Shown piece after piece: positions 1 through 64,000 of a stretch of 64,000 nt of DNA (positions within the stretch are counted from its first letter, which is position 1; every line of letters begins with the position of its first letter). The translations under genes were made by a program, and so were the position numbers. The stretch lies in assembly GCF_041248615.1 (NCBI RefSeq), contig NZ_CP158425.1; one strand, written 5' to 3'. Source of the DNA: Escherichia coli. Its GTDB lineage: Bacteria; Pseudomonadota; Gammaproteobacteria; Enterobacterales; Enterobacteriaceae. The notes under the pieces are model-generated. The model was not told the DNA's origin. It worked only from the letters and a program-made list of their open reading frames with translations, and searched no databases.

Positions 1-876
1 ATGATTAAAAACAACGAGTTAATCCATCCTTTTGACGTAACCAGTAATGAATCAGGTAAGACTTATCAACTGACGCCTAACTCGTCCAAGTCGGTTCAGC
101 CCGTGGCCCTGTTGAGATTGAGTGTATTTACCCCTGTCGGCACAAAAGAAAACCGCGACCGAAACTTTGAAGTTGATGCCTCTGATGAGCTTTCGTGTAT
201 GGAAATTGCAAGATCGGAGGGTTATGACGACATCAAGATAACTGGTGTCAAACTATCTATGTCTACCGACTTTAAGTGCTGGCTCGGGATCATCATGGCT
301 TTCAGTAAATATGGTTTTACTTCCGAGAAGATTACCCTGACTTTTAACGAGTTTGCGAAGATGTGTGGTATCAGTTCAACAAACATCAACAAACGAACTC
401 GTGCGCGCTTTAAAGAGTCATTAATGAACCTTGCATCGGTAGTGCTTGCCTTCTCAGACTCTCGGAGTGGTCGGTTCACAGTAACGCATCTGGTGCAGAA
501 GGCTATGATTGATCCAAAAAGCGATACTGTTGAGTTGGTTGGGGATCCTTCTATGTGGGAACTGTATCGTTACGACCATAAGACATTGTTAAGCCTTCAG
601 GTTCTATACATTTTGGCTAAAAAAGAAGCTGCGCAATCTCTCTATATTTATTTTGAAGCAATGCCAGCTGGTACGTTGTTCGTTAATATGAAACGGTTGA
701 GGGAAAGGTTGCTTCTTACAACCCCTATTCGTACGCAAAACCAGATAATTCGTAAAGCAATGCGGGAACTTGAATCTATCGGATATCTCGATTATCAAGA
801 AGTTAAGAAAGGTCGCGACATACAATTTCAGATCTTCAAAAGAAGCCCTAAGCTGGCCCTCGCCAAACAAGGTTGA
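1..876 (+). CDS. repA: Iteron-type plasmid replication initiator RepA (RepFIB/RepHI1-like); ORF begins at window base 1, so the true N-terminus may lie upstream
   Basis: 291-aa ORF with motif pattern recalled from RepFIB-family initiators (AEGYDDIKITG, KKEAAQ, IGYLD); iteron-like repeats follow the stop. Confidence 0.75.
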   Translation: MIKNNELIHPFDVTSNESGKTYQLTPNSSKSVQPVALLRLSVFTPVGTKENRDRNFEVDASDELSCMEIARSEGYDDIKITGVKLSMSTDFKCWLGIIMAFSKYGFTSEKITLTFNEFAKMCGISSTNINKRTRARFKESLMNLASVVLAFSDSRSGRFTVTHLVQKAMIDPKSDTVELVGDPSMWELYRYDHKTLLSLQVLYILAKKEAAQSLYIYFEAMPAGTLFVNMKRLRERLLLTTPIRTQNQIIRKAMRELESIGYLDYQEVKKGRDIQFQIFKRSPKLALAKQG

Positions 877-1104
877 AAGCTACCAGGTATGCACTGGTTA
901 TAACATGCTGAAAAATAAGTTATTTATCAGTGCTATGCTTAGTGCTTCTTTTACTACTGGTCTTACATCTCGGCTTAATGTGCAAAAAAGTAACTTTTCA
1001 AACGAACTCCTGACTATTCATCTGTATGCCTTTCTGGCTCAAGCGTACATGCTAGCCCATTCATTAAATGCCGTGGAGCAAGATGGTTTCGTGCGCACTC
1101 TATT

Positions 1105-1610
1105 CACGTGAATGCCTTTTGTGGATTACGCCTCTTACATTCATACAAATGCTTTTGATGTCGGTATCCCAAAAAATCATTCATTGAAATGCTTTTGTTT
1201 GCCACTGTATCCCGAGCATAGCTATGCAGTGGTATAAAAAGGCATTTTGGTGAATGGCATTAGGTCGAATGACACACAGTACAGCTTTGTTAAGAGCGAG
1301 AATGGTCCAAGACATCTATGACATTGGGCATCAGAAGGACTATGTGTTTGATATGAGATCAAAAAAATATCAGAAGCATCACAACTCCAATGGCATTCAA
1401 AGAAATGCCTTTGTTTTGTTAGTACACCAAACAACCCAAAATTCATGCAGTTATATCAAAGACTCATTCGCAAAAGGACTCAGCCAGAAAGCATTTGCTT
1501 AAATAGCATTGGCCAAAAGCATTCGAATGAATGATGTTCATATGGACAAGACAAAGTCCCACTCACGCCCAGAGGTGTAAAAGGCATTTAGATGAATGAC
1601 GCACCGGCCG
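1105..1610. repeat. Iteron-like repeat cluster downstream of repA (candidate origin/incompatibility repeats)
   Basis: At least 8 copies of a core AAATGC(C/T)TTT or AATGGCATT in both orientations, e.g. tgaatgccttttgtgg, acaaatgcttttgatg, tgaaatgcttttgtttg, aaaaggcattttggtgaatggcatt, caatggcattcaaagaaatgcctttg, aaaaggcatttagatgaatg. Confidence 0.5.
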
Positions 1611-1997
1611 AGGATTGTATGTAGTTTCTCCAACTGATAGTTGCCGAACCAGGGAGCACAGTGATATGCGGCCTTCTCAGAATCAAGAGATAGATATTAA
1701 GGGAACAAAAAAGATTAGATATGAAGCTTAGTTACCTGCCCGATATCTAGTTAGAGCTTTTCAAACCATCAAAAGTGACTTTTATGCTTGAGGAGTCTCA
1801 TCAGCTTCAGGATTGAGCTTAACGTAATCTTACCCCCTCCCCTCTTTCAAACTTTTACTAAGCGTTCACTGGTACTTTTCAAAGATTATGCTTTAGGCCC
1901 CTTTGCTTAAAAATTCACCAATCGCTAAACGTTAAAAAAAGGGGGTTTATGCGAACGGAAGGATCGGAATAAAAAAGTATTATTCATTCGCGTTTAC

Positions 1998-2378
1998 GTG
2001 AACTCAAATCTACACGGAGTAATTATGGAACTTTCTTTAAATATTGGCCTTAGTGAAAAGAAATCTAACACGGCTGCACTTTTTAAAACAAAAAGCGCAA
2101 AAGTGATTTTGTTTGTTCTGCTGACCGTGCTTTTTTGCGGTCTGGCATATGCGGGTTCAGATGATGGGGCACTGGGAGATATTTGGTCATACATGAGTGA
2201 AAGTATGACTGGAGCTCCGGGCAAAATTCTGGCAGCCGCGATGTTGATCTCAAGCGTATATTTCTCTGTCCTTAAGCCTAACCCGGGCCTGGCACTGGTT
2301 TCATTATTCATGATGCTGGTAATGGCCAACGGCGAGAAAATTATCAGCACCTTTATGGATGCTGGCGTACCGCTGTAA
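1998..2378 (+). CDS. trhA: F-type conjugative pilin precursor (TraA/TrhA-like); alternative start at 2025
   Basis: 126-aa ORF, first gene of the transfer operon; long leader then hydrophobic mature domain typical of propilin; followed by TraL/E/K/B/V/C-like genes. Confidence 0.55.
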   Translation: MNSNLHGVIMELSLNIGLSEKKSNTAALFKTKSAKVILFVLLTVLFCGLAYAGSDDGALGDIWSYMSESMTGAPGKILAAAMLISSVYFSVLKPNPGLALVSLFMMLVMANGEKIISTFMDAGVPL

Positions 2379-2395
2379 TTTATTGTTAATCATGC

Positions 2396-2746
2396 ATGAG
2401 GGGGTTCATCCCCCTCTCTGGATTTTTAATGAGTAAGCAGAACGACGTTCCTCAGCATACCTATAGATTCCCTTTCAGGATCAACATGCCTCTACTGATT
2501 TTGTTTTGGGATGCAAAAAAAATAGGGCTTGCATTCATTCTGGTTGCATTTGGGAATATCTTCGAATGCTTCGGGTTTTCTGTTGTAGTAGCGGTTGTAT
2601 ATTGGATTGCGTATAACAAAGCAGCTGAGTCAGGAATAAGAGGATTGCTAAAACACAGACTCTGGTGGCTCGGTTTTTTGCCAGGTAAAGCAGTTTTTAG
2701 TAGCCGTTATTTCAACGATCCATTTATCAGAGATTTGTATTCTTGA
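2396..2746 (+). CDS. trhL: TraL-like pilus assembly membrane protein (probable start at 2429, MSKQ...)
   Basis: YRFP motif followed by a TM segment as in F TraL; position immediately after the pilin gene. Confidence 0.55.
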   Translation: MRGFIPLSGFLMSKQNDVPQHTYRFPFRINMPLLILFWDAKKIGLAFILVAFGNIFECFGFSVVVAVVYWIAYNKAAESGIRGLLKHRLWWLGFLPGKAVFSSRYFNDPFIRDLYS

Positions 2747-2757
2747 TGGAGCTATGA

Positions 2758-3546
2758 ATGAAAATGCTAAGTGGCATTAACATCCCTTTTTTCAAAAAAT
2801 CTAAAAAGGATGAAAACGGTGATCTTGAACAGTCATACGTAAAGAAAGATGAAAGTGCTAAGGGACGTTTTTTGGACATTAAAAAACGATTTAGCCCACA
2901 AGCTGAAGCGTCAGGTGCTGGAATTACATACAGCGCCCTGATTAATCGTGATACAAAACTTATCCGCATTAATACTGTTTCAATAGCCGTCATTGGGTTA
3001 TTGGTTGCAAAGATTCTTTTTTTCACTGACCCAGTGACGATTGTTACCCCTCCAAACATGAATGAAGAGATCACGGTTGTTGGTAACAAAGCATCGGAAT
3101 CTTATAAAACACAATGGGCTCTCTTTTTTAGTACCCTTTTAGGGAATATTAATCCAACTAATATTTCCTTTGTGACGGCCTATGTCCTCGATGCCCTTTC
3201 ACCTGAACTACAGGCTAAAACGAGTGAGTCTTTACAGGAGCAGATAAATATCATGCAGGCTCGTGGTGTTGAGCAGACCTTTAAGCCTAATGATATTTAC
3301 TTTGATCCAAAAAATGACATGGTCTATGTCTGGGGTACCAAAACGACTCGACTTGTAAATGTTCCGGACAAAACTGAATCATCGAAATGGACTTATGAAT
3401 GGGTTCTCGGGATGAAAAATGGTCGCCCAAGAATTGCATATGTAAATCAATATTCCGGAACACCGAATATTAAAAAAATTACGATAAACGGCAAAGAGCA
3501 ACTGGCAACGCTGGATAATCCGCCACCGTCTACAGGTAACAAGTGA
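2758..3546 (+). CDS. trhE: TraE-like pilus assembly protein
   Basis: 262-aa ORF with N-terminal TM anchor and periplasmic domain; conserved F-type order pilin-L-E-K-B. Confidence 0.55.
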   Translation: MKMLSGINIPFFKKSKKDENGDLEQSYVKKDESAKGRFLDIKKRFSPQAEASGAGITYSALINRDTKLIRINTVSIAVIGLLVAKILFFTDPVTIVTPPNMNEEITVVGNKASESYKTQWALFFSTLLGNINPTNISFVTAYVLDALSPELQAKTSESLQEQINIMQARGVEQTFKPNDIYFDPKNDMVYVWGTKTTRLVNVPDKTESSKWTYEWVLGMKNGRPRIAYVNQYSGTPNIKKITINGKEQLATLDNPPPSTGNK

Positions 3547-4817
3547 TGATTAAAAAAAAGGGCTTAGGGTTCAACGCAATTACCGCATTGATCATGCTCA
3601 CGACTTCGAACTGCGTAATCGCTGAAGAATACCAATTGCCAGCAACAATTAATAACCCGGTTGTAATGCCAGTTGGTGCTGACGGATTTCAGAATGGAGC
3701 TGCAAAAGCCATTATTCCGGGTCAAGCTGGTTCTGAACAGTCAGGTGCACAAACAAACCTTAGTGAAGCCGGTAATGCGCAGGGACAAAAACCTACAACT
3801 GATCTCCCTACCGTGCAACTTTCCCCAGCCAGCAATGCTTCGCCTGCGGTAAGCGCTATTACTGGAGCATTATCAAATAATCCTAGTCTCCCCGGATTTG
3901 ACGCACAGACCCGCTCTGGTGCAATTGATAGCTATGGGAGACCAACAGGTACCTCTTCCCAGCAGAATGCAACCAATGCGACCGCCACGTCAAAAGCCGA
4001 TGAACTTTATGTCGAAGCTCGTAACCGATATAAAGAAGTTCAGCGTGTAAATGTGCCGCCTGGTGGGAATGTGGTACTGCCAGTTTCACGAGGACTTCAA
4101 AACAGAATATCGACCAGCTTCAAGAATGCTTCTGTCAGCACTTCTACCCCTGCTGAAGAGGCAAGCATATTTGTTAATGGTGGCGATGTCTTTATTTCAA
4201 CTAATACCGATAAACCAATCGGGATTATGTTGTCGGAAGATCAGGTACCTGAATCGACCTATAACCTGACCCTGGTACCGCTTGATGTTCCCGGTGCGAT
4301 GATTTCAGTTACTACATCTTTAAGCCCATCTATGCAAGCCAAACGTGAAACCTCATTGGATAAGCAAAACTATGAGGAAATGTTGGCCCGCTCCCAGTCA
4401 GAAGAACTGGCTCCATCGGATCCAAAACAAGACGATCATAAACAAAGAATCATTGATTTATTGACTCCTGTGGCTCTTGGTGAGGTCCCTTCAGGATTCA
4501 GTTTACAACAGGACCGACTTTCTCGTATTCCTGCGTCAGAGCAGTCCCCATGTAACTTTAATATGTATGCAAAGCTCGGTCAGAGACTGGTTGGCTCACG
4601 TGAACTTATTGATGTAATTCTTGTGAAAAACGATAAACCATACGGTCAAATCGTTGCTGATCAGCAGTGTATGGCAGAAGGCGTTATTGCAAGTGCTTTA
4701 TTTGATAAAGCATACCTGCAACCGGGAGAAGAAACAGAGCTTTACATAGTCCGGGATAAATTGTTCAAGGAACGCGAGGCCCGGGTTACAACCAGACCAA
4801 GTCTAATCAGAAAATAA
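3543..4817 (+). CDS. trhK: TraK-like (VirB9/secretin-like) protein
   Basis: 424-aa ORF with signal peptide and Ser/Thr/Gln/Ala-rich linker; start overlaps the TraE-like stop (coupling); position in operon. Confidence 0.55.
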   Translation: MMIKKKGLGFNAITALIMLTTSNCVIAEEYQLPATINNPVVMPVGADGFQNGAAKAIIPGQAGSEQSGAQTNLSEAGNAQGQKPTTDLPTVQLSPASNASPAVSAITGALSNNPSLPGFDAQTRSGAIDSYGRPTGTSSQQNATNATATSKADELYVEARNRYKEVQRVNVPPGGNVVLPVSRGLQNRISTSFKNASVSTSTPAEEASIFVNGGDVFISTNTDKPIGIMLSEDQVPESTYNLTLVPLDVPGAMISVTTSLSPSMQAKRETSLDKQNYEEMLARSQSEELAPSDPKQDDHKQRIIDLLTPVALGEVPSGFSLQQDRLSRIPASEQSPCNFNMYAKLGQRLVGSRELIDVILVKNDKPYGQIVADQQCMAEGVIASALFDKAYLQPGEETELYIVRDKLFKEREARVTTRPSLIRK

Positions 4818-4818
4818 T

Positions 4819-5280
4819 ATGGGAAAAGTTACTTTGCCTGCTCTGCTTGGGGCCACCGTGATTGGTTTTGTCGTATTTGCTTTAACCAGCTTTTACTACA
4901 GGTCAGAATATATACCAAAAAGGAGTGTATTAATCGTTCCGGACGCACCCATTAGTATCGAAGATGGCAGTAACGCTTTTCCCGTTCAGACAGTAATAAT
5001 GAACGATCCAACTCTTATTGATAAATTTGTAGGAGAGGACAATATTAATGAGGAGAATGCTTTTGACTATCACAAAAGTAACGTTTTGGAACCTAATTAC
5101 AAACATGAAATATCTAGAACGAGCCAGATAGATAAAGCTGAAATGAATCATCCATCTGTTCGTGAAAACTGGGCCAGAGCAGGTGATCCCTATATCGTTC
5201 CTCAGATGTCTGACAGCGAACGAAATCTAAAAATTAAACGATTCCAGAAACCTACAAGTGGAGCTAATCATGGACATTAA
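4819..5280 (+). CDS. Hypothetical membrane-anchored protein
   Basis: 153-aa ORF with one N-terminal TM helix, tightly packed between the TraK-like and TraB-like genes. Confidence 0.4.
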   Translation: MGKVTLPALLGATVIGFVVFALTSFYYRSEYIPKRSVLIVPDAPISIEDGSNAFPVQTVIMNDPTLIDKFVGEDNINEENAFDYHKSNVLEPNYKHEISRTSQIDKAEMNHPSVRENWARAGDPYIVPQMSDSERNLKIKRFQKPTSGANHGH

Positions 5281-6625
5281 AAAGGCCTGGGAAAATAAGA
5301 CCGTCAGACTTTCTGTTATTGGCGCTCTGCTGGTAGTGATTGTTTATATTATTAGCCAGTCTATTTTTTCCACACCAGTTAAGAAAGAAAAGAAAACACA
5401 GAAAAAAGACATGCAGACCAATTTGTTGTTAGATGATTCGCAAATGAACAAATTGAGTAATGAAGAAAGCCAGAAAGTATATAAGGAAATGGTTAAGCAA
5501 AACCGACTTGATCAAAATGCGGCGAAAGAGGACCGCGAAAAAGCAGAAAAAGCCCAACAGGAAACTAAAGCCCAAGTTGCAAGTTTAACTTCTCAACTTC
5601 AGCAACTGTCTCAGCAAATTAATGATATGCAGACTAATCGAAACGGCAATCGTAACTTGGATGCTGGTAGTTCGCGTAAAACGATTAATGAGCAGGCACC
5701 GGCAGCTCCTTATCAGCTTAATGCTAATGCGCCGATTAATGGCGTAAACCCTAATTACGCGTCTATCACACCTACGCGTAATAGCCCGATGAGAACAATC
5801 ACACAAAGTTCCATTAAGACTAATGGTACCGATGGTGTCATTCAGGTTATGCCCGTGTCTGAAAACAGAATCAAGGAAGGCAGAGAGGTCATTGCAGGAG
5901 ATAAAGCGCCTACTCGGACTGTACGAGGTGATGGTACTGCGCCAGTTGATAGCAAAGCGCGGCATGCTGCCCGAAAAGATGAAATGTTTCTTCCGGCAAC
6001 ATCTATTATCACTGGTGTTCTGATTACCGGGCTTGAAGCGCCTACAAGCCTTTCTTCCAAATCAGAACCAATGCCAGTAACAATGCGTATTAAAAAAGAT
6101 GTCATCATGCCCAATAATTTCACCATGGATTTGCGTGACTGTAACCTTCTGGGTTCAGCTGTTGGTGATTTGGCGTCACAGCGTGCTTACATACGTGCCA
6201 CTTCTATCTCTTGTGTTAATTCAAAAGGGAAAGCTTTTGACGTAAAACTGGAAGCATATGCTGTAAGTGAAAATGACGGAAAAAATGGGATCCGAGGCAC
6301 GCTTATCAGCCGAAATGGTAACGCAATTGCAGGAGCTGCATTTGCCGGTGGACTTTCTTCACTTGCCGGTAGCTTAAGCCCCAGTAAGGTATCTTCACTT
6401 AACATCGACCCTAATTCACAGGCTCAGTATCAGTCCCCTAATTTTGGTGCACTTGGGGCATTAGCCGGGGCTGGTGCAGCTCAAGGTGGCCTTAATCGAC
6501 TCGTCGATTACTACACCGCAATTGCAGAACAACAGTGGCCAATCGTAGAAATTAGCCCTGGCCGAGCTATTACATTTGTCGTTCAGACCGGAACTACAAT
6601 TCCAACGAATCTGACCAGTCGCTGA
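5258..6625 (+). CDS. trhB: TraB-like (VirB10-like) protein
   Basis: 455-aa ORF: N-terminal TM, Lys/Glu/Gln-rich coiled-coil region, Gly/Ala-rich C-terminus; position in operon. Confidence 0.65.
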   Translation: MELIMDIKKAWENKTVRLSVIGALLVVIVYIISQSIFSTPVKKEKKTQKKDMQTNLLLDDSQMNKLSNEESQKVYKEMVKQNRLDQNAAKEDREKAEKAQQETKAQVASLTSQLQQLSQQINDMQTNRNGNRNLDAGSSRKTINEQAPAAPYQLNANAPINGVNPNYASITPTRNSPMRTITQSSIKTNGTDGVIQVMPVSENRIKEGREVIAGDKAPTRTVRGDGTAPVDSKARHAARKDEMFLPATSIITGVLITGLEAPTSLSSKSEPMPVTMRIKKDVIMPNNFTMDLRDCNLLGSAVGDLASQRAYIRATSISCVNSKGKAFDVKLEAYAVSENDGKNGIRGTLISRNGNAIAGAAFAGGLSSLAGSLSPSKVSSLNIDPNSQAQYQSPNFGALGALAGAGAAQGGLNRLVDYYTAIAEQQWPIVEISPGRAITFVVQTGTTIPTNLTSR

Positions 6626-6632
6626 GGTTTAA

Positions 6633-7115
6633 ATGGATAGTTTAGAAAAAAAAGAATCGACTGAATCAGCTGGACCTGAAATCACTAAAAAAATGGTGCG
6701 AGAAAGGACAACAAAAAAAATTACCTTCGAAATTGATATTGAAAAAATATTGAAGTATTTATTTTTCTTCGCCTTTGCCGTTTTGGTCATTATTTATGGT
6801 TATAAAGGCTTTATGAATGTTTACGATTACTTCAATAAACAATCACAGCCTTCGTACAAGATTGCAGTGCTTGACATGCCTGAATTACGTAAGGAATTTT
6901 TCAAGCATCACGGAGGCCGTACTGCTGACAATGATAGAACTCAATTCGAAGAATATTTCAGAACATTAATGAAGATCTACCGTGACCGTGGCTATTTAAT
7001 TATTGATGCAACGCTTGCCGTTACTGTACCGGATAGTGTTGAAATCGTCACTTATATGGAACTTGAAGATAGCTCTGAAGCGGTACAATCAAGTTCTTAT
7101 AATGCAAAGAAGTAG
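6633..7115 (+). CDS. Hypothetical membrane protein
   Basis: 160-aa ORF with a central TM segment (YLFFFAFAVLVIIYGY). Confidence 0.4.
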   Translation: MDSLEKKESTESAGPEITKKMVRERTTKKITFEIDIEKILKYLFFFAFAVLVIIYGYKGFMNVYDYFNKQSQPSYKIAVLDMPELRKEFFKHHGGRTADNDRTQFEEYFRTLMKIYRDRGYLIIDATLAVTVPDSVEIVTYMELEDSSEAVQSSSYNAKK

Positions 7116-7986
7116 AGGGCACCCAATAGTGAAAAAGTTACTTTTCCCTTTAATGGCGGCTTTCGCCATTATGGCGAATACGGTCACTTATGCTTCAGAG
7201 CAGGTCCTAACTAATAGTGATGCTGCTGCGTTAATGGCAAAGGCAAAGGAAGGCGGCGTTTCACCCAGTCAGATCTCGGGTGCGTTATCAAAAATGAAAG
7301 GATATAAACCTAAGGATGCCATATACATTCCTTCTGGTGGGCTATACCTCTTTCAGGACGAGCGTTCGCAGCTAATGGCAGTAACGACCGATGGCCGATA
7401 CTCCCTTACTGGGGGAAGCCTTGTTGATGTAATTAAACGTAAACCTGTTCTGACTGTAGAAGAAATCAGAAATTCCTATTTTATTAGTCTTGATGAGGCC
7501 CCCTTCCCTCTGGAAACTGTAGCGTCCATTCATCTGGGAAATTCAAAGCTTAAGAGACAAGCAGCCATTTTCTTAACACTTGATTGTGACGGTTGCATGG
7601 AACTTGTTAAGAAATTTTATGCAGATCGGGACAAGTATCGGATAGATATTGTTTTAGTTCCCTCACCCGGTGAGCCAAAAGAAGAGCTTAGAAGGCTCTG
7701 GTGTAGTAAAGAAAAAGGAAAAATAAACAACCTCGATATTCTTCGTTGGCTAATGGGAAGCAAATCCGACATTGAAAAAAGATTGCTCTCTCAAAAAGAA
7801 GCAGAAGAATGTCCGGCGGAACCTTTGGTAGCGTCATTGATGCTCGCAGGAATTTATAAATTGCAGGGTGTACCTTCAGTTGTCAGACAGGATGGTTTGG
7901 CTGGTAATGGCATTCCAAAAGATTTCGACTACTGGTTGAACCAAAGCGTTGAACCTCTCTTAAAAAATCCATTTGAGACAAATTAA
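7102..7986 (+). CDS. Periplasmic thiol:disulfide interchange protein (DsbC/TrbB-like); ORF-track start 7003 overlaps the upstream gene, ATG 7102 or GTG 7129 more likely
   Basis: Signal peptide (KKLLFPLMAAFAIMANTVTYA) and a CxxC motif (CDGC) in a ~300-aa periplasmic protein inside a transfer operon. Confidence 0.5.
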   Translation: MQRSRGHPIVKKLLFPLMAAFAIMANTVTYASEQVLTNSDAAALMAKAKEGGVSPSQISGALSKMKGYKPKDAIYIPSGGLYLFQDERSQLMAVTTDGRYSLTGGSLVDVIKRKPVLTVEEIRNSYFISLDEAPFPLETVASIHLGNSKLKRQAAIFLTLDCDGCMELVKKFYADRDKYRIDIVLVPSPGEPKEELRRLWCSKEKGKINNLDILRWLMGSKSDIEKRLLSQKEAEECPAEPLVASLMLAGIYKLQGVPSVVRQDGLAGNGIPKDFDYWLNQSVEPLLKNPFETN

Positions 7987-7995
7987 GGCTAGTTT

Positions 7996-8946
7996 ATGAA
8001 CATCAAAAGATTGGTACTCAGTGCTCTGGTTGTAGGTACATCCTCATATCTTACGGGGTGCTCCATCGGGAGTTCCGAATCCGAATGTCCAGGCATTGAA
8101 AAGGGCGTTATCTGTAAAGGTCCTCGCGAAGTTATGGAGTTAACTAATAATCGAGATGATCTGTCTGCACTTGCGGGGGAAGAGTCGGAATCGGGAAAGG
8201 AGAAATCGGCTGTCAATGACAGCCGTTATCCAACTGAAATTAGCCCTCCAGGGGAAGTCAAATATCCACAGTCTACAACCCTTAAAAATCAGCCTGTGGC
8301 TTATTCAAAAACCGAAATTAAGCCAGTTGGTCAGTTACCTGTCATGTACGATAAAACTTTAAAAATGGGTGCCCCTACTTCATCCATTGGACCACGGCCT
8401 ATTTCTGGTGTACCGGTTAATTCAAACGTAAGGATGACTAGCAGTTATAGCACTGCCTCTTCAGCTGGTAACCCTTTCGTTCATCCGGCTGCGGAAGTCG
8501 TTAAACAAACAAGCTATCCGGTTTCTGCTGGAAATGCACCACGCTACGTTGCACCTAATTCTGATATCAGCCCTGGCAAGGATATGTACTCTCTTTACAA
8601 TGGCCAGCCCGTTAACCCTACTCTCAACACTGGGCAGATCCAGCAATACCGTTCGCAAGGTTATAAACAAGCTGTAGTGGCTCCTGAACCACTTGCTGTT
8701 CTGCAACAGGGGAAAGTAATGAGAATTACTTTTGCACCTTATACCGATGATAACGATGCGCTTAATCTTCCCGGCTACGTTTATGTCAACGTAAAACCGC
8801 AAACATGGATTGCTGGCAAGAATTCGACCTCAAACCCAGCTCGCATAGTTCCTTTAGAAGTACAGGATGCGGCCCGGGAAAATATGCAGCAGCAACAAAA
8901 AGCAACTAAAGCTGTCTCTTCGAACGGCATTGTTAGACAACTGTAA
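7996..8946 (+). CDS. trhV: TraV-like outer-membrane lipoprotein
   Basis: Lipobox (LTGCS) after the signal peptide; Pro/Ser-rich; lies between the TraB-like and TraC-like genes. Confidence 0.55.
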   Translation: MNIKRLVLSALVVGTSSYLTGCSIGSSESECPGIEKGVICKGPREVMELTNNRDDLSALAGEESESGKEKSAVNDSRYPTEISPPGEVKYPQSTTLKNQPVAYSKTEIKPVGQLPVMYDKTLKMGAPTSSIGPRPISGVPVNSNVRMTSSYSTASSAGNPFVHPAAEVVKQTSYPVSAGNAPRYVAPNSDISPGKDMYSLYNGQPVNPTLNTGQIQQYRSQGYKQAVVAPEPLAVLQQGKVMRITFAPYTDDNDALNLPGYVYVNVKPQTWIAGKNSTSNPARIVPLEVQDAARENMQQQQKATKAVSSNGIVRQL

Positions 8947-8954
8947 GGTCAAAT

Positions 8955-11636
8955 ATGGAAGCTATCAATAATTACAATAGCGGTTTAAATCGCCATCAAT
9001 TAGGTGGGTTTATCCCTGTTTACGATCAATTAGCAGGGACTCACTATTTTTTGATTGATGGCAACAGATTAGGGTTTATGTTTATCTGTAATCCATCACC
9101 TGGAGTTTTTGATAATCAGCAAGATGTTCTTGCTGAAATGTTCAAAATGGATTTTCCTACAGATACTGTCTGTCAAATATCTCTGACTGCATTGCCAGAC
9201 TTGACTTTACAGCTTAGTGCTTGGTCAGCTGTGCGAGGTGGGCGTATGACTGGGAACGATAAGCTTAAAGCAGATCTGCTTAATGGTTATCAGTTGGACT
9301 ACTACGACAGAAGTATGCATAAGCCTTTAAAACCTGATCATGATAACCTTATGTTGAGGGATTTTCAGGTATGGATCTCGCTATCGATTCCTTTACAGTC
9401 TGCCCTTCCTACCGAGCTGGAACATTCGCGTATCGATTCACTTTACTCTGAACTTGTAAGTAAGTTAATTACGATTGGACTGCATCCGTTTAAGGTCGAT
9501 GCAGAAAACTGGCTCTATTGTATAGATAAGGTCGTAAACCCCGGAAAGAACTCTCGGTGGGCTGAAGGTTTTATAGACGTTAACACTATGAAAAGGCTTA
9601 ATGAACAAGTTAACGTTCCCGGCCGTAAGTATACAGTCACAGAAAATCATTTCTCATCAGTCACACAAAGTGACGACGAATCTGAGCATCGTTACTTCAA
9701 ACAACTTTCCGTTGTAAAGTTTCCTGAATACGTCAATTTCGGTTGTATGTATGAGTTAGTAGTTAACTGGATGCATGGACGTAAGACAATTTTCAGCCCA
9801 TTTATGATCACTCAGACTGTTCAGTTTGCCGATCCGCTCAAGTTGTCAAAAGAAAACGTCCGCTACAAAGCAATCACTAATAAACAGGCAAGTATACCTT
9901 CAGTTGTCACATTCTGCCCTCGCCTGCGGGATATGGATAATGACTACATGGCCGTAACTCGCGAGCTTGAGGATGGCGCAAAGCTTTTAAGAGGGTATCT
10001 TACTTTCACTGTTATGGGTAGTAATGCCAATTCTGTGCAGACAGCAGCTAACGATCTCAAATCCTTTTACCTCGAAAGCCGGGTCAAAGTAGCAGATGAT
10101 TCCTTTATCGTTTTCCCGTCATTTATGTCATGTCTGCCAATGTGCAATGACCCAAAGACAATTTTCGACCTTGACCGATCCGAAGTAGTGAGCAACACCG
10201 GAGCGGCTCATATGACGCCGATCTTTGGGCCCTGGAAAGGTAATACAGATAGACCAGTACTGAGTTTAGTTTCTCGTGAAGGTCAACTCATGGGACTTGA
10301 TATTTTCAAGACTTCTGCAAGCTATAACATGGTTATTGGTGCAACGTCAGGTGCAGGCAAGTCATTCTGGACAGCATATCTAATCAATAACTATCTTGGA
10401 GCTGGACCGCGATCTAATAACCTCGTTCATTATCGCTCAACATTTAAGCATTTTTTAGAAAACGAATACCCAGATGATGATCCTGATGGTGCTCAAGTTT
10501 TTGTAGTGGACGTGGGGCGTTCTTACCAGGGGATTGCGGAACAATATACAAACAGTCAATTTATTGATTTCGGTAAAACCCCTGACTTCACCCTAAATCC
10601 CTTTGCCTTCCTAACTGACATCACTGTTAACGACGATGTATTTAACGAAGCACCTGAATTTACCGGTGAATCAACTTCAAACGATGCAGAAAAAGACAAA
10701 GTTGCTCAGACCATAATGGTTCTGAATCAGCTAAAAATTATGGCTTCAGAGAAAGGCCTTATCGATGATTATCAACAATCAGTGATGCTTCAGCTTATTG
10801 CAGAAGAGTACCAGGAATCCAGAAAATCAGGTCGGACCGGTTCAATAACCGGCTTTGCTCTGCGTTGCAAGAAGCATGAAGACAAACGTATAAAGGATAT
10901 TGGGGAGCAACTCGGAGCATGGTGCGAAGGTGGAATTTATGGGCACCGGTTTACCGATACGTTGCCTCCAATCAACTTCGACAGCAGATTTATTGTTTTG
11001 GAACTGGAGGAGCTAAAAGGCACCCCCCACCTTCAGACAGTTGTTTTAATGTCTATCATTCAGGCTGCTCAGCATGCAATGTTCATCAAAAAAGATGGGC
11101 GTCGTCGCTTGTTCATCCTAGATGAAGCTTGGGAGTACATTCGTCCTGATAATTCATCAGGTGCCGGAAATCAATCAAACCAATTCTTCTCTTCCTTCCT
11201 CGAAGCGGCATGGCGTAGGTTCAGGAAAACAAACTGCGCTGGCATCTGTATCACACAGTCGTTTGAAGATTATTTTACTTCTTCTGTTGGCCGGGCCCTG
11301 ACTGCTAACTCGCCTTGGAAGATAATCATGAAACAAGAAAAAGAAAGCATTGAAGCAATGAAGGCTAATAAATATTTTTCTACTTCAGATGCAGAATATG
11401 AACGAATGAAAAATATTCGTACAGTCAAAAAGGTGTTTTCAGAGATGTTAGTCAGGTTCGAAAACTTCCAAGAGATCTGTCGGTTATACGTAGACCGGAA
11501 AATGGAGCTTTGTTTTACTACGGATAGTGCTGACAGGAGTAAATTATGGGAAATTCAAAGCCGCGAGAATTGTAGCTATGGCGAGGCAATAGAAATTCTC
11601 TATGCTCAAGAAGTAGCAGCGGGTTTGGCCGCGTAG
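8955..11636 (+). CDS. trhC: TraC/VirB4-family type IV secretion ATPase
   Basis: 893-aa ORF with Walker A (GATSGAGKSF) and a DE-type Walker B region (FILDEAWEY); size and operon position typical of F-type TraC. Confidence 0.9.
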   Translation: MEAINNYNSGLNRHQLGGFIPVYDQLAGTHYFLIDGNRLGFMFICNPSPGVFDNQQDVLAEMFKMDFPTDTVCQISLTALPDLTLQLSAWSAVRGGRMTGNDKLKADLLNGYQLDYYDRSMHKPLKPDHDNLMLRDFQVWISLSIPLQSALPTELEHSRIDSLYSELVSKLITIGLHPFKVDAENWLYCIDKVVNPGKNSRWAEGFIDVNTMKRLNEQVNVPGRKYTVTENHFSSVTQSDDESEHRYFKQLSVVKFPEYVNFGCMYELVVNWMHGRKTIFSPFMITQTVQFADPLKLSKENVRYKAITNKQASIPSVVTFCPRLRDMDNDYMAVTRELEDGAKLLRGYLTFTVMGSNANSVQTAANDLKSFYLESRVKVADDSFIVFPSFMSCLPMCNDPKTIFDLDRSEVVSNTGAAHMTPIFGPWKGNTDRPVLSLVSREGQLMGLDIFKTSASYNMVIGATSGAGKSFWTAYLINNYLGAGPRSNNLVHYRSTFKHFLENEYPDDDPDGAQVFVVDVGRSYQGIAEQYTNSQFIDFGKTPDFTLNPFAFLTDITVNDDVFNEAPEFTGESTSNDAEKDKVAQTIMVLNQLKIMASEKGLIDDYQQSVMLQLIAEEYQESRKSGRTGSITGFALRCKKHEDKRIKDIGEQLGAWCEGGIYGHRFTDTLPPINFDSRFIVLELEELKGTPHLQTVVLMSIIQAAQHAMFIKKDGRRRLFILDEAWEYIRPDNSSGAGNQSNQFFSSFLEAAWRRFRKTNCAGICITQSFEDYFTSSVGRALTANSPWKIIMKQEKESIEAMKANKYFSTSDAEYERMKNIRTVKKVFSEMLVRFENFQEICRLYVDRKMELCFTTDSADRSKLWEIQSRENCSYGEAIEILYAQEVAAGLAA

Positions 11637-11666
11637 AGTAAATATCTTCAAGCAAAAACAATTAAA

Positions 11667-11697
11667 CCAGATGTCTCATAAGAATCTGGTTTTTTAT
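11667..11697 (+). terminator. Intrinsic terminator candidate after the TraC-like gene
   Basis: Stem CCAGAT/ATCTGG (11667-11672, 11684-11689) with 11-nt loop, followed by a T-run. Confidence 0.45.
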
Positions 11698-12060
11698 TGT
11701 ATGCCTTAAGTAAACAAATGAGGTTATGACTTAATGAGTTCATCACTGTGCTGCAAATTTTGGTTTTATAATTAATATGGCTTAAAAACAGTGACATAAT
11801 TACAAATCGCATTTAGGTTGTGTACGCATTAAGTAAACAAAATTTATAACATCAATACTGACTTTATAAGATGAAATTCACGTAAATTACATTTTTGTTT
11901 ACCAAAGGTAATCAAAGGAGCGCGGCATTATTAGTGAAAACAGATCACTGGTGTCATATTGCATACAAAACTTAATATCCTTTAATCATTCTTCTAAAAG
12001 TTTAATATTAACGCTTTGGTTTATGAAAATTTATCCAATTTGCTCACCGAAGACTTTTAA

Positions 12061-15000
12061 CTTATTTAACCCCCTTTATCGCCAATCTGTGATTTTCTAA
12101 TGTTAGCCTACAGTTCTAGGGCCCTTGCTCCCATGATGCGAATCCTTCCACCTAATAAAGATTAACGCCTCATTCCTGTATGCCGGTCTTACGACGCCAG
12201 TGCACGGACAATTTTTGGTCATCACAAGGCCAGGCGGGAGATTTAATCAGGGCGTGGTGTTCCTTTGCAGCAGCTGCGGCACTGTAAGCCGAAGGCGGAA
12301 TTAACTCCTTTATCGCCATCTGGGGACGTCATTAGGGGTACCCCTTTTAACTTGCTCAGGACCATTAAGCTAAAATTCCGGATAGTGATTGACGTAAGAT
12401 TTAGGCTAAGCAGGTAAAGTGATCCCCGCTCCCGGGGTGACCACTTTATACAAAAGGCCGATCGGAAGATTGTCCTTAGGGAAATATTCCTTTAACACAG
12501 CACGGGCACTTACTGCCGCTGCCGGATTTAACCCCCTTAATCGCCAAACTGGGGTACTGTCCTGATGCTGGCCTTCCGTCCTGGGCAGGGTTGCTAACAC
12601 TTGCTCCCATGATACGAAATGCGCCAGCTGATACAGATTAACGTCTCATTACTCCATGCCGGTCTGCCGAAACTGGTGCATAGCTTTTTTCGATATTCGC
12701 ATGAACAGACGCTTGATTTTTTCAGGTTGTAATATACCTGAGCAGCATCTGAAGGCACTTTCAGTCGCTGTCAGATTTAACCCCCTTAATCGCCAAACTG
12801 GTGTTCTGTCCTCATGCAGGCCTTCAGTTCTGAGCTGGGTTGCTATCACTTGCTCCCATAATGCGAAATGTACCTGCTGATACAAATTAACGTCGTATTC
12901 CTGTATGCCGGTCTGCCGACACCAGTGCTCGGGCTATTTTCGGTCCTAACAAGACCTGGCGAGAGATTTAATCAGGGCGTGGTGTGACTGAGCAGCAGCT
13001 GGGGCACTGTTATCCGCTTGCAGATTTAACCCCCTTAATCGCCACACTGGGGTTCAGTCCTGATAGTGTCCTTCCGTCCTGGGCTCGGTTGCTAACACTT
13101 GCTCCCATGATACGAAATGCGCCTGCTGATACAGATTAAAGTCACATTACTGCATACCGATCTGCCGACTCCGGTGCATGGCTTTTTCCGATAATCACAA
13201 GGACGGACGGGTGATTTTATCTTTGCATAGTATGTCTGAGCAGCATCAGAAGGCTCTGTCAGCCACTGGCAGATTTAACCCCCTTAATCTCCAAACTGGG
13301 ATCAGTCCTGATAGTGTCCTTCCGTCCTGGGCAGGGTTGCTAACACTTGCTCCCATGATACGAAATGTGCCTGCTGATACAGATTAAAATCACATTACTG
13401 CATACCGGTCTGCCGACACCGGTGCATGGGCGATTTCCGACGATCTCAAGAACATATGGGAGATTATATCAGGGAGAGTAGTATGCCTGAGCAGCATCTG
13501 AAGGCACTGTCAGCCGCTGTCAGATTTAACCCCCTTAATCGCCAAACTGGTGTTCTGTCCTCATGCAGGCCTTCAGTTCTGAGCTGGGTTGCTATCACTT
13601 GCTCCCATAATGCGAAATGTACCTGCTGATACAAATTAACGTCGTATTCCTGTATGCCGGTCTGCCGACACCAGTGCTCGGGCTATTTTCGGTCCTAACA
13701 AGACCTGGCGAGAGATTTAATCAGGGCGTGGTGTGACTGAGCAGCAGCTGGGGCACTGTTATCCGCTTGCAGATTTAACCCCCTTAATCGCCACACTGGG
13801 GTTCAGTCCTGATAGTGTCCTTCCGTCCTGGGCTCGGTTGCTAACACTTGCTCCCATGATACGAAATGCGCCTGCTGATACAGATTAAAGTCACATTACT
13901 GCATACCGATCTGCCGACTCCGGTGCATGGCTTTTTCCGATAATCACAAGGACGGACGGGTGATTTTATCTTTGCATAGTATGTCTGAGCAGCATCAGAA
14001 GGCTCTGTCAGCCACTGGCAGATTTAACCCCCTTAATCTCCAAACTGGGATCAGTCCTGATAGTGTCCTTCCGTCCTGGGCAGGGTTGCTAACACTTGCT
14101 CCCATGATACGAAATGCGCCAGCTGATACAGATTAACGTCTCATTACTCCATGCCGGTCTGCCGAAACTGGTGCATAGCTTTTTTCGATATTCGCATGAA
14201 CAGACGCTTGATTTTTTCAGGTTGTAATATACCTGAGCAGCATCTGAAGGCACTTTCAGTCGCTGTCAGATTTAACCCCCTTAATCGCCAATCTGGGATT
14301 TTCTGATGTTAACCTACAGTTCAAGGCCCTTGCTCCCATGATGCGAACCTTGCAACCTGATAAAGATTTAAGCCTCATTCCTGTATGCCGGTCTTACGAC
14401 TCTAGTGCACGGGGACTATTTTCGGTCATAATAAGACCTGGCGGGAGATTTAATCAGGGCGTGGTGTGACTGAGCAGAAGCTGGGGCACTGTCAGCCGCT
14501 GGCAGATTAAAACCCTTTATTCGCCATCTCAAGACGTCATTATGGGTAGTCCTTTTAACTTTCTAAGGACCATTAAGCTTAAACTCCGTTTAGAGAATGA
14601 CGTAAGATTTAGGCTAAGCAGGTTAAGTGATCCCCGCTCCCGGGTTGAACACTTTATTCATCGTACGAGCGAAAGATTGTCCTTCGGGAAATATTTCTTA
14701 TACACCGCTCGGGCACTTACAGCCACTGGCGGATTTAACCCCCTTAATCGCCAAACTGGGGTACTGTCCTGATGCTGGCCTTCAGTTCTGGGCTGGGTGG
14801 CTATCACTTGCTCCCCTAATGCGAAATGTGTCTGTTAATACAGATTAACGTCATTTTCCTGCGTGCCGGTCTGCCGACACCAGTGCACGGCCTTTTTTCG
14901 GTCATTACATTACCGGGCAGGAGATTTTATCAGGGCGTGGTGTTACTGAGCAGGAGCTGGGGCACTATCAGCAGCTTGCATATTTAACTCCCTTAATCGC

Positions 15001-15640
15001 CAAACTGGTGTTCTGTCCTCATGCTGGCCTTCAGTTCTGGGCTGGGTTGCTATCTCTTGCTCCCATAATGCGAAATGTATCTGCTGATACAGATTAACGT
15101 CATATTCCTGTATGCCGGTCTGCCGACACCAGTGCTTGGGCTATTTTCGGTCATAACAAGACCTGGCGAGAGATTTACTCAGGGCGTGGTGTGACTGAGC
15201 AGCAGCTGGGGCACTGTCATCCGCTTGCAAATTTAACCCCCTTAATCGCCAAACTTGGGTTTTGTCCTGATGCTGGCCTTCCGTTCTGGGCGGGGTTGCT
15301 ATCACTTGCTCCCATCATGCGAAAAGTGCCTGCTGATACAGATTAACGTCATATTCCTTCATGCCGGTCTGCCGACACAAATGCACGGGCTTTTTTCGGT
15401 CCTTACAATACCGGGCAGGAGATTTAATCAGGGCGTGGTGTGACTGAGCAGCAGCTAGGACACTGTCAGCCGCTGGCAGATTTAACCCCCTTAATCGCCA
15501 CACTGGGGTTGCCTCCTGAAGTTGGGTTTCAGTTCTGGGCTAGGTTGCTAACTCTGCTCCCATAATTCGTAGTGGGCCTACTCAAGAGATTAACACCTCA
15601 TATCTTTAGACTGGACTGACGACAACGATTCACAGTTAGG
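12061..15640. repeat. Tandem array of about 14 direct repeats of ~249 bp with nested higher-order duplications
   Basis: The motif GATTTAACCCCCTTAATCGCCA(A/C)ACTGG recurs at about 12524, 12773, 13022, 13271, 13521, 13771, 14020, 14268, 14732, 14982, 15229 and 15478, with diverged copies at about 12062, 12300 and 14505. A 749-bp block is near-identical at 12650-13398 and 13399-14147, and the 12061-12600 flank is echoed at 14270-14810. Confidence 0.9.
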
Positions 15641-15973
15641 AAACGTAAATCAGCACACCGGTGAGATAGATTTTAGGGTCTAAGCAAGAAATAGGGTAGG
15701 CGTGAAGATTCATTAATGGAGCTCATAACGTCAAAGCGTAGAGAAGTCGACAAGAATCGTGGTTTAAAAAGAATGAGCATTAGGTATGGACTAGAGAGTC
15801 TGAGCTCTCATCTGCAAGTTAAGCTCACAAAAAATCATAAAAAAGTAAACAAACATTAGCTTAGGATTGAAACAAAGGATAGAATTGTACGTATAACAAT
15901 GAAATGGACGCATTATGCGTAAAGTTTACATATATGCGTAAAAGTCGGTTTTCAGTGCAAAAAGGTCATAACC

Positions 15974-17227
15974 ATGAATTTACTTGAAAAGATCGCCCTC
16001 GTTGGTCAGCGCATGAAAAGCGAGCAGATTTCTCTTAAGGAATCTCTGATGGCTTCATCAAGAGTATCTGTTTCTGATGATAGTGTTGATGGTGTTGATA
16101 GACTGATCTACAACCACTGTTTAAATAAAAAAAATCTCTCTGATTTTTTTGGGAAGTCACGAGTAACGTTCAATAAAATACTTTCGGACTTAGAAGAAAA
16201 AGAAGTTGTTGGTGCACCTATTTATCAAAACAAAAATCATCTTTACACCCGCTGGGATGTTCAAAAAATAATGGATGCCCTGGGTTATCCCAAGTACCGC
16301 GATCATTACTTTAGCAGAGCTATTGTTACTCAGAATCATAAAGGCGGTACAGGGAAAAGCACTACATCTGTAGCTTTAGCAGTAGCAGCTGCTTTAGATC
16401 TACAACTGAATGCACGTGTATTAATGATCGAATGGGACCCACAAGGTTCGATTGGAAGCAGCATGATTCAAAGTGTCTCAGAAGATGATGTCTTCCTTAC
16501 AGCAATTGATGCAATCCTTGGAATTTATGAAGAAAATTCTGAGTATAAAAAATATTTAGATTCAGGATTCTCTGAAGAAGAAATCATCACTAATATGCCT
16601 TTTTCAACGCATCTGCCAAACTTGGACGTGATAACGGCATTTCCGACAGATGCTCGTTTTAAAGATAAATACTGGCAATGTTCTAGAGAAGAACGAACGT
16701 CTTTGTTACTACGTTTCAAGGAAGTTATCTTACCGGTACTGAAGCAGAACTATGATTTGATTATTATAGACACTCCACCTGAAGATTCACCTTTGATCTG
16801 GGCTGCTGACGAAGCGGCCGATGGGATTCTTGTCGCAGTGTCACCACGTGAATATGATTACGCCTCTACTACAGACTTCATGCTTACAATAAGTGAAAGG
16901 TTTAAACAATCACCAAGTAAGGGCGATAATTTAAAATGGTTCAAAGTTCTTGCTGTCAATGTTGATGACAAAAGTCCATATGAAAGAATAGTTTTGGATA
17001 AATTAATCAGAACTGTTCAGGACCTTTTGATGTCCGCTAACATAAAAAATTCTGAAGCATTTAAGGCAGCTGCTTCCAAAGGGCGTACAGTGCTTGATAT
17101 CAAAAAATCAGAGGAACTTTGTTCCGCAAAGCAACTTGATGTCGCAGAAGAATCTGTATTACAGGTATATCAACAATTTATAAATGAAATAAAAAGTTTT
17201 TCAGCTAAGCAAGGAGTTAACGCATGA
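15974..17227 (+). CDS. parA: Type Ia partition ATPase ParA (SopA/P1-ParA-like, N-terminal HTH extension)
   Basis: 417 aa; deviant Walker A (KGGTGKST) preceded by a ~110-aa N-terminal domain; translationally coupled to the downstream ParB-like gene. Confidence 0.9.
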   Translation: MNLLEKIALVGQRMKSEQISLKESLMASSRVSVSDDSVDGVDRLIYNHCLNKKNLSDFFGKSRVTFNKILSDLEEKEVVGAPIYQNKNHLYTRWDVQKIMDALGYPKYRDHYFSRAIVTQNHKGGTGKSTTSVALAVAAALDLQLNARVLMIEWDPQGSIGSSMIQSVSEDDVFLTAIDAILGIYEENSEYKKYLDSGFSEEEIITNMPFSTHLPNLDVITAFPTDARFKDKYWQCSREERTSLLLRFKEVILPVLKQNYDLIIIDTPPEDSPLIWAADEAADGILVAVSPREYDYASTTDFMLTISERFKQSPSKGDNLKWFKVLAVNVDDKSPYERIVLDKLIRTVQDLLMSANIKNSEAFKAAASKGRTVLDIKKSEELCSAKQLDVAEESVLQVYQQFINEIKSFSAKQGVNA

Positions 17228-18228
17228 GCGATGAGCAACATATCGGGAATGATAAATCTCGATATTTAAACGCACCAAAGCGGACAGAAGTCGGTCACCG
17301 TTCAGGTCTTGCGGGTTTGAAAACAGCACCTCGCATAAAAAAGTTATTCACTCTTCATAAGGGCCGAAGACTTGAAGCGGAACATGTGATTGTTCCAGCC
17401 CAGAGAGTGGAGAAGGAGACCTTAGTCCATCCAGCAAACCCACGAAATCAAGAAGCCCTTACAGATTATTCTGTTAGAGATATTCTTAAGCAGATTGAAG
17501 AAAGAGGGGTCGATACCGAAGGGATCGCTGTAAAAAGAGATGGGGTTTATTTATTAATAGAAGGAAGTCGCAGACGTTTCTGCTGTATAAAGGCAGAAAA
17601 GGATCTCCCCCTGTGGGTACTACCGGATGAACTAACCGAAGATGATATAAATTCAATTATATCCGCAGCACAAACATCTCGAAAATTTTCATATAGAGAA
17701 GTTGGGTTTCAATTTATCAAGAAAATGGAAGAAAAGGGATTTTCTACTAATGAAGAACTCGCAGCATATCTTGGGATTAGTCATGTATCGGTAGCCAAAA
17801 GAATCCAGGCGGCCCGTATTGACGAAACATTGATCTCTTTATTCCCGGATTATGAAGGAATACCGAACTCCTATTATAGTCGCTTGTCTCGTTTACAGAA
17901 ATATGTGCAAAAAAATCTATTTCCTTTAGATGAAGTAATAGATAATGTTAAAGAGGAAACAAAAGATTTAGACATTGGAGATCTCCAAGTTGCCCAAAAA
18001 GTTGTAATGGAGAAAATCACACAATCTGTGGAAAGTGTTTGTGAAAAATCTTATTCCACAAAATGGGAAACAAGTGATCTTATTACTTTTGATAACAAAG
18101 ATAAGTATGCAAGAATCAGTAAAAACAATACTGGAAGAAAAATTCGCATTGAATTCAATAGGATAAGTGCGGGTTTTATTAAGGAGCTAGAGGAGTTCAT
18201 AAAAGAAAAATTAAAAGTATCAGAATAA
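17224..18228 (+). CDS. parB: ParB-like partition protein (centromere-binding)
   Basis: 334-aa ORF overlapping the parA stop by 4 nt; size and operon context typical of type I ParB/SopB. Confidence 0.7.
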   Translation: MSDEQHIGNDKSRYLNAPKRTEVGHRSGLAGLKTAPRIKKLFTLHKGRRLEAEHVIVPAQRVEKETLVHPANPRNQEALTDYSVRDILKQIEERGVDTEGIAVKRDGVYLLIEGSRRRFCCIKAEKDLPLWVLPDELTEDDINSIISAAQTSRKFSYREVGFQFIKKMEEKGFSTNEELAAYLGISHVSVAKRIQAARIDETLISLFPDYEGIPNSYYSRLSRLQKYVQKNLFPLDEVIDNVKEETKDLDIGDLQVAQKVVMEKITQSVESVCEKSYSTKWETSDLITFDNKDKYARISKNNTGRKIRIEFNRISAGFIKELEEFIKEKLKVSE

Positions 18229-18233
18229 ATATT

Positions 18234-18258
18234 GAACTGCATCTTTATGATGCAGTTC
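18234..18258. terminator. Bidirectional terminator candidate between convergent parB and the minus-strand operon
   Basis: Perfect 10-bp inverted repeat GAACTGCATC / GATGCAGTTC around the loop TTTAT. Confidence 0.45.
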
Positions 18259-18289
18259 ATATGATTTATATTTTTAATTTCTTGTTATA

Positions 18290-18679
18290 TTAATATGGGG
18301 TGTGCGCAGGTTCAGACATATAAGGTCTTAGTTCTATATGAACAGAAGCGCCATTCCCATCATTTACTACGTTTAAAGGTGCTTTGCCCGGCAATGACAT
18401 AGTTGCAACGTCAGGTCCAGAAACAGCAAAATTATTTTCTGCTGAAGGCATTACTGTAAAAATCTTTATAGCAACATTTTCATGTCTAAATAAAGAAATC
18501 CCAAAAGTAGAACCAGCTTCGGTATTGCTCACGTCCACAACCACAGGGGTTTTTCCTAGATATTCATTAGTTAGTATGTTTTTTACTAATGCCCCTTCCG
18601 GGACAGTATAGATACGGTATGGATATGCTAAAACTGAGTGACAAAAACATAATAAAATAACAATTAATGTTTTTTTCAT
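18290..18679 (-). CDS. Hypothetical exported protein
   Basis: 129 aa with signal peptide (MKKTLIVILLCFCHSVLA); last gene of a four-gene minus-strand operon with overlapping junctions. Confidence 0.45.
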   Translation of the reverse strand: MKKTLIVILLCFCHSVLAYPYRIYTVPEGALVKNILTNEYLGKTPVVVDVSNTEAGSTFGISLFRHENVAIKIFTVMPSAENNFAVSGPDVATMSLPGKAPLNVVNDGNGASVHIELRPYMSEPAHTPY

Positions 18680-19197
18680 AGATTATCCTCATTCAAAAAT
18701 AAAAGATATAACTCTTGAAAATCGTGGTTATTAATTAGGTCCGCTTTTCCGGGAAAATCGTAACTAACAGAAAATAAAAGAGAAAGAGAATCTTTTCCTT
18801 TTGCTTTGGGAGAGATTCTGCTAAAAGCACGGTTAATAAACATAAGTTGATCTTCATTGTTGAAGCAAAGTCCAAGCATTCCAACCGTAGGAACTACGAA
18901 TGTGCTTACGCTGCCTGGGGGCAAAAGTTGCTTACTACGGGCATTGTAAGCACAACGACTACCACCTAGCGTTAGGCCTGAAAGCTCAATAAAACTTCTG
19001 GTTCCATTCTTGGCGACAAGCCAAACATCAGTTCCTGAACTTTCGACACGTAAAGTAACTTTTCCGTCAGTAAAGGCCTCACTTTTATTGTATAGAATAG
19101 GGTCAAAACCAACTGTCGGGAGTTCTTCGATTTTACTTTCTACTGACTGACAACCAGTCAGTAATGCAAACAATAAAAGTGTGATAACTTTAATCAT
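18676..19197 (-). CDS. Hypothetical lipoprotein
   Basis: 173 aa; lipobox LLTGCQ after the signal peptide; 4-nt overlap with the downstream gene. Confidence 0.45.
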   Translation of the reverse strand: MIKVITLLLFALLTGCQSVESKIEELPTVGFDPILYNKSEAFTDGKVTLRVESSGTDVWLVAKNGTRSFIELSGLTLGGSRCAYNARSKQLLPPGSVSTFVVPTVGMLGLCFNNEDQLMFINRAFSRISPKAKGKDSLSLLFSVSYDFPGKADLINNHDFQELYLLFLNEDNL

Positions 19198-20026
19198 CCC
19201 GCTTCCTTAGATTGTTTTTGGCGCTGGTTATAAAAGATAATGATTCACCGGGGTAGAGAATTGTTTCTTTCGTCCAATAACCATAACCACCGAGGATATC
19301 TTTTCTTTTCTCAATATAAACCGGTTCAGAAAATTCTAAATGTTGATATTTCGGAAGAGATAAGATTTTATATTTTACTTGTCCAACTAAGAGGTAATTC
19401 TTCTCTTTAGGATTGATGGTTACTGAATTACCAACACTTTGAGGTATGTTAAGTTTTTTTATATTTAGATCAGAATCGTCAGGAACGGACACTTGATCAT
19501 TAGATGTCTTTCCGGGAAGAGTAAACCCTTTACCCTGATCCGGTCCAAAGATGGCAATTACATCTTTGTTGTTTCTTGTGATCGAAACGATAGCCTGAAG
19601 GGGCGTATTAGCAAGGTCATTTATAAACGATATAGTTATACTTGATTTAGGCTCGACCCAAACAATGCTTTTTCCGGATGTGCCTTCGCTTAATGCAATT
19701 TTTTCATTTAGTAAGATTTTATTTTTGGCAATGATATTATACTCAAGTTTCGGTATCACCATAAAAAGTGATTCTTTATTTGAAACATTCATGATTTCTA
19801 AGAAATTGGTTTTGGTCATGCTGGTCTTTAGAGCAGGCCTATATTTACCATTTATAAACCACCTTCCGTTTATAAGCTCCGCTTTAGCAGATATAAGTGA
19901 ATCACTTTTCTGAGCGGCAGAAGAAAAAGCATCTTTTCTTTGCTCTTTCTCTTGATGTGGTGCAGCTGCTGCGTGAAGATGCAAAAGTAATGTTGAAATT
20001 GAGATAATCTTCCATTTTATCTTCAT
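19190..20026 (-). CDS. Hypothetical exported protein
   Basis: 278 aa with N-terminal signal peptide; overlaps neighbours at both ends. Confidence 0.45.
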   Translation of the reverse strand: MKIKWKIISISTLLLHLHAAAAPHQEKEQRKDAFSSAAQKSDSLISAKAELINGRWFINGKYRPALKTSMTKTNFLEIMNVSNKESLFMVIPKLEYNIIAKNKILLNEKIALSEGTSGKSIVWVEPKSSITISFINDLANTPLQAIVSITRNNKDVIAIFGPDQGKGFTLPGKTSNDQVSVPDDSDLNIKKLNIPQSVGNSVTINPKEKNYLLVGQVKYKILSLPKYQHLEFSEPVYIEKRKDILGGYGYWTKETILYPGESLSFITSAKNNLRKRDD

Positions 20027-20970
20027 CTTGTTACCTCAATGTTGTTTTCAATCGAATCGAGTTCTAAAGGATAGGTTTTAAGTGAATAAAACTTGTTTGT
20101 TGTTTGTATTAGCTGATGACACAATAAAACTGGATTGTTCTTCATGATTATTTCTACTAATGTAAGTGCTGGTGAGTCAGTTGGCGGTATACCCGGAGCA
20201 ACTATTACCTGGTCTTCTAATTTTGACATATAGAGTGATCCAGTATTTATATGTAAACAATTACCGATCAGTACTGGAAGATTGTTTTGAGTACGACCAT
20301 GGGCTTTTCGAATGCTGTTTACAGGATTCCTACCTAGGACCATAAGGTTGACGTCATTTATCATCATTGGTATTACGGCATGGTCCATACCGAATAGAAA
20401 CTGGCTCTGAAAAATATTCACATTGGCATAGTTGAATGCTTGAAGCGCATTATAAGTATCAGTGAATGATGTGCGGATAGGGGCGTAATCAGAAGGGCAA
20501 ACCCCAATTTTTATATCGCCTTTGAGTAAAATCTGCATCATCGTACCAAGCTGGGTATTAAGAAGTTTTTTTACCTCTTCCTCTAAATAGTAACGATTTA
20601 CAGCTTTATGCCACTTTCCGCCCATTACACACCATCTCTCATTGAGGTATGTGCTGGGGTAAAATGTTCTCCGGTCTTTGTTTAATGGTAACAATTTTTT
20701 TAACATTTCTTCTCCGGCTCCGGCAGCTGAGAAATGCCTCACAAAACGTCCATCGAAAAAGCCACTGTTTATCGCCTTCATCAACTCTATGGGTTCCGGC
20801 CCATAGTCAAACAAATTTCCAGTAGAGAAAATTACTATCTCTTCTTCTGGCTTTGTAACTGATTGAATCAAGTTGCACAGCGCAGAGTAATGTCCATGAG
20901 GATCTGCCAGAAAGAAAATCCTTCCCGAGAAGTTTGTAAGGTCTATAGTTTGGACGTGCTCAGCTGCCAT
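20023..20970 (-). CDS. Calcineurin-like metallophosphoesterase (PrpA/ApaH-type phosphatase fold)
   Basis: 315 aa with D-x-H-G (LADPHGH) and GNLFDYG (GDxxDRG-like) metal-binding motifs; first gene of the minus-strand operon. Confidence 0.65.
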   Translation of the reverse strand: MAAEHVQTIDLTNFSGRIFFLADPHGHYSALCNLIQSVTKPEEEIVIFSTGNLFDYGPEPIELMKAINSGFFDGRFVRHFSAAGAGEEMLKKLLPLNKDRRTFYPSTYLNERWCVMGGKWHKAVNRYYLEEEVKKLLNTQLGTMMQILLKGDIKIGVCPSDYAPIRTSFTDTYNALQAFNYANVNIFQSQFLFGMDHAVIPMMINDVNLMVLGRNPVNSIRKAHGRTQNNLPVLIGNCLHINTGSLYMSKLEDQVIVAPGIPPTDSPALTLVEIIMKNNPVLLCHQLIQTTNKFYSLKTYPLELDSIENNIEVTR

Positions 20971-21333
20971 AAATTCCTCTACGTATGTTTACATCGATGA
21001 TACGGTATTTCGAGCTATGATTTTTTTACATAAAGGCGTCATTTTGGATTCTAAGCCTAAGGACCTTTGTTACTTACTGGTAAAGGCTCCAGTCCTGGCT
21101 CTCAAACAGTTCATACTTAGGATGCAAAGTAACTTTCTGATTATAATTGGCTCCTTTATAAACATGTTTACTTCATGAATACAGGATATTTAACGGTAAT
21201 GTATTTAAAATGGAAGGATGCTGAAATAACATAGAGTTACGTATTTTTTTAATAGTGTTGATGTTGATAATAGGTCACCATTAATGTATAAAGTTAATAT
21301 CTAATATGGTCCTATTAATAAAAGAGAGTTTTT

Positions 21334-22371
21334 ATGGCTGAACTATTAAAATCTGAAAGTCCTGTTTCACAATCATTGCAGGATATCACTGAAGCTTTAA
21401 AAATCGTTGTCGATGATGGAAGTAAAGCTGCAAAACTGGTTTGTCTTAATGAAAGAAACGAATTAGTTCCCTTGCTCACACAAAATAGTTTTGTTCCAGA
21501 TTTCCGTGTTCGCCATGAGGGTCTCAATCCTTTTAACTATCTTATTGATGGGCTGGAAAGGTTTTCGCATCACAGCGAATCTAGTAACTCACTGGAATCG
21601 ACTGATGTATCTCACCAATACGATGAAATTAGCCGGTTAAATGTTCACCATGCACTTCATGCTTCTGGTTTAGTTCCTCAGGATGTTCACCTCTTTGTTA
21701 CTTTACCTCTTAGCCAGTTCTATACTGCTTTAGGGGAAACGAATATTGAAAATATTCAGAGAAAAAAAGATAACCTGATGAAACCAGTTGAGCGTTATCT
21801 TGACGGTAAACGCTATTCTTTCAACGTTTTGTCTGTGACTGTTTTCCCTGAATCTTTACCAGCTGTGACCCGGGCAGATGAAATTGAGGATATTGCTTCA
21901 TTTGAATCAAGTTTGGTAATTGATCTTGGTGGTACTACTCTTGATGTTGCAAGTATTACTGGGCAATTAGAACAGATTTCGAAAGTAAAAGGTTTTGACC
22001 GTATTGGTTGTTCTATTGTTTACGATGAGATCAGCAGGTATCTTGAATCTGAGAAACTGAATACGAGTAATGCTTACATTCATCATCTTGTTGATAATCG
22101 TCATGATAAATCAGCTTTGAAGGTTGCAGAGGACAAGCGTGACGGTGTTTTTGATGCGGTAAACTCTGCGGTACAGAAGTTGCAAAGTAAAGTAATCAGA
22201 GCGGTTACACAAGTCGAAGAGAGGCCTCATAATGTTTTCCTTGTTGGGGGAGGTTCATATCTCATCGAAACAGCTATTCGTAAACATTTTGAAACGGCTA
22301 AAGTTATCATGGTAGACAATCCGCAGTTCGCATTATCTTTGGCAATTGCTGATACTATTTATTCAGAATAA
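21334..22371 (+). CDS. parM: Actin-like partition ATPase ParM/StbA (type II)
   Basis: 345 aa; actin-fold phosphate motifs (VIDLGGTTLDV, FLVGGGS). Confidence 0.8.
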   Translation: MAELLKSESPVSQSLQDITEALKIVVDDGSKAAKLVCLNERNELVPLLTQNSFVPDFRVRHEGLNPFNYLIDGLERFSHHSESSNSLESTDVSHQYDEISRLNVHHALHASGLVPQDVHLFVTLPLSQFYTALGETNIENIQRKKDNLMKPVERYLDGKRYSFNVLSVTVFPESLPAVTRADEIEDIASFESSLVIDLGGTTLDVASITGQLEQISKVKGFDRIGCSIVYDEISRYLESEKLNTSNAYIHHLVDNRHDKSALKVAEDKRDGVFDAVNSAVQKLQSKVIRAVTQVEERPHNVFLVGGGSYLIETAIRKHFETAKVIMVDNPQFALSLAIADTIYSE

Positions 22372-22382
22372 TGAGCTAGAAC

Positions 22383-23021
22383 ATGGCTAAAAACCCTATC
22401 TCAAATAAGGCAGATAACGACCGGATTCAGATCCGGTCTTTCTGGATATCCGAAAGAAAAGCACCCTATGTTTATAGTTTCTTGAAAAAAACAGAACTTT
22501 CTCATAGGGGTGACCAACTGGATTTAATTAGGTCGGCTATTAGTACCGGGTTGGTATTGAATAATTTATTTCCTGACTTGGCAAATTTTATAAATGGTTT
22601 AAACGAAAGATTAACACTTGCAGATCTTAATAGGTTTCTGAATGATGGAAATACTATAGATACTGAACCTAAGCCTCCTATTAATGTATTGCTAGAGAAT
22701 GTCTTAGATCAAAAGTTTAAGGAGTATTTAACACCTCTACAATTAGATAATTCAAAGCAGGATTCTGTTTCTGTAAAAGAAACCTTCCTTGTACAAAAGG
22801 AACATGCCTGCTTTGGTGTGAAGATTGAAAATGAGGGAAGCGATACCTCTATACCATCTGAAAGCCCACTTTCTTCAGATGCATCCAAAATTTCAAAAGA
22901 AAAGTCCATTTCCGCTGTGGTGCCAGTGCTAGAAAAAGTATCGGATGAAAATCAAACCGCCTCCATAAGCATAAAATCTAAAGCTAAGGCAAACAAGCGA
23001 CTGGCAACTTTGGCAAGATAG
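22383..23021 (+). CDS. parR: ParR-like adaptor of the type II partition module (assignment from position)
   Basis: 212-aa ORF 11 nt downstream of parM; basic C-terminal tail; no independent motif evidence. Confidence 0.45.
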   Translation: MAKNPISNKADNDRIQIRSFWISERKAPYVYSFLKKTELSHRGDQLDLIRSAISTGLVLNNLFPDLANFINGLNERLTLADLNRFLNDGNTIDTEPKPPINVLLENVLDQKFKEYLTPLQLDNSKQDSVSVKETFLVQKEHACFGVKIENEGSDTSIPSESPLSSDASKISKEKSISAVVPVLEKVSDENQTASISIKSKAKANKRLATLAR

Positions 23022-23072
23022 GTGAGAGACAGTACAATCGACTTCTGAGTTCCAACTTGTCTTACCAGGAAA

Positions 23073-23101
23073 GCCAGCATACTTGCTGGCCTTTTTTTTT
23101 G
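23073..23101 (+). terminator. Intrinsic terminator after the ParR-like gene
   Basis: Stem GCCAGCA/TGCTGGC with loop TACT, followed by 10 T. Confidence 0.6.
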
Positions 23102-23425
23102 TTATAATAATTTCAGGCTTCACCTGGGTATGTAAAATTACTGTTAATGAAACGGTATTTTAGGTTAATTTGGGTGCTGTTACAGGAAGTGCGGATTTTT
23201 CCTAAATTTGTAAAAAACCTAAGAATTATCTTAATAAATCTGGTACTTAATTATTATTTTACTTATAAAGTCTCTGTGCTTTAATGGTTATGTAAGGATT
23301 TTTTGATACCCTTATACCCGATGGACCTAAGGTCACTGACAACGATGTTCATGTAGAATCTTCGTTTCTGTAATCCCTTTTGTTCTTGTCCCAAATGTTT
23401 GATTATTATAATAAAGGCTGATCGA

Positions 23426-23878
23426 ATGCTATCTCGCAACTCACTAATACATGGTTTACGCCGAGACCAGTTAATCGGAGTTCTGACTATTTCAGAGTTT
23501 CCGGTAGTTATGGTAGAAAGCCACTTCATTCAGTCTGAGGTTATGGGAATAAAACCCGTAATTTTTAATATTGATGAGCTTCTTGTTTCTATATCCCCAA
23601 TTTCCTCTCTTAAGTTCGATTGGGAGTGGGCCCCAGTTGATACAATACTCATTGAAGTTATCATTCCACCTGTAGAGTCAGACCTTGTAAGTGCAGAAAA
23701 TGACTTCCTCCGTGATTCTGGTATCGGCCATATCCAGTGCGAGCCTGGCGGAGCATCAATACGACGTACAGTTACCTTCGTTGGTGGAATAACCGCTGAT
23801 AACTTACTGTATCAGTTGAGGCTTATGTGCGTAAGTGCGTTAAAACTTTTAGGAGAGGAACTGGGGGATGAAGTCTAA
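23426..23878 (+). CDS. Hypothetical protein
   Basis: ORF 23399-23878; likely start at M10 (23426). Confidence 0.35.
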   Translation: MLSRNSLIHGLRRDQLIGVLTISEFPVVMVESHFIQSEVMGIKPVIFNIDELLVSISPISSLKFDWEWAPVDTILIEVIIPPVESDLVSAENDFLRDSGIGHIQCEPGGASIRRTVTFVGGITADNLLYQLRLMCVSALKLLGEELGDEV

Positions 23879-24293
23879 GATTAGATATGTTTTATCTGGT
23901 TTTGTTGTGATATGTGCATTTGCTGGAGTTTATAAAATCCTAAACAATGTTCCGGTTAAACCTGACCTTTTGGACTTCACTGGAAACACATTTAAAAAGA
24001 CATCACTCTTCCTGCCATGTGATAAAAGCTCGCCTTCTTTAAACATTAAAATTGCTGATAACGAGAAAATCGTGATCAACGGCATCGCTTCAAAAGTAAC
24101 TTTTGTTGAAAAGGCTGACCCCGTCAAAAGCCCTGGTTTTTGTGATGATCTTGATCTAAACAATTCTCGCCTTGTACATACGGCATCTTACAGCATGGTG
24201 ATTTCTGAAACCAAAACAGGATATACACTCTCAAATTTCAAGCATCTTGCCGATGATGAATCATTAGGTGGTATGTGGTTTTATCAAAAGTGA
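23868..24293 (+). CDS. Hypothetical exported or membrane-anchored protein
   Basis: 141 aa with hydrophobic N-terminus (LSGFVVICAFAGVY); overlaps the previous stop. Confidence 0.4.
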   Translation: MKSKIRYVLSGFVVICAFAGVYKILNNVPVKPDLLDFTGNTFKKTSLFLPCDKSSPSLNIKIADNEKIVINGIASKVTFVEKADPVKSPGFCDDLDLNNSRLVHTASYSMVISETKTGYTLSNFKHLADDESLGGMWFYQK

Positions 24294-24301
24294 CTTTTTA
24301 T

Positions 24302-24856
24302 ATGGCAACTTCAGACTTCTCTCTTAAAAACCATAATGTAAAAGCTTTTGGTCAGGATGCAGCACTTGTCATTGAGATGAACAATGAAGATGTTAGCTCA
24401 TCAAAACCTTCACCTTTTTCAAATGAGATTGATAATTATTATCTTACATTGCACGTCGCTCCGAGGAACGCCAAAAAAGATTATGACTGGGGCTCAAACC
24501 GTTCTGTACTTCTAAAATTGTCGACGAATGAAGTTATGCAGATGGCATCTGTATTTCTTAGAATCATGCATACTTTAAAAATTGATAAGAGGAAAACCTC
24601 ACATCATGGCCACGTCGTATACAAAAATATAAGCGTTACCCCAAACGAGAGGGGCGGTTTGTTGTTATCAGCAGGGATAGTTCCAGTCGATAAAGACGGC
24701 TTAAAACCCTTCATGCACATGGTCCCCGTCTCACAAATGGACTGCGTTAAAATTGGCCTCTACATACTTGGATATCTTGCTCAAAAAACGCCTTGGGTAA
24801 GCTCCGAGTCTATAATTACCGCGCTTCGCTTATCTGAAGCCAAGAATTCAAAATAG
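24302..24856 (+). CDS. Hypothetical protein
   Basis: ORF 24275-24856; likely start at 24302. Confidence 0.35.
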   Translation: MATSDFSLKNHNVKAFGQDAALVIEMNNEDVSSSKPSPFSNEIDNYYLTLHVAPRNAKKDYDWGSNRSVLLKLSTNEVMQMASVFLRIMHTLKIDKRKTSHHGHVVYKNISVTPNERGGLLLSAGIVPVDKDGLKPFMHMVPVSQMDCVKIGLYILGYLAQKTPWVSSESIITALRLSEAKNSK

Positions 24857-24975
24857 CGTATTAACATACGGAATACATGGAAAAATACAGGTTTTTTTAA
24901 ATGTTATACGAACGGATATTTCTGTTTTTCATCGTAAAGTGAGTTTAATTTTGCTCAGAAAAACAGGTATTCGTC

Positions 24976-27900
24976 ATGAGAAAATCAGGTTTAGGTTTAG
25001 CCCTGTTGTTTTCTTTAATTGCTCCGATTAAAGCGGTCTATGCCGAAGCGATTATGATTTCAGGAAAGCTACAGGCTGATTTGCCAGCCGTATCCTTTGA
25101 CCCGGGGCCGGGCGACTTTGTTGCATACGTTAATTCTAACACTATCACTGCCTCAGGTGCAGGCACAGCCTGTAATGTAACGGTTGATGATCGAGCGACT
25201 TCCTCTGTTGATAACCTCGTTTGTTTTTTTGAGTGGTTACCCAATACCTTGGGATTTACTTCTAACGGTTTCACTCTTTCAGGCGTTCCCAACACCACCG
25301 GTGATTTAAAACTACCTTACAAGATTTCTTACTTCTCTGGTTCTGAACGGAAAAAAGTTGAAATAGTAAAAGGTGAATATTCAATCAAAAGTGTGGCACC
25401 GGTAAAACCTACTATCACCGGTCTTAAATCATCCCTGAACGGATTAGTCTATGACGGCTTTTCTTTCAAATCGTATTTAAAGGATGAAGCGATCAAAGAT
25501 ATCGCTGTTTCTGTTGAGCCCCGCAATTATATTCAATACATCTCAATAGGTTCAGGCTCCGCCTGTGAAGTTCCTATTGGCGGAACTTCCTGTACCATTG
25601 AAGTTGGAAGCATTAAGGCCAGTGATACAGATGAACTTTTGGGTTCACGTGATATCACAATTACAGCAAACTCTAAGAATAATTATTTCGCACCTCCTGA
25701 ATCCAAAAAGCTTGTTGTTAACTGGGATTATCGGCCTCCTGTAGTAGACCATACACTTTGGAATTTTACCGATGAGGCTAAAACAATCAAAGTAGGTGGC
25801 CAGGACATCTATACCGGAGCCAAAACCGTTGCTGTGGCCGTTAAGGTACCCCAGCAAGAAACAGAAGGTGAATGGTGGCTCCCAACAGCTATGTCGCTCA
25901 CTATGACTCCGGATGGCGTGTTTAAACCGACGACTAAAGTGACTTTAGATGATGGCACTGAGATTGATTTCAAACAGTCCTGGGCAACCCCTTTACGTAG
26001 AACTTTACAGCCGGTAAGTGGACCTCAAAAAGTCGGTGATGAGTACCTCTATATCTTCGACTTAACGGATCTTATAAACGGGTCCTACGCAGCGACTTTT
26101 ACAGTAGAAAATACGAGCAAAAACTCTTCTACGTACACTGAGCCTGAAAGCAAACTGATGCTGTCTGATAACCCAACGCTTATGGTTCTCAAAGATGGGC
26201 AGGTATTAACTAAACGAGCACCCGTATACTTCCTGAACGAGATTATCGTTGCAGCTTTCCAGGGGCAGGCTGGGGTTGCTGACATAAAATCAGTAACAAT
26301 AGACAACAAAGTAGTTTCGTTAACACCTACAAATTATAGAGGTATTTACTACCTGCCGGTTGGAGACGATTTAGCAGTTAATTCGGATCACGAGATTACT
26401 GTGGTGGCTGAAAACCTTTATGGAAAAAACGTTAATTTCAGTACCGTTTTCACTTATCAACCTACTGGATTCACTCTCAAGAATCTGGAAAAAAACGTAA
26501 CTCTTTACTCGCGTGTACGTCAGTATACGGACCTGCTTAGTCAAACAGCTGGTGATAAATGCACTCTGTTTACCACAGAGGAAAATGCGAATGCTTACCT
26601 CGCCTGGTATGGGGAAAAATCAGATGTTACAGCATGCTACCCTCAGTGGAACAATGTCCCTGATGGGTTGGAGTTCTATTTTAAAGGACGTACCCCGGGT
26701 CTAACTGGATTCTTTAATAAAACAGGTGAGAATCTGCTCGACTATCAAGTCTATATGATTAACGGGAAGGGCTCTAAAGCGGTATCCGCAAGGAATCGCC
26801 GTACTCTGACCACACAATTACCATACAACCCGATCATCTCTTACAAAAAGAATAAAGTCATAGCTGGCATCAATCCGAACACTGCTCTGGCTTATACGAC
26901 CGGGGGGGAGGCCGCTCGAATATTAGCGAAGGTGGTACCAGCTGACGTTACGATGATCGTCTCTCAAAACGGCTCTGAGGCTGTCAAAACGTCATTTAAA
27001 AATCGTTCCTCAAACAACGATGCAACGACCTTTGTACAAAGGGTTAAGGTTGCTGCTGCACCATTGTGGACAAAGAACGTCTTTGACATAGCTGTAGAAT
27101 ACTCAAAGGATCCAGAATTAAGAACTACAGACACACTCAACGTATATACGGTGCCTGATTTCAATATTCGAGCATCGATGGAAGTGGATGACAGAAAAAC
27201 AGCCACATCTCTTGAAGTGCCCTTAAAGGTAACAGTGGGGCGTTATAACAACTCCACACGTAAAAGTGCATTTGACCGTAAAACAATGGGAGAATGGGAC
27301 GTCACGATATACTCGCAAAAAAGTGTATACGGCAAAGATCCAGAAACAGGCCGTTATAAAACTACATACGAAAGAACTGCGCTGACTGAAGCATTGCCGG
27401 TCAATGATGCGGGCATTGTCGAAACCAAGATTAAAATTGAAAATATGGATCTGGGTAATATGCGTCTGGTTGGTGTGGCTAAGGTCAGATCGCCATTCTC
27501 TGATTTTGAAATGAAACGTGAGACCAGTGCTGTAGGCATTCGAATCTATAAAGGTGAGGAACTGGAGGGTAACCTGTCGAAAAGCCTTATTATCGGAAGG
27601 ATCCCACTTAGTACTCTGGTAAGCTTCAAATCTGCCAGTACTGCTAACTCTGACGCACTTGCCCCCACCGAATGGCAGCAGTCCTCTGATAATGGTCAAA
27701 CCTGGAATATGCTTTCCGACATGACCGGAAAGAGAAGTGTAAGTATCAAAAAGACAGAAGTAGGAAAGTGGCTTTATAGGGCAAAAATGACCAATAAATT
27801 CACATCTAAGGTTTCCTACACAGATGCCTTAACGGTAGTTACCTACAAGCAGCCTAAGCTCAGTATAGATGTGACAGACATTCTTCAGGGCTCAGATGTA

Positions 27901-29280
27901 CCTGTAACCCTGCTTGATAACGATGAGCCTATACCAGCAGGCACCGCTGAGGTTCTCTGGTCAGAGGATAAAGTCAACTGGGTGCAGGGAGATACAACTT
28001 ACACTGTGGCTTCAGCTGATACCCTACCGTCTACGATTTATGCCCGGATGCGTTACCTTGATTCCGATGAACTGGCAGAGGAGTCTTCATGGAAGGAAAC
28101 GTCTGCTCGGTTGGCAGCCGCAAAACCCAAGCGCCTTTCTGTCTCGGTAACGGGGGTTTCTAAGGTAGAGGTTGGTCAAAAAGTTACTTTGGAAGGTAAG
28201 TTCACGAACCCTAACAGTAAGTACCAGAATGGTAATAACGTAGTTGAAGAATGGAAAACACCGGATGGCCAGACATTTAAAGGCTCTACACTGTCTGTTA
28301 CCCTTACTGAGCAAATGTTGGATAAACAGGGATATGCTGCTTTTGAATACAGTGCATGGTTAGCGGACAATAAGGAGAATACGGTTTCTACCCGTAGAGT
28401 TTCTGTCAAATCGTGGGTTTATAAATTCCCCGAAATGAAAATAAGCTCCAAACTTAAATACGACATGGCACCGACCACCCTACGCGTTGCGTTGAGCGGT
28501 ATTAAGGATGGAGACTATCCTGGTGTTACTTATTCCCGAGAATGGATTTACGACAAAGAGAATCTGGTAATCACTAAAGATGAAGGTGACACCAAAGAAT
28601 TTACAATTGAAAATCCTGGCAAATATACATTGATGGTTGTTTTCAAAGATAACCGCAACAATGAACAGCGTATCGAAAATACCTTTGTTGTCGATGAACA
28701 AACGCCAATGAACGTTGAGATGACACCCAAGTTCTCTAACAAATATATGAGAGCTCCACTCGATGTAACCTTAAGGTCAAACATCAAGCTATCTCATTCG
28801 GCGGACTCGATAGATACGGTCACATACAAGGTGAACGGTGAGGTAATACCCAGCGGCAAAAATTATTGGGCTCAACTGATTTCGGGTTTAAAAGAAAAGA
28901 AATACGAGATCACAATTGATGTTGTTAGTAAACTTGGACAGAGAGGTTCAGCATCTGTTGAGTTTGATGTCGTTAAAAACGCAGTGCCTAATTGTACATT
29001 GAGCTACACGGAAACCAACCTAAGCTGGAGCTTTACCAATAAATGTGATGATACTGATGGAAAAATGGTTAGATATGAATGGTTCATCAACGGAGAATTA
29101 AGGAACGTTTTCGGTAGTACGGCTACACTTTCTAAAAACCTTAACCGTGGTAAGCAGGACATAAAAGTAATTGCTTATGATGATAGTGGAGACTTTGCAA
29201 CGCAGCACGTGACAGTTTTCGGACCGGCTGAAGAGGCAAGTAAGTCTGAAAACACTGTATCAATACCAAGCAGTGAGTAA
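24976..29280 (+). CDS. Giant exported protein (1434 aa), beta-rich and Thr/Ser/Val-rich, consistent with tandem Ig-like domains as in IncHI RSP-type proteins
   Basis: Signal peptide (LALLFSLIAPIKAVYA); long Thr/Ser/Val/Asn-rich sequence without TM segments; position inside the transfer region. Confidence 0.6.
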   Translation: MRKSGLGLALLFSLIAPIKAVYAEAIMISGKLQADLPAVSFDPGPGDFVAYVNSNTITASGAGTACNVTVDDRATSSVDNLVCFFEWLPNTLGFTSNGFTLSGVPNTTGDLKLPYKISYFSGSERKKVEIVKGEYSIKSVAPVKPTITGLKSSLNGLVYDGFSFKSYLKDEAIKDIAVSVEPRNYIQYISIGSGSACEVPIGGTSCTIEVGSIKASDTDELLGSRDITITANSKNNYFAPPESKKLVVNWDYRPPVVDHTLWNFTDEAKTIKVGGQDIYTGAKTVAVAVKVPQQETEGEWWLPTAMSLTMTPDGVFKPTTKVTLDDGTEIDFKQSWATPLRRTLQPVSGPQKVGDEYLYIFDLTDLINGSYAATFTVENTSKNSSTYTEPESKLMLSDNPTLMVLKDGQVLTKRAPVYFLNEIIVAAFQGQAGVADIKSVTIDNKVVSLTPTNYRGIYYLPVGDDLAVNSDHEITVVAENLYGKNVNFSTVFTYQPTGFTLKNLEKNVTLYSRVRQYTDLLSQTAGDKCTLFTTEENANAYLAWYGEKSDVTACYPQWNNVPDGLEFYFKGRTPGLTGFFNKTGENLLDYQVYMINGKGSKAVSARNRRTLTTQLPYNPIISYKKNKVIAGINPNTALAYTTGGEAARILAKVVPADVTMIVSQNGSEAVKTSFKNRSSNNDATTFVQRVKVAAAPLWTKNVFDIAVEYSKDPELRTTDTLNVYTVPDFNIRASMEVDDRKTATSLEVPLKVTVGRYNNSTRKSAFDRKTMGEWDVTIYSQKSVYGKDPETGRYKTTYERTALTEALPVNDAGIVETKIKIENMDLGNMRLVGVAKVRSPFSDFEMKRETSAVGIRIYKGEELEGNLSKSLIIGRIPLSTLVSFKSASTANSDALAPTEWQQSSDNGQTWNMLSDMTGKRSVSIKKTEVGKWLYRAKMTNKFTSKVSYTDALTVVTYKQPKLSIDVTDILQGSDVPVTLLDNDEPIPAGTAEVLWSEDKVNWVQGDTTYTVASADTLPSTIYARMRYLDSDELAEESSWKETSARLAAAKPKRLSVSVTGVSKVEVGQKVTLEGKFTNPNSKYQNGNNVVEEWKTPDGQTFKGSTLSVTLTEQMLDKQGYAAFEYSAWLADNKENTVSTRRVSVKSWVYKFPEMKISSKLKYDMAPTTLRVALSGIKDGDYPGVTYSREWIYDKENLVITKDEGDTKEFTIENPGKYTLMVVFKDNRNNEQRIENTFVVDEQTPMNVEMTPKFSNKYMRAPLDVTLRSNIKLSHSADSIDTVTYKVNGEVIPSGKNYWAQLISGLKEKKYEITIDVVSKLGQRGSASVEFDVVKNAVPNCTLSYTETNLSWSFTNKCDDTDGKMVRYEWFINGELRNVFGSTATLSKNLNRGKQDIKVIAYDDSGDFATQHVTVFGPAEEASKSENTVSIPSSE

Positions 29281-29297
29281 TAAATTTTTAAATATAA

Positions 29298-29326
29298 AGC
29301 CGGGACATTTTGTCCCGGCTTTTTTA
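29298..29326 (+). terminator. Intrinsic terminator after the giant protein gene
   Basis: Stem GCCGGGAC/GTCCCGGC with loop ATTTT, followed by 6 T. Confidence 0.65.
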
Positions 29327-29557
29327 TGCCCAACAATTGGACCTTTGAAAAATTAATACCGGAAAGTAACTTTGCTACAAAGGTATCTTTCATGGCCGCT
29401 AACAAGGCTGCGTCTACATGCTGAGAAATTAACATCCTTATAGGTGAATATTAGGTTAGTTTGCAGACTTCCGAGCGTTGAAAAACATGGATAATAGTTA
29501 CTTGGATAGAGGTGTATCTACTTAGTAAAAATATTCTTCAGTGCTAGTGAGAAAAAT

Positions 29558-30070
29558 ATGAGCGACTACATACCTAAAAAGAGAGGGCTGCTTATACTGG
29601 ATTGGTATGTCCCCATTAATATTTTATTGCTGATTCTCGTTATGTGTGTCTTTTTCACCCGTTATACATTTGGATACGGTTTATTGAATGGGTGCCTGCC
29701 TGCTGATTTTTATATGATTGATCATTCGGATAAAACTATTAAAACTGGTGAACTCATAGCTTTCAACATGCCGAAATCGGTTCGTTTTATCCCAGAAAAT
29801 GAACGAGTCATAAAAATTGTTGCCGGTGTGGGCGGTGACAAACTCAAAGTAACAATGGATGGGGTTTATAACGGGGACAAATTTTTTGAAGCTAATGCAC
29901 GTCGTATTTCAAAGAAATACAGTATTCCGTCCATTTTGATTGAAAAAGAATTGATAATTCCTGAAGGCGAAGTTTTCCTAATTGGGCAAACCGATCACTC
30001 ATGGGATTCCCGTTTTTGGGGAACAGTAAAGCTGAATTCAGTAATTGGGAAAACATATGCGATCTTTTAA
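29558..30070 (+). CDS. trhP: TraF/signal-peptidase (S26)-like pilin-processing protein
   Basis: 170 aa; N-terminal TM; C-terminal stretch resembles the LepB/TraF fold (IIPEGEVFLIGQTDHSWDSRFWG); overlaps the start of the TraW-like gene. Confidence 0.5.
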   Translation: MSDYIPKKRGLLILDWYVPINILLLILVMCVFFTRYTFGYGLLNGCLPADFYMIDHSDKTIKTGELIAFNMPKSVRFIPENERVIKIVAGVGGDKLKVTMDGVYNGDKFFEANARRISKKYSIPSILIEKELIIPEGEVFLIGQTDHSWDSRFWGTVKLNSVIGKTYAIF

Positions 30071-31568
30071 TGTAAATAAAAAATATTTACCAATACTTCC
30101 TGGACTTGCGTTATGTGCAGTTTTAAGTAATACAAATGCAAGCACTGAGTATCAACATGATGCTGACCTAATCGCTCAGCAAGCAAAAGGGCTTGGCGCT
30201 CAGGCTAAAGGTGCACAGCAGCCAGATGGGGCTCTTAGCCTTGATGCTACGCTAAATTCACCAGATGTGCAGAAGTACATTGCGCAAGCTGAAGCACTCA
30301 AAAAAAACCAGGACCTGAGCAGGCAAACAAACCGTGGTTACGTGCCCGGTATGAATGCGGATAGTGTTCAAGCAGTTATAGACCATACCCAGGCTATAAG
30401 GGCCCAAAGTAATAACTCTGATGCTGTCAACGATATAATTAGAAGACGTGATGAAATTCAGGAAAACGCCAGCCTTAATGAAGCGGCTCTGAAAGCTGTG
30501 GAAAATAAGCCGGAAGTCATGCGAGGACAATCTAAAAATATCGAAAAATTGTTTGGTTCCTCGGGCATCACAGCTGCTGACTTCGAAAGAAAAATGGATA
30601 GCACACGTGAAGAAGCACTATCAACTGAAAATGGTATAACGATCTTTGCTTCATTTAGCTTACCGGATTATGTACTGGAAGACCTTTTACGTACGGCCTC
30701 AGAGCATAAAGCTCGTGTAGTTTTCAATGGTCTAAAGAAAGGAACTACTCGGCTACCAGAGACACAGGCAGCAATAAACCAAATGATTGTCAAAGGAAAA
30801 TTTGAATCTCCTTTGATTACAATTGATCCTGATAGCTTCAGTCAGTATCAAGTAACTCAAGTACCGACAATTATTTCTCGGGAGCAAGCTCGTTTTGCAA
30901 AAATGGTAGGGTCCTTCAACGTTGAGTTTTTTCAGCGAGAACTTGCTAAAAAACCCGATCAGGACATTTTTCCTGTTGCTGGTACGATTTATCCCGTTGA
31001 AGAAAAGAGCATCATTAAAGAACTGGAAGAACGCGCACAAAAATATGACTGGGAAGGTGCAAAAAAAAGGGCCGTTGCGGACACCTGGAAAAATCAATGG
31101 ATGGTCGATCTCCCTCCTGCCCAGGAACACAAAGAATTTTTAATTGACCCTACAGTGAGGGTCACTCAGGACGTAAAAGATAAGCAGGGCCGTGTAATAG
31201 CTTCCGCCGGTGAGTTGATTAATCCACTTTCGAGATTTCCTCAAAACCTGACGATGATAATTTTCGATCCACTCAATCCGGGCCAGCTGGTATGGGCTGA
31301 GCAGCAGTATCGACAACGTCTGGGTAGTGGAAAAGTAATGCCAATGTTTACCCGTATCCAAAAAGATAATGGATGGGATCACCTAAATGATTTACGTGAA
31401 AAATTTAACGGTAAGGTGTTTAAAGTAAACGAACAGATTATCTCACGCTTTCAGATTAAAAATACACCTGCGCTTATAACTACTGACCAAGATAAATTCC
31501 GGATCACCCTGTTTAGCGAGGCAGAAGTCCGTGGAATCGGAGCCCCAAATCTTTCAGAGGAAAAATAA
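30045..31568 (+). CDS. trhW: TraW-like pilus assembly protein
   Basis: 507 aa with signal peptide; operon position between the peptidase-like and TraU-like genes. Confidence 0.5.
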   Translation: MGKHMRSFNVNKKYLPILPGLALCAVLSNTNASTEYQHDADLIAQQAKGLGAQAKGAQQPDGALSLDATLNSPDVQKYIAQAEALKKNQDLSRQTNRGYVPGMNADSVQAVIDHTQAIRAQSNNSDAVNDIIRRRDEIQENASLNEAALKAVENKPEVMRGQSKNIEKLFGSSGITAADFERKMDSTREEALSTENGITIFASFSLPDYVLEDLLRTASEHKARVVFNGLKKGTTRLPETQAAINQMIVKGKFESPLITIDPDSFSQYQVTQVPTIISREQARFAKMVGSFNVEFFQRELAKKPDQDIFPVAGTIYPVEEKSIIKELEERAQKYDWEGAKKRAVADTWKNQWMVDLPPAQEHKEFLIDPTVRVTQDVKDKQGRVIASAGELINPLSRFPQNLTMIIFDPLNPGQLVWAEQQYRQRLGSGKVMPMFTRIQKDNGWDHLNDLREKFNGKVFKVNEQIISRFQIKNTPALITTDQDKFRITLFSEAEVRGIGAPNLSEEK

Positions 31569-31706
31569 TATGAAACTCGGATTTATTATAGGCGCTCTCT
31601 TTGCAACATGGCTGACGCTAAATTATCCGGACCAGATGAGAAGTTATTTTACCAAAGCCGTCGACTATATCGAAAGTGTTGCAACATTTATTACATCCAA
31701 GTGAGC

Positions 31707-32768
31707 ATGATGGTGAAAAAATTCAAAAAGTTACTTTTAGAGTTCATTGTAGCAGTTATGCTTTCGCTTTCTATACCTGGTATGGCTATGGCAGCAGATG
31801 CTGGAGTCCCTGGGGCTATGTGTCAGTCAGCTGGAGTGTGGCAGGGCTTGATTAAGAATATCTGTTGGAGCTGCATTTTTCCCATGAGGATAATGGGCAT
31901 AGGGGCTGCTCCAGAAGGCGCTGCACCTTCACGTCCGGGTTGCTACTGCACAGATCAGAACGGCGTACCGGAAATAGGTTGGCAATTGAGCTTCTTTCAG
32001 CCGGTGAAGATTGTAGAAGTTGTAAAGAGCCCCTGGTGCAGCCCCTTTCTTGAAGGCACGATGCTTCAAAAATCGCAGTTTGATATTGGTAAAAGCAACA
32101 CTAATCAGCCAATGACAGCAACTGAAGCCGGATTTTACGATGTTCATCTTTGGGAGTTCCCAATCATGACAATGCTCAAATTACTGATTATTGGCGAGTG
32201 CACTGCTGAACCCTATATAGATGCCAGCCTGACCTATATAAGCGAAGTGGACCCTATGTGGGAAAGTGATCTGCTTACACTCGTCCTGAATCCCGAGGCA
32301 GTAGTTTTTGCAAACCCAATTGCCTCAATGGTGTGCGCTGCTGACTGTGTAGCAGTAACAGCAGGAAAGGATAATCTCGCTGCATACTTTTGTGCCGGAT
32401 GCGATGGCAACCTTTACCCATTAACCGGCCACATTTACGCAAATGATGACGCTGTAAGGACGAGTTCACTGATTACCCAGCGTCTTCTGACAAAACTACA
32501 TCGCCAAGGCATGCTGATGCGAACGATGGGAGCAGACGCAATGTGTGAGAAAACGTGGGAATACTTTACACCACGTTCCCAGTATCGGCTTTCAATGCTT
32601 TTCCCTACTCCTGAGGCGAAGGGACCGGATTGCTGTCATCGTCTTGGTGATTCGGTACACGACTGGTCAACCCTTAAAGGTGGGCGCAAAAAAATAGGCA
32701 ACGATAATTATGTCTATATGTTGTGGCGTTACAATGACTGTTGTGTTCGCTACGTTCCAGGTGTTTGA
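31707..32768 (+). CDS. trhU: TraU-like protein (ORF track extends to 31608; signal peptide begins at MMVKKFKK)
   Basis: Signal peptide then a Cys-rich periplasmic domain (more than 15 Cys), as expected for F-type TraU. Confidence 0.55.
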   Translation: MMVKKFKKLLLEFIVAVMLSLSIPGMAMAADAGVPGAMCQSAGVWQGLIKNICWSCIFPMRIMGIGAAPEGAAPSRPGCYCTDQNGVPEIGWQLSFFQPVKIVEVVKSPWCSPFLEGTMLQKSQFDIGKSNTNQPMTATEAGFYDVHLWEFPIMTMLKLLIIGECTAEPYIDASLTYISEVDPMWESDLLTLVLNPEAVVFANPIASMVCAADCVAVTAGKDNLAAYFCAGCDGNLYPLTGHIYANDDAVRTSSLITQRLLTKLHRQGMLMRTMGADAMCEKTWEYFTPRSQYRLSMLFPTPEAKGPDCCHRLGDSVHDWSTLKGGRKKIGNDNYVYMLWRYNDCCVRYVPGV

Positions 32769-32786
32769 TTTCTAAGGAGAAAATAA

Positions 32787-35700
32787 GTGAAACTTAGAAA
32801 AACAATCACCTCAGCGATTATTGCATCAATGGTTGCCAATACTATGAGTTGGGCTTTTTATGTCACACTCATAAACATGGTAATGACACCACGTGTTTAC
32901 GCTGCTGACGCTATATTTGACCAGCTCGAAAATAATTTTAACCTTGCAAATCCTAACGCAAATCGCAATGCAACCACCAGTGCTCAGGACATTGTGGAGA
33001 AATACAAGAACGCGGATTCAGGCGAGAATGTCAGTGGGAAGATCACCGAGAAATACGTGGGTAAAGCCGAATCCGCTAATCTTAATCTCGGGAAGTATGG
33101 GGCAGGGAACTCTAATGAAAGTGTCATGAAAAATGCCGCATCCGATGGAAAGTCTATTGGTAGCGCCGTACAACTGCCGAGTATGTCTGGAGGGACAATC
33201 AATTCAAACTACACCAAGGAAGGGGCAAAGCTGCTCTCTCGTGATGCTAATGGCAACATTGGTATAAGCAGTAATCCCAATACTACTCCTGGAACCAAAA
33301 CAAATACGGGAGAGATTTTCAGCTCAGAGCAAAAGCACAGCGATATAAAGTTCAACGCCGCAGATCGTTATGGGGATGAGGATGGCTTTGTTAACGATAT
33401 AAAGAATCGGAAAAGCCAGTTATTTGATGCTCAAAGTTATGATGGCGTTGCCTACCGCACCCTCGTAAATGCTAACAAGGACAACCCGGCATCGTCTGTA
33501 AAGCCTAACGATCCCATGTTTACTGCGGGGAGAAATGAGATAACCAATGCTGTTGCTGGTACTGGAAACTGGCTTCAGAACTGTAATGTTGAGACCTCCA
33601 AAAAAACAGTAACCACACACTATCCTGATTACAAAGAGTTCTACTGTAACTCGCCTAAGCAAGATAACTTCAGCAGCTGCACGATAACTCGTGACTTCTC
33701 TGTTCCTGTATACATTTCAGGCGGAAACGGAGACATGTCGATGTGCGGCGATAATTGTGTGCGTATATGGTTTGGTCGCCGTGATGACAACTACTGGAGT
33801 GACGGGGTATTTGATAACGAACTGACATTAAAATTCCATCCGGATGCAAAATTGGCCTCAGCAAAGATTGTTAACGCGGAGTGGGATGACCACATGCGGG
33901 TAACACTTGATGGCACGCAGATTTTTGCTCACATAGATGGTGCATATCGAGAAAGTGACTATCCGGCTCCAAAGGGATCTTGGGAGTTAAAAAAATCGTG
34001 GAAACTCGACAAAGTATACGATGTAACTGAAAAGGTCAGAAAATCAGTTTATGAAGAACCTGATCGTGAAGTGACAATGGCATCCAGAGTCTGGGTTGGT
34101 GGGGGAGGTGAAGGGTACTTTGAGGTTGAGCTGACGTTTGAAAATATGAAGCTCGAAGATAAGCACGTCCAGGAACCAGCTGGTTGTTACGATGCTGTAC
34201 AAACACCAAATACATTCTGCCGTTTCGATCGGTTTAAAGATATGGATGTTGGCACGAAGCGGCTTCCGGAAAGCGTGCTTTCTATGGCAAAGCCGCTGTA
34301 TGAAGGCGATAAAGGCTTTCTTACCTGGAAGACTAACCTTGAAGGCTATTTTTGTGATCCATTGGCTAAAGACAAGATTTGCTCTTATGACGCTAGTGGG
34401 AAAATTATGAAAGACGCTAATGGAAAGGACCTCTGTTACAACTACGAAGAAATTAAGAGTATGCCTGATGCATGTAGTTCTTATAAAAATGATGCAGCAT
34501 GTGTACTCGATAAACAAACATGTGCAGAGGGTTGGTTCGATGAGGGCACTAACAGCTGCTACATGTATGAACAGAAATACACCTGTGACAGAGGTAAGGA
34601 TGTAGTTCGTGAGGTTGAATCTTCTACAAATGCCTGTGTTGGCATGATCCCATGTTCTGGAGGAACATGCGAAACTGGGCCAAAGGAAGAGAACAACGAT
34701 TTTGGAAAAGTTGCGGCTTATTCAAACATGGTTCAGTACATGCAGGGCGAAGCCAAATGCGAAGACCCTAACGATGCCAATTCCTGTTCTGTCTTTGAAG
34801 GAAAACCTGAATGGTGTGGTCGTTCAGTAGGCTTTGTAAATGGCCTGGCAAAGACGGACTGCTGCGAAGCACCGCAGGGAACCGCAGGAGCACTTGAAGG
34901 TATCATGCTTGCCGGATCTATGATCAGAAACACTAACTGGACCAGAGTTAATGCTCAGCTAATAAAATGGACCGGCGGTGATACAGGTACATGGGCTTCT
35001 ATGTCCAATGCGGTCGGTGAGTGGACTGCATCAGCTGGTAAAACAGTAGGGCAAATGTGGAACAATGTCACGAGCTCCTTAACGAGCGTATATGAAAACG
35101 TCGCTGGTAATCTAAGCAGGGCAGTTGGGTCTTCCGCAACTTCTGGAGGGGCAGGAGGTGCTGGCCAGTTGGCACAGGAAACAATGTCCAGCTTCGGTAT
35201 AGGTCAGCTTAAGCAGATGGCAATGAAGAAAGCCTACGAATTGCTACCAGATACAGTTCGAGACTTTGTCTTTAAGAACGTTGCTACTACCGGAGGAGAG
35301 GTTGTCTTCTCGGCTGCGGTTCAAAACTTTATGCTTGCATTAAACGTGATCGGTTGGATTTATACAGCCTATCAGGTCACTAAAATGCTTTTAGAAATGT
35401 TGGTAGCATGCGACCAGAAAGAGATGGAAGCTTCTATTCATAAGAATCAAAAATCCTGTTTTACATTAGATACGGAACGATGCGTCAAATATCTGAATGT
35501 TGGTTTCACAAAGAAATGCGTTAAAAAAGCAACAGACATGTGCTGTTATAATTCCATGTTGTCACGCGTTATTATGCAACAAGCTTATCCGCAATTAGGA
35601 ATAGACCCTGTCGCCTCTAATTGCGTGGGGCTATCAATAAAGCAAATACAGCAACTGGATTTCGATAAAATTGATCTGACGGAGTGGATTAATGATGCAG

Positions 35701-35975
35701 TTCAGGTAGGAGAAGTTCCTGATCAATATTCAAAATTCTCCGAAGAATCAATTGTGGAAAACTTACCATTCCAGAATGAGAACTATCAACTTCCATCAGA
35801 ACGTACCAAGGAAGCAATGGGCGGTGAAGAAAATATGATAAAGGCCAGACAAGAAAATGCTCAGGCTATAAAAGAGGAAAATGTAGATTGTAGCTATTTA
35901 CCTCGACCGGCCATATGTGAGGTAGGTTCAACTACGCTGGATCCGGTTACGGGCAAGCAGTTGCCGAAATATTGA
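32787..35975 (+). CDS. trhN: TraN-like mating-pair-stabilisation outer-membrane protein
   Basis: 1062 aa; GTG start with strong RBS (AAGGAGA); very Cys-rich C-terminal half; last gene of the operon. Confidence 0.6.
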   Translation: MKLRKTITSAIIASMVANTMSWAFYVTLINMVMTPRVYAADAIFDQLENNFNLANPNANRNATTSAQDIVEKYKNADSGENVSGKITEKYVGKAESANLNLGKYGAGNSNESVMKNAASDGKSIGSAVQLPSMSGGTINSNYTKEGAKLLSRDANGNIGISSNPNTTPGTKTNTGEIFSSEQKHSDIKFNAADRYGDEDGFVNDIKNRKSQLFDAQSYDGVAYRTLVNANKDNPASSVKPNDPMFTAGRNEITNAVAGTGNWLQNCNVETSKKTVTTHYPDYKEFYCNSPKQDNFSSCTITRDFSVPVYISGGNGDMSMCGDNCVRIWFGRRDDNYWSDGVFDNELTLKFHPDAKLASAKIVNAEWDDHMRVTLDGTQIFAHIDGAYRESDYPAPKGSWELKKSWKLDKVYDVTEKVRKSVYEEPDREVTMASRVWVGGGGEGYFEVELTFENMKLEDKHVQEPAGCYDAVQTPNTFCRFDRFKDMDVGTKRLPESVLSMAKPLYEGDKGFLTWKTNLEGYFCDPLAKDKICSYDASGKIMKDANGKDLCYNYEEIKSMPDACSSYKNDAACVLDKQTCAEGWFDEGTNSCYMYEQKYTCDRGKDVVREVESSTNACVGMIPCSGGTCETGPKEENNDFGKVAAYSNMVQYMQGEAKCEDPNDANSCSVFEGKPEWCGRSVGFVNGLAKTDCCEAPQGTAGALEGIMLAGSMIRNTNWTRVNAQLIKWTGGDTGTWASMSNAVGEWTASAGKTVGQMWNNVTSSLTSVYENVAGNLSRAVGSSATSGGAGGAGQLAQETMSSFGIGQLKQMAMKKAYELLPDTVRDFVFKNVATTGGEVVFSAAVQNFMLALNVIGWIYTAYQVTKMLLEMLVACDQKEMEASIHKNQKSCFTLDTERCVKYLNVGFTKKCVKKATDMCCYNSMLSRVIMQQAYPQLGIDPVASNCVGLSIKQIQQLDFDKIDLTEWINDAVQVGEVPDQYSKFSEESIVENLPFQNENYQLPSERTKEAMGGEENMIKARQENAQAIKEENVDCSYLPRPAICEVGSTTLDPVTGKQLPKY

Positions 35976-35979
35976 AGAA

Positions 35980-36001
35980 GGGGCCGTTAGGCCCCTTTTT
36001 T
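35980..36001. terminator. Bidirectional terminator between TraN-like (+) and the lipoprotein gene (-)
   Basis: GGGGCC gtta GGCCCC hairpin followed by 6 T. Confidence 0.6.
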
Positions 36002-36003
36002 AA

Positions 36004-36876
36004 TTACTTGGCTTTCAATGTTTTTTCTGGGAAGCCTTTTTTACCGTATTCACCGGTAAAGAGGTAATAATCTTTTCCGTTGATGGAGGCTGCAACACCC
36101 CCTGGAGTTGTTGTATTTGGGCTATCAGAACGGAAAATGATACCCGAAAAATCAGCGCTTGTTTCGTTTCCTTTAAATGGGATGAACACATAACGAATTA
36201 CAGCGTAATCACCAGCGGGAAGGTTTAGCTGAGGAATTTCGGTTCCTGTTGCGGGGCGAATCGCCTGAAAGCTGTACATTGAATCTGTAGGGAAAACATC
36301 AGCATCAGGCTTAGAGGGCAGATCACAGGTACTCCATTTATTGACGACTGCCATATCAATTTTACATGTGGCCAGAGCTGCTTTCTGTTTTTCAGGGTTG
36401 TATCCAAATGAGGCCTGAGTTGCTTTTGTATGCTCAAAAACATACTTAGCTCCTTCACGTACCAAACTTTCATCATTGTAAGGCAATTTTTTTGGATTGG
36501 GGACGAACACTAGGTATTGATTGACCTGGATGTATTCGGCGTCAGAAGAACTGTACAAAGAGCCGAGGCTCATGATCCCAAAACCTTTTAGACCGCCTGT
36601 TACGTAGCCCATCGAACTATTGATGAGATACTTAGAAAGAAAGTTGTCGGCATCCCCTCCAGGAGTAACCTCTTGCTCCTTAAAATTAACGTCGAAACCA
36701 GCAAACGAATAGGCATTCTTGGCGACAGAATCATTTGCTTTAGCATGCCAGTACTGGCCGTGACTGTACGCATTCAGAGCGGTGCCTGGCGTAGTGCCGG
36801 TGTCACCGGCACAACCCGATAGGGAAAAACCAATGACGACAGAAGAGACCAGAGATACTAAACGTAAAAGTTTCAT
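36004..36876 (-). CDS. Hypothetical lipoprotein
   Basis: 290 aa; lipobox LSGCAG after the signal peptide. Confidence 0.5.
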   Translation of the reverse strand: MKLLRLVSLVSSVVIGFSLSGCAGDTGTTPGTALNAYSHGQYWHAKANDSVAKNAYSFAGFDVNFKEQEVTPGGDADNFLSKYLINSSMGYVTGGLKGFGIMSLGSLYSSSDAEYIQVNQYLVFVPNPKKLPYNDESLVREGAKYVFEHTKATQASFGYNPEKQKAALATCKIDMAVVNKWSTCDLPSKPDADVFPTDSMYSFQAIRPATGTEIPQLNLPAGDYAVIRYVFIPFKGNETSADFSGIIFRSDSPNTTTPGGVAASINGKDYYLFTGEYGKKGFPEKTLKAK

Positions 36877-37055
36877 TTAAAGCCCTTTTTGTAATGTCTT
36901 TTGGAGATGGAACCATTATTCCATAGTCACGCGTTTCACAAACAACCTGATTGCATAAAAAAGGAAAAAAAGTGATTTCCAGTAGAACCAGCAGTACACA
37001 AGAAAAGCGCTTTTATAAAAATGTATAATTATTAAAACGAAGTAATGAGGTTGAA

Positions 37056-38840
37056 ATGGGTAAGCCAACAGAAGAGCAAAGACCTGTTATCGAGAATGCT
37101 AGCGCAAACAATATGGTGATAGCAGCGCCTGGATCAGGCAAATCATTCACCATGATAGAAGCGGTTATATCGATTCTCAAAAAGTATCCATATGCAAGAA
37201 TCGGGATGGTGACCTTTACTCGCGCTGCAACAAACGCACTTGCAGCAAAGTTACAAAAGCGATTGAGCAAGAAGGATCTTGACCGGGTGCTGGTGGATAC
37301 TTTTCACGGACTCGTTAAGAAGCAACTGGACATGATTCGCTGGCCGGGAAAGATGTTGATAGGGCCAGCACAGAGATCTGTCATTCACCGGGCTTTGAAA
37401 GAATCCGGTGTAACGATGAAGTTTGCTGAAGCTGAATTCGTTATTGATGCTATCGGCAGAGAAATGGATACGGATGTGATTTCAGTTCGGCATAACAGAC
37501 AACAGATCCATTTATTTAATACCTATCAGGCGTTATGCCAGAAAGACCATGTGGCGGACCTCAATGCTCTTTCAAAATTTGTTGTCGGTCAAATGCATTC
37601 GGGAAAAATGCGCACGTTAGATTTGACACATTTGATAGTAGACGAAGTTCAGGATACTGACTCTATACAATTCTCATGGATAGCATTGCATACAAGAGCT
37701 GGAGTCTATACGAGTATAGTTGGAGACGATGATCAGGCCATCTACTCCTTCAGATCCTCAGGAGGAGTCAAAATATTTCAACAGTTTGAAAAACACTTCA
37801 GACCTAACATATTTTACTTAAACACATGCTTTAGGTGTGAACCTGAAATTTTAGAGGTGGCCGGAGCACTGATAGGAAAGAATGTTTACCGTTATGCCAA
37901 AGAGTTACGCTCGGCAAAAAAGGGAGGAGGAAAGGTCACTTTTCGTTCATATGTAGATATGGAGGAACAGATACAGGGTATTTTAAGCCTTATAAATCAG
38001 GATCCACATGGATGGGCAATTCTAAGCCGCAATAATGCTCACTTGGATGAGCTAGAAAGTTTGATCGAACAGCCAGTAATTCGTTACGGAGGTAAATCAT
38101 TCTGGGATGAAAAAGAAACAAGCGATGTGTTAAGCCTTATGGCCTTTTTCCGACAATCAAATGATCCTCGCTTAATGAAGAGAGTATTGGCATTGTTTGG
38201 AGAACAGGAATCAGTTTTGGATGATGTGGCATTGAGTATGAGAGGAAGAAAAGTTACTTTTGGCGACCTTGCCATCCCGGAGGACAGTTCTCTCGAAACA
38301 AAAACATTACATTCAAACTTCGTGCGCTTTACCCAGGAAAGTACTGATAAAGTTGAGATAGCAAAACGTTTCGCCAACCTTACGAAATGGATGGAATCGT
38401 CGTCAATCAAGATGAGGAGTAATAAAGGTACAGCAACCTTAACAAAAATTGCTTTAGACACTTGTAAACAGTGGGCAGAAAAGACTGGTTGGATGAATAT
38501 GATCAATCGTGCTGCTGCAATGTCATTAGGCCCTAGGAAGAAGGACGAGGAATACAGCCCAGAGAAAGTAGTCCTATCAACCTTGCATGGTTCAAAGGGT
38601 CTTGAGTGGAATAAAGTAATAATAATGAGTTGTAATGCGGATCAGATACCAAGTAAAAGATCAGTTGGGGAGGAGGCAATAGAAGAAGAAAGACGTTTGC
38701 TTTATGTTGGATTTACGCGTGCAGAAAAGCAACTTTTTGTAATGTGGTATGGTGACCCTTCTTTCTTTTTAAGAGAATGCAGTGAAGAAAAGATAAAAGA
38801 AGCAGCTAATATTCGAATTTCTCCAGTTTATACAGAATAA
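37056..38840 (+). CDS. UvrD/Rep-family (SF1) DNA helicase
   Basis: 594 aa; Walker A (AAPGSGKSF), DExx (LIVDEVQDT), and C-terminal UvrD motifs (STLHGSKGLEW, VGFTRAEKQL). Confidence 0.75.
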   Translation: MGKPTEEQRPVIENASANNMVIAAPGSGKSFTMIEAVISILKKYPYARIGMVTFTRAATNALAAKLQKRLSKKDLDRVLVDTFHGLVKKQLDMIRWPGKMLIGPAQRSVIHRALKESGVTMKFAEAEFVIDAIGREMDTDVISVRHNRQQIHLFNTYQALCQKDHVADLNALSKFVVGQMHSGKMRTLDLTHLIVDEVQDTDSIQFSWIALHTRAGVYTSIVGDDDQAIYSFRSSGGVKIFQQFEKHFRPNIFYLNTCFRCEPEILEVAGALIGKNVYRYAKELRSAKKGGGKVTFRSYVDMEEQIQGILSLINQDPHGWAILSRNNAHLDELESLIEQPVIRYGGKSFWDEKETSDVLSLMAFFRQSNDPRLMKRVLALFGEQESVLDDVALSMRGRKVTFGDLAIPEDSSLETKTLHSNFVRFTQESTDKVEIAKRFANLTKWMESSSIKMRSNKGTATLTKIALDTCKQWAEKTGWMNMINRAAAMSLGPRKKDEEYSPEKVVLSTLHGSKGLEWNKVIIMSCNADQIPSKRSVGEEAIEEERRLLYVGFTRAEKQLFVMWYGDPSFFLRECSEEKIKEAANIRISPVYTE

Positions 38841-39234
38841 TTCGATATGGGCATTTACTTATGCTTAAAGCTATAGTATAAAAACAATGAGCTTAAATAT
38901 CAGCTCCCAAATTTGAGTAACTTTGCTTAAAGTTACTTTCGCGTTAAGCGTTGATTTAGCCGTGAAAAGCGGCCAGCTTAAACAAGCTGTAAGACACCAC
39001 CGGCAAAATGTCACCTTTGTCGCTGGTGCACTTCCCATGCCTGAAAAAGGCAATCTGAATTTACCAAACCGTAACTAATTTAGCTCCTCCTGGAGCTATT
39101 TTTGTTGCGTACTTCTAATGCCAGATAGTATAAATCAGGCGGTTCATAGCTTACGGGAGATGAATGACAGGCTTTGCCTTCGTGTTGAAACAAAAAATTG
39201 TTTCTTCCTTCTTACTATATATAGGTGACCCCAA

Positions 39235-40107
39235 ATGTCTAAAAATAAAGCTCGCAGTAAAGCCCTTCATCAAACCTTTAGTGAAATTATTCCAGAGATG
39301 GATAAGGCGCTAAACAAACAGCTCTTAGAAGTTCTGATGAAATATACAGAACGTGATAATGAACTGATTGTTATTTTGAATGAGGACGGCCCAAATATCA
39401 TTGAACTTAAGTCTCTTAAGCCTGTGTCTTTGTTGGCCGAAAAGCTTTCTGCTTATTCAAGCTATTATCATGTGGATGTTGTGGAGCTCGTGGTCAAGAA
39501 AATTGATTTCGAAGGAGCTTATAAGCTTCTTAAAGCTTCCCCAGATGTACCACTTTTTAAAAGCTTAACTGAACTGGATAAATATCTTGTTGAGGAGTTT
39601 GAAAAATACGGATTAAATTCATTTCTTGACGTGGATAATCTGGATTACTCACTTGAAAAAGCCAGTGAACTCAAAAATGAGCAGTTAATAAATTGGGTTT
39701 CGGACATCATTTGCAAACGTGAAAAATTAACTTTACGTAAGCGTTTTGATGTCGCAGTAAAGGCCCACTACGAAAATGTAGAAAAAATGTATGATACCAT
39801 TCGTCCGTTAATGAAAAAACTGGGTTTCCCAGAAGATCTCATGACGCACACCTTTAGTGAGTTAAGCGTTTTTGAAACTAAAGGATGGGACCATGCAATA
39901 AAATCGAAAATTGAGACTCTCGCTAAGCGTGAAACTCAATATTTAGATGATGCGGCTAAAGCAGAGAATCGACGTCTTGTAACAGAGAAGTTGGAGAACT
40001 CTTTAGCGATTGCACCAACTAAACCAACAAGAAATTGGTTACATATTGCCGGAATTGCCTGTTTGGTAGTCTGCACGTTCATGTATGTAACTAATAAATT
40101 TATTTAA
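39235..40107 (+). CDS. Hypothetical tail-anchored protein
   Basis: 290 aa, mostly charged/helical, with a single C-terminal TM (WLHIAGIACLVVCTFMYV). Confidence 0.4.
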   Translation: MSKNKARSKALHQTFSEIIPEMDKALNKQLLEVLMKYTERDNELIVILNEDGPNIIELKSLKPVSLLAEKLSAYSSYYHVDVVELVVKKIDFEGAYKLLKASPDVPLFKSLTELDKYLVEEFEKYGLNSFLDVDNLDYSLEKASELKNEQLINWVSDIICKREKLTLRKRFDVAVKAHYENVEKMYDTIRPLMKKLGFPEDLMTHTFSELSVFETKGWDHAIKSKIETLAKRETQYLDDAAKAENRRLVTEKLENSLAIAPTKPTRNWLHIAGIACLVVCTFMYVTNKFI

Positions 40108-40164
40108 TCCTGTTAAGGGGGAACCCTAACGGGGCTTCTCTTTGAACAAATCGAGGAGCGGAAA

Positions 40165-40542
40165 ATGTCATATCTTGAATATATCAATGAAGTAAAAGTG
40201 TCCGGGATAGTTATCAGTGCTGTGGAGAAAAAAATGACTGACCAGAGTATAGGTTTGTTAATAAAGCTCAAAAATAGGATGAAGACAGAAGTTGATGGTG
40301 AAATCACTGAGAGAGAATTTTCAGTTCAAATCAAGGTGTCGCCTGAAATGTATTCAACCTGTTTCACTGGTATAAATCAGGGTGATGAGTTGATGGTCTC
40401 CGGTTATATTGTTGTCGATACTATTATGATTGAAGGGAGAGAACATCCTCTTGACTACATGAGAGTGGTAGCAACAAGTAAGTTGGCTCACATACCTAAA
40501 CCTCTAAAAGGTTTTGGACAAAGTAGCTTTAATCAGATCTGA
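40165..40542 (+). CDS. Hypothetical small protein; possible OB-fold ssDNA-binding protein (weak)
   Basis: 125 aa; alternating beta-strand pattern reminiscent of SSB/PriB; no firm motif. Confidence 0.3.
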   Translation: MSYLEYINEVKVSGIVISAVEKKMTDQSIGLLIKLKNRMKTEVDGEITEREFSVQIKVSPEMYSTCFTGINQGDELMVSGYIVVDTIMIEGREHPLDYMRVVATSKLAHIPKPLKGFGQSSFNQI

Positions 40543-40562
40543 CATTAAACCCACCCTAAAGG

Positions 40563-40593
40563 GGAGAAATCCCTTCATGGGATTTCTCCTTTT
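40563..40593 (+). terminator. GC-clamped hairpin plus T-run 10 nt upstream of the next start codon
   Basis: GGAGAAATCCC ttcat GGGATTTCTCC then TTTT. Confidence 0.5.
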
Positions 40594-40602
40594 GGAGTCC
40601 CC

Positions 40603-41580
40603 ATGAAACAAAAATTTAGGGCTACTGCAATAAGTAGTAATCAACTTAGTTTTTTTTCTATACTCGATATAGATGAAGATGAAATAACGCAAATAGTTGA
40701 TTCACCCAAAGAGCATTTAAATGATGCTTACACGTCCGGATTAAACTTTAAATCAGAAGAAAGTAACATTTCTGAGATAAATTATGATTCTGAAAGGCGT
40801 GAAAATCACCTTTATGAAAAATCCAAATTACTTAAAAATCAGATTTTGCATACAATTAATTTTGCAGCAGAAACAGATTATCTATATACGGTTGAAGAAT
40901 ATAACCCAGATTTGGGTGGTCTGGTAATAGAATGGACCCCTGAGGATGTGTATGTTGTTTTTCTATCCGCTATGGAAGAGTCTTTGGAAATCATTAAAGA
41001 ACTAGTGTTGAGGAGAAAGTTATTCTTCAAAGATGACAATGGTAATATCACAGTGAATCCACTTTTAGAAGCTGAAACACGGTGGTATATGTCAAAATCA
41101 TTTGAATACACTTGTTTATCTCATGGACTTGATGCATGTGAATTTAGAGCGGAATTAAAATCATGGCTCTATTATCATTCGCATCGTTCGATTAGTGAAA
41201 ACACGAAATTAGCTGAATGCAGGAATGATGATGAAATCATTTTGCATGATTGCAATGACGATATGGGCTGGGACATCTTCTTTGATCAGGATTATTTAAT
41301 GTCAGAAAAAAAACTGGCTGTTAAATGGACTGACAGGGAAATTATGGATGTTTACATAAAAGCTTTTAAATCCACATTAGAGTTGTTTGACGAGCTTGTT
41401 TCATGTGATCTGTTAACTAAACGAAACGCTTTTGGCAAGTTAGAAATCAATCCAATATTCGAAAATCATTTTGAATGGATCATGTCTGAAGCTTTTGAAA
41501 TAGTGGGAAATCATCTTGGTTATAATGTGCCTCAAATCAGGAAACTGATGGCAACTATTTGCCAAATGAATCTCAAATAA
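40603..41580 (+). CDS. Hypothetical protein
   Basis: 325-aa ORF with SD-like GGAG upstream; no recognisable motif. Confidence 0.4.
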   Translation: MKQKFRATAISSNQLSFFSILDIDEDEITQIVDSPKEHLNDAYTSGLNFKSEESNISEINYDSERRENHLYEKSKLLKNQILHTINFAAETDYLYTVEEYNPDLGGLVIEWTPEDVYVVFLSAMEESLEIIKELVLRRKLFFKDDNGNITVNPLLEAETRWYMSKSFEYTCLSHGLDACEFRAELKSWLYYHSHRSISENTKLAECRNDDEIILHDCNDDMGWDIFFDQDYLMSEKKLAVKWTDREIMDVYIKAFKSTLELFDELVSCDLLTKRNAFGKLEINPIFENHFEWIMSEAFEIVGNHLGYNVPQIRKLMATICQMNLK

Positions 41581-41637
41581 AATGCCACTGGCAAACATCT
41601 GCCAGAGGGCGGTGTTTGCATTTTACCGGAGTTAAAA

Positions 41638-42696
41638 ATGTCTAATGCCGCTATGAAGTTAAATGAAACATCTTCTGATGCTTATGAAAAATTAGAAGCT
41701 CTTCTTTCCCCGGATGTTATAAAGTTAAAACATTATGTGGATAAAGGTGAGTATCTTTTAGTTCTAGCAAAGGACCTTTTTGGTATTCCAGAAATGGATC
41801 CAAAGATGGCTGTGCCTGTTTTCAAAACTAAAACCTCGTATCGAGCTCCGCTGAACAAAGACTACATACCAAATCCCCGAATACTTGAACAAGTGGTTAA
41901 ACTGCTTATCAGTCCGGATATAGATTTAAGTGTGTGTCTTAAAGGTGAGTCCGGTTCTGGCAAGACTGAAATGGTAATGTACATTAGCCACATGATGAAT
42001 TGGCCGCTGACAATTAAGCAGATCAACAGCAATATTCGAGTTGATGAGCTTGAAGGTGAGCGCAGTCTTAATGGTGGTAATACAGGTTTTGTACACAGCG
42101 ATTTGGTAACGGGATTTCGTAATGGTCACCTCATTCTTCTGGATGAAGTGGACAAAATCGATCCTGATACGGCAGCAAAACTTCACATGCCCATTGAACG
42201 TAAGCCCTGGTCACTCAGTGCTAATGGTGGTGAGGTTATAACTGCTAATGGCTACACGCGATTTATTGGTACTGCAAACACAAACATGAGTGGAGGCGCT
42301 CGCCGGTTCGTTTCTTCTCAACGTCAAGATGCAGCTTTTATAAAGCGGTTCTTGATAGTTGAAATGGAGAAGCCCGACAAAGTTGCTTTAACCAATGTGC
42401 TTACTAAACGATATAGCTCTTTGCCTTTTCAGGTCATTGAGAAGTTCGTAAGAGTAGCGATTGCAGTAAATGACTCTGGTACAGAAGACAGTGTGATGGA
42501 TATTCGTCAATTAGTAGCTTGGGTTGGCACGTCGATGACGTTAAAAACCTTTAGTCTTCTTGACACTTTCAAAATAGCTTTTGCTTCTGCTTTACCTTTA
42601 CATGTGGTCGATCTTGTTCTTCAAGCTATAGATCTTTCTCTTGGCGAAGACAAGGATAAATCGCTGGAGTATTTCACAGCAAAAAAGTCGAGTTAG
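41638..42696 (+). CDS. AAA+ ATPase of the MoxR/CobS-like class
   Basis: 352 aa; Walker A (GESGSGKT), Walker B (ILLDEVD), downstream arginine-rich segment; size typical of MoxR/CobS. Confidence 0.7.
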   Translation: MSNAAMKLNETSSDAYEKLEALLSPDVIKLKHYVDKGEYLLVLAKDLFGIPEMDPKMAVPVFKTKTSYRAPLNKDYIPNPRILEQVVKLLISPDIDLSVCLKGESGSGKTEMVMYISHMMNWPLTIKQINSNIRVDELEGERSLNGGNTGFVHSDLVTGFRNGHLILLDEVDKIDPDTAAKLHMPIERKPWSLSANGGEVITANGYTRFIGTANTNMSGGARRFVSSQRQDAAFIKRFLIVEMEKPDKVALTNVLTKRYSSLPFQVIEKFVRVAIAVNDSGTEDSVMDIRQLVAWVGTSMTLKTFSLLDTFKIAFASALPLHVVDLVLQAIDLSLGEDKDKSLEYFTAKKSS

Positions 42697-43031
42697 ATGG
42701 GATTTGTTATGAAACCTCTGATATTTGTATCTCAGAGTTATCCCATCTTGAATTTAGTGCGTTTTTAAGTACGGATGGTGCTGCTACCATTGCTATAGCA
42801 AAAAACGGAACTAATTTTACTGGACTTATGCAACTGAATAACGACTATTCTTTATTGTTTTATCATGATGGTAAAATAAATATGGAAGGTCTGATTAAAC
42901 AAATGGAATTAAAAGGTTATATGTATCAGGGAGCAATGGGCAATGATGATGTTGTTGCTGAGTTTCCCGGTATTCTTTTAATTTCACCAGAGAAGCTTTA
43001 ATATCAACCCTATCGGGAAATCTTTCCCGTT

Positions 43032-43054
43032 GGGGAGGGTTTCCCCTTTTTTTT
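43032..43054 (+). terminator. Hairpin plus T8 element upstream of the 43065 gene
   Basis: GGGGA ggg TTTCCCC then 8 T, preceded by the perfect palindrome CGGGAAA tc TTTCCCG (43014-43029). Confidence 0.45.
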
Positions 43055-43064
43055 GGAGAAACCC

Positions 43065-44192
43065 ATGACTTTAAATACTTCAATGCTTAACAAAGTATCT
43101 GCAAAACAAATCTCTGAGAATTTTGCAAAATCATATCCAGATTTACTGGAAGGTGCAGTTATAACAAAAATTGAAATAAGTGGCTGTCAAGGATCGCGTC
43201 GAACCGATAAAATCGATTTGTCTTATGATGGAGATGATATTACGGATCAAAAAAGCGTATCTAAAAGCGAAGTACGCTGGATTGACATAAAAGCCCTTAG
43301 CTTCAAAAGTACGATTACCAGCAGAATATCAACTCTTTGCTCACGCTTGTGCATCCGCTATAGCAATATGTGGATTTTACCAGTATCCAGTATGGAAGAG
43401 TTTCTGGAAGGGGCCCAAGAGATTGAACGAGAGTTTCAGGCAGGTATTCAAAACGTTGTAGACAATTATGAGATGCATATTGAGGCTGAAAAAAATAGAA
43501 GCCCAAGAATGTCTTCTTTGATTGATCAGTTGAAATTAACTAAAGATGATTTCATAAAATCCTTTAGATTTAATATTGCTCACTTTATTCCTTTTACGCC
43601 TATTAGCGTTGAAGGTGATGAAACCCAGGACTACTATCAGGAACAATTGATAACAGATCTGGCAGAAGAAGCAATGAAGGTTTATGAAAAAATTAGCAAA
43701 AATAACAATTTGCGCTCAAGTACTATTGACCGACTGAAGCAAATGCAAAATAAGATCATTAGCTTCATGTTTATACATAAAGAGGCGGCAGTACTTGCAG
43801 AAGCTATAAAACACATAATGAATAATTTACCTAAAGGTGCCATTTCTGAACCTCGCGACGTTGCGGTGTTACAGCAGTGGTTTTATTTCATGAGTGATGC
43901 TTCAATGTTAAAGCGTATTATTTCAGGAGAGCAAAAGGTTACTGACTGGTTGGAATCTATTACCAGATCATTTAATCAAAGCTCACAAACAGAACCGAAC
44001 GCGCTACAGAACACAGGTATTGAAGCTATTTTAGATTCAACAAATGTGTTCCAGGTTGAACCTGTCGTAGAGAACGATATAAATAACAGCACGTTTTCAA
44101 ACACTGATCCTGTAGCTGAACCTGAGAAATCAGTTTCGCAACAGGAAGACAATGTTGAAAATTGTTTTGATATCGAGCTCAAAGGCTGGTAA
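43065..44192 (+). CDS. Hypothetical protein (ORF-track start 43053 is TTG; ATG at 43065 preferred)
   Basis: About 375-aa ORF between the AAA+ and vWA genes; RBS GGAGAAA. Confidence 0.4.
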   Translation: MTLNTSMLNKVSAKQISENFAKSYPDLLEGAVITKIEISGCQGSRRTDKIDLSYDGDDITDQKSVSKSEVRWIDIKALSFKSTITSRISTLCSRLCIRYSNMWILPVSSMEEFLEGAQEIEREFQAGIQNVVDNYEMHIEAEKNRSPRMSSLIDQLKLTKDDFIKSFRFNIAHFIPFTPISVEGDETQDYYQEQLITDLAEEAMKVYEKISKNNNLRSSTIDRLKQMQNKIISFMFIHKEAAVLAEAIKHIMNNLPKGAISEPRDVAVLQQWFYFMSDASMLKRIISGEQKVTDWLESITRSFNQSSQTEPNALQNTGIEAILDSTNVFQVEPVVENDINNSTFSNTDPVAEPEKSVSQQEDNVENCFDIELKGW

Positions 44193-44219
44193 CTGTTTGC
44201 TTTATTAAAAACCCCAGAT

Positions 44220-44254
44220 GGGTACTTCACCATCTGGGTGAGTACCCCTTTTTT
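44220..44254 (+). terminator. Hairpin plus T-run with an overlapping alternative stem
   Basis: GGGTACT/AGTACCC stem followed by T6; interdigitated with CCAGATGG/CCATCTGG (44214-44221, 44230-44237). Confidence 0.5.
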
Positions 44255-44269
44255 ATAAAGAGGTATTCT

Positions 44270-46288
44270 ATGAAATTAGATCTTAAATCATCACCGCGCC
44301 ATATTAAGCGTTTACAGAATATAGCAAAAGTCATTAGCGGCTTAGGCGATGTAAGAGTTGTAATAGACGACAATACCAAAGGACCGTATTTTGATCCTGT
44401 AAATAAAGTTTGTGTTTTACCAAACGGCGATTATAGCGATGATGACTTTGTCAGTCTGATTGAAGGTTTTACCTGTCATGAAGCTGGTCATGGTCGCTAT
44501 ACCGACAGCGAGGTTTACAGTGACGCCTTTAATAGTGTTCTCAAGTCATCTGAAGGGTTTACACGCTTCGATGACGGAATGAATGCAGAGTTTGAGAGCC
44601 TCGCTGAGAAACGTAAAGCTTATAGCAGGGCAAAACGTCTTACCGGGCTTATAAATCTGTTCGATGATGTACAGATGGAAGAGAAGGTTGGTAACGATTA
44701 TCCGGATGCAAAGCGGCGGCTTGCAGCCACTTACGCACTGATGGTTAAAGCCGGAAGGATGACTCCTGATATATCTTCTCGTCCGGAAAATCCTGTCCTA
44801 TTTATTGAGTGGTATCTGCTTAACTCATTGCGAGTAAAAGTCCTTCAGCAGGCAGGTCACAAAGAAACACTCGATCCGTTTTTTGACTATGCCCAAAAGA
44901 TACTTTCTCCAGTAATTTCTGATGTTGAGGAAATTTTTCATGATGCTCTTGGTTGTGAAAATACTCAGGGCTGTGAATCCCTTGCTCGTAAGACCCTGGC
45001 TCTTTTAGAGAGACTGCGGGATGAGGCAAGGGAACAACAGCAGCAGACAGAGCAGGAGGAGCAGGAGGCATATGATGAATCCGAGACCGAGACCGATACC
45101 GATACCGATACCGAATCAGAAGATAAATCGCTTGAGTCGACTGATAGTCGTGAGGATGATTCTGAGGACGATAGTGAAGGTCAGGCAGATACTTCCGATA
45201 ACTCTGATCTTGCTCAAGAGGGATGTTCTGAGCCTTCAGAACTTGCTGAAGATAACGAGGGAAATAATGAACCCACCGGTGGCAATCCCACAGGTGATAA
45301 CATTATTGAAGACGATACTGATGCGATTAACCCTTCCGAGAGTGAATCAGATGAAGCCAGTTCGACTAACGTTGAAGATGAAAGTAACTTTTCATCGGCT
45401 CAATGGGAGATACTGGCAGATTTGTTGGATGCCTTTCTTGGCAGTGATGAGGATAGCGAAGATTATCACGATGCTTTGGCTAAAGAGATTGAAGGTATTG
45501 CATCAAAAGTATCCGATGACGTGAAAGCCGAATTCGGTGCTTCTGAATGGGATATCCCTGATCTCCTTATCGATTTGAATGTTTACAATGAGGCTTTGTC
45601 TCTGAGTCATTCAATCGGTAGCGACTTGTCTGTTTTACAGCAGGTTAAAATGCGTGGCCGAAACAAAACTCATGAGCGTGGAATTACCTTCGATGGAAAT
45701 CGATTAATTCTGTCACCAATGGGAGTTCGTGATGTCTTCAGAGCTCAAAGCGAATCTAAAAATAGAGGGCATGTTGGCCTCGTATTAGTTCGTGATATTT
45801 CAGCGTCAATGGCTAATGATGAAAGATATATTCATGCCATTAAGTCAGATCTTGCTTTATCGATGGCCGCTGAAAGTTTGTCAAAAATGCATGTCTCCAA
45901 TATAGTCTTTCCCTTCAAGGAAAGTGAATTTGAGATTATCAAAACGTTTGATCAAAGCGTTGAGGAATCTCTATCGAAATTCACTCTTGGATGTAAGGGT
46001 TATTATACCCCTACGGGATCGGCTTTAATGGCAGCTGTTGATCTGTTACTTGACAGCCAATTCGATAGGAAAATAATTTTTCTTATAACTGATGGTTATC
46101 CGAATAAATCGGAATTTACTATCGGCGAAGTTATGGAAAAGGCTAAATGTAATGGAATAGAAATCGTTGGTGTTGGTATTAAGACTGATGAAATAATTGG
46201 TTTTGAAACGGACACTTTCGTAACAGTTGATGATACTTCTTTATTGTCTATTGAAGTCAGTAAGCTAGTTCATCAAATACTTTCTTAA
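44270..46288 (+). CDS. vWA-domain protein with long acidic low-complexity linker (CobT-like partner of the AAA+ ATPase)
   Basis: 672 aa; C-terminal MIDAS-like DxSxS (VRDISASM) and later TDG motif (LITDGYPN); central Asp/Glu/Ser/Thr-rich region of about 130 aa. Confidence 0.65.
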   Translation: MKLDLKSSPRHIKRLQNIAKVISGLGDVRVVIDDNTKGPYFDPVNKVCVLPNGDYSDDDFVSLIEGFTCHEAGHGRYTDSEVYSDAFNSVLKSSEGFTRFDDGMNAEFESLAEKRKAYSRAKRLTGLINLFDDVQMEEKVGNDYPDAKRRLAATYALMVKAGRMTPDISSRPENPVLFIEWYLLNSLRVKVLQQAGHKETLDPFFDYAQKILSPVISDVEEIFHDALGCENTQGCESLARKTLALLERLRDEAREQQQQTEQEEQEAYDESETETDTDTDTESEDKSLESTDSREDDSEDDSEGQADTSDNSDLAQEGCSEPSELAEDNEGNNEPTGGNPTGDNIIEDDTDAINPSESESDEASSTNVEDESNFSSAQWEILADLLDAFLGSDEDSEDYHDALAKEIEGIASKVSDDVKAEFGASEWDIPDLLIDLNVYNEALSLSHSIGSDLSVLQQVKMRGRNKTHERGITFDGNRLILSPMGVRDVFRAQSESKNRGHVGLVLVRDISASMANDERYIHAIKSDLALSMAAESLSKMHVSNIVFPFKESEFEIIKTFDQSVEESLSKFTLGCKGYYTPTGSALMAAVDLLLDSQFDRKIIFLITDGYPNKSEFTIGEVMEKAKCNGIEIVGVGIKTDEIIGFETDTFVTVDDTSLLSIEVSKLVHQILS

Positions 46289-46303
46289 TAAACTCTACCC
46301 AAT

Positions 46304-46332
46304 CGGGGCAAAAGGCCCCGGTGGGTCTTTTT
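46304..46332 (+). terminator. Hairpin plus T-run after the vWA gene
   Basis: CGGGGC aaaag GCCCCG with outer ACCCA/TGGGT arms, then CTTTTT. Confidence 0.5.
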
Positions 46333-46359
46333 GCTCCATGAAGGAATAAGGAGCAAAAT

Positions 46360-46581
46360 ATGACTCAGATAAAAACTTACCGTGTAGAACATGAAAAAGT
46401 CGGTGCGATGCATAAAGTCCGTATTTTCGGACGTGTTGGTGAAGTTATAAGCAATGATAGCCCTCAGGAAAGAATCTTCCGCGAAGTCACTATAGCGGAG
46501 GGTAATAGCCAGCAGGCTGCGTTACTTGTAGATAACTACATACAGCGTCTTGAGAATAATGGCTTCACGACTGAAGCATAA
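46360..46581 (+). CDS. Small hypothetical protein
   Basis: 73 aa with good SD (AAGGAG) 7 nt upstream; bracketed by hairpins. Confidence 0.35.
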   Translation: MTQIKTYRVEHEKVGAMHKVRIFGRVGEVISNDSPQERIFREVTIAEGNSQQAALLVDNYIQRLENNGFTTEA

Positions 46582-46586
46582 ATGTT

Positions 46587-46610
46587 GAGGGCCCCCGGGC
46601 CCTCTTTCTT
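46587..46610 (+). terminator. Hairpin plus T-rich tail after the small gene
   Basis: GAGGGCCC cc GGGCCCTC then TTTCTT. Confidence 0.5.
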
Positions 46611-46694
46611 AAATTCTGCGTTGTGGGTTTCTCCCTGTCTTCTGCACCGCAGAAGGCATTGAGAAACTCACAATGCCAGATAAGAGAGATCATC

Positions 46695-47927
46695 ATGACT
46701 TATGCATCCCCGGCTCTTCGTCGTAATCCACAGGAAGTATCTGAACACTTTATTAAACTCGTTCATGCTCGAATTGCTGAAGTGTCTGGCTGGAAGTATA
46801 TATTCGAAAGAATACCTGCTTTCAAAGACGCTTGTGCAAAAGCCCCGAGCCAGGTTCCTTGCCCGTTTACTGGCGCAGGGAAATCGAAGTTTCGTTTCCG
46901 ACAAAAAGACCTTTATACCGGATGTGCGATCCATAATGACTTTCCGGTAAATGAGTTTTGCGACGGAATTGATGTTCTGGCGAAATATTATGAATTAAGT
47001 AAAACGCAGACTTGCAAAAAGATTCTCTCAGATTTTTTCGGGATGGATCTGCATGCTCCGTTAACTGACGCCGACATTGAAAATGAACGACGCTATAAAT
47101 CAGCAGTTCGTGCCACAGAAACTCTTGACCGAGAGGAAGTGGCAAAGCGAATGCGAAAACTTGATGTGATGTATCACTATACCGGTGAAATCAAGCCTAA
47201 TACTCCTGTTGCTTTGTACCTCCGTAATCGTGGGATCTCCCGCTTACTGAGTCACTTACCAAAGGATTTAGGCTTTAATAACCGGATCTACTATTGGGAT
47301 AAAGATAAGCAGAAATCGATTATCTATCCGGGAATGATTGCGATCTATCGTGACACCCGAGGTCGGCCTCTGACTATTCATAGAACATACGTAGACAAAA
47401 ATGGTGATAAGGCACCTGTAGAAAATCCAAAGCTGATGATGAAGCCTCCTGCCGATATGACAGGTGGCTCAATTCAGTTGTTTGACCCTCACTATGATTC
47501 AGGTAGTTCGACCTGGACACTGGGAGTGGCTGAAGGGATCGAGAACGCGCTTTCTGTTGTAGAAGCGACTTCAACACCATGCTGGGCAGCCAGCTCCGCA
47601 TGGTGCCTTGAAAACGTTACTGTTCCTGATTTTTTACTGCCTCCGCCGGATGTAAAATCTATAAACTTTTATATCTGGGCGGATAAGGATATTGCTAACT
47701 CACAAGGCACTCGTGCCGGTATTGAAGCTGCTCAGCGACTTCAAAGCCGCATGGTTGAGTTTTTGGCTAAACGATATCCCGCATCAAAGCTGACAATTGA
47801 AGTCTTCGAACCAGCACAAGATATTCCTGATGGGAAAAAGGGTATCGACTGGAACGATGTTCTCCAGTTAACAGGGCAGGATGGATTCCCGATTCACTGG
47901 GCTCCTGAATGTCTTAATCAGCTGTAA
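46695..47927 (+). CDS. DNA primase-like protein (zinc-binding N-terminus plus Toprim-like C-terminal domain); ORF track extends to 46623
   Basis: CxxGxGKxKFRF-type zinc-binding motif (CPFTGAGKSKFRFRQKD...CAIH), recalled as similar to P4-alpha/TraC-type primases; acidic Toprim-like segment (YIWADKD...GTRAGIEAAQRL); RBS AGAGAG before ATG 46695. Confidence 0.55.
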   Translation: MTYASPALRRNPQEVSEHFIKLVHARIAEVSGWKYIFERIPAFKDACAKAPSQVPCPFTGAGKSKFRFRQKDLYTGCAIHNDFPVNEFCDGIDVLAKYYELSKTQTCKKILSDFFGMDLHAPLTDADIENERRYKSAVRATETLDREEVAKRMRKLDVMYHYTGEIKPNTPVALYLRNRGISRLLSHLPKDLGFNNRIYYWDKDKQKSIIYPGMIAIYRDTRGRPLTIHRTYVDKNGDKAPVENPKLMMKPPADMTGGSIQLFDPHYDSGSSTWTLGVAEGIENALSVVEATSTPCWAASSAWCLENVTVPDFLLPPPDVKSINFYIWADKDIANSQGTRAGIEAAQRLQSRMVEFLAKRYPASKLTIEVFEPAQDIPDGKKGIDWNDVLQLTGQDGFPIHWAPECLNQL

Positions 47928-47931
47928 CAAC

Positions 47932-47965
47932 GATAACTCCCCCGCTTTTTGCGGGGGGGGTTATC
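47932..47965 (+). terminator. Long GC hairpin after the primase-like gene
   Basis: GATAACTCCCCCGC ttttt GCGGGGGGGGTTATC. Confidence 0.4.
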
Positions 47966-48005
47966 TTATCAATATTATATTTTAAAATTGTATTGATAAG
48001 ATAAC
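47960..48005. promoter_or_regulatory. Perfect 14-bp inverted repeat with 18-bp AT-rich spacer (operator-like)
   Basis: GTTATCTTATCAAT (47960-47973) and ATTGATAAGATAAC (47992-48005) are exact reverse complements. Confidence 0.4.
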
Positions 48006-48197
48006 CGCTTTCCTTCGTGATAATTACCTGCCTTTAAGGTCTTTTCACGGCTGAGATGCTTGCTCAGTTAAATAAATGTGCGGTACTACTGGCTATGGTC
48101 GGTTGTATGACATGGTTATTCCATAAACTATTAAAACCCATAACGGGAGTATTACCGTTATGGTGATGCTCGTCGTTTTACATCGGAGAGCATTTTA

Positions 48198-48719
48198 ATG
48201 AATTTTCAAATTAACGAAGTTTTTAATAAATTTGCTGCTGTTATAAAATCGCGCATCGTCAATGAACCATCGTCATGCTATTTGCTGCATGATAATGAGA
48301 TAGATATAACGATTTTGAAACATAGCATATTAGAAAATGACAGAAACCTGTTGTACGTAGTTCGTCCTTCAGGAACGTGTTTGTTGCGTTGTGACAAATA
48401 TTTCTATCCGAAATATTATCTTCGTTGCCGTGGAGATTATAAGTCATTCATATATGTCCATCTTGATCTACATAGTGGTGAAGCTAAAGAAATCACATGG
48501 GAGCAAGCAGACGATATGCTGTCTAGTCCAGGAAAACCCCCATTAAAAGGGAATCTTGGACGATTTGAGTATATAAAAGTTGTGGTTGAGGACCTTCGTA
48601 TTCGAGGTTACGCTGATTATCTTCCTGCGTATAATCTTGATGACCTTCGCCGTTTTGCCTTACAGGACGACCGCCCATCCCTTGTCAGATACATTGGCAA
48701 TGTCATGGCAACGGTCTGA
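48198..48719 (+). CDS. Hypothetical protein
   Basis: 173-aa ORF upstream of the paralogue array. Confidence 0.35.
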   Translation: MNFQINEVFNKFAAVIKSRIVNEPSSCYLLHDNEIDITILKHSILENDRNLLYVVRPSGTCLLRCDKYFYPKYYLRCRGDYKSFIYVHLDLHSGEAKEITWEQADDMLSSPGKPPLKGNLGRFEYIKVVVEDLRIRGYADYLPAYNLDDLRRFALQDDRPSLVRYIGNVMATV

Positions 48720-48797
48720 TTGATTGCTAATTGATTTACATATTTTCCCTGATGGCCAACCTGCATCAGGGAGGCCTCAATAACGAATGGAGGCTGT

Positions 48798-49676
48798 ATG
48801 AAGTTAGCTACGGACCTGGTAAAAGCTATTTTGATTAGAAATGGCGTTGAACCAGTAAATATAAGCGAATCATCTAAGTTATCTTTGAAACAACCACTGA
48901 CAGAACTTAAATTCAGTTTATATTTGCGAACTGAGCATTTATCTCACTTCCTACCCGGTTATGTTTATTCTATAAAAGAATGTCCACTGTCATATGACAT
49001 CGGGATCGAAATTCAGAAAATCTTCGAAAGTTTACATTTGTTAAACGAAGAATTTGAATCCCTCGGTTTTGTTTCTGTATGGATAGAAATGCATCAAAGC
49101 ATTTTTGAACAAAGTCGGTTTAAGAAAAGTAACTTTACTTTTCGGGAGGAAGAGGTCGAGCTTGCTAAAGGGCTTGTTTGTTCTCACAATTCACAAATAA
49201 GTAATGCGGCTTATTTCTGGCTTCAGCACTTTGAGGAGTTTATGATTTATGTTCGTAATAAGCTTATCGACCTCTTTCGAGAGGCCTATGACCTGATCCT
49301 TGGAATGCAGCAAGTATTTTTCATTCGGGAAAAGGAAGAGCTGTTGAAAACTATAAGTTATGGCGATGAGCTGTATGAGGTGAAATTCATGGCGGCTGAG
49401 CTTTACTCTATCGAACAGAACTTAAAGTGTTCTGAATCGATAAGTACAAAATCTCAAGCTTCGGCATATATTAACCGCATCCGTGAGTTTGTGCGTTCGG
49501 GGTGGAGGCAGGGCTATATAGTCTGCCATCATAAGCGAAGTAATCAAATTTCATCATTGTCATTACCGATGTACTTGAAAGATACGTCAGGCCGAAGTGC
49601 TCGAAAGCGAGTAAAACGTCTTATATCTTCTACAGTTTGTGGTAGAAATAAAGATTTAGGTCTTACAGATTTTTAA
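48798..49676 (+). CDS. Hypothetical ~300-aa protein, member 1 of the tandem paralogue family
   Basis: 292 aa; N-terminus (LVKAILIRNGVEPVNISES) shares a pattern with the four following genes. Confidence 0.45.
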   Translation: MKLATDLVKAILIRNGVEPVNISESSKLSLKQPLTELKFSLYLRTEHLSHFLPGYVYSIKECPLSYDIGIEIQKIFESLHLLNEEFESLGFVSVWIEMHQSIFEQSRFKKSNFTFREEEVELAKGLVCSHNSQISNAAYFWLQHFEEFMIYVRNKLIDLFREAYDLILGMQQVFFIREKEELLKTISYGDELYEVKFMAAELYSIEQNLKCSESISTKSQASAYINRIREFVRSGWRQGYIVCHHKRSNQISSLSLPMYLKDTSGRSARKRVKRLISSTVCGRNKDLGLTDF

Positions 49677-49694
49677 TTAAATTATACCCATGTG

Positions 49695-49730
49695 GGGATC
49701 ACACCCCATATGGGAGTGATCCCTTTTTTT
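49695..49730 (+). terminator. Hairpin plus T7 between paralogues 1 and 2
   Basis: GGGATCAC/GTGATCCC stem then 7 T; overlapping near-palindrome CCCATGTGGGG / CCCCATATGGG. Confidence 0.55.
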
Positions 49731-49746
49731 ATTGAGAGAGGATCAC

Positions 49747-50682
49747 ATGAAAATTATCGAAAAAATCATTAATGCCTTTTTGGTTGTTCAACATAAAAAA
49801 ATACAGGTTAAAAACATTACATTTTTAGACAATGGGCAGGGCATGTTCTCTGGTATGTCTTTTGATGCTGATGTTTCACTGGAGTTTATGTATGAATCAG
49901 CAAAAGCATATAGTTCTTGTTTCTTTGATATTCCCTTTCCAGGTTTTGAAGATGCAAATCTGGAGGAAATTACGAAATTTCAATTAGATGCTTTGAAGCA
50001 AAGAAAGAATCATTCTTTCTTTGTTAACCATTTGAGGTTTCCTATAGTTTTAAGGGAAGGGTGCAAAATCGAAAGAGGAGAAGTCTATTCAATTTCGAAT
50101 TGCACTTATAATAAAGAAAGATTGCAGTATCTTTTTTCTCAGGATATTTACGGTAAGTTGTATAATTCCTTAGAGAAAGAATTAAGCTCGTTTTTCTCAT
50201 TTATCAATGTTGAGGTGCACGAGTTGTTAAAAGATGCTGTATGCTTTGCATTAAAAATCCTGAATAAGATATCTTTGGATACACCTGAAAGACTTATTAA
50301 AGCTTTTAATTATCGTGACTGGTATTGTAGTTACGATGTTGAGCTTTTTAGGAAAGGCTTACCTGGTCATATTCTGGAAGAGCTCATTGCTCCAGATATC
50401 TTACTTTCAGACCTTAACGGTTGTAGAAAAATACTTAGAAATGCAAAACGATTTCTAAATGGACATACACAAACCAATTGTGTTTATATTAAATATGAAT
50501 GGTGGTTGGGGCCTGTTGATACCTCACACTCAGCTAAGTTGATGTCTGACAAAGAAATTAATAACCGAAGTGACTTGAAGAATTTTTCAAAGGTCTTTTT
50601 CAAAGAGTGTTTAAGTTCTGGTAAGTCGGAATATGAAAACCATCTTAGTGAAAAAGAACATGCGCTTCGCTATAATTATTAA
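49747..50682 (+). CDS. Hypothetical ~300-aa protein, paralogue family member 2 (ORF-track start 49732 is TTG; ATG 49747 preferred)
   Basis: N-terminus KIIEKIINAFLVV...ITFLDNG follows the family pattern. Confidence 0.45.
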   Translation: MKIIEKIINAFLVVQHKKIQVKNITFLDNGQGMFSGMSFDADVSLEFMYESAKAYSSCFFDIPFPGFEDANLEEITKFQLDALKQRKNHSFFVNHLRFPIVLREGCKIERGEVYSISNCTYNKERLQYLFSQDIYGKLYNSLEKELSSFFSFINVEVHELLKDAVCFALKILNKISLDTPERLIKAFNYRDWYCSYDVELFRKGLPGHILEELIAPDILLSDLNGCRKILRNAKRFLNGHTQTNCVYIKYEWWLGPVDTSHSAKLMSDKEINNRSDLKNFSKVFFKECLSSGKSEYENHLSEKEHALRYNY

Positions 50683-50750
50683 TTAAAATTATTTTCTCCC
50701 ATAGGGATTTCTCCCTATGGGAGAAATCCCTCTATTAAGAGGGTATTGAA

Positions 50751-51671
50751 ATGAATGCTATACAAAAGTTAGTTGAATCTATTCTTGTTAAAATGGGTTT
50801 TGTTGGCGCTGTAGTGGAAAATATATATTTGGATTCAAAACCATTTCGGCATATTCGATTTGTGGCTGATATTCCAGTAATATCTTTTCTACCTCATTTG
50901 GTGAAATATCTTAAGGGTGCAGACCATCTTTACAGTGGTAACGATGATTTGCATCCTCTTTTCATTTATTTTTCCGAAGCGGCTACATTAAAAGCAGGTC
51001 CTGTAAATCTCGCGAACTTTCGTTTTGAAGTTTCTATAGCTTCAACTCATTTACGACTGGTCTCAGAGCAGCCTGATTTGCTTTTCAAAGGATTTAACCG
51101 GGATAATCTAGAATACGTTTATTACCGCTCAGATTTGGCCTCTAAGGATCTTATACTAGGCCTTGTTGAACACGGTTCTCCTTTCATAAAACATCTACAT
51201 GGACTTATACAAAAGCGAATTTTAAACGAGTTCTCTCTGATTTTTTCTGTTCTTGAAAAGATTTTAGAAAGCGCGAAGCCACAAATTCTTGCTTGCTTCC
51301 ATAGTGTTGATTATGAAATGAACGTAAAAATAATAGCCGAAGCTATACCTGAAACTGTATCTAATCAGATAGTCACATCTGATTATATAGTTAATTCTAT
51401 ATCAGATGCGGACAAGTTTATAAATCATGTTCGTCGCTATTTAGCAGGCAGGGTAATGAAGAGGCGGATATACGCTGAATTAGATGTTTGTGAAGAAACA
51501 TCAAGTATTTCACTAGTGAACTTAGGATGCTTTACGTCTCCTCTGCTCGTTACGGAATATCAAATGTTTAAGCCACACTCTTCAGGGTTATATCGAAAAG
51601 CTATAAACAACTCCTTAAAACAGTTCAAACCAGAAATGCATGTACCTTCTGAAGAACTCTTTTATAATTAA
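50751..51671 (+). CDS. Hypothetical ~300-aa protein, paralogue family member 3
   Basis: 306 aa; N-terminus IQKLVESILVKMGFVGAVVENIYLD. Confidence 0.45.
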   Translation: MNAIQKLVESILVKMGFVGAVVENIYLDSKPFRHIRFVADIPVISFLPHLVKYLKGADHLYSGNDDLHPLFIYFSEAATLKAGPVNLANFRFEVSIASTHLRLVSEQPDLLFKGFNRDNLEYVYYRSDLASKDLILGLVEHGSPFIKHLHGLIQKRILNEFSLIFSVLEKILESAKPQILACFHSVDYEMNVKIIAEAIPETVSNQIVTSDYIVNSISDADKFINHVRRYLAGRVMKRRIYAELDVCEETSSISLVNLGCFTSPLLVTEYQMFKPHSSGLYRKAINNSLKQFKPEMHVPSEELFYN

Positions 51672-51737
51672 TCTAACCCATCCGGGAACCTGCTTCCCGG
51701 TGGGAAGCACTTCCTTTTTAGTCATGAGGTAGTGTAA

Positions 51738-52676
51738 ATGTTTAAAGAATCTGACCACGTGGAATTTGTTAGTGCCTTTCTTTATCAAAATTTAGGCCTT
51801 AATGTTTCCGCTGACGATATAACCGTTCAATTATCTGATACTTCGTTCGACAAAGTAACCTTTGATTACGATGTAGATATCGATAATTTAAATTGTATGT
51901 TGGATCTCTACATATCTGAGCTAATAAAGCACAACGCATCTTACTCCGATTCTATTCTTTTGAAACAAAAAATAATTTATTTTCTTGGAGTATTTAAGAA
52001 TTTCGGATTTTTTACGTTTGATATTCGCGGATATAGTAATACTTTAAGCCCAGTTAAAGTTATTGATATTGTTTCAATGATTATTAATGACTGTGAAGAG
52101 TTATCTAAAGCTAATTCTTCTACTGATGCTATAAGAAATCTTTATCTCGATAAAATGAAGGTGGATGGGAAAGTGTTAGTTGCGAAATTTGCACTTAAAC
52201 AGTTTTTTCATTCCGACTTTGGTGACTTTATCTCATTTGTCGAGAAAAGAATTACAGATTGTCTTAATGAAACTTTAAGGATTATCAAAGCTGTTGAACA
52301 TGGCTTTGTACGTGTAGGGCAGCATAAGATTAATCGCCGTATTAATGATGACTTAAAGTTATGCATTGATTTCAATACTGATGATTATCCGGCAAATATG
52401 CCAGATATATATATTAAGTTTAACGATACATTTGATGGGAACGGGGCGTTATATTGTGACAATGATGCCCTCATATCCCTCTATACCGATGTTGCTTCAA
52501 TTATCAATGTGCCGGTGATGATGGAAGTAAGATTGATCAATAAAAGAGGGCGTGTTGTCTGTGATTCTTCGCATTCAACTTACGTATCTCTCGAAAGTAA
52601 TGACCGATACAGAGTAACTGATCGCACATTACTAATAACTGAAGCTTTTGACGATTTTCGTAACGCGTCTCAATGA
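51738..52676 (+). CDS. Hypothetical ~300-aa protein, paralogue family member 4
   Basis: Clearly paralogous to member 5 (VDGKVLVAKFALKQFFHSDFGDFISFVEKRIT versus VDGQVMIARFALQQFWDTHFIGLITFVSESIT); same upstream context GAGGTAGTGTA(A/T)ATG. Confidence 0.5.
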   Translation: MFKESDHVEFVSAFLYQNLGLNVSADDITVQLSDTSFDKVTFDYDVDIDNLNCMLDLYISELIKHNASYSDSILLKQKIIYFLGVFKNFGFFTFDIRGYSNTLSPVKVIDIVSMIINDCEELSKANSSTDAIRNLYLDKMKVDGKVLVAKFALKQFFHSDFGDFISFVEKRITDCLNETLRIIKAVEHGFVRVGQHKINRRINDDLKLCIDFNTDDYPANMPDIYIKFNDTFDGNGALYCDNDALISLYTDVASIINVPVMMEVRLINKRGRVVCDSSHSTYVSLESNDRYRVTDRTLLITEAFDDFRNASQ

Positions 52677-52847
52677 TCCTTTTGCTTCAGTCCAAAAAAG
52701 TAACTTTGGTTGGCTGAAGACACTTGTCTATGACAATGTAAAATCTGTCGCTGGCATCTTCTTTTAGCTTAACCAAATTTTTATCTAACCCAGTGGGGAA
52801 GTCGCTTCCCTTCTGGGGCACTTCCTCTCAAATTCGAGGTAGTGTAT

Positions 52848-53804
52848 ATGACACATTCATCTGATGATAAAAACTATGTCCGAGCAGTTCTGAGTTATCT
52901 TGGCATAGATTTTGATGAGGCGGATATAGTATTAAGTGTTTGCCATTGTCAAAGTGACGAGCTTTCTTTTACCTGTAATATCAAAGCTATTGAACTCAAG
53001 AATGCTGTTGATTTATATGTCGATAGTATCTCTGAGAATGAAATAGAAGCTTTAAACAGAGAATCTTTAAAATCGCGACTCTGTTACTTTCTTGAGGTGT
53101 TTGACGCAGTCTCTGGTCAGTACCTTGAAATTTCAGGAAAACACTTTGCAACTAGTCGTTTTGAATATGATGATGTTTGTAGTGAAGTTCTTAGCATGTC
53201 TAATGATGTTTCTCAGTCGAAAGGTTATGACCGGGATGAATATAACAGACTGATGCAGGTTGATGGTCAGGTTATGATTGCCCGTTTTGCTTTGCAACAG
53301 TTCTGGGATACTCATTTTATTGGACTAATAACATTTGTATCTGAGTCTATAACATCGAGCCTCTATAAAGCTTATGAAACTTTTAGTGATATTAGTTTGG
53401 CTTGCTATAAACTGAGTGAATATTCTTATTCACGCTCTATCAACAGTGAATTGACCCTTAATATTTCACTTAAAGAAAATGACTTCTGTGAGGACCTATC
53501 TGATTGCTATATGGAAGATGAGGCTTTACCTTCTGGTAGGGTAATTTCTCGACGCAACAATGACTCCATAATAAGTATTTATGAGAGCTATGCTGCGGCT
53601 TCTTATATTCCGATGATTGCATCTTTGGAAGTCGTTGATGAATACGGCGAAGTGGTTACTGACCTCTGCCATACCGTTTATGTTTCAGAGTTAACCGGTG
53701 GGCGGATTAAAATCCACGACCGTAATGACTTAGTATCTGAAGTTTTCGATAACCTAAGAAATTTAAATCTTGCAGTTGGAGATTCAGTTTCACAAGCTGC
53801 TTGA
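52848..53804 (+). CDS. Hypothetical ~300-aa protein, paralogue family member 5 (ORF-track start 52842 is GTG)
   Basis: Paralogue of 51738-52676 along the whole length. Confidence 0.5.
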   Translation: MTHSSDDKNYVRAVLSYLGIDFDEADIVLSVCHCQSDELSFTCNIKAIELKNAVDLYVDSISENEIEALNRESLKSRLCYFLEVFDAVSGQYLEISGKHFATSRFEYDDVCSEVLSMSNDVSQSKGYDRDEYNRLMQVDGQVMIARFALQQFWDTHFIGLITFVSESITSSLYKAYETFSDISLACYKLSEYSYSRSINSELTLNISLKENDFCEDLSDCYMEDEALPSGRVISRRNNDSIISIYESYAAASYIPMIASLEVVDEYGEVVTDLCHTVYVSELTGGRIKIHDRNDLVSEVFDNLRNLNLAVGDSVSQAA

Positions 53805-53843
53805 TTCTTTCCCTGATTTTGATTTTTTCTCACATACTCTTAT

Positions 53844-53867
53844 GGCACGGTTTCCGTGCCTTTTTTT
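53844..53867 (+). terminator. Intrinsic terminator closing the paralogue operon
   Basis: GGCACGG ttt CCGTGCC then 7 T. Confidence 0.65.
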
Positions 53868-54036
53868 GCCTCGCTTACAAGCGTCTACTCCTCTTCTACC
53901 TATCCCACCTTACATCACCACTTAAAATCTATCTTTCTAATTCCATTATCCTTTTCGTAGCCTCTAATGCTCTGGTATGAACATACTCTTTAAACTCAAA
54001 AAAGTGCTATTAACGAAAAAAAATCCCTAAAGAGAT

Positions 54037-54342
54037 TTGTATACTGTTCTCAACCAAGGAGAGCTCATGAATGAACTAAAATCCAAAAACGAGAACAGTA
54101 CCAAAAGCAACTTTCCCCCGGTTGATAATCAGTTTTGCTTTTACCATGTTGATTTCAGCATAGAACGACTACTTTCTACGGCCGAGGATCTCCAGCTTGA
54201 GTACATCTTCCAGAAACCTGGAAGTGAAGTAAGAAAGGATTTGGTTGAGCGATTTGAACGTGGAGAGCGCTTTGTTACAGCTTCACACTGTGACAATTTC
54301 TGTGAAATCCTTGGTTGTCAAGGCCATCAGGAAAATGCATAA
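54037..54342 (+). CDS. Hypothetical protein
   Basis: 101-aa ORF. Confidence 0.3.
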   Translation: MYTVLNQGELMNELKSKNENSTKSNFPPVDNQFCFYHVDFSIERLLSTAEDLQLEYIFQKPGSEVRKDLVERFERGERFVTASHCDNFCEILGCQGHQENA

Positions 54343-54386
54343 ACCCATAAACCTACATTTCCACTTTTAAGGATGTTCACTAAAGA

Positions 54387-54977
54387 ATGATTGGAGAAAG
54401 TATTTTTGACTGGGTAATTTACGGAATATCCATTTTGATATTTGCCTCAGCACTAATTGAAGGAAAGACAACTCGCTACCCAGCACTTTTTTTCTATGGG
54501 AGTTTAATTTTAATGTTAATCCTGATAGTTGCTGGAGGCCTTAACTGGTGGTTCTACAGGTCAAAATATGGCGCAGTAATCGTTATCTTCACAGTGGTTT
54601 CTTTACTGATGACTCGATTCCGCCTGGTCATATATAAATTAAGATTAAGAAAGTTAGTTTCAGAGATCAGATTTCGTATAAAAACGGGTTTTCGTATAAT
54701 TCTTGTTTTGTCGGATAATGAGGATGAGCGTAATGTTCTGCTGTCTATGCTTAGCAACGTATTGCCAGAGCAAACGCTTATTCACACGCGTGATGCTCTC
54801 GGACCTCATTCAGGGCCTATCCTAAAAGCTCTTGAGCTACATCATCAACAGGGAACAGGTTACATACTCGTCTGTGAACAACAAATCTCAGCGCGTACGT
54901 GGTTGAGTATCGTAGAAAATGGGAAACCTGATACATCTATAGCTGTTAATTTTCATTCGATCCCAGAAATGGAGTGA
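54387..54977 (+). CDS. Hypothetical membrane protein (3 TM helices plus cytoplasmic domain)
   Basis: 196 aa with hydrophobic N-terminal half. Confidence 0.4.
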   Translation: MIGESIFDWVIYGISILIFASALIEGKTTRYPALFFYGSLILMLILIVAGGLNWWFYRSKYGAVIVIFTVVSLLMTRFRLVIYKLRLRKLVSEIRFRIKTGFRIILVLSDNEDERNVLLSMLSNVLPEQTLIHTRDALGPHSGPILKALELHHQQGTGYILVCEQQISARTWLSIVENGKPDTSIAVNFHSIPEME

Positions 54978-54984
54978 TTTTTCA

Positions 54985-55242
54985 ATGAGTAGAACCGTTT
55001 CACAAAGTGTCACAGAAGATTGTCTTTTTGATACCCGCACACAAGTCAGATTACAACTAAGTCGAAGCGTTCATAAAACGCTGGCATCTGCTAAAGAAAT
55101 TTTACAGGGAAGGGGGGTTGATTCGGTCTCTATTGAAGATCTTGTGCGAGCCTGTCTTGAAGAGAACCAGCCAATTGATCTCGCCTCACTTTACCTTGAA
55201 AATCTCTTAAAACAGAAAGGTACCAGCATTTGCGATTTTTAG
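54985..55242 (+). CDS. Hypothetical small protein
   Basis: 85-aa ORF 7 nt after the previous stop. Confidence 0.3.
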   Translation: MSRTVSQSVTEDCLFDTRTQVRLQLSRSVHKTLASAKEILQGRGVDSVSIEDLVRACLEENQPIDLASLYLENLLKQKGTSICDF

Positions 55243-55315
55243 TGTTTTCAAACCTATTAGATAAAATGCCGGTTGTGTTTATATAACATCAATAATTTCA
55301 TGCAACAGGTAAAAC

Positions 55316-55852
55316 ATGAGTACTCAAAAGCAACTTTCCAGAACAACCGGCACTGAACGTATGTTTAAGGAAGAGCTGGCGTTATCCTTAATTTGTTGGG
55401 TTTTCACCAGTCCATTTACCAACTGGACCGATAAAGTCTTCAGTGGTATTGAAGTTCCGTCTGAAGGACCGTCAACATTACTGGGTGAGGCTGAAAAATT
55501 CTTTCGTTTTGTCGTTAATGAAGAAGGCTACGACGCAGGAAGGGCTGCTCTTGGTCTTGACCTATGTTGTTTTTCACTTCCGTCGTGTTTGTTCCCGGAC
55601 GCTGCCCTGTCTGAGGAAGAGGTTATGAGTAAGTTAACCGGAGAAGTTATCCATGGGATTCTTCTTTCCTTACCTGAATTTATTGATATGCCAGAAGTGC
55701 TCGCTTACCAGGTCAGGGATGAAATTCTTGCTTTTAACACTCGCTGTGGAGACGGGATCTTTCATGGTTGGAACACGGCTTCAGAATTGTGGAAGTTTGA
55801 AATCTTTCCCCGCACCACCATCATGATGCAGCATACTTCGGCAATACATTAA
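55316..55852 (+). CDS. Hypothetical protein
   Basis: 178-aa ORF. Confidence 0.35.
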   Translation: MSTQKQLSRTTGTERMFKEELALSLICWVFTSPFTNWTDKVFSGIEVPSEGPSTLLGEAEKFFRFVVNEEGYDAGRAALGLDLCCFSLPSCLFPDAALSEEEVMSKLTGEVIHGILLSLPEFIDMPEVLAYQVRDEILAFNTRCGDGIFHGWNTASELWKFEIFPRTTIMMQHTSAIH

Positions 55853-55868
55853 AATTAGGCGGGGCAGA

Positions 55869-56315
55869 ATGCATAAAAAACTTTTTCTTCTCGAATGGAA
55901 ACCCTGTCAGAGCCGCGTATGGGCCGGTTGGATGGCCCTGTGGTTGACTATCAGTTTTCTGATGTTATCTGCCTTGCTTATGACAGATCATCTCCTGAAC
56001 AAAGTCATCCTGCCGCCAACATGGTTGTTGATCTGGTTTTCGCCAATGCTGGGGTTTTTGATAAAAGTTCGCGTCGTCGAAACTCAACATTTCCTGGAGC
56101 ATGACCTCTGTGTTGCAGGTTTCTCTTTTTACCGCTGGAAGAGGTTAGTTTCTCCCGGGCTTTGGTCAGTTGACTGTATAAATGGTCGTTTTCGCCTCAA
56201 TCGGATCACCCAGGTGGGTAAGACTATCCACTATCCATGGCGTCTCCATTATCATCCTTTGTTCATGAGCCCTATCGAACATAAATCGCATGCTGTGAAA
56301 GCTGTTTCAAAATGA
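55869..56315 (+). CDS. Hypothetical membrane protein
   Basis: 148 aa; two hydrophobic segments, Trp-rich. Confidence 0.35.
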   Translation: MHKKLFLLEWKPCQSRVWAGWMALWLTISFLMLSALLMTDHLLNKVILPPTWLLIWFSPMLGFLIKVRVVETQHFLEHDLCVAGFSFYRWKRLVSPGLWSVDCINGRFRLNRITQVGKTIHYPWRLHYHPLFMSPIEHKSHAVKAVSK

Positions 56316-56387
56316 CTTCTTTAGAGGTTTACATGACATTTATGTTCTGCAAGGTCAGCCAGGGCAGCAAAATTGATTTGAAATAAC

Positions 56388-57368
56388 ATGAGCCTGGAGA
56401 AACGTATGAGTTATGACGATTTGCCCTATTTTCGTGACCAGATTCTGGAACGTATCGACTCGCTTAAGTGTTTTCTTTCGAACACCCCCCCGCTGATGGC
56501 AAACCTGATGACTGTCTCCACCGTATCTCGAACAGAAGAGCGACTGAAGCAGGTTAAACCCATCAGGGTTAGTGTTAAAGACGATGCTTCGGTTGAGGAA
56601 ATTATTCAGGCACTTACTGACATCTGTGTGGATGACATAGAGTCATTAAGTCATGATTCCACCAAAGTGACCACTAAATACCCGGGTCTTATCATTGTCC
56701 CAGAAAGAGCAGATCTTCTCGAAAGCTTGATCACATCTATAAATGAAGCAAAAAATGATTTTGCTGCGGCAATGAGGCGTATCGATAATAAAAAGAATGT
56801 CCGTTTTGATAAAGTGCACAAGAAGCTCCCGGGCCTTGTCGCTATGCACTCAACAAGAAATGTCCTTTTCATCAAGTCCCAGCTTAAAAAAGTTACTTTT
56901 TCATGGCGGCTAAACCGAAACCAGGAAGTTAAAACAGCAGAGCAACTTGTGAGTTTGTTGGAGCGCAGGAGAGCCTCAGAAGTAAAAAATGTAGCAACTA
57001 CCAATTTGAATGTCGTGTCTAATATCGATAAGGCTTTACACCGTCTTGAATTTCACCCACTGAAGCAGGGCGAATCTTATCGCCTTTGTCGAACTAACTC
57101 TTTCCCTGTTCCGATTGCTCACATTTTTGCATTTAGGCCTGAAGGGCAGGAACGAAACGGGAATAAATATGCTGAGACTGATTATTCAGTAGTAAAAGCA
57201 TCCTTGCCCATTTTCGCAGCAGGCAACATACCTCAATTAAAAACGCTCTCTGACTGGGCTCCTGAAAACAGCCAGGGCCCGTCCAACCAACGGAAGCTGA
57301 GCCTGAAATATACAGAACTCGTGCCGGGGGCTGAGCTGGGCATTTTCATTGTCAGCCCCGAAAATTAA
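56388..57368 (+). CDS. Hypothetical protein
   Basis: 326-aa ORF. Confidence 0.4.
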   Translation: MSLEKRMSYDDLPYFRDQILERIDSLKCFLSNTPPLMANLMTVSTVSRTEERLKQVKPIRVSVKDDASVEEIIQALTDICVDDIESLSHDSTKVTTKYPGLIIVPERADLLESLITSINEAKNDFAAAMRRIDNKKNVRFDKVHKKLPGLVAMHSTRNVLFIKSQLKKVTFSWRLNRNQEVKTAEQLVSLLERRRASEVKNVATTNLNVVSNIDKALHRLEFHPLKQGESYRLCRTNSFPVPIAHIFAFRPEGQERNGNKYAETDYSVVKASLPIFAAGNIPQLKTLSDWAPENSQGPSNQRKLSLKYTELVPGAELGIFIVSPEN

Positions 57369-57377
57369 GGAACAACA

Positions 57378-58283
57378 ATGCAATGGATTTCCACAGCCAG
57401 CCAGAAAATCGATGAGCGTCTCTATCGTGTCTGCGTCTGGGTAAAAAAATATCACGCTGATGCGATTAACCGCGTTGTGCTTACCGTTGATCTAAGTAAA
57501 GCCCGACATGACCCTGACGAGGACCAGGTAAGAGCAGAGCTGCTGTGCGGCCATTATTTTTTGCTTCGTAAGGAAAACGCTTCGAACTCTGCGCCTGACG
57601 ATCAAAAGTTTGCTTTCCTGCCTGACGGGCGCAATCTGTGTTGGCAGACCGCAACCCCGGTGCTTCAGCATCTCCTGCTCAATAAAAACGTTCCTGAGTC
57701 GCTGAGGTTGCTTACGGACTACATACATATGCGTCTGGCCAGGCTGACAATGGTACCAATGTCCGGAACCATCATGAACGAGGCTCTGCTGGACAGCATC
57801 AGCTGGGTTAAGGTGGATTTGACCTACTTCTGGCAGTATGAACAGCTCAGCTCTCATCTGGGACCCATCCAGATAACCCACAAGGCACTAGTACGCTTCG
57901 GGCATCTGGCAAAGAATGATGAAAACTCCAGTGCCATAAGAATCCTGCGTCAGCGTCTGTCTTCAGAATTCTTACAAGAATTTCAGATGGCTGAGGATGA
58001 GCTAAAGCGCAAACAGTCGTTGATGGGCACCATGGACGTGAAAATGCTGTTTCATGCTCATTACCCCAGCCAGAAGATGCTGGTGGCTCGATATAAAAAT
58101 GGTTGGGTAATGGTGGATTGTTTTCTGTTTCATCATACCAAACCTAAGAAAAAAGCAAAAAACAAAACTACTGTGGCTAAGCCTCAACTTAAAGAGACTA
58201 AAAGAGAAGGGAGTGAAAATGGAACTGGGCATTATGGTGTGCATCGTGTTGTTACTCTCCGTGGCGGCGGCGTGGATCAGTAA
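57378..58283 (+). CDS. Hypothetical protein
   Basis: 301-aa ORF 9 nt after the previous stop. Confidence 0.4.
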   Translation: MQWISTASQKIDERLYRVCVWVKKYHADAINRVVLTVDLSKARHDPDEDQVRAELLCGHYFLLRKENASNSAPDDQKFAFLPDGRNLCWQTATPVLQHLLLNKNVPESLRLLTDYIHMRLARLTMVPMSGTIMNEALLDSISWVKVDLTYFWQYEQLSSHLGPIQITHKALVRFGHLAKNDENSSAIRILRQRLSSEFLQEFQMAEDELKRKQSLMGTMDVKMLFHAHYPSQKMLVARYKNGWVMVDCFLFHHTKPKKKAKNKTTVAKPQLKETKREGSENGTGHYGVHRVVTLRGGGVDQ

Positions 58284-58563
58284 TAAGACAGTTGATTTGC
58301 TCGAAAGATTCTATTTCAAGCGTCCGCTGAGCATGGAGTACGCGGCATGGCTACGTGTAATGTGTGCAGGCTTGTTATTGGTTTTTATTCAGGTTGCTCC
58401 ACAATTTACACTTCTGTATACCCTTAAACTTGTCACGCTTATTAATCTTGGAATCCAGACAATGAAATTAAATGGCGTGTACAAATATAAAAGAACGGGA
58501 ATTTTGCCTCCGGGAGGGGCACTCTCTAATCTCACCAGACTTAACCCGTTCAAGAAAAAATAA
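58213..58563 (+). CDS. Hypothetical small membrane protein (overlaps upstream gene; true start may be internal)
   Basis: 116 aa with two TM segments. Confidence 0.3.
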   Translation: MKMELGIMVCIVLLLSVAAAWISNKTVDLLERFYFKRPLSMEYAAWLRVMCAGLLLVFIQVAPQFTLLYTLKLVTLINLGIQTMKLNGVYKYKRTGILPPGGALSNLTRLNPFKKK

Positions 58564-58584
58564 AGTTATGCGCCCGTGAGGGCG

Positions 58585-59775
58585 CTATTCATCAAAGGCA
58601 TTTCGCATAAGCTTGATCATTGCTTTTTTACCAGCTTCAATATTACGAATGTAGCGCATAACCATTTCTTCATTCGACCAGTTCCCCATTTCCATAATCT
58701 GTGGTAGCGAGTAACCTTCAATATTTAGCTGTATCGCTCCGCCTACACGAACGCTGTGCCCTGTCCAGTAACGAGTTTTAGTCTCATTTGGATAAAGCTC
58801 ATTCCACATCTCTTTAAATGCTCGTAAAAGGGAATTTTTGCTGAGCATACCGGCATCGTCCACAGTGTCTTCTTCATCTTCATCTTCATCGTTCAGAAGA
58901 CTTTGCTTAGCACGATAGGGTAGGTTATGCCTTTTAAGAAGTTCAGATAGCTCATTCCCCTTACTCCGAAGCTTCCAGCCGGGTGGCATATAGCCTGTAT
59001 CATGGAAATTTACGGCCTGGAAAAGGAATTCATCCGGATGACTGTGCTGATCCATTTTCACGAGGTTCATCAATCTCAAGAGGCAGTTAGTTAACTGACG
59101 TGTCAGCCGGTAGGTAAGAAGTGTACTAATGTTCGTTTTTGTACGGTATACCGTCAGGTTAAATTCACCGGTCATACTATCCAGAGACAGATCTTTCAGA
59201 CGTATACGTCGAATTTCGGATGAACGGAGCAGTGTTTCAAAGCCTGTCCAGATCAGGCACAGGTCACGAAGTTTACGAACTGAGTTTGTAGTACTGCGTA
59301 ACTTTATCAGAGCCTTGAGATCGCCAATAAGAAAGGGAGTTGCCTGTTTAGTCGTCTTTCGCTTCCGGGCTTCCGATTGTTTTAAGGCTTCCAGCATGTA
59401 CCATGCTTCAGACGTAATAATCCCGGGCAGGTTAAGCCCTTTTTTATGGATACTATTTAAGGCCTGAAGACAGCTGTTTATGCTGCTTCGTGACAATTTG
59501 CCTTCAAGATGCCCCATAAACGCAAGCAGAGCGTCCTCAGACACGGGGAGCGAACTTACTGGCCAGTCTGTATGCAACCGGGCATTCGCCAGATACCATT
59601 CGTTCCATACTCGTAGCCAGTGCAGATAGGTTTTAGCAGTGTTGTATCTCAGATGGGAAAAGTAACGGATCAAGCGTGAAAGCTGTTTATCATGGTTGCC
59701 GAACGTTTCCAGCTGCTGATGCAATTCGCTTTCCGAAAACTGTCTGATCACTGATTGATTCTTCATCCTGCTCAC
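58585..59775 (-). CDS. Tyrosine site-specific recombinase (integrase/resolvase family)
   Basis: 396 aa; C-terminal catalytic pattern (HSVRVGGA... nucleophile Tyr in MVMRYIRNI); SAM-like N-terminal domain; GCGCCC gtga GGGCGC hairpin at its 3' end (58570-58585). Confidence 0.75.
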   Translation of the reverse strand: MSRMKNQSVIRQFSESELHQQLETFGNHDKQLSRLIRYFSHLRYNTAKTYLHWLRVWNEWYLANARLHTDWPVSSLPVSEDALLAFMGHLEGKLSRSSINSCLQALNSIHKKGLNLPGIITSEAWYMLEALKQSEARKRKTTKQATPFLIGDLKALIKLRSTTNSVRKLRDLCLIWTGFETLLRSSEIRRIRLKDLSLDSMTGEFNLTVYRTKTNISTLLTYRLTRQLTNCLLRLMNLVKMDQHSHPDEFLFQAVNFHDTGYMPPGWKLRSKGNELSELLKRHNLPYRAKQSLLNDEDEDEEDTVDDAGMLSKNSLLRAFKEMWNELYPNETKTRYWTGHSVRVGGAIQLNIEGYSLPQIMEMGNWSNEEMVMRYIRNIEAGKKAMIKLMRNAFDE

Positions 59776-59930
59776 CGGGATACACTGGTTTTAATTACAG
59801 GTCATTTTAGCACTCATGTACCTGGTTATGAACAGGGTGGAAACAACGAAAAAGGTTGTGAAATCGTTAGGCTTAAGTGAAAAATGATATTAAGATTATC
59901 CTTGGCCAGTTGAGGCCTGTCTAAAGAAGG

Positions 59931-60149
59931 TTGATTATGTCTGACACAAAGCAGTCTTATTTAATGAAATTCCGTAAGTGTAGTTCGTTCGAAACGCTCG
60001 AAAAAGTATTTGAAAGGTTATGTGAAAAAAACTCGGGTGTCGCCTCTCTTGAAATTTCTGGTGCTTATGATCATCGTAAAGCCGAACTGACAATGAAAAA
60101 GTTATATGACAAAGTTCCTGCGAGTGTGTGGACCTTTGTTCGCGAGTAA
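59931..60149 (+). CDS. Hypothetical small protein
   Basis: 72-aa ORF divergent from the recombinase; GCCCC tttc GGGGC hairpin downstream (60203-60216). Confidence 0.3.
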   Translation: MIMSDTKQSYLMKFRKCSSFETLEKVFERLCEKNSGVASLEISGAYDHRKAELTMKKLYDKVPASVWTFVRE

Positions 60150-60509
60150 TTATTAATATTGGCACAACAAAAAGACTGTGCCTGGATTTGAAAATAGTTT
60201 ATGCCCCTTTCGGGGCTAAAGGCATTGTAATAGCCTGTCTTTTAAAGTTGTTTATTAAGTTCGGAGAAAAACTTTAATCATAAGCCAAGCCCACTGCTAA
60301 ATACATCCGATATTCTCCTTCATTTTATTAGAAGTGATAAAAGTTACTTTACCTAAACTTCTCTCTCAATATTTGTAAGGCTCTCATTTGATTTTTGTCA
60401 AACATTAATCTGGAAGACGGAAAAATCATTTCTTTTAATACGTTTTACAGAAATCCTCCTCCGTTATTTCGGATATAGTTTGAATCATTATCAAAAACGG
60501 GGTGCAGCC

Positions 60510-61592
60510 ATGCGTAAGAGTTATACATTTGGTATTCCATTTGGACTCCAGCGTGAATCAGGACTCTTTTTAGATATTACAGAGGTCAGCCGGGGTATTG
60601 ACTGTAACTGCATCTGCCCCGCTTGCAAAACTGATCTGTTAGCAAAGCAGGGGGAGGTCAAGCTTTGGCATTTCTCACACAGTACAGCTGTAGCCGGTGA
60701 CTGTGATGGTCTGATGGAAGCCATCCGGGGAAAGATTATTGAAGTCATCAACGAGCACCAGGTTCTTGGTTTCCCAAATCTTCTCGCTGGCGACGATGGT
60801 GGGCCGGTTTCACTGAATGAGGTTAGTGGAAGCGGCAGTATGTTCGGAGGCACAGCTGATCTGTTCGTAAAGGTTAATGATTTATGTGTGGCCGTCTTTC
60901 TGGACAGGGATCGCAGCATTTCAGAGAAGTTAACCTTTGACCATCTTCATCCTTCCGAAAGAGTTGCCGCATTGCGTATCGATCTTCCTGATATTGAATA
61001 TGAAATCAGTCAGGTGCAGCTCGGGCGACGTAAAACAACATACAGTGAGTGCATTGAAAGCCTGATCATTGATGAGACCAGTTCCCGGGAATGGCTATAT
61101 CATCCATTAATGCATGAACTTGAATCTGAACCTCTTCAGGAGTATCGGGGACGGGAGCCTTCAGAGGAAGGGCCTCTTCTTCAGCGCCTTGCTGACTGTA
61201 AGATGAAATTGCCTGATATCCTTCCGGGCAGTCATAACGCGCTAGTCAGGTTACAGCAGGATACGATTGTATGTCTGTGTCGGTTAACGGTTCGGGCTTA
61301 TGACATCGCTCAGACCGATGAATTTCCTTTGTTCCTTCGCTATTTCAGGTTGCACTGCCTGGAAAACAGCGAACATGTCAGTTACGAAAGACTGATCTGC
61401 TGGCAGGAAATGATTTCAAAAACCCAGGAAGGCCAGTCCTTGACACAAAACGAACTTGAATATCTTCATGAGATTGTCCGCATCGCCTTTTACAATCACC
61501 GGCTTAACAATGTCAGTATTTCAGATGTTAAAAACCATGACACTGGAAAGAAGAGCGGCAGGGTAGAGTCACAAAACTATTCACTTTTATAA
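60510..61592 (+). CDS. Hypothetical protein with N-terminal zinc-ribbon-like motif
   Basis: CNCICPACK...HFSH near the N-terminus; ORF track starts at 60480. Confidence 0.4.
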   Translation: MRKSYTFGIPFGLQRESGLFLDITEVSRGIDCNCICPACKTDLLAKQGEVKLWHFSHSTAVAGDCDGLMEAIRGKIIEVINEHQVLGFPNLLAGDDGGPVSLNEVSGSGSMFGGTADLFVKVNDLCVAVFLDRDRSISEKLTFDHLHPSERVAALRIDLPDIEYEISQVQLGRRKTTYSECIESLIIDETSSREWLYHPLMHELESEPLQEYRGREPSEEGPLLQRLADCKMKLPDILPGSHNALVRLQQDTIVCLCRLTVRAYDIAQTDEFPLFLRYFRLHCLENSEHVSYERLICWQEMISKTQEGQSLTQNELEYLHEIVRIAFYNHRLNNVSISDVKNHDTGKKSGRVESQNYSLL

Positions 61593-61758
61593 ATAACTTG
61601 GGCTTTGCGCATTAAACCCTTGCCGCAGGCGGTGTACCGCATATCCGGCACAGACAGTCAGTTTTTTCTGGCAGCTTAAATTTGACACTGCTTAATATAG
61701 TGATTCATTAAACAGGTTCAGTATGCTGCCAGAACGTTTTAGTCGTAATGGGCGTCCG

Positions 61759-62741
61759 TTAGTTTTCAACTAACTGAACGACGACCAGCCTGCCGCCTTC
61801 CTCCTTTGACAGAACAAACTGAGCGTTATTCGTCAGTTCAATTTTTTCCCCAATGGCAATCTGTCGTTTATCCGGTAATGACATAAGCCCATTTATGCCT
61901 TCATTTACTAACCACCACTGATCGTTATGGAAAACAAAATACCCAACTCGTTTCCTTTGTGCATCGGTTGTGCGCTCATTTGGCGCAATGAGGCGATTCA
62001 CATGCCACGCATAGATTGACTGCCCGCTCCACACCATCAACCGGTGGTCGTCAGGACGATAACTGCCTTCCTTTCGGGATGAATATAAATTTAGAACCGG
62101 TAATTTACCCTTGTATGGCGTACCGCAGTAGGGACAAACCGGCTTTGTCTTACCTGAGAAAACGTACCATTTCTGTTCACACGCCTTGTTCTGGCAGGGC
62201 TGTATCAGATCGACTGTTTTAACCAGGGCACTTTCCCACTCATCGGCGGTCGGGCGTTTATTGGCATCGTGTAAGCCATCAATAAAGGCGCGTTCAAACA
62301 AAGGCGTCAAATAAGGGCCCATGATGGTGTAAGGAATTTTCTCCGGGTCAGCCCAGGGCAGTGAAAAGGAGGATAGCTGACTGACTTTGACTGCATTGCT
62401 TTTGTCTGTCGGATGTTCAATGAAGAGTGCCTTCTCACCCATAGATAAGGTCTCATCACGTACTTCATCCGACATGTCATGTATTTTTCCGCCACGTAGC
62501 GGATGACGGAAGAACAGATACATGTAGATAAGCACCGACAGCGCATGACGGTCAGTAGAAATGCTTGGCAATACGCGGTTCGGATCCTCTTTGGAAAGAT
62601 GGCTGGTTTTCACCACTTCCGGAGCGATAAAATCCGGGGTGCCCACGACGTCGGGAGGATACTTTCCAGGGACAACCAGGCCGTCTACGTCAATGATGCA
62701 GGCATGTCCCATTTCTGGATCGATAAGCACGTTTTTATAGG
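61759..62741 (-). pseudogene. Protein-kinase-like gene (Hanks-type C-lobe motifs) whose 5' end is interrupted by the IS30-family element
   Basis: Catalytic-loop/DFG/APE-like motifs in order (NVLID, IIDVDG, GTPDFIAPE); no Gly-loop or VAIK N-lobe; the first ~36 codons of the tracked ORF (62742-62850) run into the IS end. Confidence 0.45.
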
Positions 62742-63845
62742 CTGAATTTACAATCCAAGTGCAACAAAAAAAGAAGTACTCATCAACTAGAATATAATTT
62801 TGTTTCCACACAAAAACCATTTCCAAATGATGAGTACTTCCTACCGACATCTTACAATAAACGAGCGAGAAAAGATAATGATTTTACTCGCACAGGGCAA
62901 AAAACAAGCAGAAATTGCCAAAGCACTGGGACGTAGCTCCAGCACCATTTCTCGCGAGCTGAAACGACACGCTCTAGAAAGCTACAGTGCAACGAACGCA
63001 CAAAACAGCTATTTGAAGCATCGTCAAAATAGCAAAGCACAGCGCAAATTAGAGCAGCCTGAATATTTCAATTTGGTGCAAGAAAAGTTTCTGACAGAAA
63101 ACTGGTCGCCCGAACAAATCAGCGCACGATTAAAATTGGAAAAATCTGAATTATCCATTAGTTATTCAACCATTTATCGTGGTATTTATTCAGGGTTGTT
63201 TGATATAGGCGAACGCAAAGCCAGTCGCAAACTGCGCCACAAAGGCAAAACACGGCATACAAAAAATCATCATGAAAAACGTGGCAAAATTCAGATATCC
63301 AACCATTTGAACGACCGTCCCATTTCGGCGCAAAATCGCAGTCGCTTTGGACATTGGGAAGCCGATACCGTACTGGGTAAAGCGGGTGGAGCTTGTTTGC
63401 TGACGCTGACGGAACGCAAAAGTCGTTTTGAGTTGGTGAAGAAAATTCCTGCCAAAAAAGCCGAAGCAGTCCAAAAAGCCATGATTGAATTGCTGGATTC
63501 ACATATATTGCGGTCAATTACGCCAGACCGTGGTAAAGAATTTGCCCAACATCGTTTGGTAACAGAAGCACTGGGTGTAGAATTTTACTTCCCCGAGCCG
63601 CATCAACCGTGGACACGGGGAACGAATGAAAATACAAATGGGTTACTTCGTGAATACTTTCCGAAGCACCAAGACATCAATCAGTGGAGCGAAGTTGATA
63701 TTCAACAGGTGATCAATAAACTGAATTTACGACCACGTAAATGTTTAGGTTGGAAAACACCTTATGAAGTTTACTTCAAAAAATCGTTGCACTTGGTTTG
63801 ACAATTCAAGATACAAATTATAAATACTCTCAAGTGTATATTCAG
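62742..63845. mobile_element. IS30-family insertion sequence (about 1.1 kb); boundaries approximate
   Basis: Contains the IS30-family transposase gene; imperfect terminal inverted repeats beginning CTGAAT at about 62742 and, inverted, ending at about 63845. Confidence 0.5.
62827..63801 (+). CDS. IS30-family DDE transposase
   Basis: N-terminal HTH (TINEREKIMILLAQGKKQAEIAKALGRSSSTISRELKRH); DDE-region signatures (GHWEADTV, WTRGTNENTNGLLREYFPK). Confidence 0.85.
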   Translation: MMSTSYRHLTINEREKIMILLAQGKKQAEIAKALGRSSSTISRELKRHALESYSATNAQNSYLKHRQNSKAQRKLEQPEYFNLVQEKFLTENWSPEQISARLKLEKSELSISYSTIYRGIYSGLFDIGERKASRKLRHKGKTRHTKNHHEKRGKIQISNHLNDRPISAQNRSRFGHWEADTVLGKAGGACLLTLTERKSRFELVKKIPAKKAEAVQKAMIELLDSHILRSITPDRGKEFAQHRLVTEALGVEFYFPEPHQPWTRGTNENTNGLLREYFPKHQDINQWSEVDIQQVINKLNLRPRKCLGWKTPYEVYFKKSLHLV

Positions 63846-64000
63846 TATGGGATTGCGCAATGATTGCCTAATAAAATTTCTGAAATATTTCTGTATCGCA
63901 TAATTTTTTATATCAGATAAATTGTACTGGATTTCTTAAAAAATTGCAGTATAATTGCCGCAATTATCCCACCGTTTATTTTTTGAGTAGTTTCTCATGA

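Follow-up and report, generated by a model that had tools for sequence, protein, structure and literature searches.

A long, conserved stem-loop in the leader of a Toprim-domain gene of IncHI-type plasmids: a probable cis-regulatory RNA

Introduction

What is the function of a long inverted repeat that immediately precedes a primase-like gene on an Escherichia coli plasmid? The repeat lies in a 64-kb stretch of DNA, hereafter called the window, and the initial annotation had described it as an imperfect hairpin of ~49 nt (46623-46671). When we checked the sequence, all of the hairpin coordinates given there were correct. The core arms, GTGGGTTTCTC (46623-46633) and GAGAAACTCAC (46661-46671), contain one G·T position and enclose the inner palindrome TTCTGC-N3-GCAGAA, in which TTCTGC (46640-46645) and GCAGAA (46649-46654) flank the acc loop at 46646-46648. 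AGAGAG at 46684-46689 precedes the ATG at 46695. The hairpin is thus real, but its extent was understated, because these ~49 nt are the core of an 87-nt stem-loop. Here, we describe the complete stem-loop, its conservation within and beyond IncHI-type plasmids, and the roles that it might have.

Results

Genomic context of the hairpin

The window is collinear with the E. coli plasmid pM160133_p1 (NZ_CP022165.1), an R478-like conjugative plasmid of the IncHI2A, MOBH and MPF-F types, and the two are identical over the coordinates checked (46200-48000). The queried 1.8 kb occur with at least 99% identity in 1,118 plasmid records from Escherichia, Salmonella, Enterobacter and Klebsiella. Besides a replication gene, the window carries the Tra2 transfer region; a long series of genes on the same strand comes after these, in the order hypotheticals, AAA_5 ATPase, DUF3150, VWA protein, 73-aa protein, Toprim gene, more hypotheticals and a Tus-like protein; ~12 kb of these same-strand genes lie downstream of the hairpin. 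Most junctions of the gene block have strong hairpins, and behind the Toprim stop codon there is a further long one. A Pfam search with the 73-aa protein gave no match, and a small gene is annotated at the same position in the IncHI1, K. grimontii IncHI1B and K. pneumoniae IncHI1B/IncFIB loci. Comparison of the Toprim protein with solved structures found no close relative.

Translation start of the Toprim gene

The mechanically defined open reading frame of the Toprim gene extends upstream to a GTG at 46623, and this frame is open both in the window and in K. grimontii-type plasmids, which would permit 46623-46694 to code for an N-terminal extension of the Toprim protein. The initial annotation had instead regarded the extension as probably untranslated leader, and several observations support it. 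The RefSeq annotation places the start of the Toprim gene at 46695, and six homologues (79% down to 27% identity) from a set of IncHI1, Klebsiella IncHI1B, Pseudoalteromonas, Shewanella and Vibrio plasmids either align from the Met at 46695 or start later. Furthermore, the spacer between the hairpin and the ATG differs from that of the window by -1 nt in IncHI1, by -2 nt in the Klebsiella IncHI1B-type and by +1 nt in pYSP8-1, and because of these indels, which break the frame in three lineages, the GTG reading frame is not conserved. There is also no Shine-Dalgarno (SD) sequence ahead of the GTG. We give a coding role of this segment practically no credence.

Structure and stability of the complete stem-loop

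The coordinates of the features are collected in Table 1. The helix extends outward beyond the core, an extension that had been overlooked, and pairs the tail of the upstream terminator with the ribosome-binding site (RBS). The first two bases of the anti-SD arm are common to the terminator stem, and the SD sequence on the opposite arm ends 5 nt before the ATG. In the apical stem, 46636-46645 pair with 46649-46658, and a 2x2 internal loop lies below. The bulged nucleotide at 46676 is C in IncHI1 and IncHI2 and U in the Klebsiella type.

Table 1. Features of the Toprim gene leader and its surroundings in the window
Feature	Coordinates	Strand	Basis or remark
Small upstream gene, 73 aa	46360..46581	+	Annotated CDS; transcript ends at the terminator abutting the hairpin
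Intrinsic terminator, stem-loop GAGGGCCCCCGGGCCCTC (46587-46604) with TTTCTT tail	46587..46610	+	Terminator scan
Complete leader stem-loop, 87 nt, 38 bp, 4 G·U pairs	46603..46689	+	Folding prediction; rank 1/12,782 in the window; conservation
Base helix 5' arm, anti-SD arm (UCUUUCUUA), 9 bp	46603..46611	+	Minimum-free-energy and centroid structures
Lower helix 5' arm, 19 bp	46615..46633	+	Invariant in 11/11 IncHI-type variants (see text for their retrieval)
In-frame GTG extension of the mechanical ORF, rejected as coding	46623..46694	+	Frame-breaking indels; homologue starts
Apical stem (10 bp) with 3-nt loop	46636..46658	+	Variant alignment; variable part, changes via G·U intermediates
Lower helix 3' arm with bulged pyrimidine 46676	46661..46680	+	Fold and variant alignment
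Base helix 3' arm including SD AAGAGAG (46683-46689)	46681..46689	+	Fold; SD pairing probability 0.90-0.98
Toprim-domain primase-like gene (DUF7146 + Toprim_3)	46695..47927	+	Start at ATG 46695; annotation, homologue alignment, Pfam

The predicted stability of this structure is exceptional for the window. The segment 46620-46675 folds with -35.2 kcal/mol (z = -8.6), and 0/200 dinucleotide shuffles were as good, while the segment 46582-46700 folds with -62.3 kcal/mol (z = -8.8), a value reached by no shuffle. In a scan of 12,782 windows of 90 nt covering both strands of the 64 kb, the hairpin was the most stable of all at -51.8 kcal/mol, followed by the next best at -39.8 kcal/mol, with a mean of -16.6 and a standard deviation of 5.1 kcal/mol. 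The minimum free energy of the Toprim leader (-58) was likewise the lowest among 57 gene leaders.

We found zero matches in the 64-kb window to Rfam 15 at gathering thresholds. The best hits of a lenient Rfam search were models of animal miRNA precursors; with 17-22 bits, where the gathering scores are 72-90, they reflect a generic resemblance to hairpins. In the literature, searches directed at the element itself and at transcript maps of IncHI plasmids turned up nothing relevant. The hairpin is probably a known kind of cis-regulatory RNA for which neither an Rfam family nor a published description was found at this site. A search of the window for second copies of either arm with up to 3 mismatches found none, and where BLAST reported two places per record, the second is most likely the opposite strand of the palindrome itself; the blastn comparison with a Klebsiella IncHI1B plasmid also contains a self-match on the minus strand at the hairpin site. 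An attC-like recombination site was rejected on inspection of the sequence, in which the core motifs GTTRRRY and RYYYAAC are absent.

Conservation among IncHI-type plasmids

A sensitive DNA search with 46340-47100 returned full-length matches in IncHI1/IncHI1B plasmids, at 78-79% identity. Several hundred further plasmids, mainly Klebsiella IncHI1B/IncFIB, whose Toprim protein has only 45% identity, gave a match in the same search that was limited to 46606-46688 with 83% identity, and in them this hairpin segment occupies the same place, after the small gene and its terminator and before the Toprim gene. In a blastn comparison of the window and a 50-kb piece of a Klebsiella IncHI1B plasmid, the hairpin was the sole non-coding segment among 16 matches, the remaining ones being coding DNA with 64-87% identity. 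The hairpin is better conserved than the adjacent coding DNA, taken as the first 600 nt of the Toprim gene, in every lineage compared (92 vs 77%, 91 vs 78%, 88 vs 70% and 81-83 vs 61-63% identity).

We aligned 11 distinct variants of the hairpin, three of them from metagenomes. Among these, 21 of the 29 hairpin pairs never vary, although some variants were retrieved by a pattern fixing part of the outer arms, where the invariance is meaningful only for the BLAST-retrieved lineages. Four pairs vary one-sidedly via wobble pairs (G-C/G·U, U·G/U-A and U·G/C-G), and double changes do not occur. The cells of the hairpin are paired in 92.8% of cases compared with 42-55% when the partners are slid, and those of the base helix (helix 2 of the alignment pair count) in 84.5%. 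The only variable parts are the apical helix with its loop, the bulge and the base; the internal loop shifts by one step among the variants, CC/UU giving way to one mismatch, either C·U or C·C. Covariation in the IncHI alignment was not above the shuffle control (87/500), and no compensatory changes were found. The evidence for selection within the IncHI clade is therefore unusually strong conservation, not covariation. Four further palindromes from metagenomes (L101, L102, L115 and L120) share 12-mer arms and are otherwise unrelated; by a rough estimate, their number is about the chance expectation for a 23-base palindromic pattern.

Toprim-leader hairpins in other plasmid families

To place the element in a broader context, we inspected 80 loci of Toprim relatives from a one-genome-per-species collection together with plasmid loci. 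The order DUF3150-VWA-Toprim is kept in Pseudoalteromonas, Shewanella (four variants), Rheinheimera and Vibrio. Directly before the SD sequence, a hairpin of 60-90 nt with z-scores of -6.4 to -13.1 is present in Pseudoalteromonas, Shewanella, Rheinheimera and IncA/C loci, and a terminator-like stem precedes it in most of the non-IncHI loci. The hairpin is the top-ranked fold of its locus in three IncHI-type loci, Pseudoalteromonas, IncA/C and Rheinheimera and is among the top folds of its locus in Shewanella; it ranks 1-2 within the locus in six loci. In every family carrying one, it lies 0-12 nt from the SD sequence, and an internal loop or bulge is found at a similar height in every clade. 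Among 27 pairs in the four Shewanella variants, three are compensated and eight show one-sided wobble changes. The long hairpin is absent from the more distant Toprim genes examined (Vibrio, SXT-like elements and various MAGs).

The non-IncHI hairpins have the same build as the IncHI version, and their sequence is unrelated to it; indeed, the clades share no alignable hairpin sequence. Because hairpins of the same build share no sequence, it is the fold rather than the sequence that is kept across families. The regulatory fold proposed in the initial annotation is borne out insofar as conservation and the same-build hairpins elsewhere support selection on the fold; that this fold is regulatory is what we infer. 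Each plasmid family holds its own hairpin sequence nearly fixed. The small upstream proteins of the IncHI and the marine-clade loci, which would be candidates for a common trans-acting factor, could not be aligned with each other.

Read-through transcription across the terminator

The 5' base of the hairpin is the tail of the 46587-46604 terminator, which directly abuts the hairpin on its 5' side in the window and in two related loci (L002 and L007). At the position of the terminator, relatives have a different GC-rich stem, that is, the terminator was replaced while the hairpin was kept, and columns 16/35 of the terminator alignment show a compensated change from G-C to A-U. A promoter scan between the terminator and the Toprim start in four loci found no sigma-70-like site (none at 46605-46695 in the window), and the promoter candidates found by hand are weak and lack conservation. 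Since there is no promoter between the terminator and the start, the Toprim message must be a read-through transcript that contains the whole hairpin. We also considered the long hairpin itself as an intrinsic terminator. However, the scan reported only the neighbouring 46587-46604 stem, and the 3' flank of the hairpin is AGAUCAUCAUG; because it lacks a U-tail, the hairpin is not a second terminator.

Pairing of the Shine-Dalgarno sequence

In the predicted fold, the SD sequence is base-paired within a stable local structure, the base helix, as in RBS-occluding leaders. The SD sequence is predicted to be paired with a probability of 0.98 in the window and of 0.85-1.0 in the IncHI1, Pseudoalteromonas and Rheinheimera leaders; the value is 0.57-0.69 for the leaders of K. 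grimontii, Klebsiella and IncA/C, and it drops to 0.40 in Shewanella, where the SD sequence lies outside the hairpin. Opening of the positions -15 to +13 would cost 12.9 kcal/mol, which ranks 7th among 54 genes with a median of 9.1; the corresponding values are 6.7-9.4 in two IncHI1-type leaders, 2.9-6 in Shewanella and 16.8 in Rheinheimera. Because the opening energy is unexceptional, and ordinary or low in several relatives, SD occlusion alone does not explain a helix of 38 bp, and this comparison weakens the idea that occlusion is the only function. Composition by itself would in part lead a U-rich terminator tail to pair with a purine-rich SD sequence, and such pairing recurs at other junctions of the block. 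An RNA thermometer of the fourU or ROSE kind was rejected, as SD pairing in the window falls only from 0.99 at 15 °C to 0.95 at 60 °C and is flat with temperature in all eight leaders tested.

RNA or DNA

The hairpin could in principle act as RNA, as single-stranded DNA or as a DNA duplex. The sense strand folds better than the antisense strand by 6-21 kcal/mol in 11/11 loci, with 4-8 G·U pairs on the + strand compared with 0-4 on the - strand. Since the fold depends on G·U pairs on the sense strand and lies 0-12 nt from the SD sequence in every family, an mRNA structure is the best reading, and the element would act as a sense-strand RNA, not as DNA and not as coding sequence.

A role in single-stranded DNA, either as an ssi priming signal for the primase-like protein or as a Frpo-like promoter during conjugative entry, is suggested by the adjacent primase-like gene on a conjugative plasmid and by the stability of the IncHI + strand with DNA energy parameters (-25.5 kcal/mol, z = -7.2). 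Frpo-type hairpins are widespread in the leading regions of plasmids (PMC11541004). With the same parameters, however, the Shewanella hairpin is not significant on either strand (z = -1.0 and -1.1), nor is the IncA/C minus strand (z = -0.8), so that the versions of these two clades are not significant as DNA. No -35/-10 pair is found in or around the stem, and a Frpo promoter for the Toprim gene would require folding of the minus strand, which is the weaker one in 11/11 loci and reaches z = -3.9 with DNA parameters in the window. The best complementary-strand promoter candidate found by hand, AAGACA-N17-CAGAAT, would start an RNA ~8 nt from the ATG, without an SD sequence. A priming site would also have no reason to keep a fixed distance of 0-12 nt from the SD sequence in every clade. 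The oriT of IncHI plasmids is in the Tra1 region, the window contains Tra2, and no relaxase gene is annotated in the 90 kb inspected, so that placement in a leading region is unsupported. We thus see only a slim chance for a single-stranded DNA role. Even less probable, and in our opinion extremely so, is a palindromic operator for a transcription factor in double-stranded DNA. An inverted repeat with an inner 6-bp palindrome and a strongly conserved sequence would fit such an operator, but its arms are 38 bp long, there is no promoter to be regulated, and the other clades retain the fold and not the sequence. The element is moreover strand-specific in its asymmetry, as all non-Watson-Crick positions are G·T on the + strand.

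Discussion

A model for post-transcriptional control of the Toprim gene

On balance, the hairpin is probably a cis-acting structured 5' leader that limits the Toprim gene post-transcriptionally by partial occlusion of the RBS together with probable processing by RNase III. According to this model, transcription from upstream would first read through the terminator at 46587-46610, and the read-through RNA would fold into the 87-nt, 38-bp hairpin, whose base would pair the pyrimidine-rich terminator tail with the SD sequence. The terminator and the hairpin together would hold Toprim expression low and insulated from upstream transcription, in part because the RBS would be partly occluded and in part because ~40 bp of nearly continuous dsRNA would be offered to RNase III. 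A cut by RNase III would detach the Toprim cistron from the RNA upstream of it and would determine how stable and how translatable the cistron is. Both the lowering or control of expression by the hairpin and the involvement of RNase III are features that we infer.

RNase III-processed leader hairpins are known from the E. coli pnp and rnc leaders, the phage lambda N leader and the early mRNA sites of T7, and in the pnp, rnc and lambda N leaders, which have hairpins of comparable size, cleavage alters mRNA stability or translation. The Toprim leader is predicted to resemble them in having a helix of >22 bp with an internal loop, located in the 5' leader directly before the RBS. RNase III accommodates ~22 bp of dsRNA, and its cuts can make an mRNA either more or less stable (PMC6212723); the predicted stack of helices of 9, 19 and 10 bp with small loops between them provides such a length. 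Unlike the known leaders, with which it shares no sequence, the Toprim hairpin is conserved in its primary sequence beyond the known requirement of RNase III.

Other elements of the model also have precedents. In the E. coli rpsU-dnaG-rpoD operon, an internal terminator and a weak RBS keep the primase scarce. The Toprim gene similarly lies behind an intrinsic terminator, has a weak or poorly accessible RBS and would be encoded by read-through transcripts only; it differs in its long leader hairpin, which dnaG is not known to have, and its product (DUF7146 + Toprim_3) is a primase-like protein rather than an established primase. In the fold-back inhibition of the IS10/Tn10 transposase, pairing of the RBS with a sequence upstream of the gene makes read-through transcripts poor templates for translation, and transcripts from the internal IS10 promoter escape this pairing. 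The sequence upstream of the Toprim gene also pairs with the RBS, but no internal promoter was found in the Toprim leader, and the intervening 70-nt helix has no counterpart in IS10. The Toprim hairpin has in common with Frpo and ssi elements that it is a long imperfect stem-loop ahead of a gene on a conjugative plasmid (PMC11541004), from which it is distinguished by the lack of -35/-10 elements, by the stability of the wrong strand and by a G·U-dependent fold that is unstable as DNA in two clades. A U-rich strand pairs with the SD sequence as in the fourU and ROSE thermometers; unlike in these, the predicted pairing hardly changes between 15 and 60 °C, and the stability of the helix is far too high for melting.

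Alternative roles of the RNA

The strong invariance of the primary sequence is explained neither by RNase III nor by occlusion of the ribosome. The invariance of the 19-bp lower helix across IncHI plasmids exceeds what helix stability would need, and it hints at an additional, sequence-specific partner. The main rival explanation invokes such a partner: the leader would be an RNA operator next to the RBS for a sequence-specific plasmid protein, either the Toprim protein in autorepression or the 73-aa protein. It would account for an invariant core with a variable periphery both in the IncHI clade, with 21 of 29 pairs fixed while the protein is at 45% identity, and in the Shewanella clade, for the interruption of the helix by an internal loop or bulge at much the same height in all clades, and for hairpin sequences that are each family's own, as expected if they co-evolve with a plasmid factor. 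Neither the Toprim protein (DUF7146 + Toprim_3) nor the 73-aa protein, however, was found to contain an RNA-binding domain, and the failure to align the IncHI and marine-clade small proteins also speaks against it; we regard an RNA operator as unlikely, although it is the alternative that we take most seriously. A lower chance falls to the view that the hairpin has no specific regulatory role and is a back-up transcriptional insulator or a stability hairpin like others in the block. Most block junctions do have strong hairpins, as does the region after the Toprim stop codon, but at -51.8 compared with -39.8 or weaker for the others, without a U-tail, and as the only non-coding DNA conserved between diverged IncHI lineages, the Toprim-leader hairpin stands apart, and this view is improbable. 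Very improbable, in turn, is a put-like cis-acting antitermination RNA that would make the polymerase resistant to the terminator-like hairpins downstream, an idea prompted by the unusually conserved sequence and by a site just past a terminator and ahead of ~12 kb of same-strand genes with strong hairpins at nearly all junctions. The put RNA has a two-stem fold, and the Toprim hairpin consists of one long helix; it resembles known antiterminator RNAs neither in sequence nor by Rfam, IncA/C plasmids in the same hosts use a different sequence, and the argument is one of position alone.

It is about as unlikely as the RNA operator, but of more consequence if true, that the invariant 19-bp lower helix is a sequence-specific recognition element, be it as an autoregulatory RNA operator for the Toprim protein or another backbone protein or as a polymerase-modifying read-through RNA. 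Such an element would represent a new family-specific class of RNA motif in the AAA-DUF3150-VWA-Toprim module of MOBH conjugative plasmids, comprising IncHI, IncA/C and their marine relatives.

Implications for plasmid biology

A structured leader that limits the Toprim gene, as we favour, would overturn no concept, since structured leaders behind terminators are a familiar way of keeping a gene quiet. The hairpin is nevertheless a candidate for a new cis-regulatory family in Rfam. IncHI2, IncHI1, IncHI1B and IncA/C plasmids play a major part in carrying resistance genes, mcr-1 and NDM among them, and their non-transfer backbone genes are almost unstudied. Among these backbone genes, the Toprim gene is marked as one probably under strong dosage control, because its leader contains the most stable fold in 64 kb and the sole conserved non-coding DNA. 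A single helix of ~90 nt thereby offers a compact handle on the expression and the role of the AAA-DUF3150-VWA-Toprim module.

Gene order of the module and its small ORFs

We found the order DUF3150 - VWA - (small ORF) - Toprim to be common to plasmids of Enterobacterales, Alteromonadales and Vibrionales, the majority of which were typed MOBH. IncHI-type loci additionally carry an AAA_5 ATPase gene upstream of these genes. The small ORFs in the VWA-Toprim interval of the marine plasmids have the common motif NG.K..IG..W...P; the Shewanella ORFs encode 39-55 aa and that of Pseudoalteromonas 52 aa, and in Rheinheimera the motif lies within a longer open frame. In L008, the one Shewanella record with annotation that we examined, this ORF is not annotated. 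No alignment was possible between the marine small ORFs and the 73-aa protein encoded at the corresponding interval of IncHI plasmids.

Table. Coordinates of the features discussed (L-numbers, comparison loci encoding Toprim relatives; L101, L102, L115 and L120, metagenome contigs)
Feature	Window	Comparison loci	Description
DUF3150 - VWA - (small ORF) - Toprim module	41638-47927	L002, L007, L008, L009	
Small ORFs between VWA and Toprim genes		L008 3778-3897; L015 2248-2400; L016 858-1019; L017 2229-2396; L007 3727-3885; L012 2088-2399	
Strong sigma-70-like site	46050-46077		TTGACA-16-AATAAT, 11/12 matches
Upstream ORF	46674-46727		17 codons, from conserved AUG in right arm of leader hairpin
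Post-Toprim hairpins	47938-48006	L003 4601-4667; L008 5117-5203; L015 about 3627-3710	
Further terminator-tail/SD pairings	49677-49746, 50683-50750, 52677-52847		
Perfect palindrome	50693-50726		15 bp
Apparent paralogue array	48798-53804		five consecutive genes, about 290-320 aa
Metagenome palindromes		L101 1394-1456; L102 1497-1558; L115 294-346; L120 1804-1858	
Stretch without listed gene	11637-15973		4.3 kb

Features upstream of the Toprim gene

Located in the 3'-terminal part of the VWA gene and ahead of a terminator at 46302-46322, the sigma-70-like site could be a promoter for the small gene and, via read-through, for the Toprim gene. Closer to the Toprim gene, the upstream ORF that begins in the leader hairpin (the stem-loop directly 5' of the gene) overlaps the Toprim start in the window. 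Its stop codon overlaps the Toprim AUG (AUGA) in Klebsiella-type plasmids, and in IncHI1 plasmids the hairpin-arm AUG is in frame with Toprim, where RefSeq places the gene start (3336 in L003, seven codons early). The conserved AUG and its ORF are probably merely part of the stem.

The 12-nt arms GTTGTGGGTTTC...GAAACCCACAAC of the leader hairpin also occur in palindromes of four unrelated metagenome contigs, in differing contexts; by a rough estimate, this number is about what chance would yield for the searched pattern.

Other features of the gene block and the window

At other junctions of the block, too, the terminator tail pairs with the Shine-Dalgarno sequence (SD) of the next gene, and the initiation regions there have opening energies of 13.7-15.3 kcal/mol. 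Such pairing may be a design principle that holds throughout the block, or it may result from composition. Within the apparent paralogue array, only the products of the genes at 51738 and 52848 were detectably related (BLASTP, 27% identity, E = 4e-37); the gene at 48798, the sole one scanned against Pfam, gave no match. The stretch without a listed gene was taken from the PLSDB feature table, which is known to be incomplete.

Hairpins downstream of the Toprim gene

The Toprim gene is flanked by hairpins on both sides. Just 3' of its stop codon in the window there is a GC hairpin and, immediately after it, a long AT-rich one whose arms, GGTTATCTTATC...GATAAGATAACC, measure 23 nt (z = -8.0). This two-hairpin arrangement, with identical GGTTATC...GATAACC ends, was also observed in IncHI1 and Shewanella plasmids, and in the latter nothing else in the locus folds as stably as the post-Toprim hairpin. 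Because its two strands fold near-equally (-39.6 versus -35.9 kcal/mol), the post-Toprim hairpin may act at the DNA level.

What the first reader, a model, noticed from the sequence alone, without database searches (positions are those of the whole stretch)
61759..63845. Kinase-like gene interrupted near its 5' end by an IS30-family element
The minus-strand ORF carries Hanks-type kinase C-lobe signatures (NVLID, IIDVDG, GTPDFIAPE) but no N-lobe, and its first ~36 codons are IS-derived. Beyond the IS (63847-63900, minus strand) an ATG followed by about 18 codons reads in frame with the kinase-like segment if the IS is removed, so the insertion may have split a short native N-terminus; alternatively the native gene is itself a kinase C-lobe-only protein. 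Either a recently inactivated Ser/Thr-kinase effector or an unusual kinase-fold fragment.
Basis: partly seen in the sequence, partly recalled or inferred. Interest (0 to 1): 0.5.

Follow-up and report, generated by a model that had tools for sequence, protein, structure and literature searches.

The report
mcr-1 transposon truncating a plasmid kinase gene
This is the well-documented spot on IncHI2 resistance plasmids where the colistin-resistance transposon (ISApl1-mcr-1) landed in a Ser/Thr kinase gene of the tellurite-resistance region, leaving a dead 3' remnant; it is real but already described.

Summary
The window is the first 64 kb of the E. coli IncHI2 plasmid p14408_M1 (LT599829).

- **The IS.** It is ISApl1, 1070 bp, at 62741-63810. 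It does not run to 63845.
- **Right of the IS.** The sequence at 63811-64000 is the interior of the mcr-1 transposon Tn6330, with the mcr-1 ATG at 63997. It is not a native kinase N-terminus.
- **The intact gene.** In pAPEC-O1-R it encodes a 499-aa protein: a Hanks-type kinase, a four-Cys zinc ribbon and an FHA-like domain. It is the last gene of a vWA/TerY, PP2C and kinase "TerY-P triad".
- **The break.** The insertion falls after codon 173, so the N-lobe and the catalytic HSD Asp171 are lost. It is therefore not "near the 5' end", and the gene is not C-lobe-only.
- **History.** Sister plasmid pCFS3273-1 keeps the ancestral simple Tn6330 insertion, with an AG target duplication and the 5' kinase fragment. 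In this plasmid a 1465-bp deletion then removed that fragment and the PP2C catalytic domain.

The same junction occurs in 16 PLSDB plasmids, and the insertion into this kinase gene is published (PMC5708242, PMC8466100).

Verdict: already known, a pseudogene remnant, low interest.

The parts
61759..62740 (-). 3' remnant (pseudogene) of the TerY-P triad Ser/Thr kinase gene: last base of codon 173, codons 174-499 and the stop. The intact allele is WP_001284313.1 (499 aa).
   Evidence: 99.8% identical to pAPEC-O1-R up to L002 6141, where the match stops. RefSeq marks it 'incomplete; missing N-terminus'. Codon phase.
62224..62739 (-). Retained part of the kinase domain (residues 174-345): N176, IIDVDG (DFG-equivalent), GTPDFIAPE (APE motif) and the C-lobe helices. 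The catalytic H169-S170-D171 and the whole N-lobe are missing.
   Evidence: Pfam Pkinase match over residues 151-269 of the intact protein, E 9e-10. Alignment to PKA. Invariant residues. Foldseek hits to ePKs.
62125..62196 (-). Four-Cys zinc ribbon (C355, C360, C375, C378 of the intact protein).
   Evidence: All four Cys are invariant in 46 homologues. TerY-P kinases are described as fused to a C-terminal zinc ribbon (PMC11090510).
61762..62106 (-). C-terminal FHA-like beta-sandwich domain (residues ~385-499).
62741..63810 (+). ISApl1 (IS30 family), 1070 bp, the upstream copy of the Tn6330-derived mcr-1 unit. Imperfect terminal inverted repeats (~25-27 nt by eye) lie at 62741-62767 and 63784-63810.
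   Evidence: A second 100% identical 1070-bp copy lies at 65882-66951 (-) of the record. Inverted repeats. Annotated ISApl1.
62827..63801 (+). ISApl1 transposase CDS (WP_012478345.1, 324 aa).
   Evidence: NCBIfam transpos_IS30, E 3.3e-92, 309 bits against a cut-off of 80. RefSeq annotation.
62741..62850 (-). IS-derived 5' part (36 codons plus junction codon) of the chimeric 363-aa ORF 61759-62850, antisense to the start of the transposase gene. Most likely meaningless.
   Evidence: ORF list. Junction mapping. No promoter-like site on the minus strand in 61600-64000.
63811..63996 (+). Tn6330 interior: the spacer between ISApl1 and mcr-1 (mcr-1 upstream region).
   Evidence: It is contiguous with ISApl1 and mcr-1 on ~60-kb plasmids where only the IS-to-mcr-1 part of the query matches (H21-H25).
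63997..64000 (+). First four bases of mcr-1.1 (CDS 63997-65622 of the record), cut by the window end.
   Evidence: RefSeq annotation of NZ_LT599829.1.

Best explanation
The window holds the left junction of the mcr-1 composite transposon Tn6330 (ISApl1-mcr-1-pap2-ISApl1) in the IncHI2 plasmid p14408_M1.

**The target gene.** It is the last gene of a TerY-P triad operon (vWA/TerY - TerD - vWA - TerY-C - PP2C phosphatase - Ser/Thr kinase) next to the tellurite-resistance cluster. The intact product is 499 aa: a Hanks-type kinase domain, a four-Cys zinc ribbon and an FHA-like domain.

**Sequence of events.**
1. Tn6330 inserted after codon 173 with a 2-bp AG target duplication. This is shown by sister plasmid pCFS3273-1.
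2. In the lineage of this plasmid, 1465 bp of backbone next to the distal ISApl1 were lost. That removed kinase codons 1-173, the intergenic region, and the part of the PP2C gene that encodes its catalytic domain.
3. The distal ISApl1 plus the 3' part of pap2 were then inverted.

The steps themselves are shown. Their order and their ISApl1-mediated mechanism are inferred.

**Result.** What remains at 61759-62740 is a promoterless, kinase-dead remnant lacking the ATP-binding lobe and the catalytic Asp171. It happens to read on into the IS to an ATG. Both enzymes of the triad are destroyed, while mcr-1 is stably anchored.
For: **Identity of the window**
- It is identical to NZ_LT599829.1 positions 1-64000 where tested (H4).

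**IS and transposon**
- Annotation.
- IS30-family transposase model.
- Two identical 1070-bp copies in the plasmid.

**Intact allele and operon**
-.
- The backbone match stops at L002 6141 and resumes at L002 7607.

**Kinase nature**
- Pfam Pkinase, E 9e-10.
- PKA alignment of the catalytic loop, DFG-equivalent and APE motifs.
- H169, S170, D171, N176, D192 and G193 invariant in 46 homologues.
- Foldseek top 50 hits are all protein kinases, E ~1e-7.

**PP2C**
- The catalytic domain lies at residues 284-529, whereas only about the first 238 codons survive.

**Ancestral state**
- A synthetic ISApl1-IRR + AG + backbone junction matched pCFS3273-1 at 100% over 201 nt.
- Its annotation shows both kinase halves and an intact PP2C.
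- A 2-bp overlap gives the AG duplication.

**Deletion**
- The deleted segment and kinase residues 1-173 are absent from the whole 238-kb plasmid by blastn and tblastn.

**Spread and prior reports**
- The same left junction occurs in 16 PLSDB plasmids.
- The identical architecture is present in pSA186_MCR1.
[quoted passage not shown] 2-bp AG direct repeat' (PMC5708242). Tn6330 in the kinase gene of pCFS3273-1 and truncation of PP2C in pSA186_MCR1 are described in PMC8466100.
- TerY-P triad definition: PMC11090510.
Against: - The order and mechanism of the secondary deletion and inversion are inferred from comparing four plasmids, not observed.
- Non-expression of the remnant rests only on a missing consensus promoter and a start codon with no obvious Shine-Dalgarno sequence by eye. 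No transcript data were available.
- The function of the TerY-P triad is itself a prediction in the literature. The PADLOC models gave no TerY-P hit.
- The vWA and TerY-C assignments rest on RefSeq product names.
Confidence: 0.95

Rival explanations
1. First reader, option 1. The IS split off a short native N-terminus (an ATG plus ~18 codons at 63847-63903, minus strand), so only a few codons separate the two halves.
For: A 19-codon ORF (MRYRNISEILLGNHCAIPY) does exist there on the minus strand.
Against: - That DNA is part of Tn6330 and accompanies ISApl1-mcr-1 on ~60-kb plasmids where nothing left of the IS region matches.
- The IS ends at 63810.
- The intact allele has 173 different codons upstream of the break.
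- pCFS3273-1 shows the true 5' half on the far side of Tn6330.
Confidence: 0.01
2. First reader, option 2. The native gene is naturally a kinase C-lobe-only protein.
For: None beyond the appearance of the window ORF.
Against: - There are 4431 homologues at E <= 1e-5. All but one of the 120 best listed are 499-509 aa at 65-86% identity, with an invariant N-lobe and HSD motif.
- The AF2 model aligns to complete ePK domains.
- RefSeq flags the window copy as a partial pseudogene.
Confidence: 0.01
3. The 363-aa chimeric ORF, or an internal start, is expressed. The kinase-dead C-lobe/zinc-ribbon/FHA fragment would then have residual or new activity, for example as a phosphothreonine-binding decoy.
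For: - The ORF is open with an ATG.
- The zinc ribbon and FHA-like domain are intact and fold confidently.
- The junction is conserved in 16 plasmids, although common descent explains that.
Against: - No promoter-like site lies on the minus strand.
- The ATG lies antisense within the transposase 5' end and has no evident ribosome-binding site.
- The operon's upstream genes are cut off from it by about 4.7 kb of transposon.
- A half kinase domain is unlikely to fold.
Confidence: 0.03

Closest known systems
Tn6330 (ISApl1-mcr-1-pap2-ISApl1) inserted in the 'kinase gene' of IncHI2 plasmids, e.g. pCFS3273-1, pSA186_MCR1, pMS8345A and pSE08-00436-1
   Same: - The left junction is identical to the base in 15 other plasmids.
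- pSA186_MCR1 has the same whole architecture.
- The insertion, the AG repeat and the later PP2C/pap2 damage are described in PMC5708242 and PMC8466100.
   Different: Nothing substantive. Compared with the ancestral pCFS3273-1 form, this plasmid has lost 1465 bp of backbone and has the distal ISApl1 plus the 3' part of pap2 inverted.
TerY-P triad (vWA/TerY + PP2C phosphatase + Ser/Thr kinase with C-terminal zinc ribbon; Anantharaman, Iyer & Aravind 2012, as summarised in PMC11090510)
   Same: - The intact backbone has vWA, PP2C_2 and kinase genes in one orientation, ending with a kinase that carries an invariant four-Cys ribbon.
- It sits beside the terZABCDE cluster.
   Different: - In the window only the 3' two-thirds of the kinase gene survives.
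- The kinase also has an FHA-like domain after the ribbon. The summary of TerY-P kinases that I read mentions only the ribbon.
- There is no hit to PADLOC defence models of the Gao-type TerY-P.
E. coli K-12 YegI kinase / PphC (YegK) phosphatase / YegL vWA protein
   Same: - It is a chromosomal vWA-PP2C-kinase gene set.
- YegI is an experimentally shown Ser/Thr kinase (bioRxiv 10.1101/819920).
- It shares weak similarity across the C-lobe up to a CPxC motif (21% identity, E 3e-5).
   Different: [quoted passage not shown] Its C-terminal part shows no similarity to the plasmid kinase, and no FHA-like domain is reported for it. It is only a distant relative.
Hanks-type (eukaryotic-like) Ser/Thr protein kinases such as PKA, PknB/Stk1 and PknG
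   Same: Catalytic loop H-S-D-L-x-x-x-N, a DFG-equivalent D-V-D-G, the G-T-P-D-F-I-A-P-E motif, and a bilobal fold.
   Different: - Very divergent, with only 12-18% identity to solved kinases.
- Pfam matches only residues 151-269.
- The window copy lacks the N-lobe and the catalytic Asp.

Membership tests
IS30 family / ISApl1 | DDE transposase matching the IS30-family model above the curated cut-off | tested here: met
   NF033563 transpos_IS30, E 3.3e-92, 309 bits against a cut-off of 80. The product equals WP_012478345.1, 'ISApl1 family transposase'.
IS30 family / ISApl1 | Defined ends with imperfect terminal inverted repeats, and a unit length of ~1070 bp | tested here: met
   Inverted repeats at 62741-62767 and 63784-63810. 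Two 100% identical 1070-bp copies in the plasmid. The published ISApl1 length of 1070 bp is from my own knowledge.
IS30 family / ISApl1 | 2-bp target-site duplication | tested here: met
   Not visible in this plasmid, because the far flank is deleted. Sister plasmid pCFS3273-1 has AG on both sides of Tn6330 at the same site, as published (PMC5708242).
Tn6330 | Components ISApl1, mcr-1 and pap2, plus a second ISApl1 | tested here: met
   Annotation of NZ_LT599829.1 at 62741-67473. The window holds only the first ISApl1, the spacer and 4 nt of mcr-1.
Tn6330 | Both ISApl1 copies in direct orientation bracketing an intact mcr-1-pap2 cassette | tested here: not met
   In p14408_M1 the distal ISApl1 and the 3' part of pap2 are inverted and pap2 is split. 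It is a rearranged derivative. The canonical form is in pCFS3273-1.
Hanks-type Ser/Thr protein kinase | Catalytic loop HxD...N with the catalytic Asp | tested here: not met
   The intact allele has invariant H169, S170, D171 and N176. The window copy starts at Y174, so the Asp is gone. This feature is met for the family and not met for the window remnant.
Hanks-type Ser/Thr protein kinase | N-lobe with a glycine-rich loop and an ATP-anchoring Lys | tested here: not met
   Present in the intact protein (G23-S-G25...K28 invariant; beta-rich N-lobe in the model). Absent from the window and from the whole plasmid.
Hanks-type Ser/Thr protein kinase | DFG-equivalent and APE motifs, C-lobe fold | tested here: met
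   IIDVDG and GTPDFIAPE are in the window ORF and align to PKA's DFG and GTPDYIAPE. Foldseek hits to ePKs.
TerY-P triad | Adjacent co-oriented genes for a vWA (TerY) protein, a PP2C phosphatase and a Ser/Thr kinase | tested here: met
   Intact backbone in pAPEC-O1-R. PP2C_2, E 1.8e-46. Pkinase. The vWA assignment is by RefSeq product name only.
TerY-P triad | Kinase fused to a C-terminal zinc ribbon | tested here: met
   C355, C360, C375 and C378 invariant in 46 homologues. The family definition is quoted in PMC11090510.
TerY-P anti-phage defence system (Gao et al. 2020 type; kinase-OB fold) | Match to defence-system protein models | tested here: not met
   No TerY-P model hit in PADLOC for the kinase, PP2C, TerY-C or vWA proteins. 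There were only weak generic kinase hits (mad6, PD-T4-6). The C-terminal domain is FHA-like, not an OB fold.
FHA domain | FHA beta-sandwich fold | tested here: met
   [not shown]
FHA domain | Sequence-profile match and conserved phosphothreonine-binding residues | tested here: inconclusive
   Pfam gives no FHA hit at E <= 10. The phosphothreonine-contact residues were not mapped.

The most novel reading that the evidence does not exclude
The surviving zinc-ribbon/FHA-like module is still made, either from the chimeric ORF or from an internal start. It would then act as a phosphothreonine-binding decoy that perturbs Ter or chromosomal YegI/PphC-type signalling.

Alternatively, knocking out the TerY-P kinase and phosphatase is itself selected, because it lowers the cost of carrying mcr-1 IncHI2 plasmids. 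That would explain why this one junction persists across E. coli, Salmonella and Klebsiella.
Probability: 0.04. Interest if true: 0.35.

Novelty: already known. Interest (0 to 1): 0.1.

Why it matters
The locus matters clinically, because it anchors mcr-1 on a widespread family of IncHI2 multiresistance plasmids, but it has been described repeatedly.

Three modest additions come from this analysis:
- **What the disrupted gene is.** It is the Hanks-type kinase of a TerY-P (vWA-PP2C-kinase) triad with a zinc ribbon and an FHA-like tail. None of the scans I ran found a helix-hairpin-helix domain (RefSeq's name) or a sugar-kinase family ('putative sugar kinase' in PMC8466100).
- **What the plasmid has lost.** The catalytic parts of both the kinase and the phosphatase are gone.
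- **How it got there.** The insertion, deletion and inversion can be reconstructed base by base from sister plasmids.

Tried and rejected
- **Kinase-coding sequence to the right of the IS.** Three-frame translation of 63780-64000 on the minus strand shows only stop-rich, AT-rich sequence. Rejected.
- **Was the missing 5' half moved elsewhere?** I fetched the whole 238-kb record and ran blastn and tblastn. There were no hits.
- **Original insertion in PP2C with a leftward deletion.** I considered this as an alternative history. The synthetic-junction search instead found the AG-flanked simple insertion in the kinase gene, so the alternative was dropped and its query was not run.
- **PADLOC search for a TerY-P defence assignment.** Only generic weak kinase hits came back.
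- **NCBIfam on the kinase and PP2C.** Nothing reached a curated cut-off.
- **Promoter and terminator scan of 61600-64000.** It returned fewer sites than the shuffles and none on the minus strand.
- **YegI comparison.** Only a distant similarity was found.

Full report
**What the window is.** The region 61600-64000 matches NZ_LT599829.1 (E. coli NRZ14408 plasmid p14408_M1) at 100% and at the same coordinates (H4). This plasmid is 238 kb, carries an IncHI2A replicon and is conjugative. Window 57000-64000 is byte-identical to the record. The window is therefore the first 64 kb of a published mcr-1 IncHI2 plasmid, cited for example in PMC6498225.

**Checking the observation.** The minus-strand ORF 61759-62850 (363 aa) exists and contains NVLID, IIDVDG and GTPDFIAPE. 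The adjacent plus-strand gene is an IS30-family transposase. It scores 309 bits on NCBIfam transpos_IS30 (E 3.3e-92) against a cut-off of 80, and RefSeq annotates it as ISApl1.

- The plasmid carries two 100% identical 1070-bp copies, at 62741-63810 (+) and 65882-66951 (-).
- The backbone match to an uninterrupted plasmid stops at 62740.
- The imperfect terminal repeats are GCTGAATTTACAATCCAAGTGCAAC... and ...GTTGCACTTGGTTTGACAATTCAAG.

**What lies to the right of the IS.** The segment 63811-64000 is not kinase DNA.
- mcr-1.1 starts at 63997.
- The stretch from ISApl1 through this spacer into mcr-1 is found unchanged on many ~60-kb plasmids, where the kinase part of the query does not match (H21-H25).
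- The minus strand there is stop-rich.

**The intact gene.** In pAPEC-O1-R (NC_009838.1) the uninterrupted gene encodes WP_001284313.1, 499 aa. It is the last gene of a co-oriented set: vWA, TerD, vWA, TerY-C, PP2C phosphatase (545 aa), kinase.

Evidence that it is a protein kinase:
- Pfam finds Pkinase over residues 151-269 (E 9e-10).
- The best PDB sequence hit, PKA, aligns HSDLSYKNVLID with YRDLKPENILLD, DVDG with DFG, and GTPDFIAPE with GTPDYIAPE.
- There are 4431 database homologues at E <= 1e-5. All but one of the 120 best listed are 499-509 aa at 65-86% identity, across gamma- and beta-proteobacteria. The exception, P0048, is a truncated 411-aa form.
- In 46 homologues, G23, G25, K28, H169, S170, D171, N176, D192, G193 and G206-E214 are invariant, as are four Cys (C355, C360, C375, C378).
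- An AF2 model (pLDDT 72.7) hits only protein kinases in the PDB, including BRAF, Aurora A, PAK and S. aureus Stk1/PknB, at E ~1e-7.

The architecture is therefore kinase, zinc ribbon, then an FHA-like domain. This fits the 'TerY-P triad' of a vWA protein, a PP2C phosphatase and a kinase with a C-terminal zinc ribbon (PMC11090510, quoting Anantharaman et al. 2012). The PP2C_2 domain of the neighbouring phosphatase lies at residues 284-529 (E 1.8e-46). The nearest experimentally studied analogue is the E. coli K-12 yegL-pphC-yegI set, but YegI is only distantly similar (21% identity over the C-lobe and CPxC motif).

**Where the break is.** The last retained base is the third position of codon 173. 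The window keeps Y174-N499 and has lost the whole N-lobe and the catalytic H169-S170-D171. This is one third of the way into the gene, not near its 5' end, and the remnant cannot be an active kinase.

**How it came about.** I built a synthetic junction of the last 100 nt of ISApl1, then AG, then the backbone immediately beyond the break. It matched one plasmid at 100% over 201 nt: pCFS3273-1 (NZ_CP026933.2).

That plasmid carries, in order: the kinase 3' fragment, ISApl1, mcr-1, pap2, ISApl1, the kinase 5' fragment (519 bp) and an intact PP2C gene. A 2-bp AG duplication flanks the insertion. This is the ancestral simple Tn6330 insertion, as stated in PMC8466100 and, for a related plasmid, in PMC5708242.

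In p14408_M1 several further changes are visible.
- Backbone positions L002 6142-7606 (1465 bp) are missing. These are kinase codons 1-173, the spacer, and the PP2C gene from about codon 239 to its stop.
- They are absent from the entire plasmid by blastn and tblastn.
- pSE08-00436-1 shares the same right-hand backbone junction, behind a 35-nt ISApl1 IRR remnant. pMS8345A has a larger deletion.
- In p14408_M1 and pSA186_MCR1, the distal ISApl1 plus the 3' part of pap2 are inverted, with a GG duplication in inverted orientation at the pap2 breakpoint.

The order of these secondary events, and the idea that ISApl1 caused them, are inferences from the comparison.

**Function now.** The remnant has no minus-strand promoter-like site and is separated from its operon by about 4.7 kb of transposon. 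Its only ATG lies antisense inside the transposase 5' end. I regard it as a pseudogene, as RefSeq does. Both catalytic components of the triad are gone, while the terZABCDE cluster further on is intact.

**Spread and novelty.**
- The exact left junction occurs in 16 PLSDB plasmids from E. coli, Salmonella and K. pneumoniae.
- The kinase 3' segment occurs in 332 of 5426 complete E. coli genomes, mostly on plasmids.
- Both the insertion into this kinase gene and the later damage to PP2C and pap2 are published.

The finding is real but already known.

**Minor corrections to existing annotation.** None of the sequence and fold scans run here found a helix-hairpin-helix domain (RefSeq's name) or a sugar-kinase family ('putative sugar kinase', PMC8466100). 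The C-terminal FHA-like fold is not mentioned in the TerY-P summary I read.

Noticed in passing
window 63835-63845: An 11-nt sequence (TGTATATTCAG) forms a 91% inverted match to the ISApl1 IRL tip (62742-62752). It lies inside the ISApl1-mcr-1 spacer, 25 nt beyond the true IRR.
   Followed up: partly
[not shown]
   Followed up: partly
L001 8883-10492 (record 65882-67491, outside the window): In p14408_M1 and pSA186_MCR1 the distal ISApl1 plus the 3' part of pap2 are inverted. The pap2 breakpoint shows a GG duplication in inverted orientation. The TT that follows the IRR in pSE08-00436-1 is missing. This looks like an intramolecular ISApl1 event.
   Followed up: partly
window 62733-62740 and L001 9953-9960: The 8 nt to the left of the IRL of the two ISApl1 copies are similar (TTTTATAG versus TTTAATCG). 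BLAST matches to ISApl1 on the ~60-kb plasmids also extend about 9 nt left of the IS. This suggests a target-sequence preference.
   Followed up: no
window 62773-62840: A 31-nt imperfect hairpin (74% complementary, 6-nt loop) lies inside the ISApl1 leader and spans the annotated transposase start at 62827. It may regulate transposase expression.
   Followed up: no
window 58585-61592: Immediately downstream of the kinase remnant lie three backbone genes: a tyrosine recombinase (58585-59766, -), an Hha/YmoA-family regulator (59937-60149, +), and a 360-aa CoiA-like protein with a Cys-rich N-terminus (60510-61592, +). All three are conserved in the IncHI2 backbones examined.
   Followed up: no
protein P0048: A 411-aa database protein is 99% identical to 57% of the kinase. 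It is presumably another truncated or chimeric form from a different rearrangement.
   Followed up: no
literature (PMC8466100): The disrupted gene is described there as a 'putative sugar kinase' whose loss 'potentially silences L-arabinose utilisation'. The sequence, fold and operon context found here point instead to a protein Ser/Thr kinase of a TerY-P triad.
   Followed up: yes
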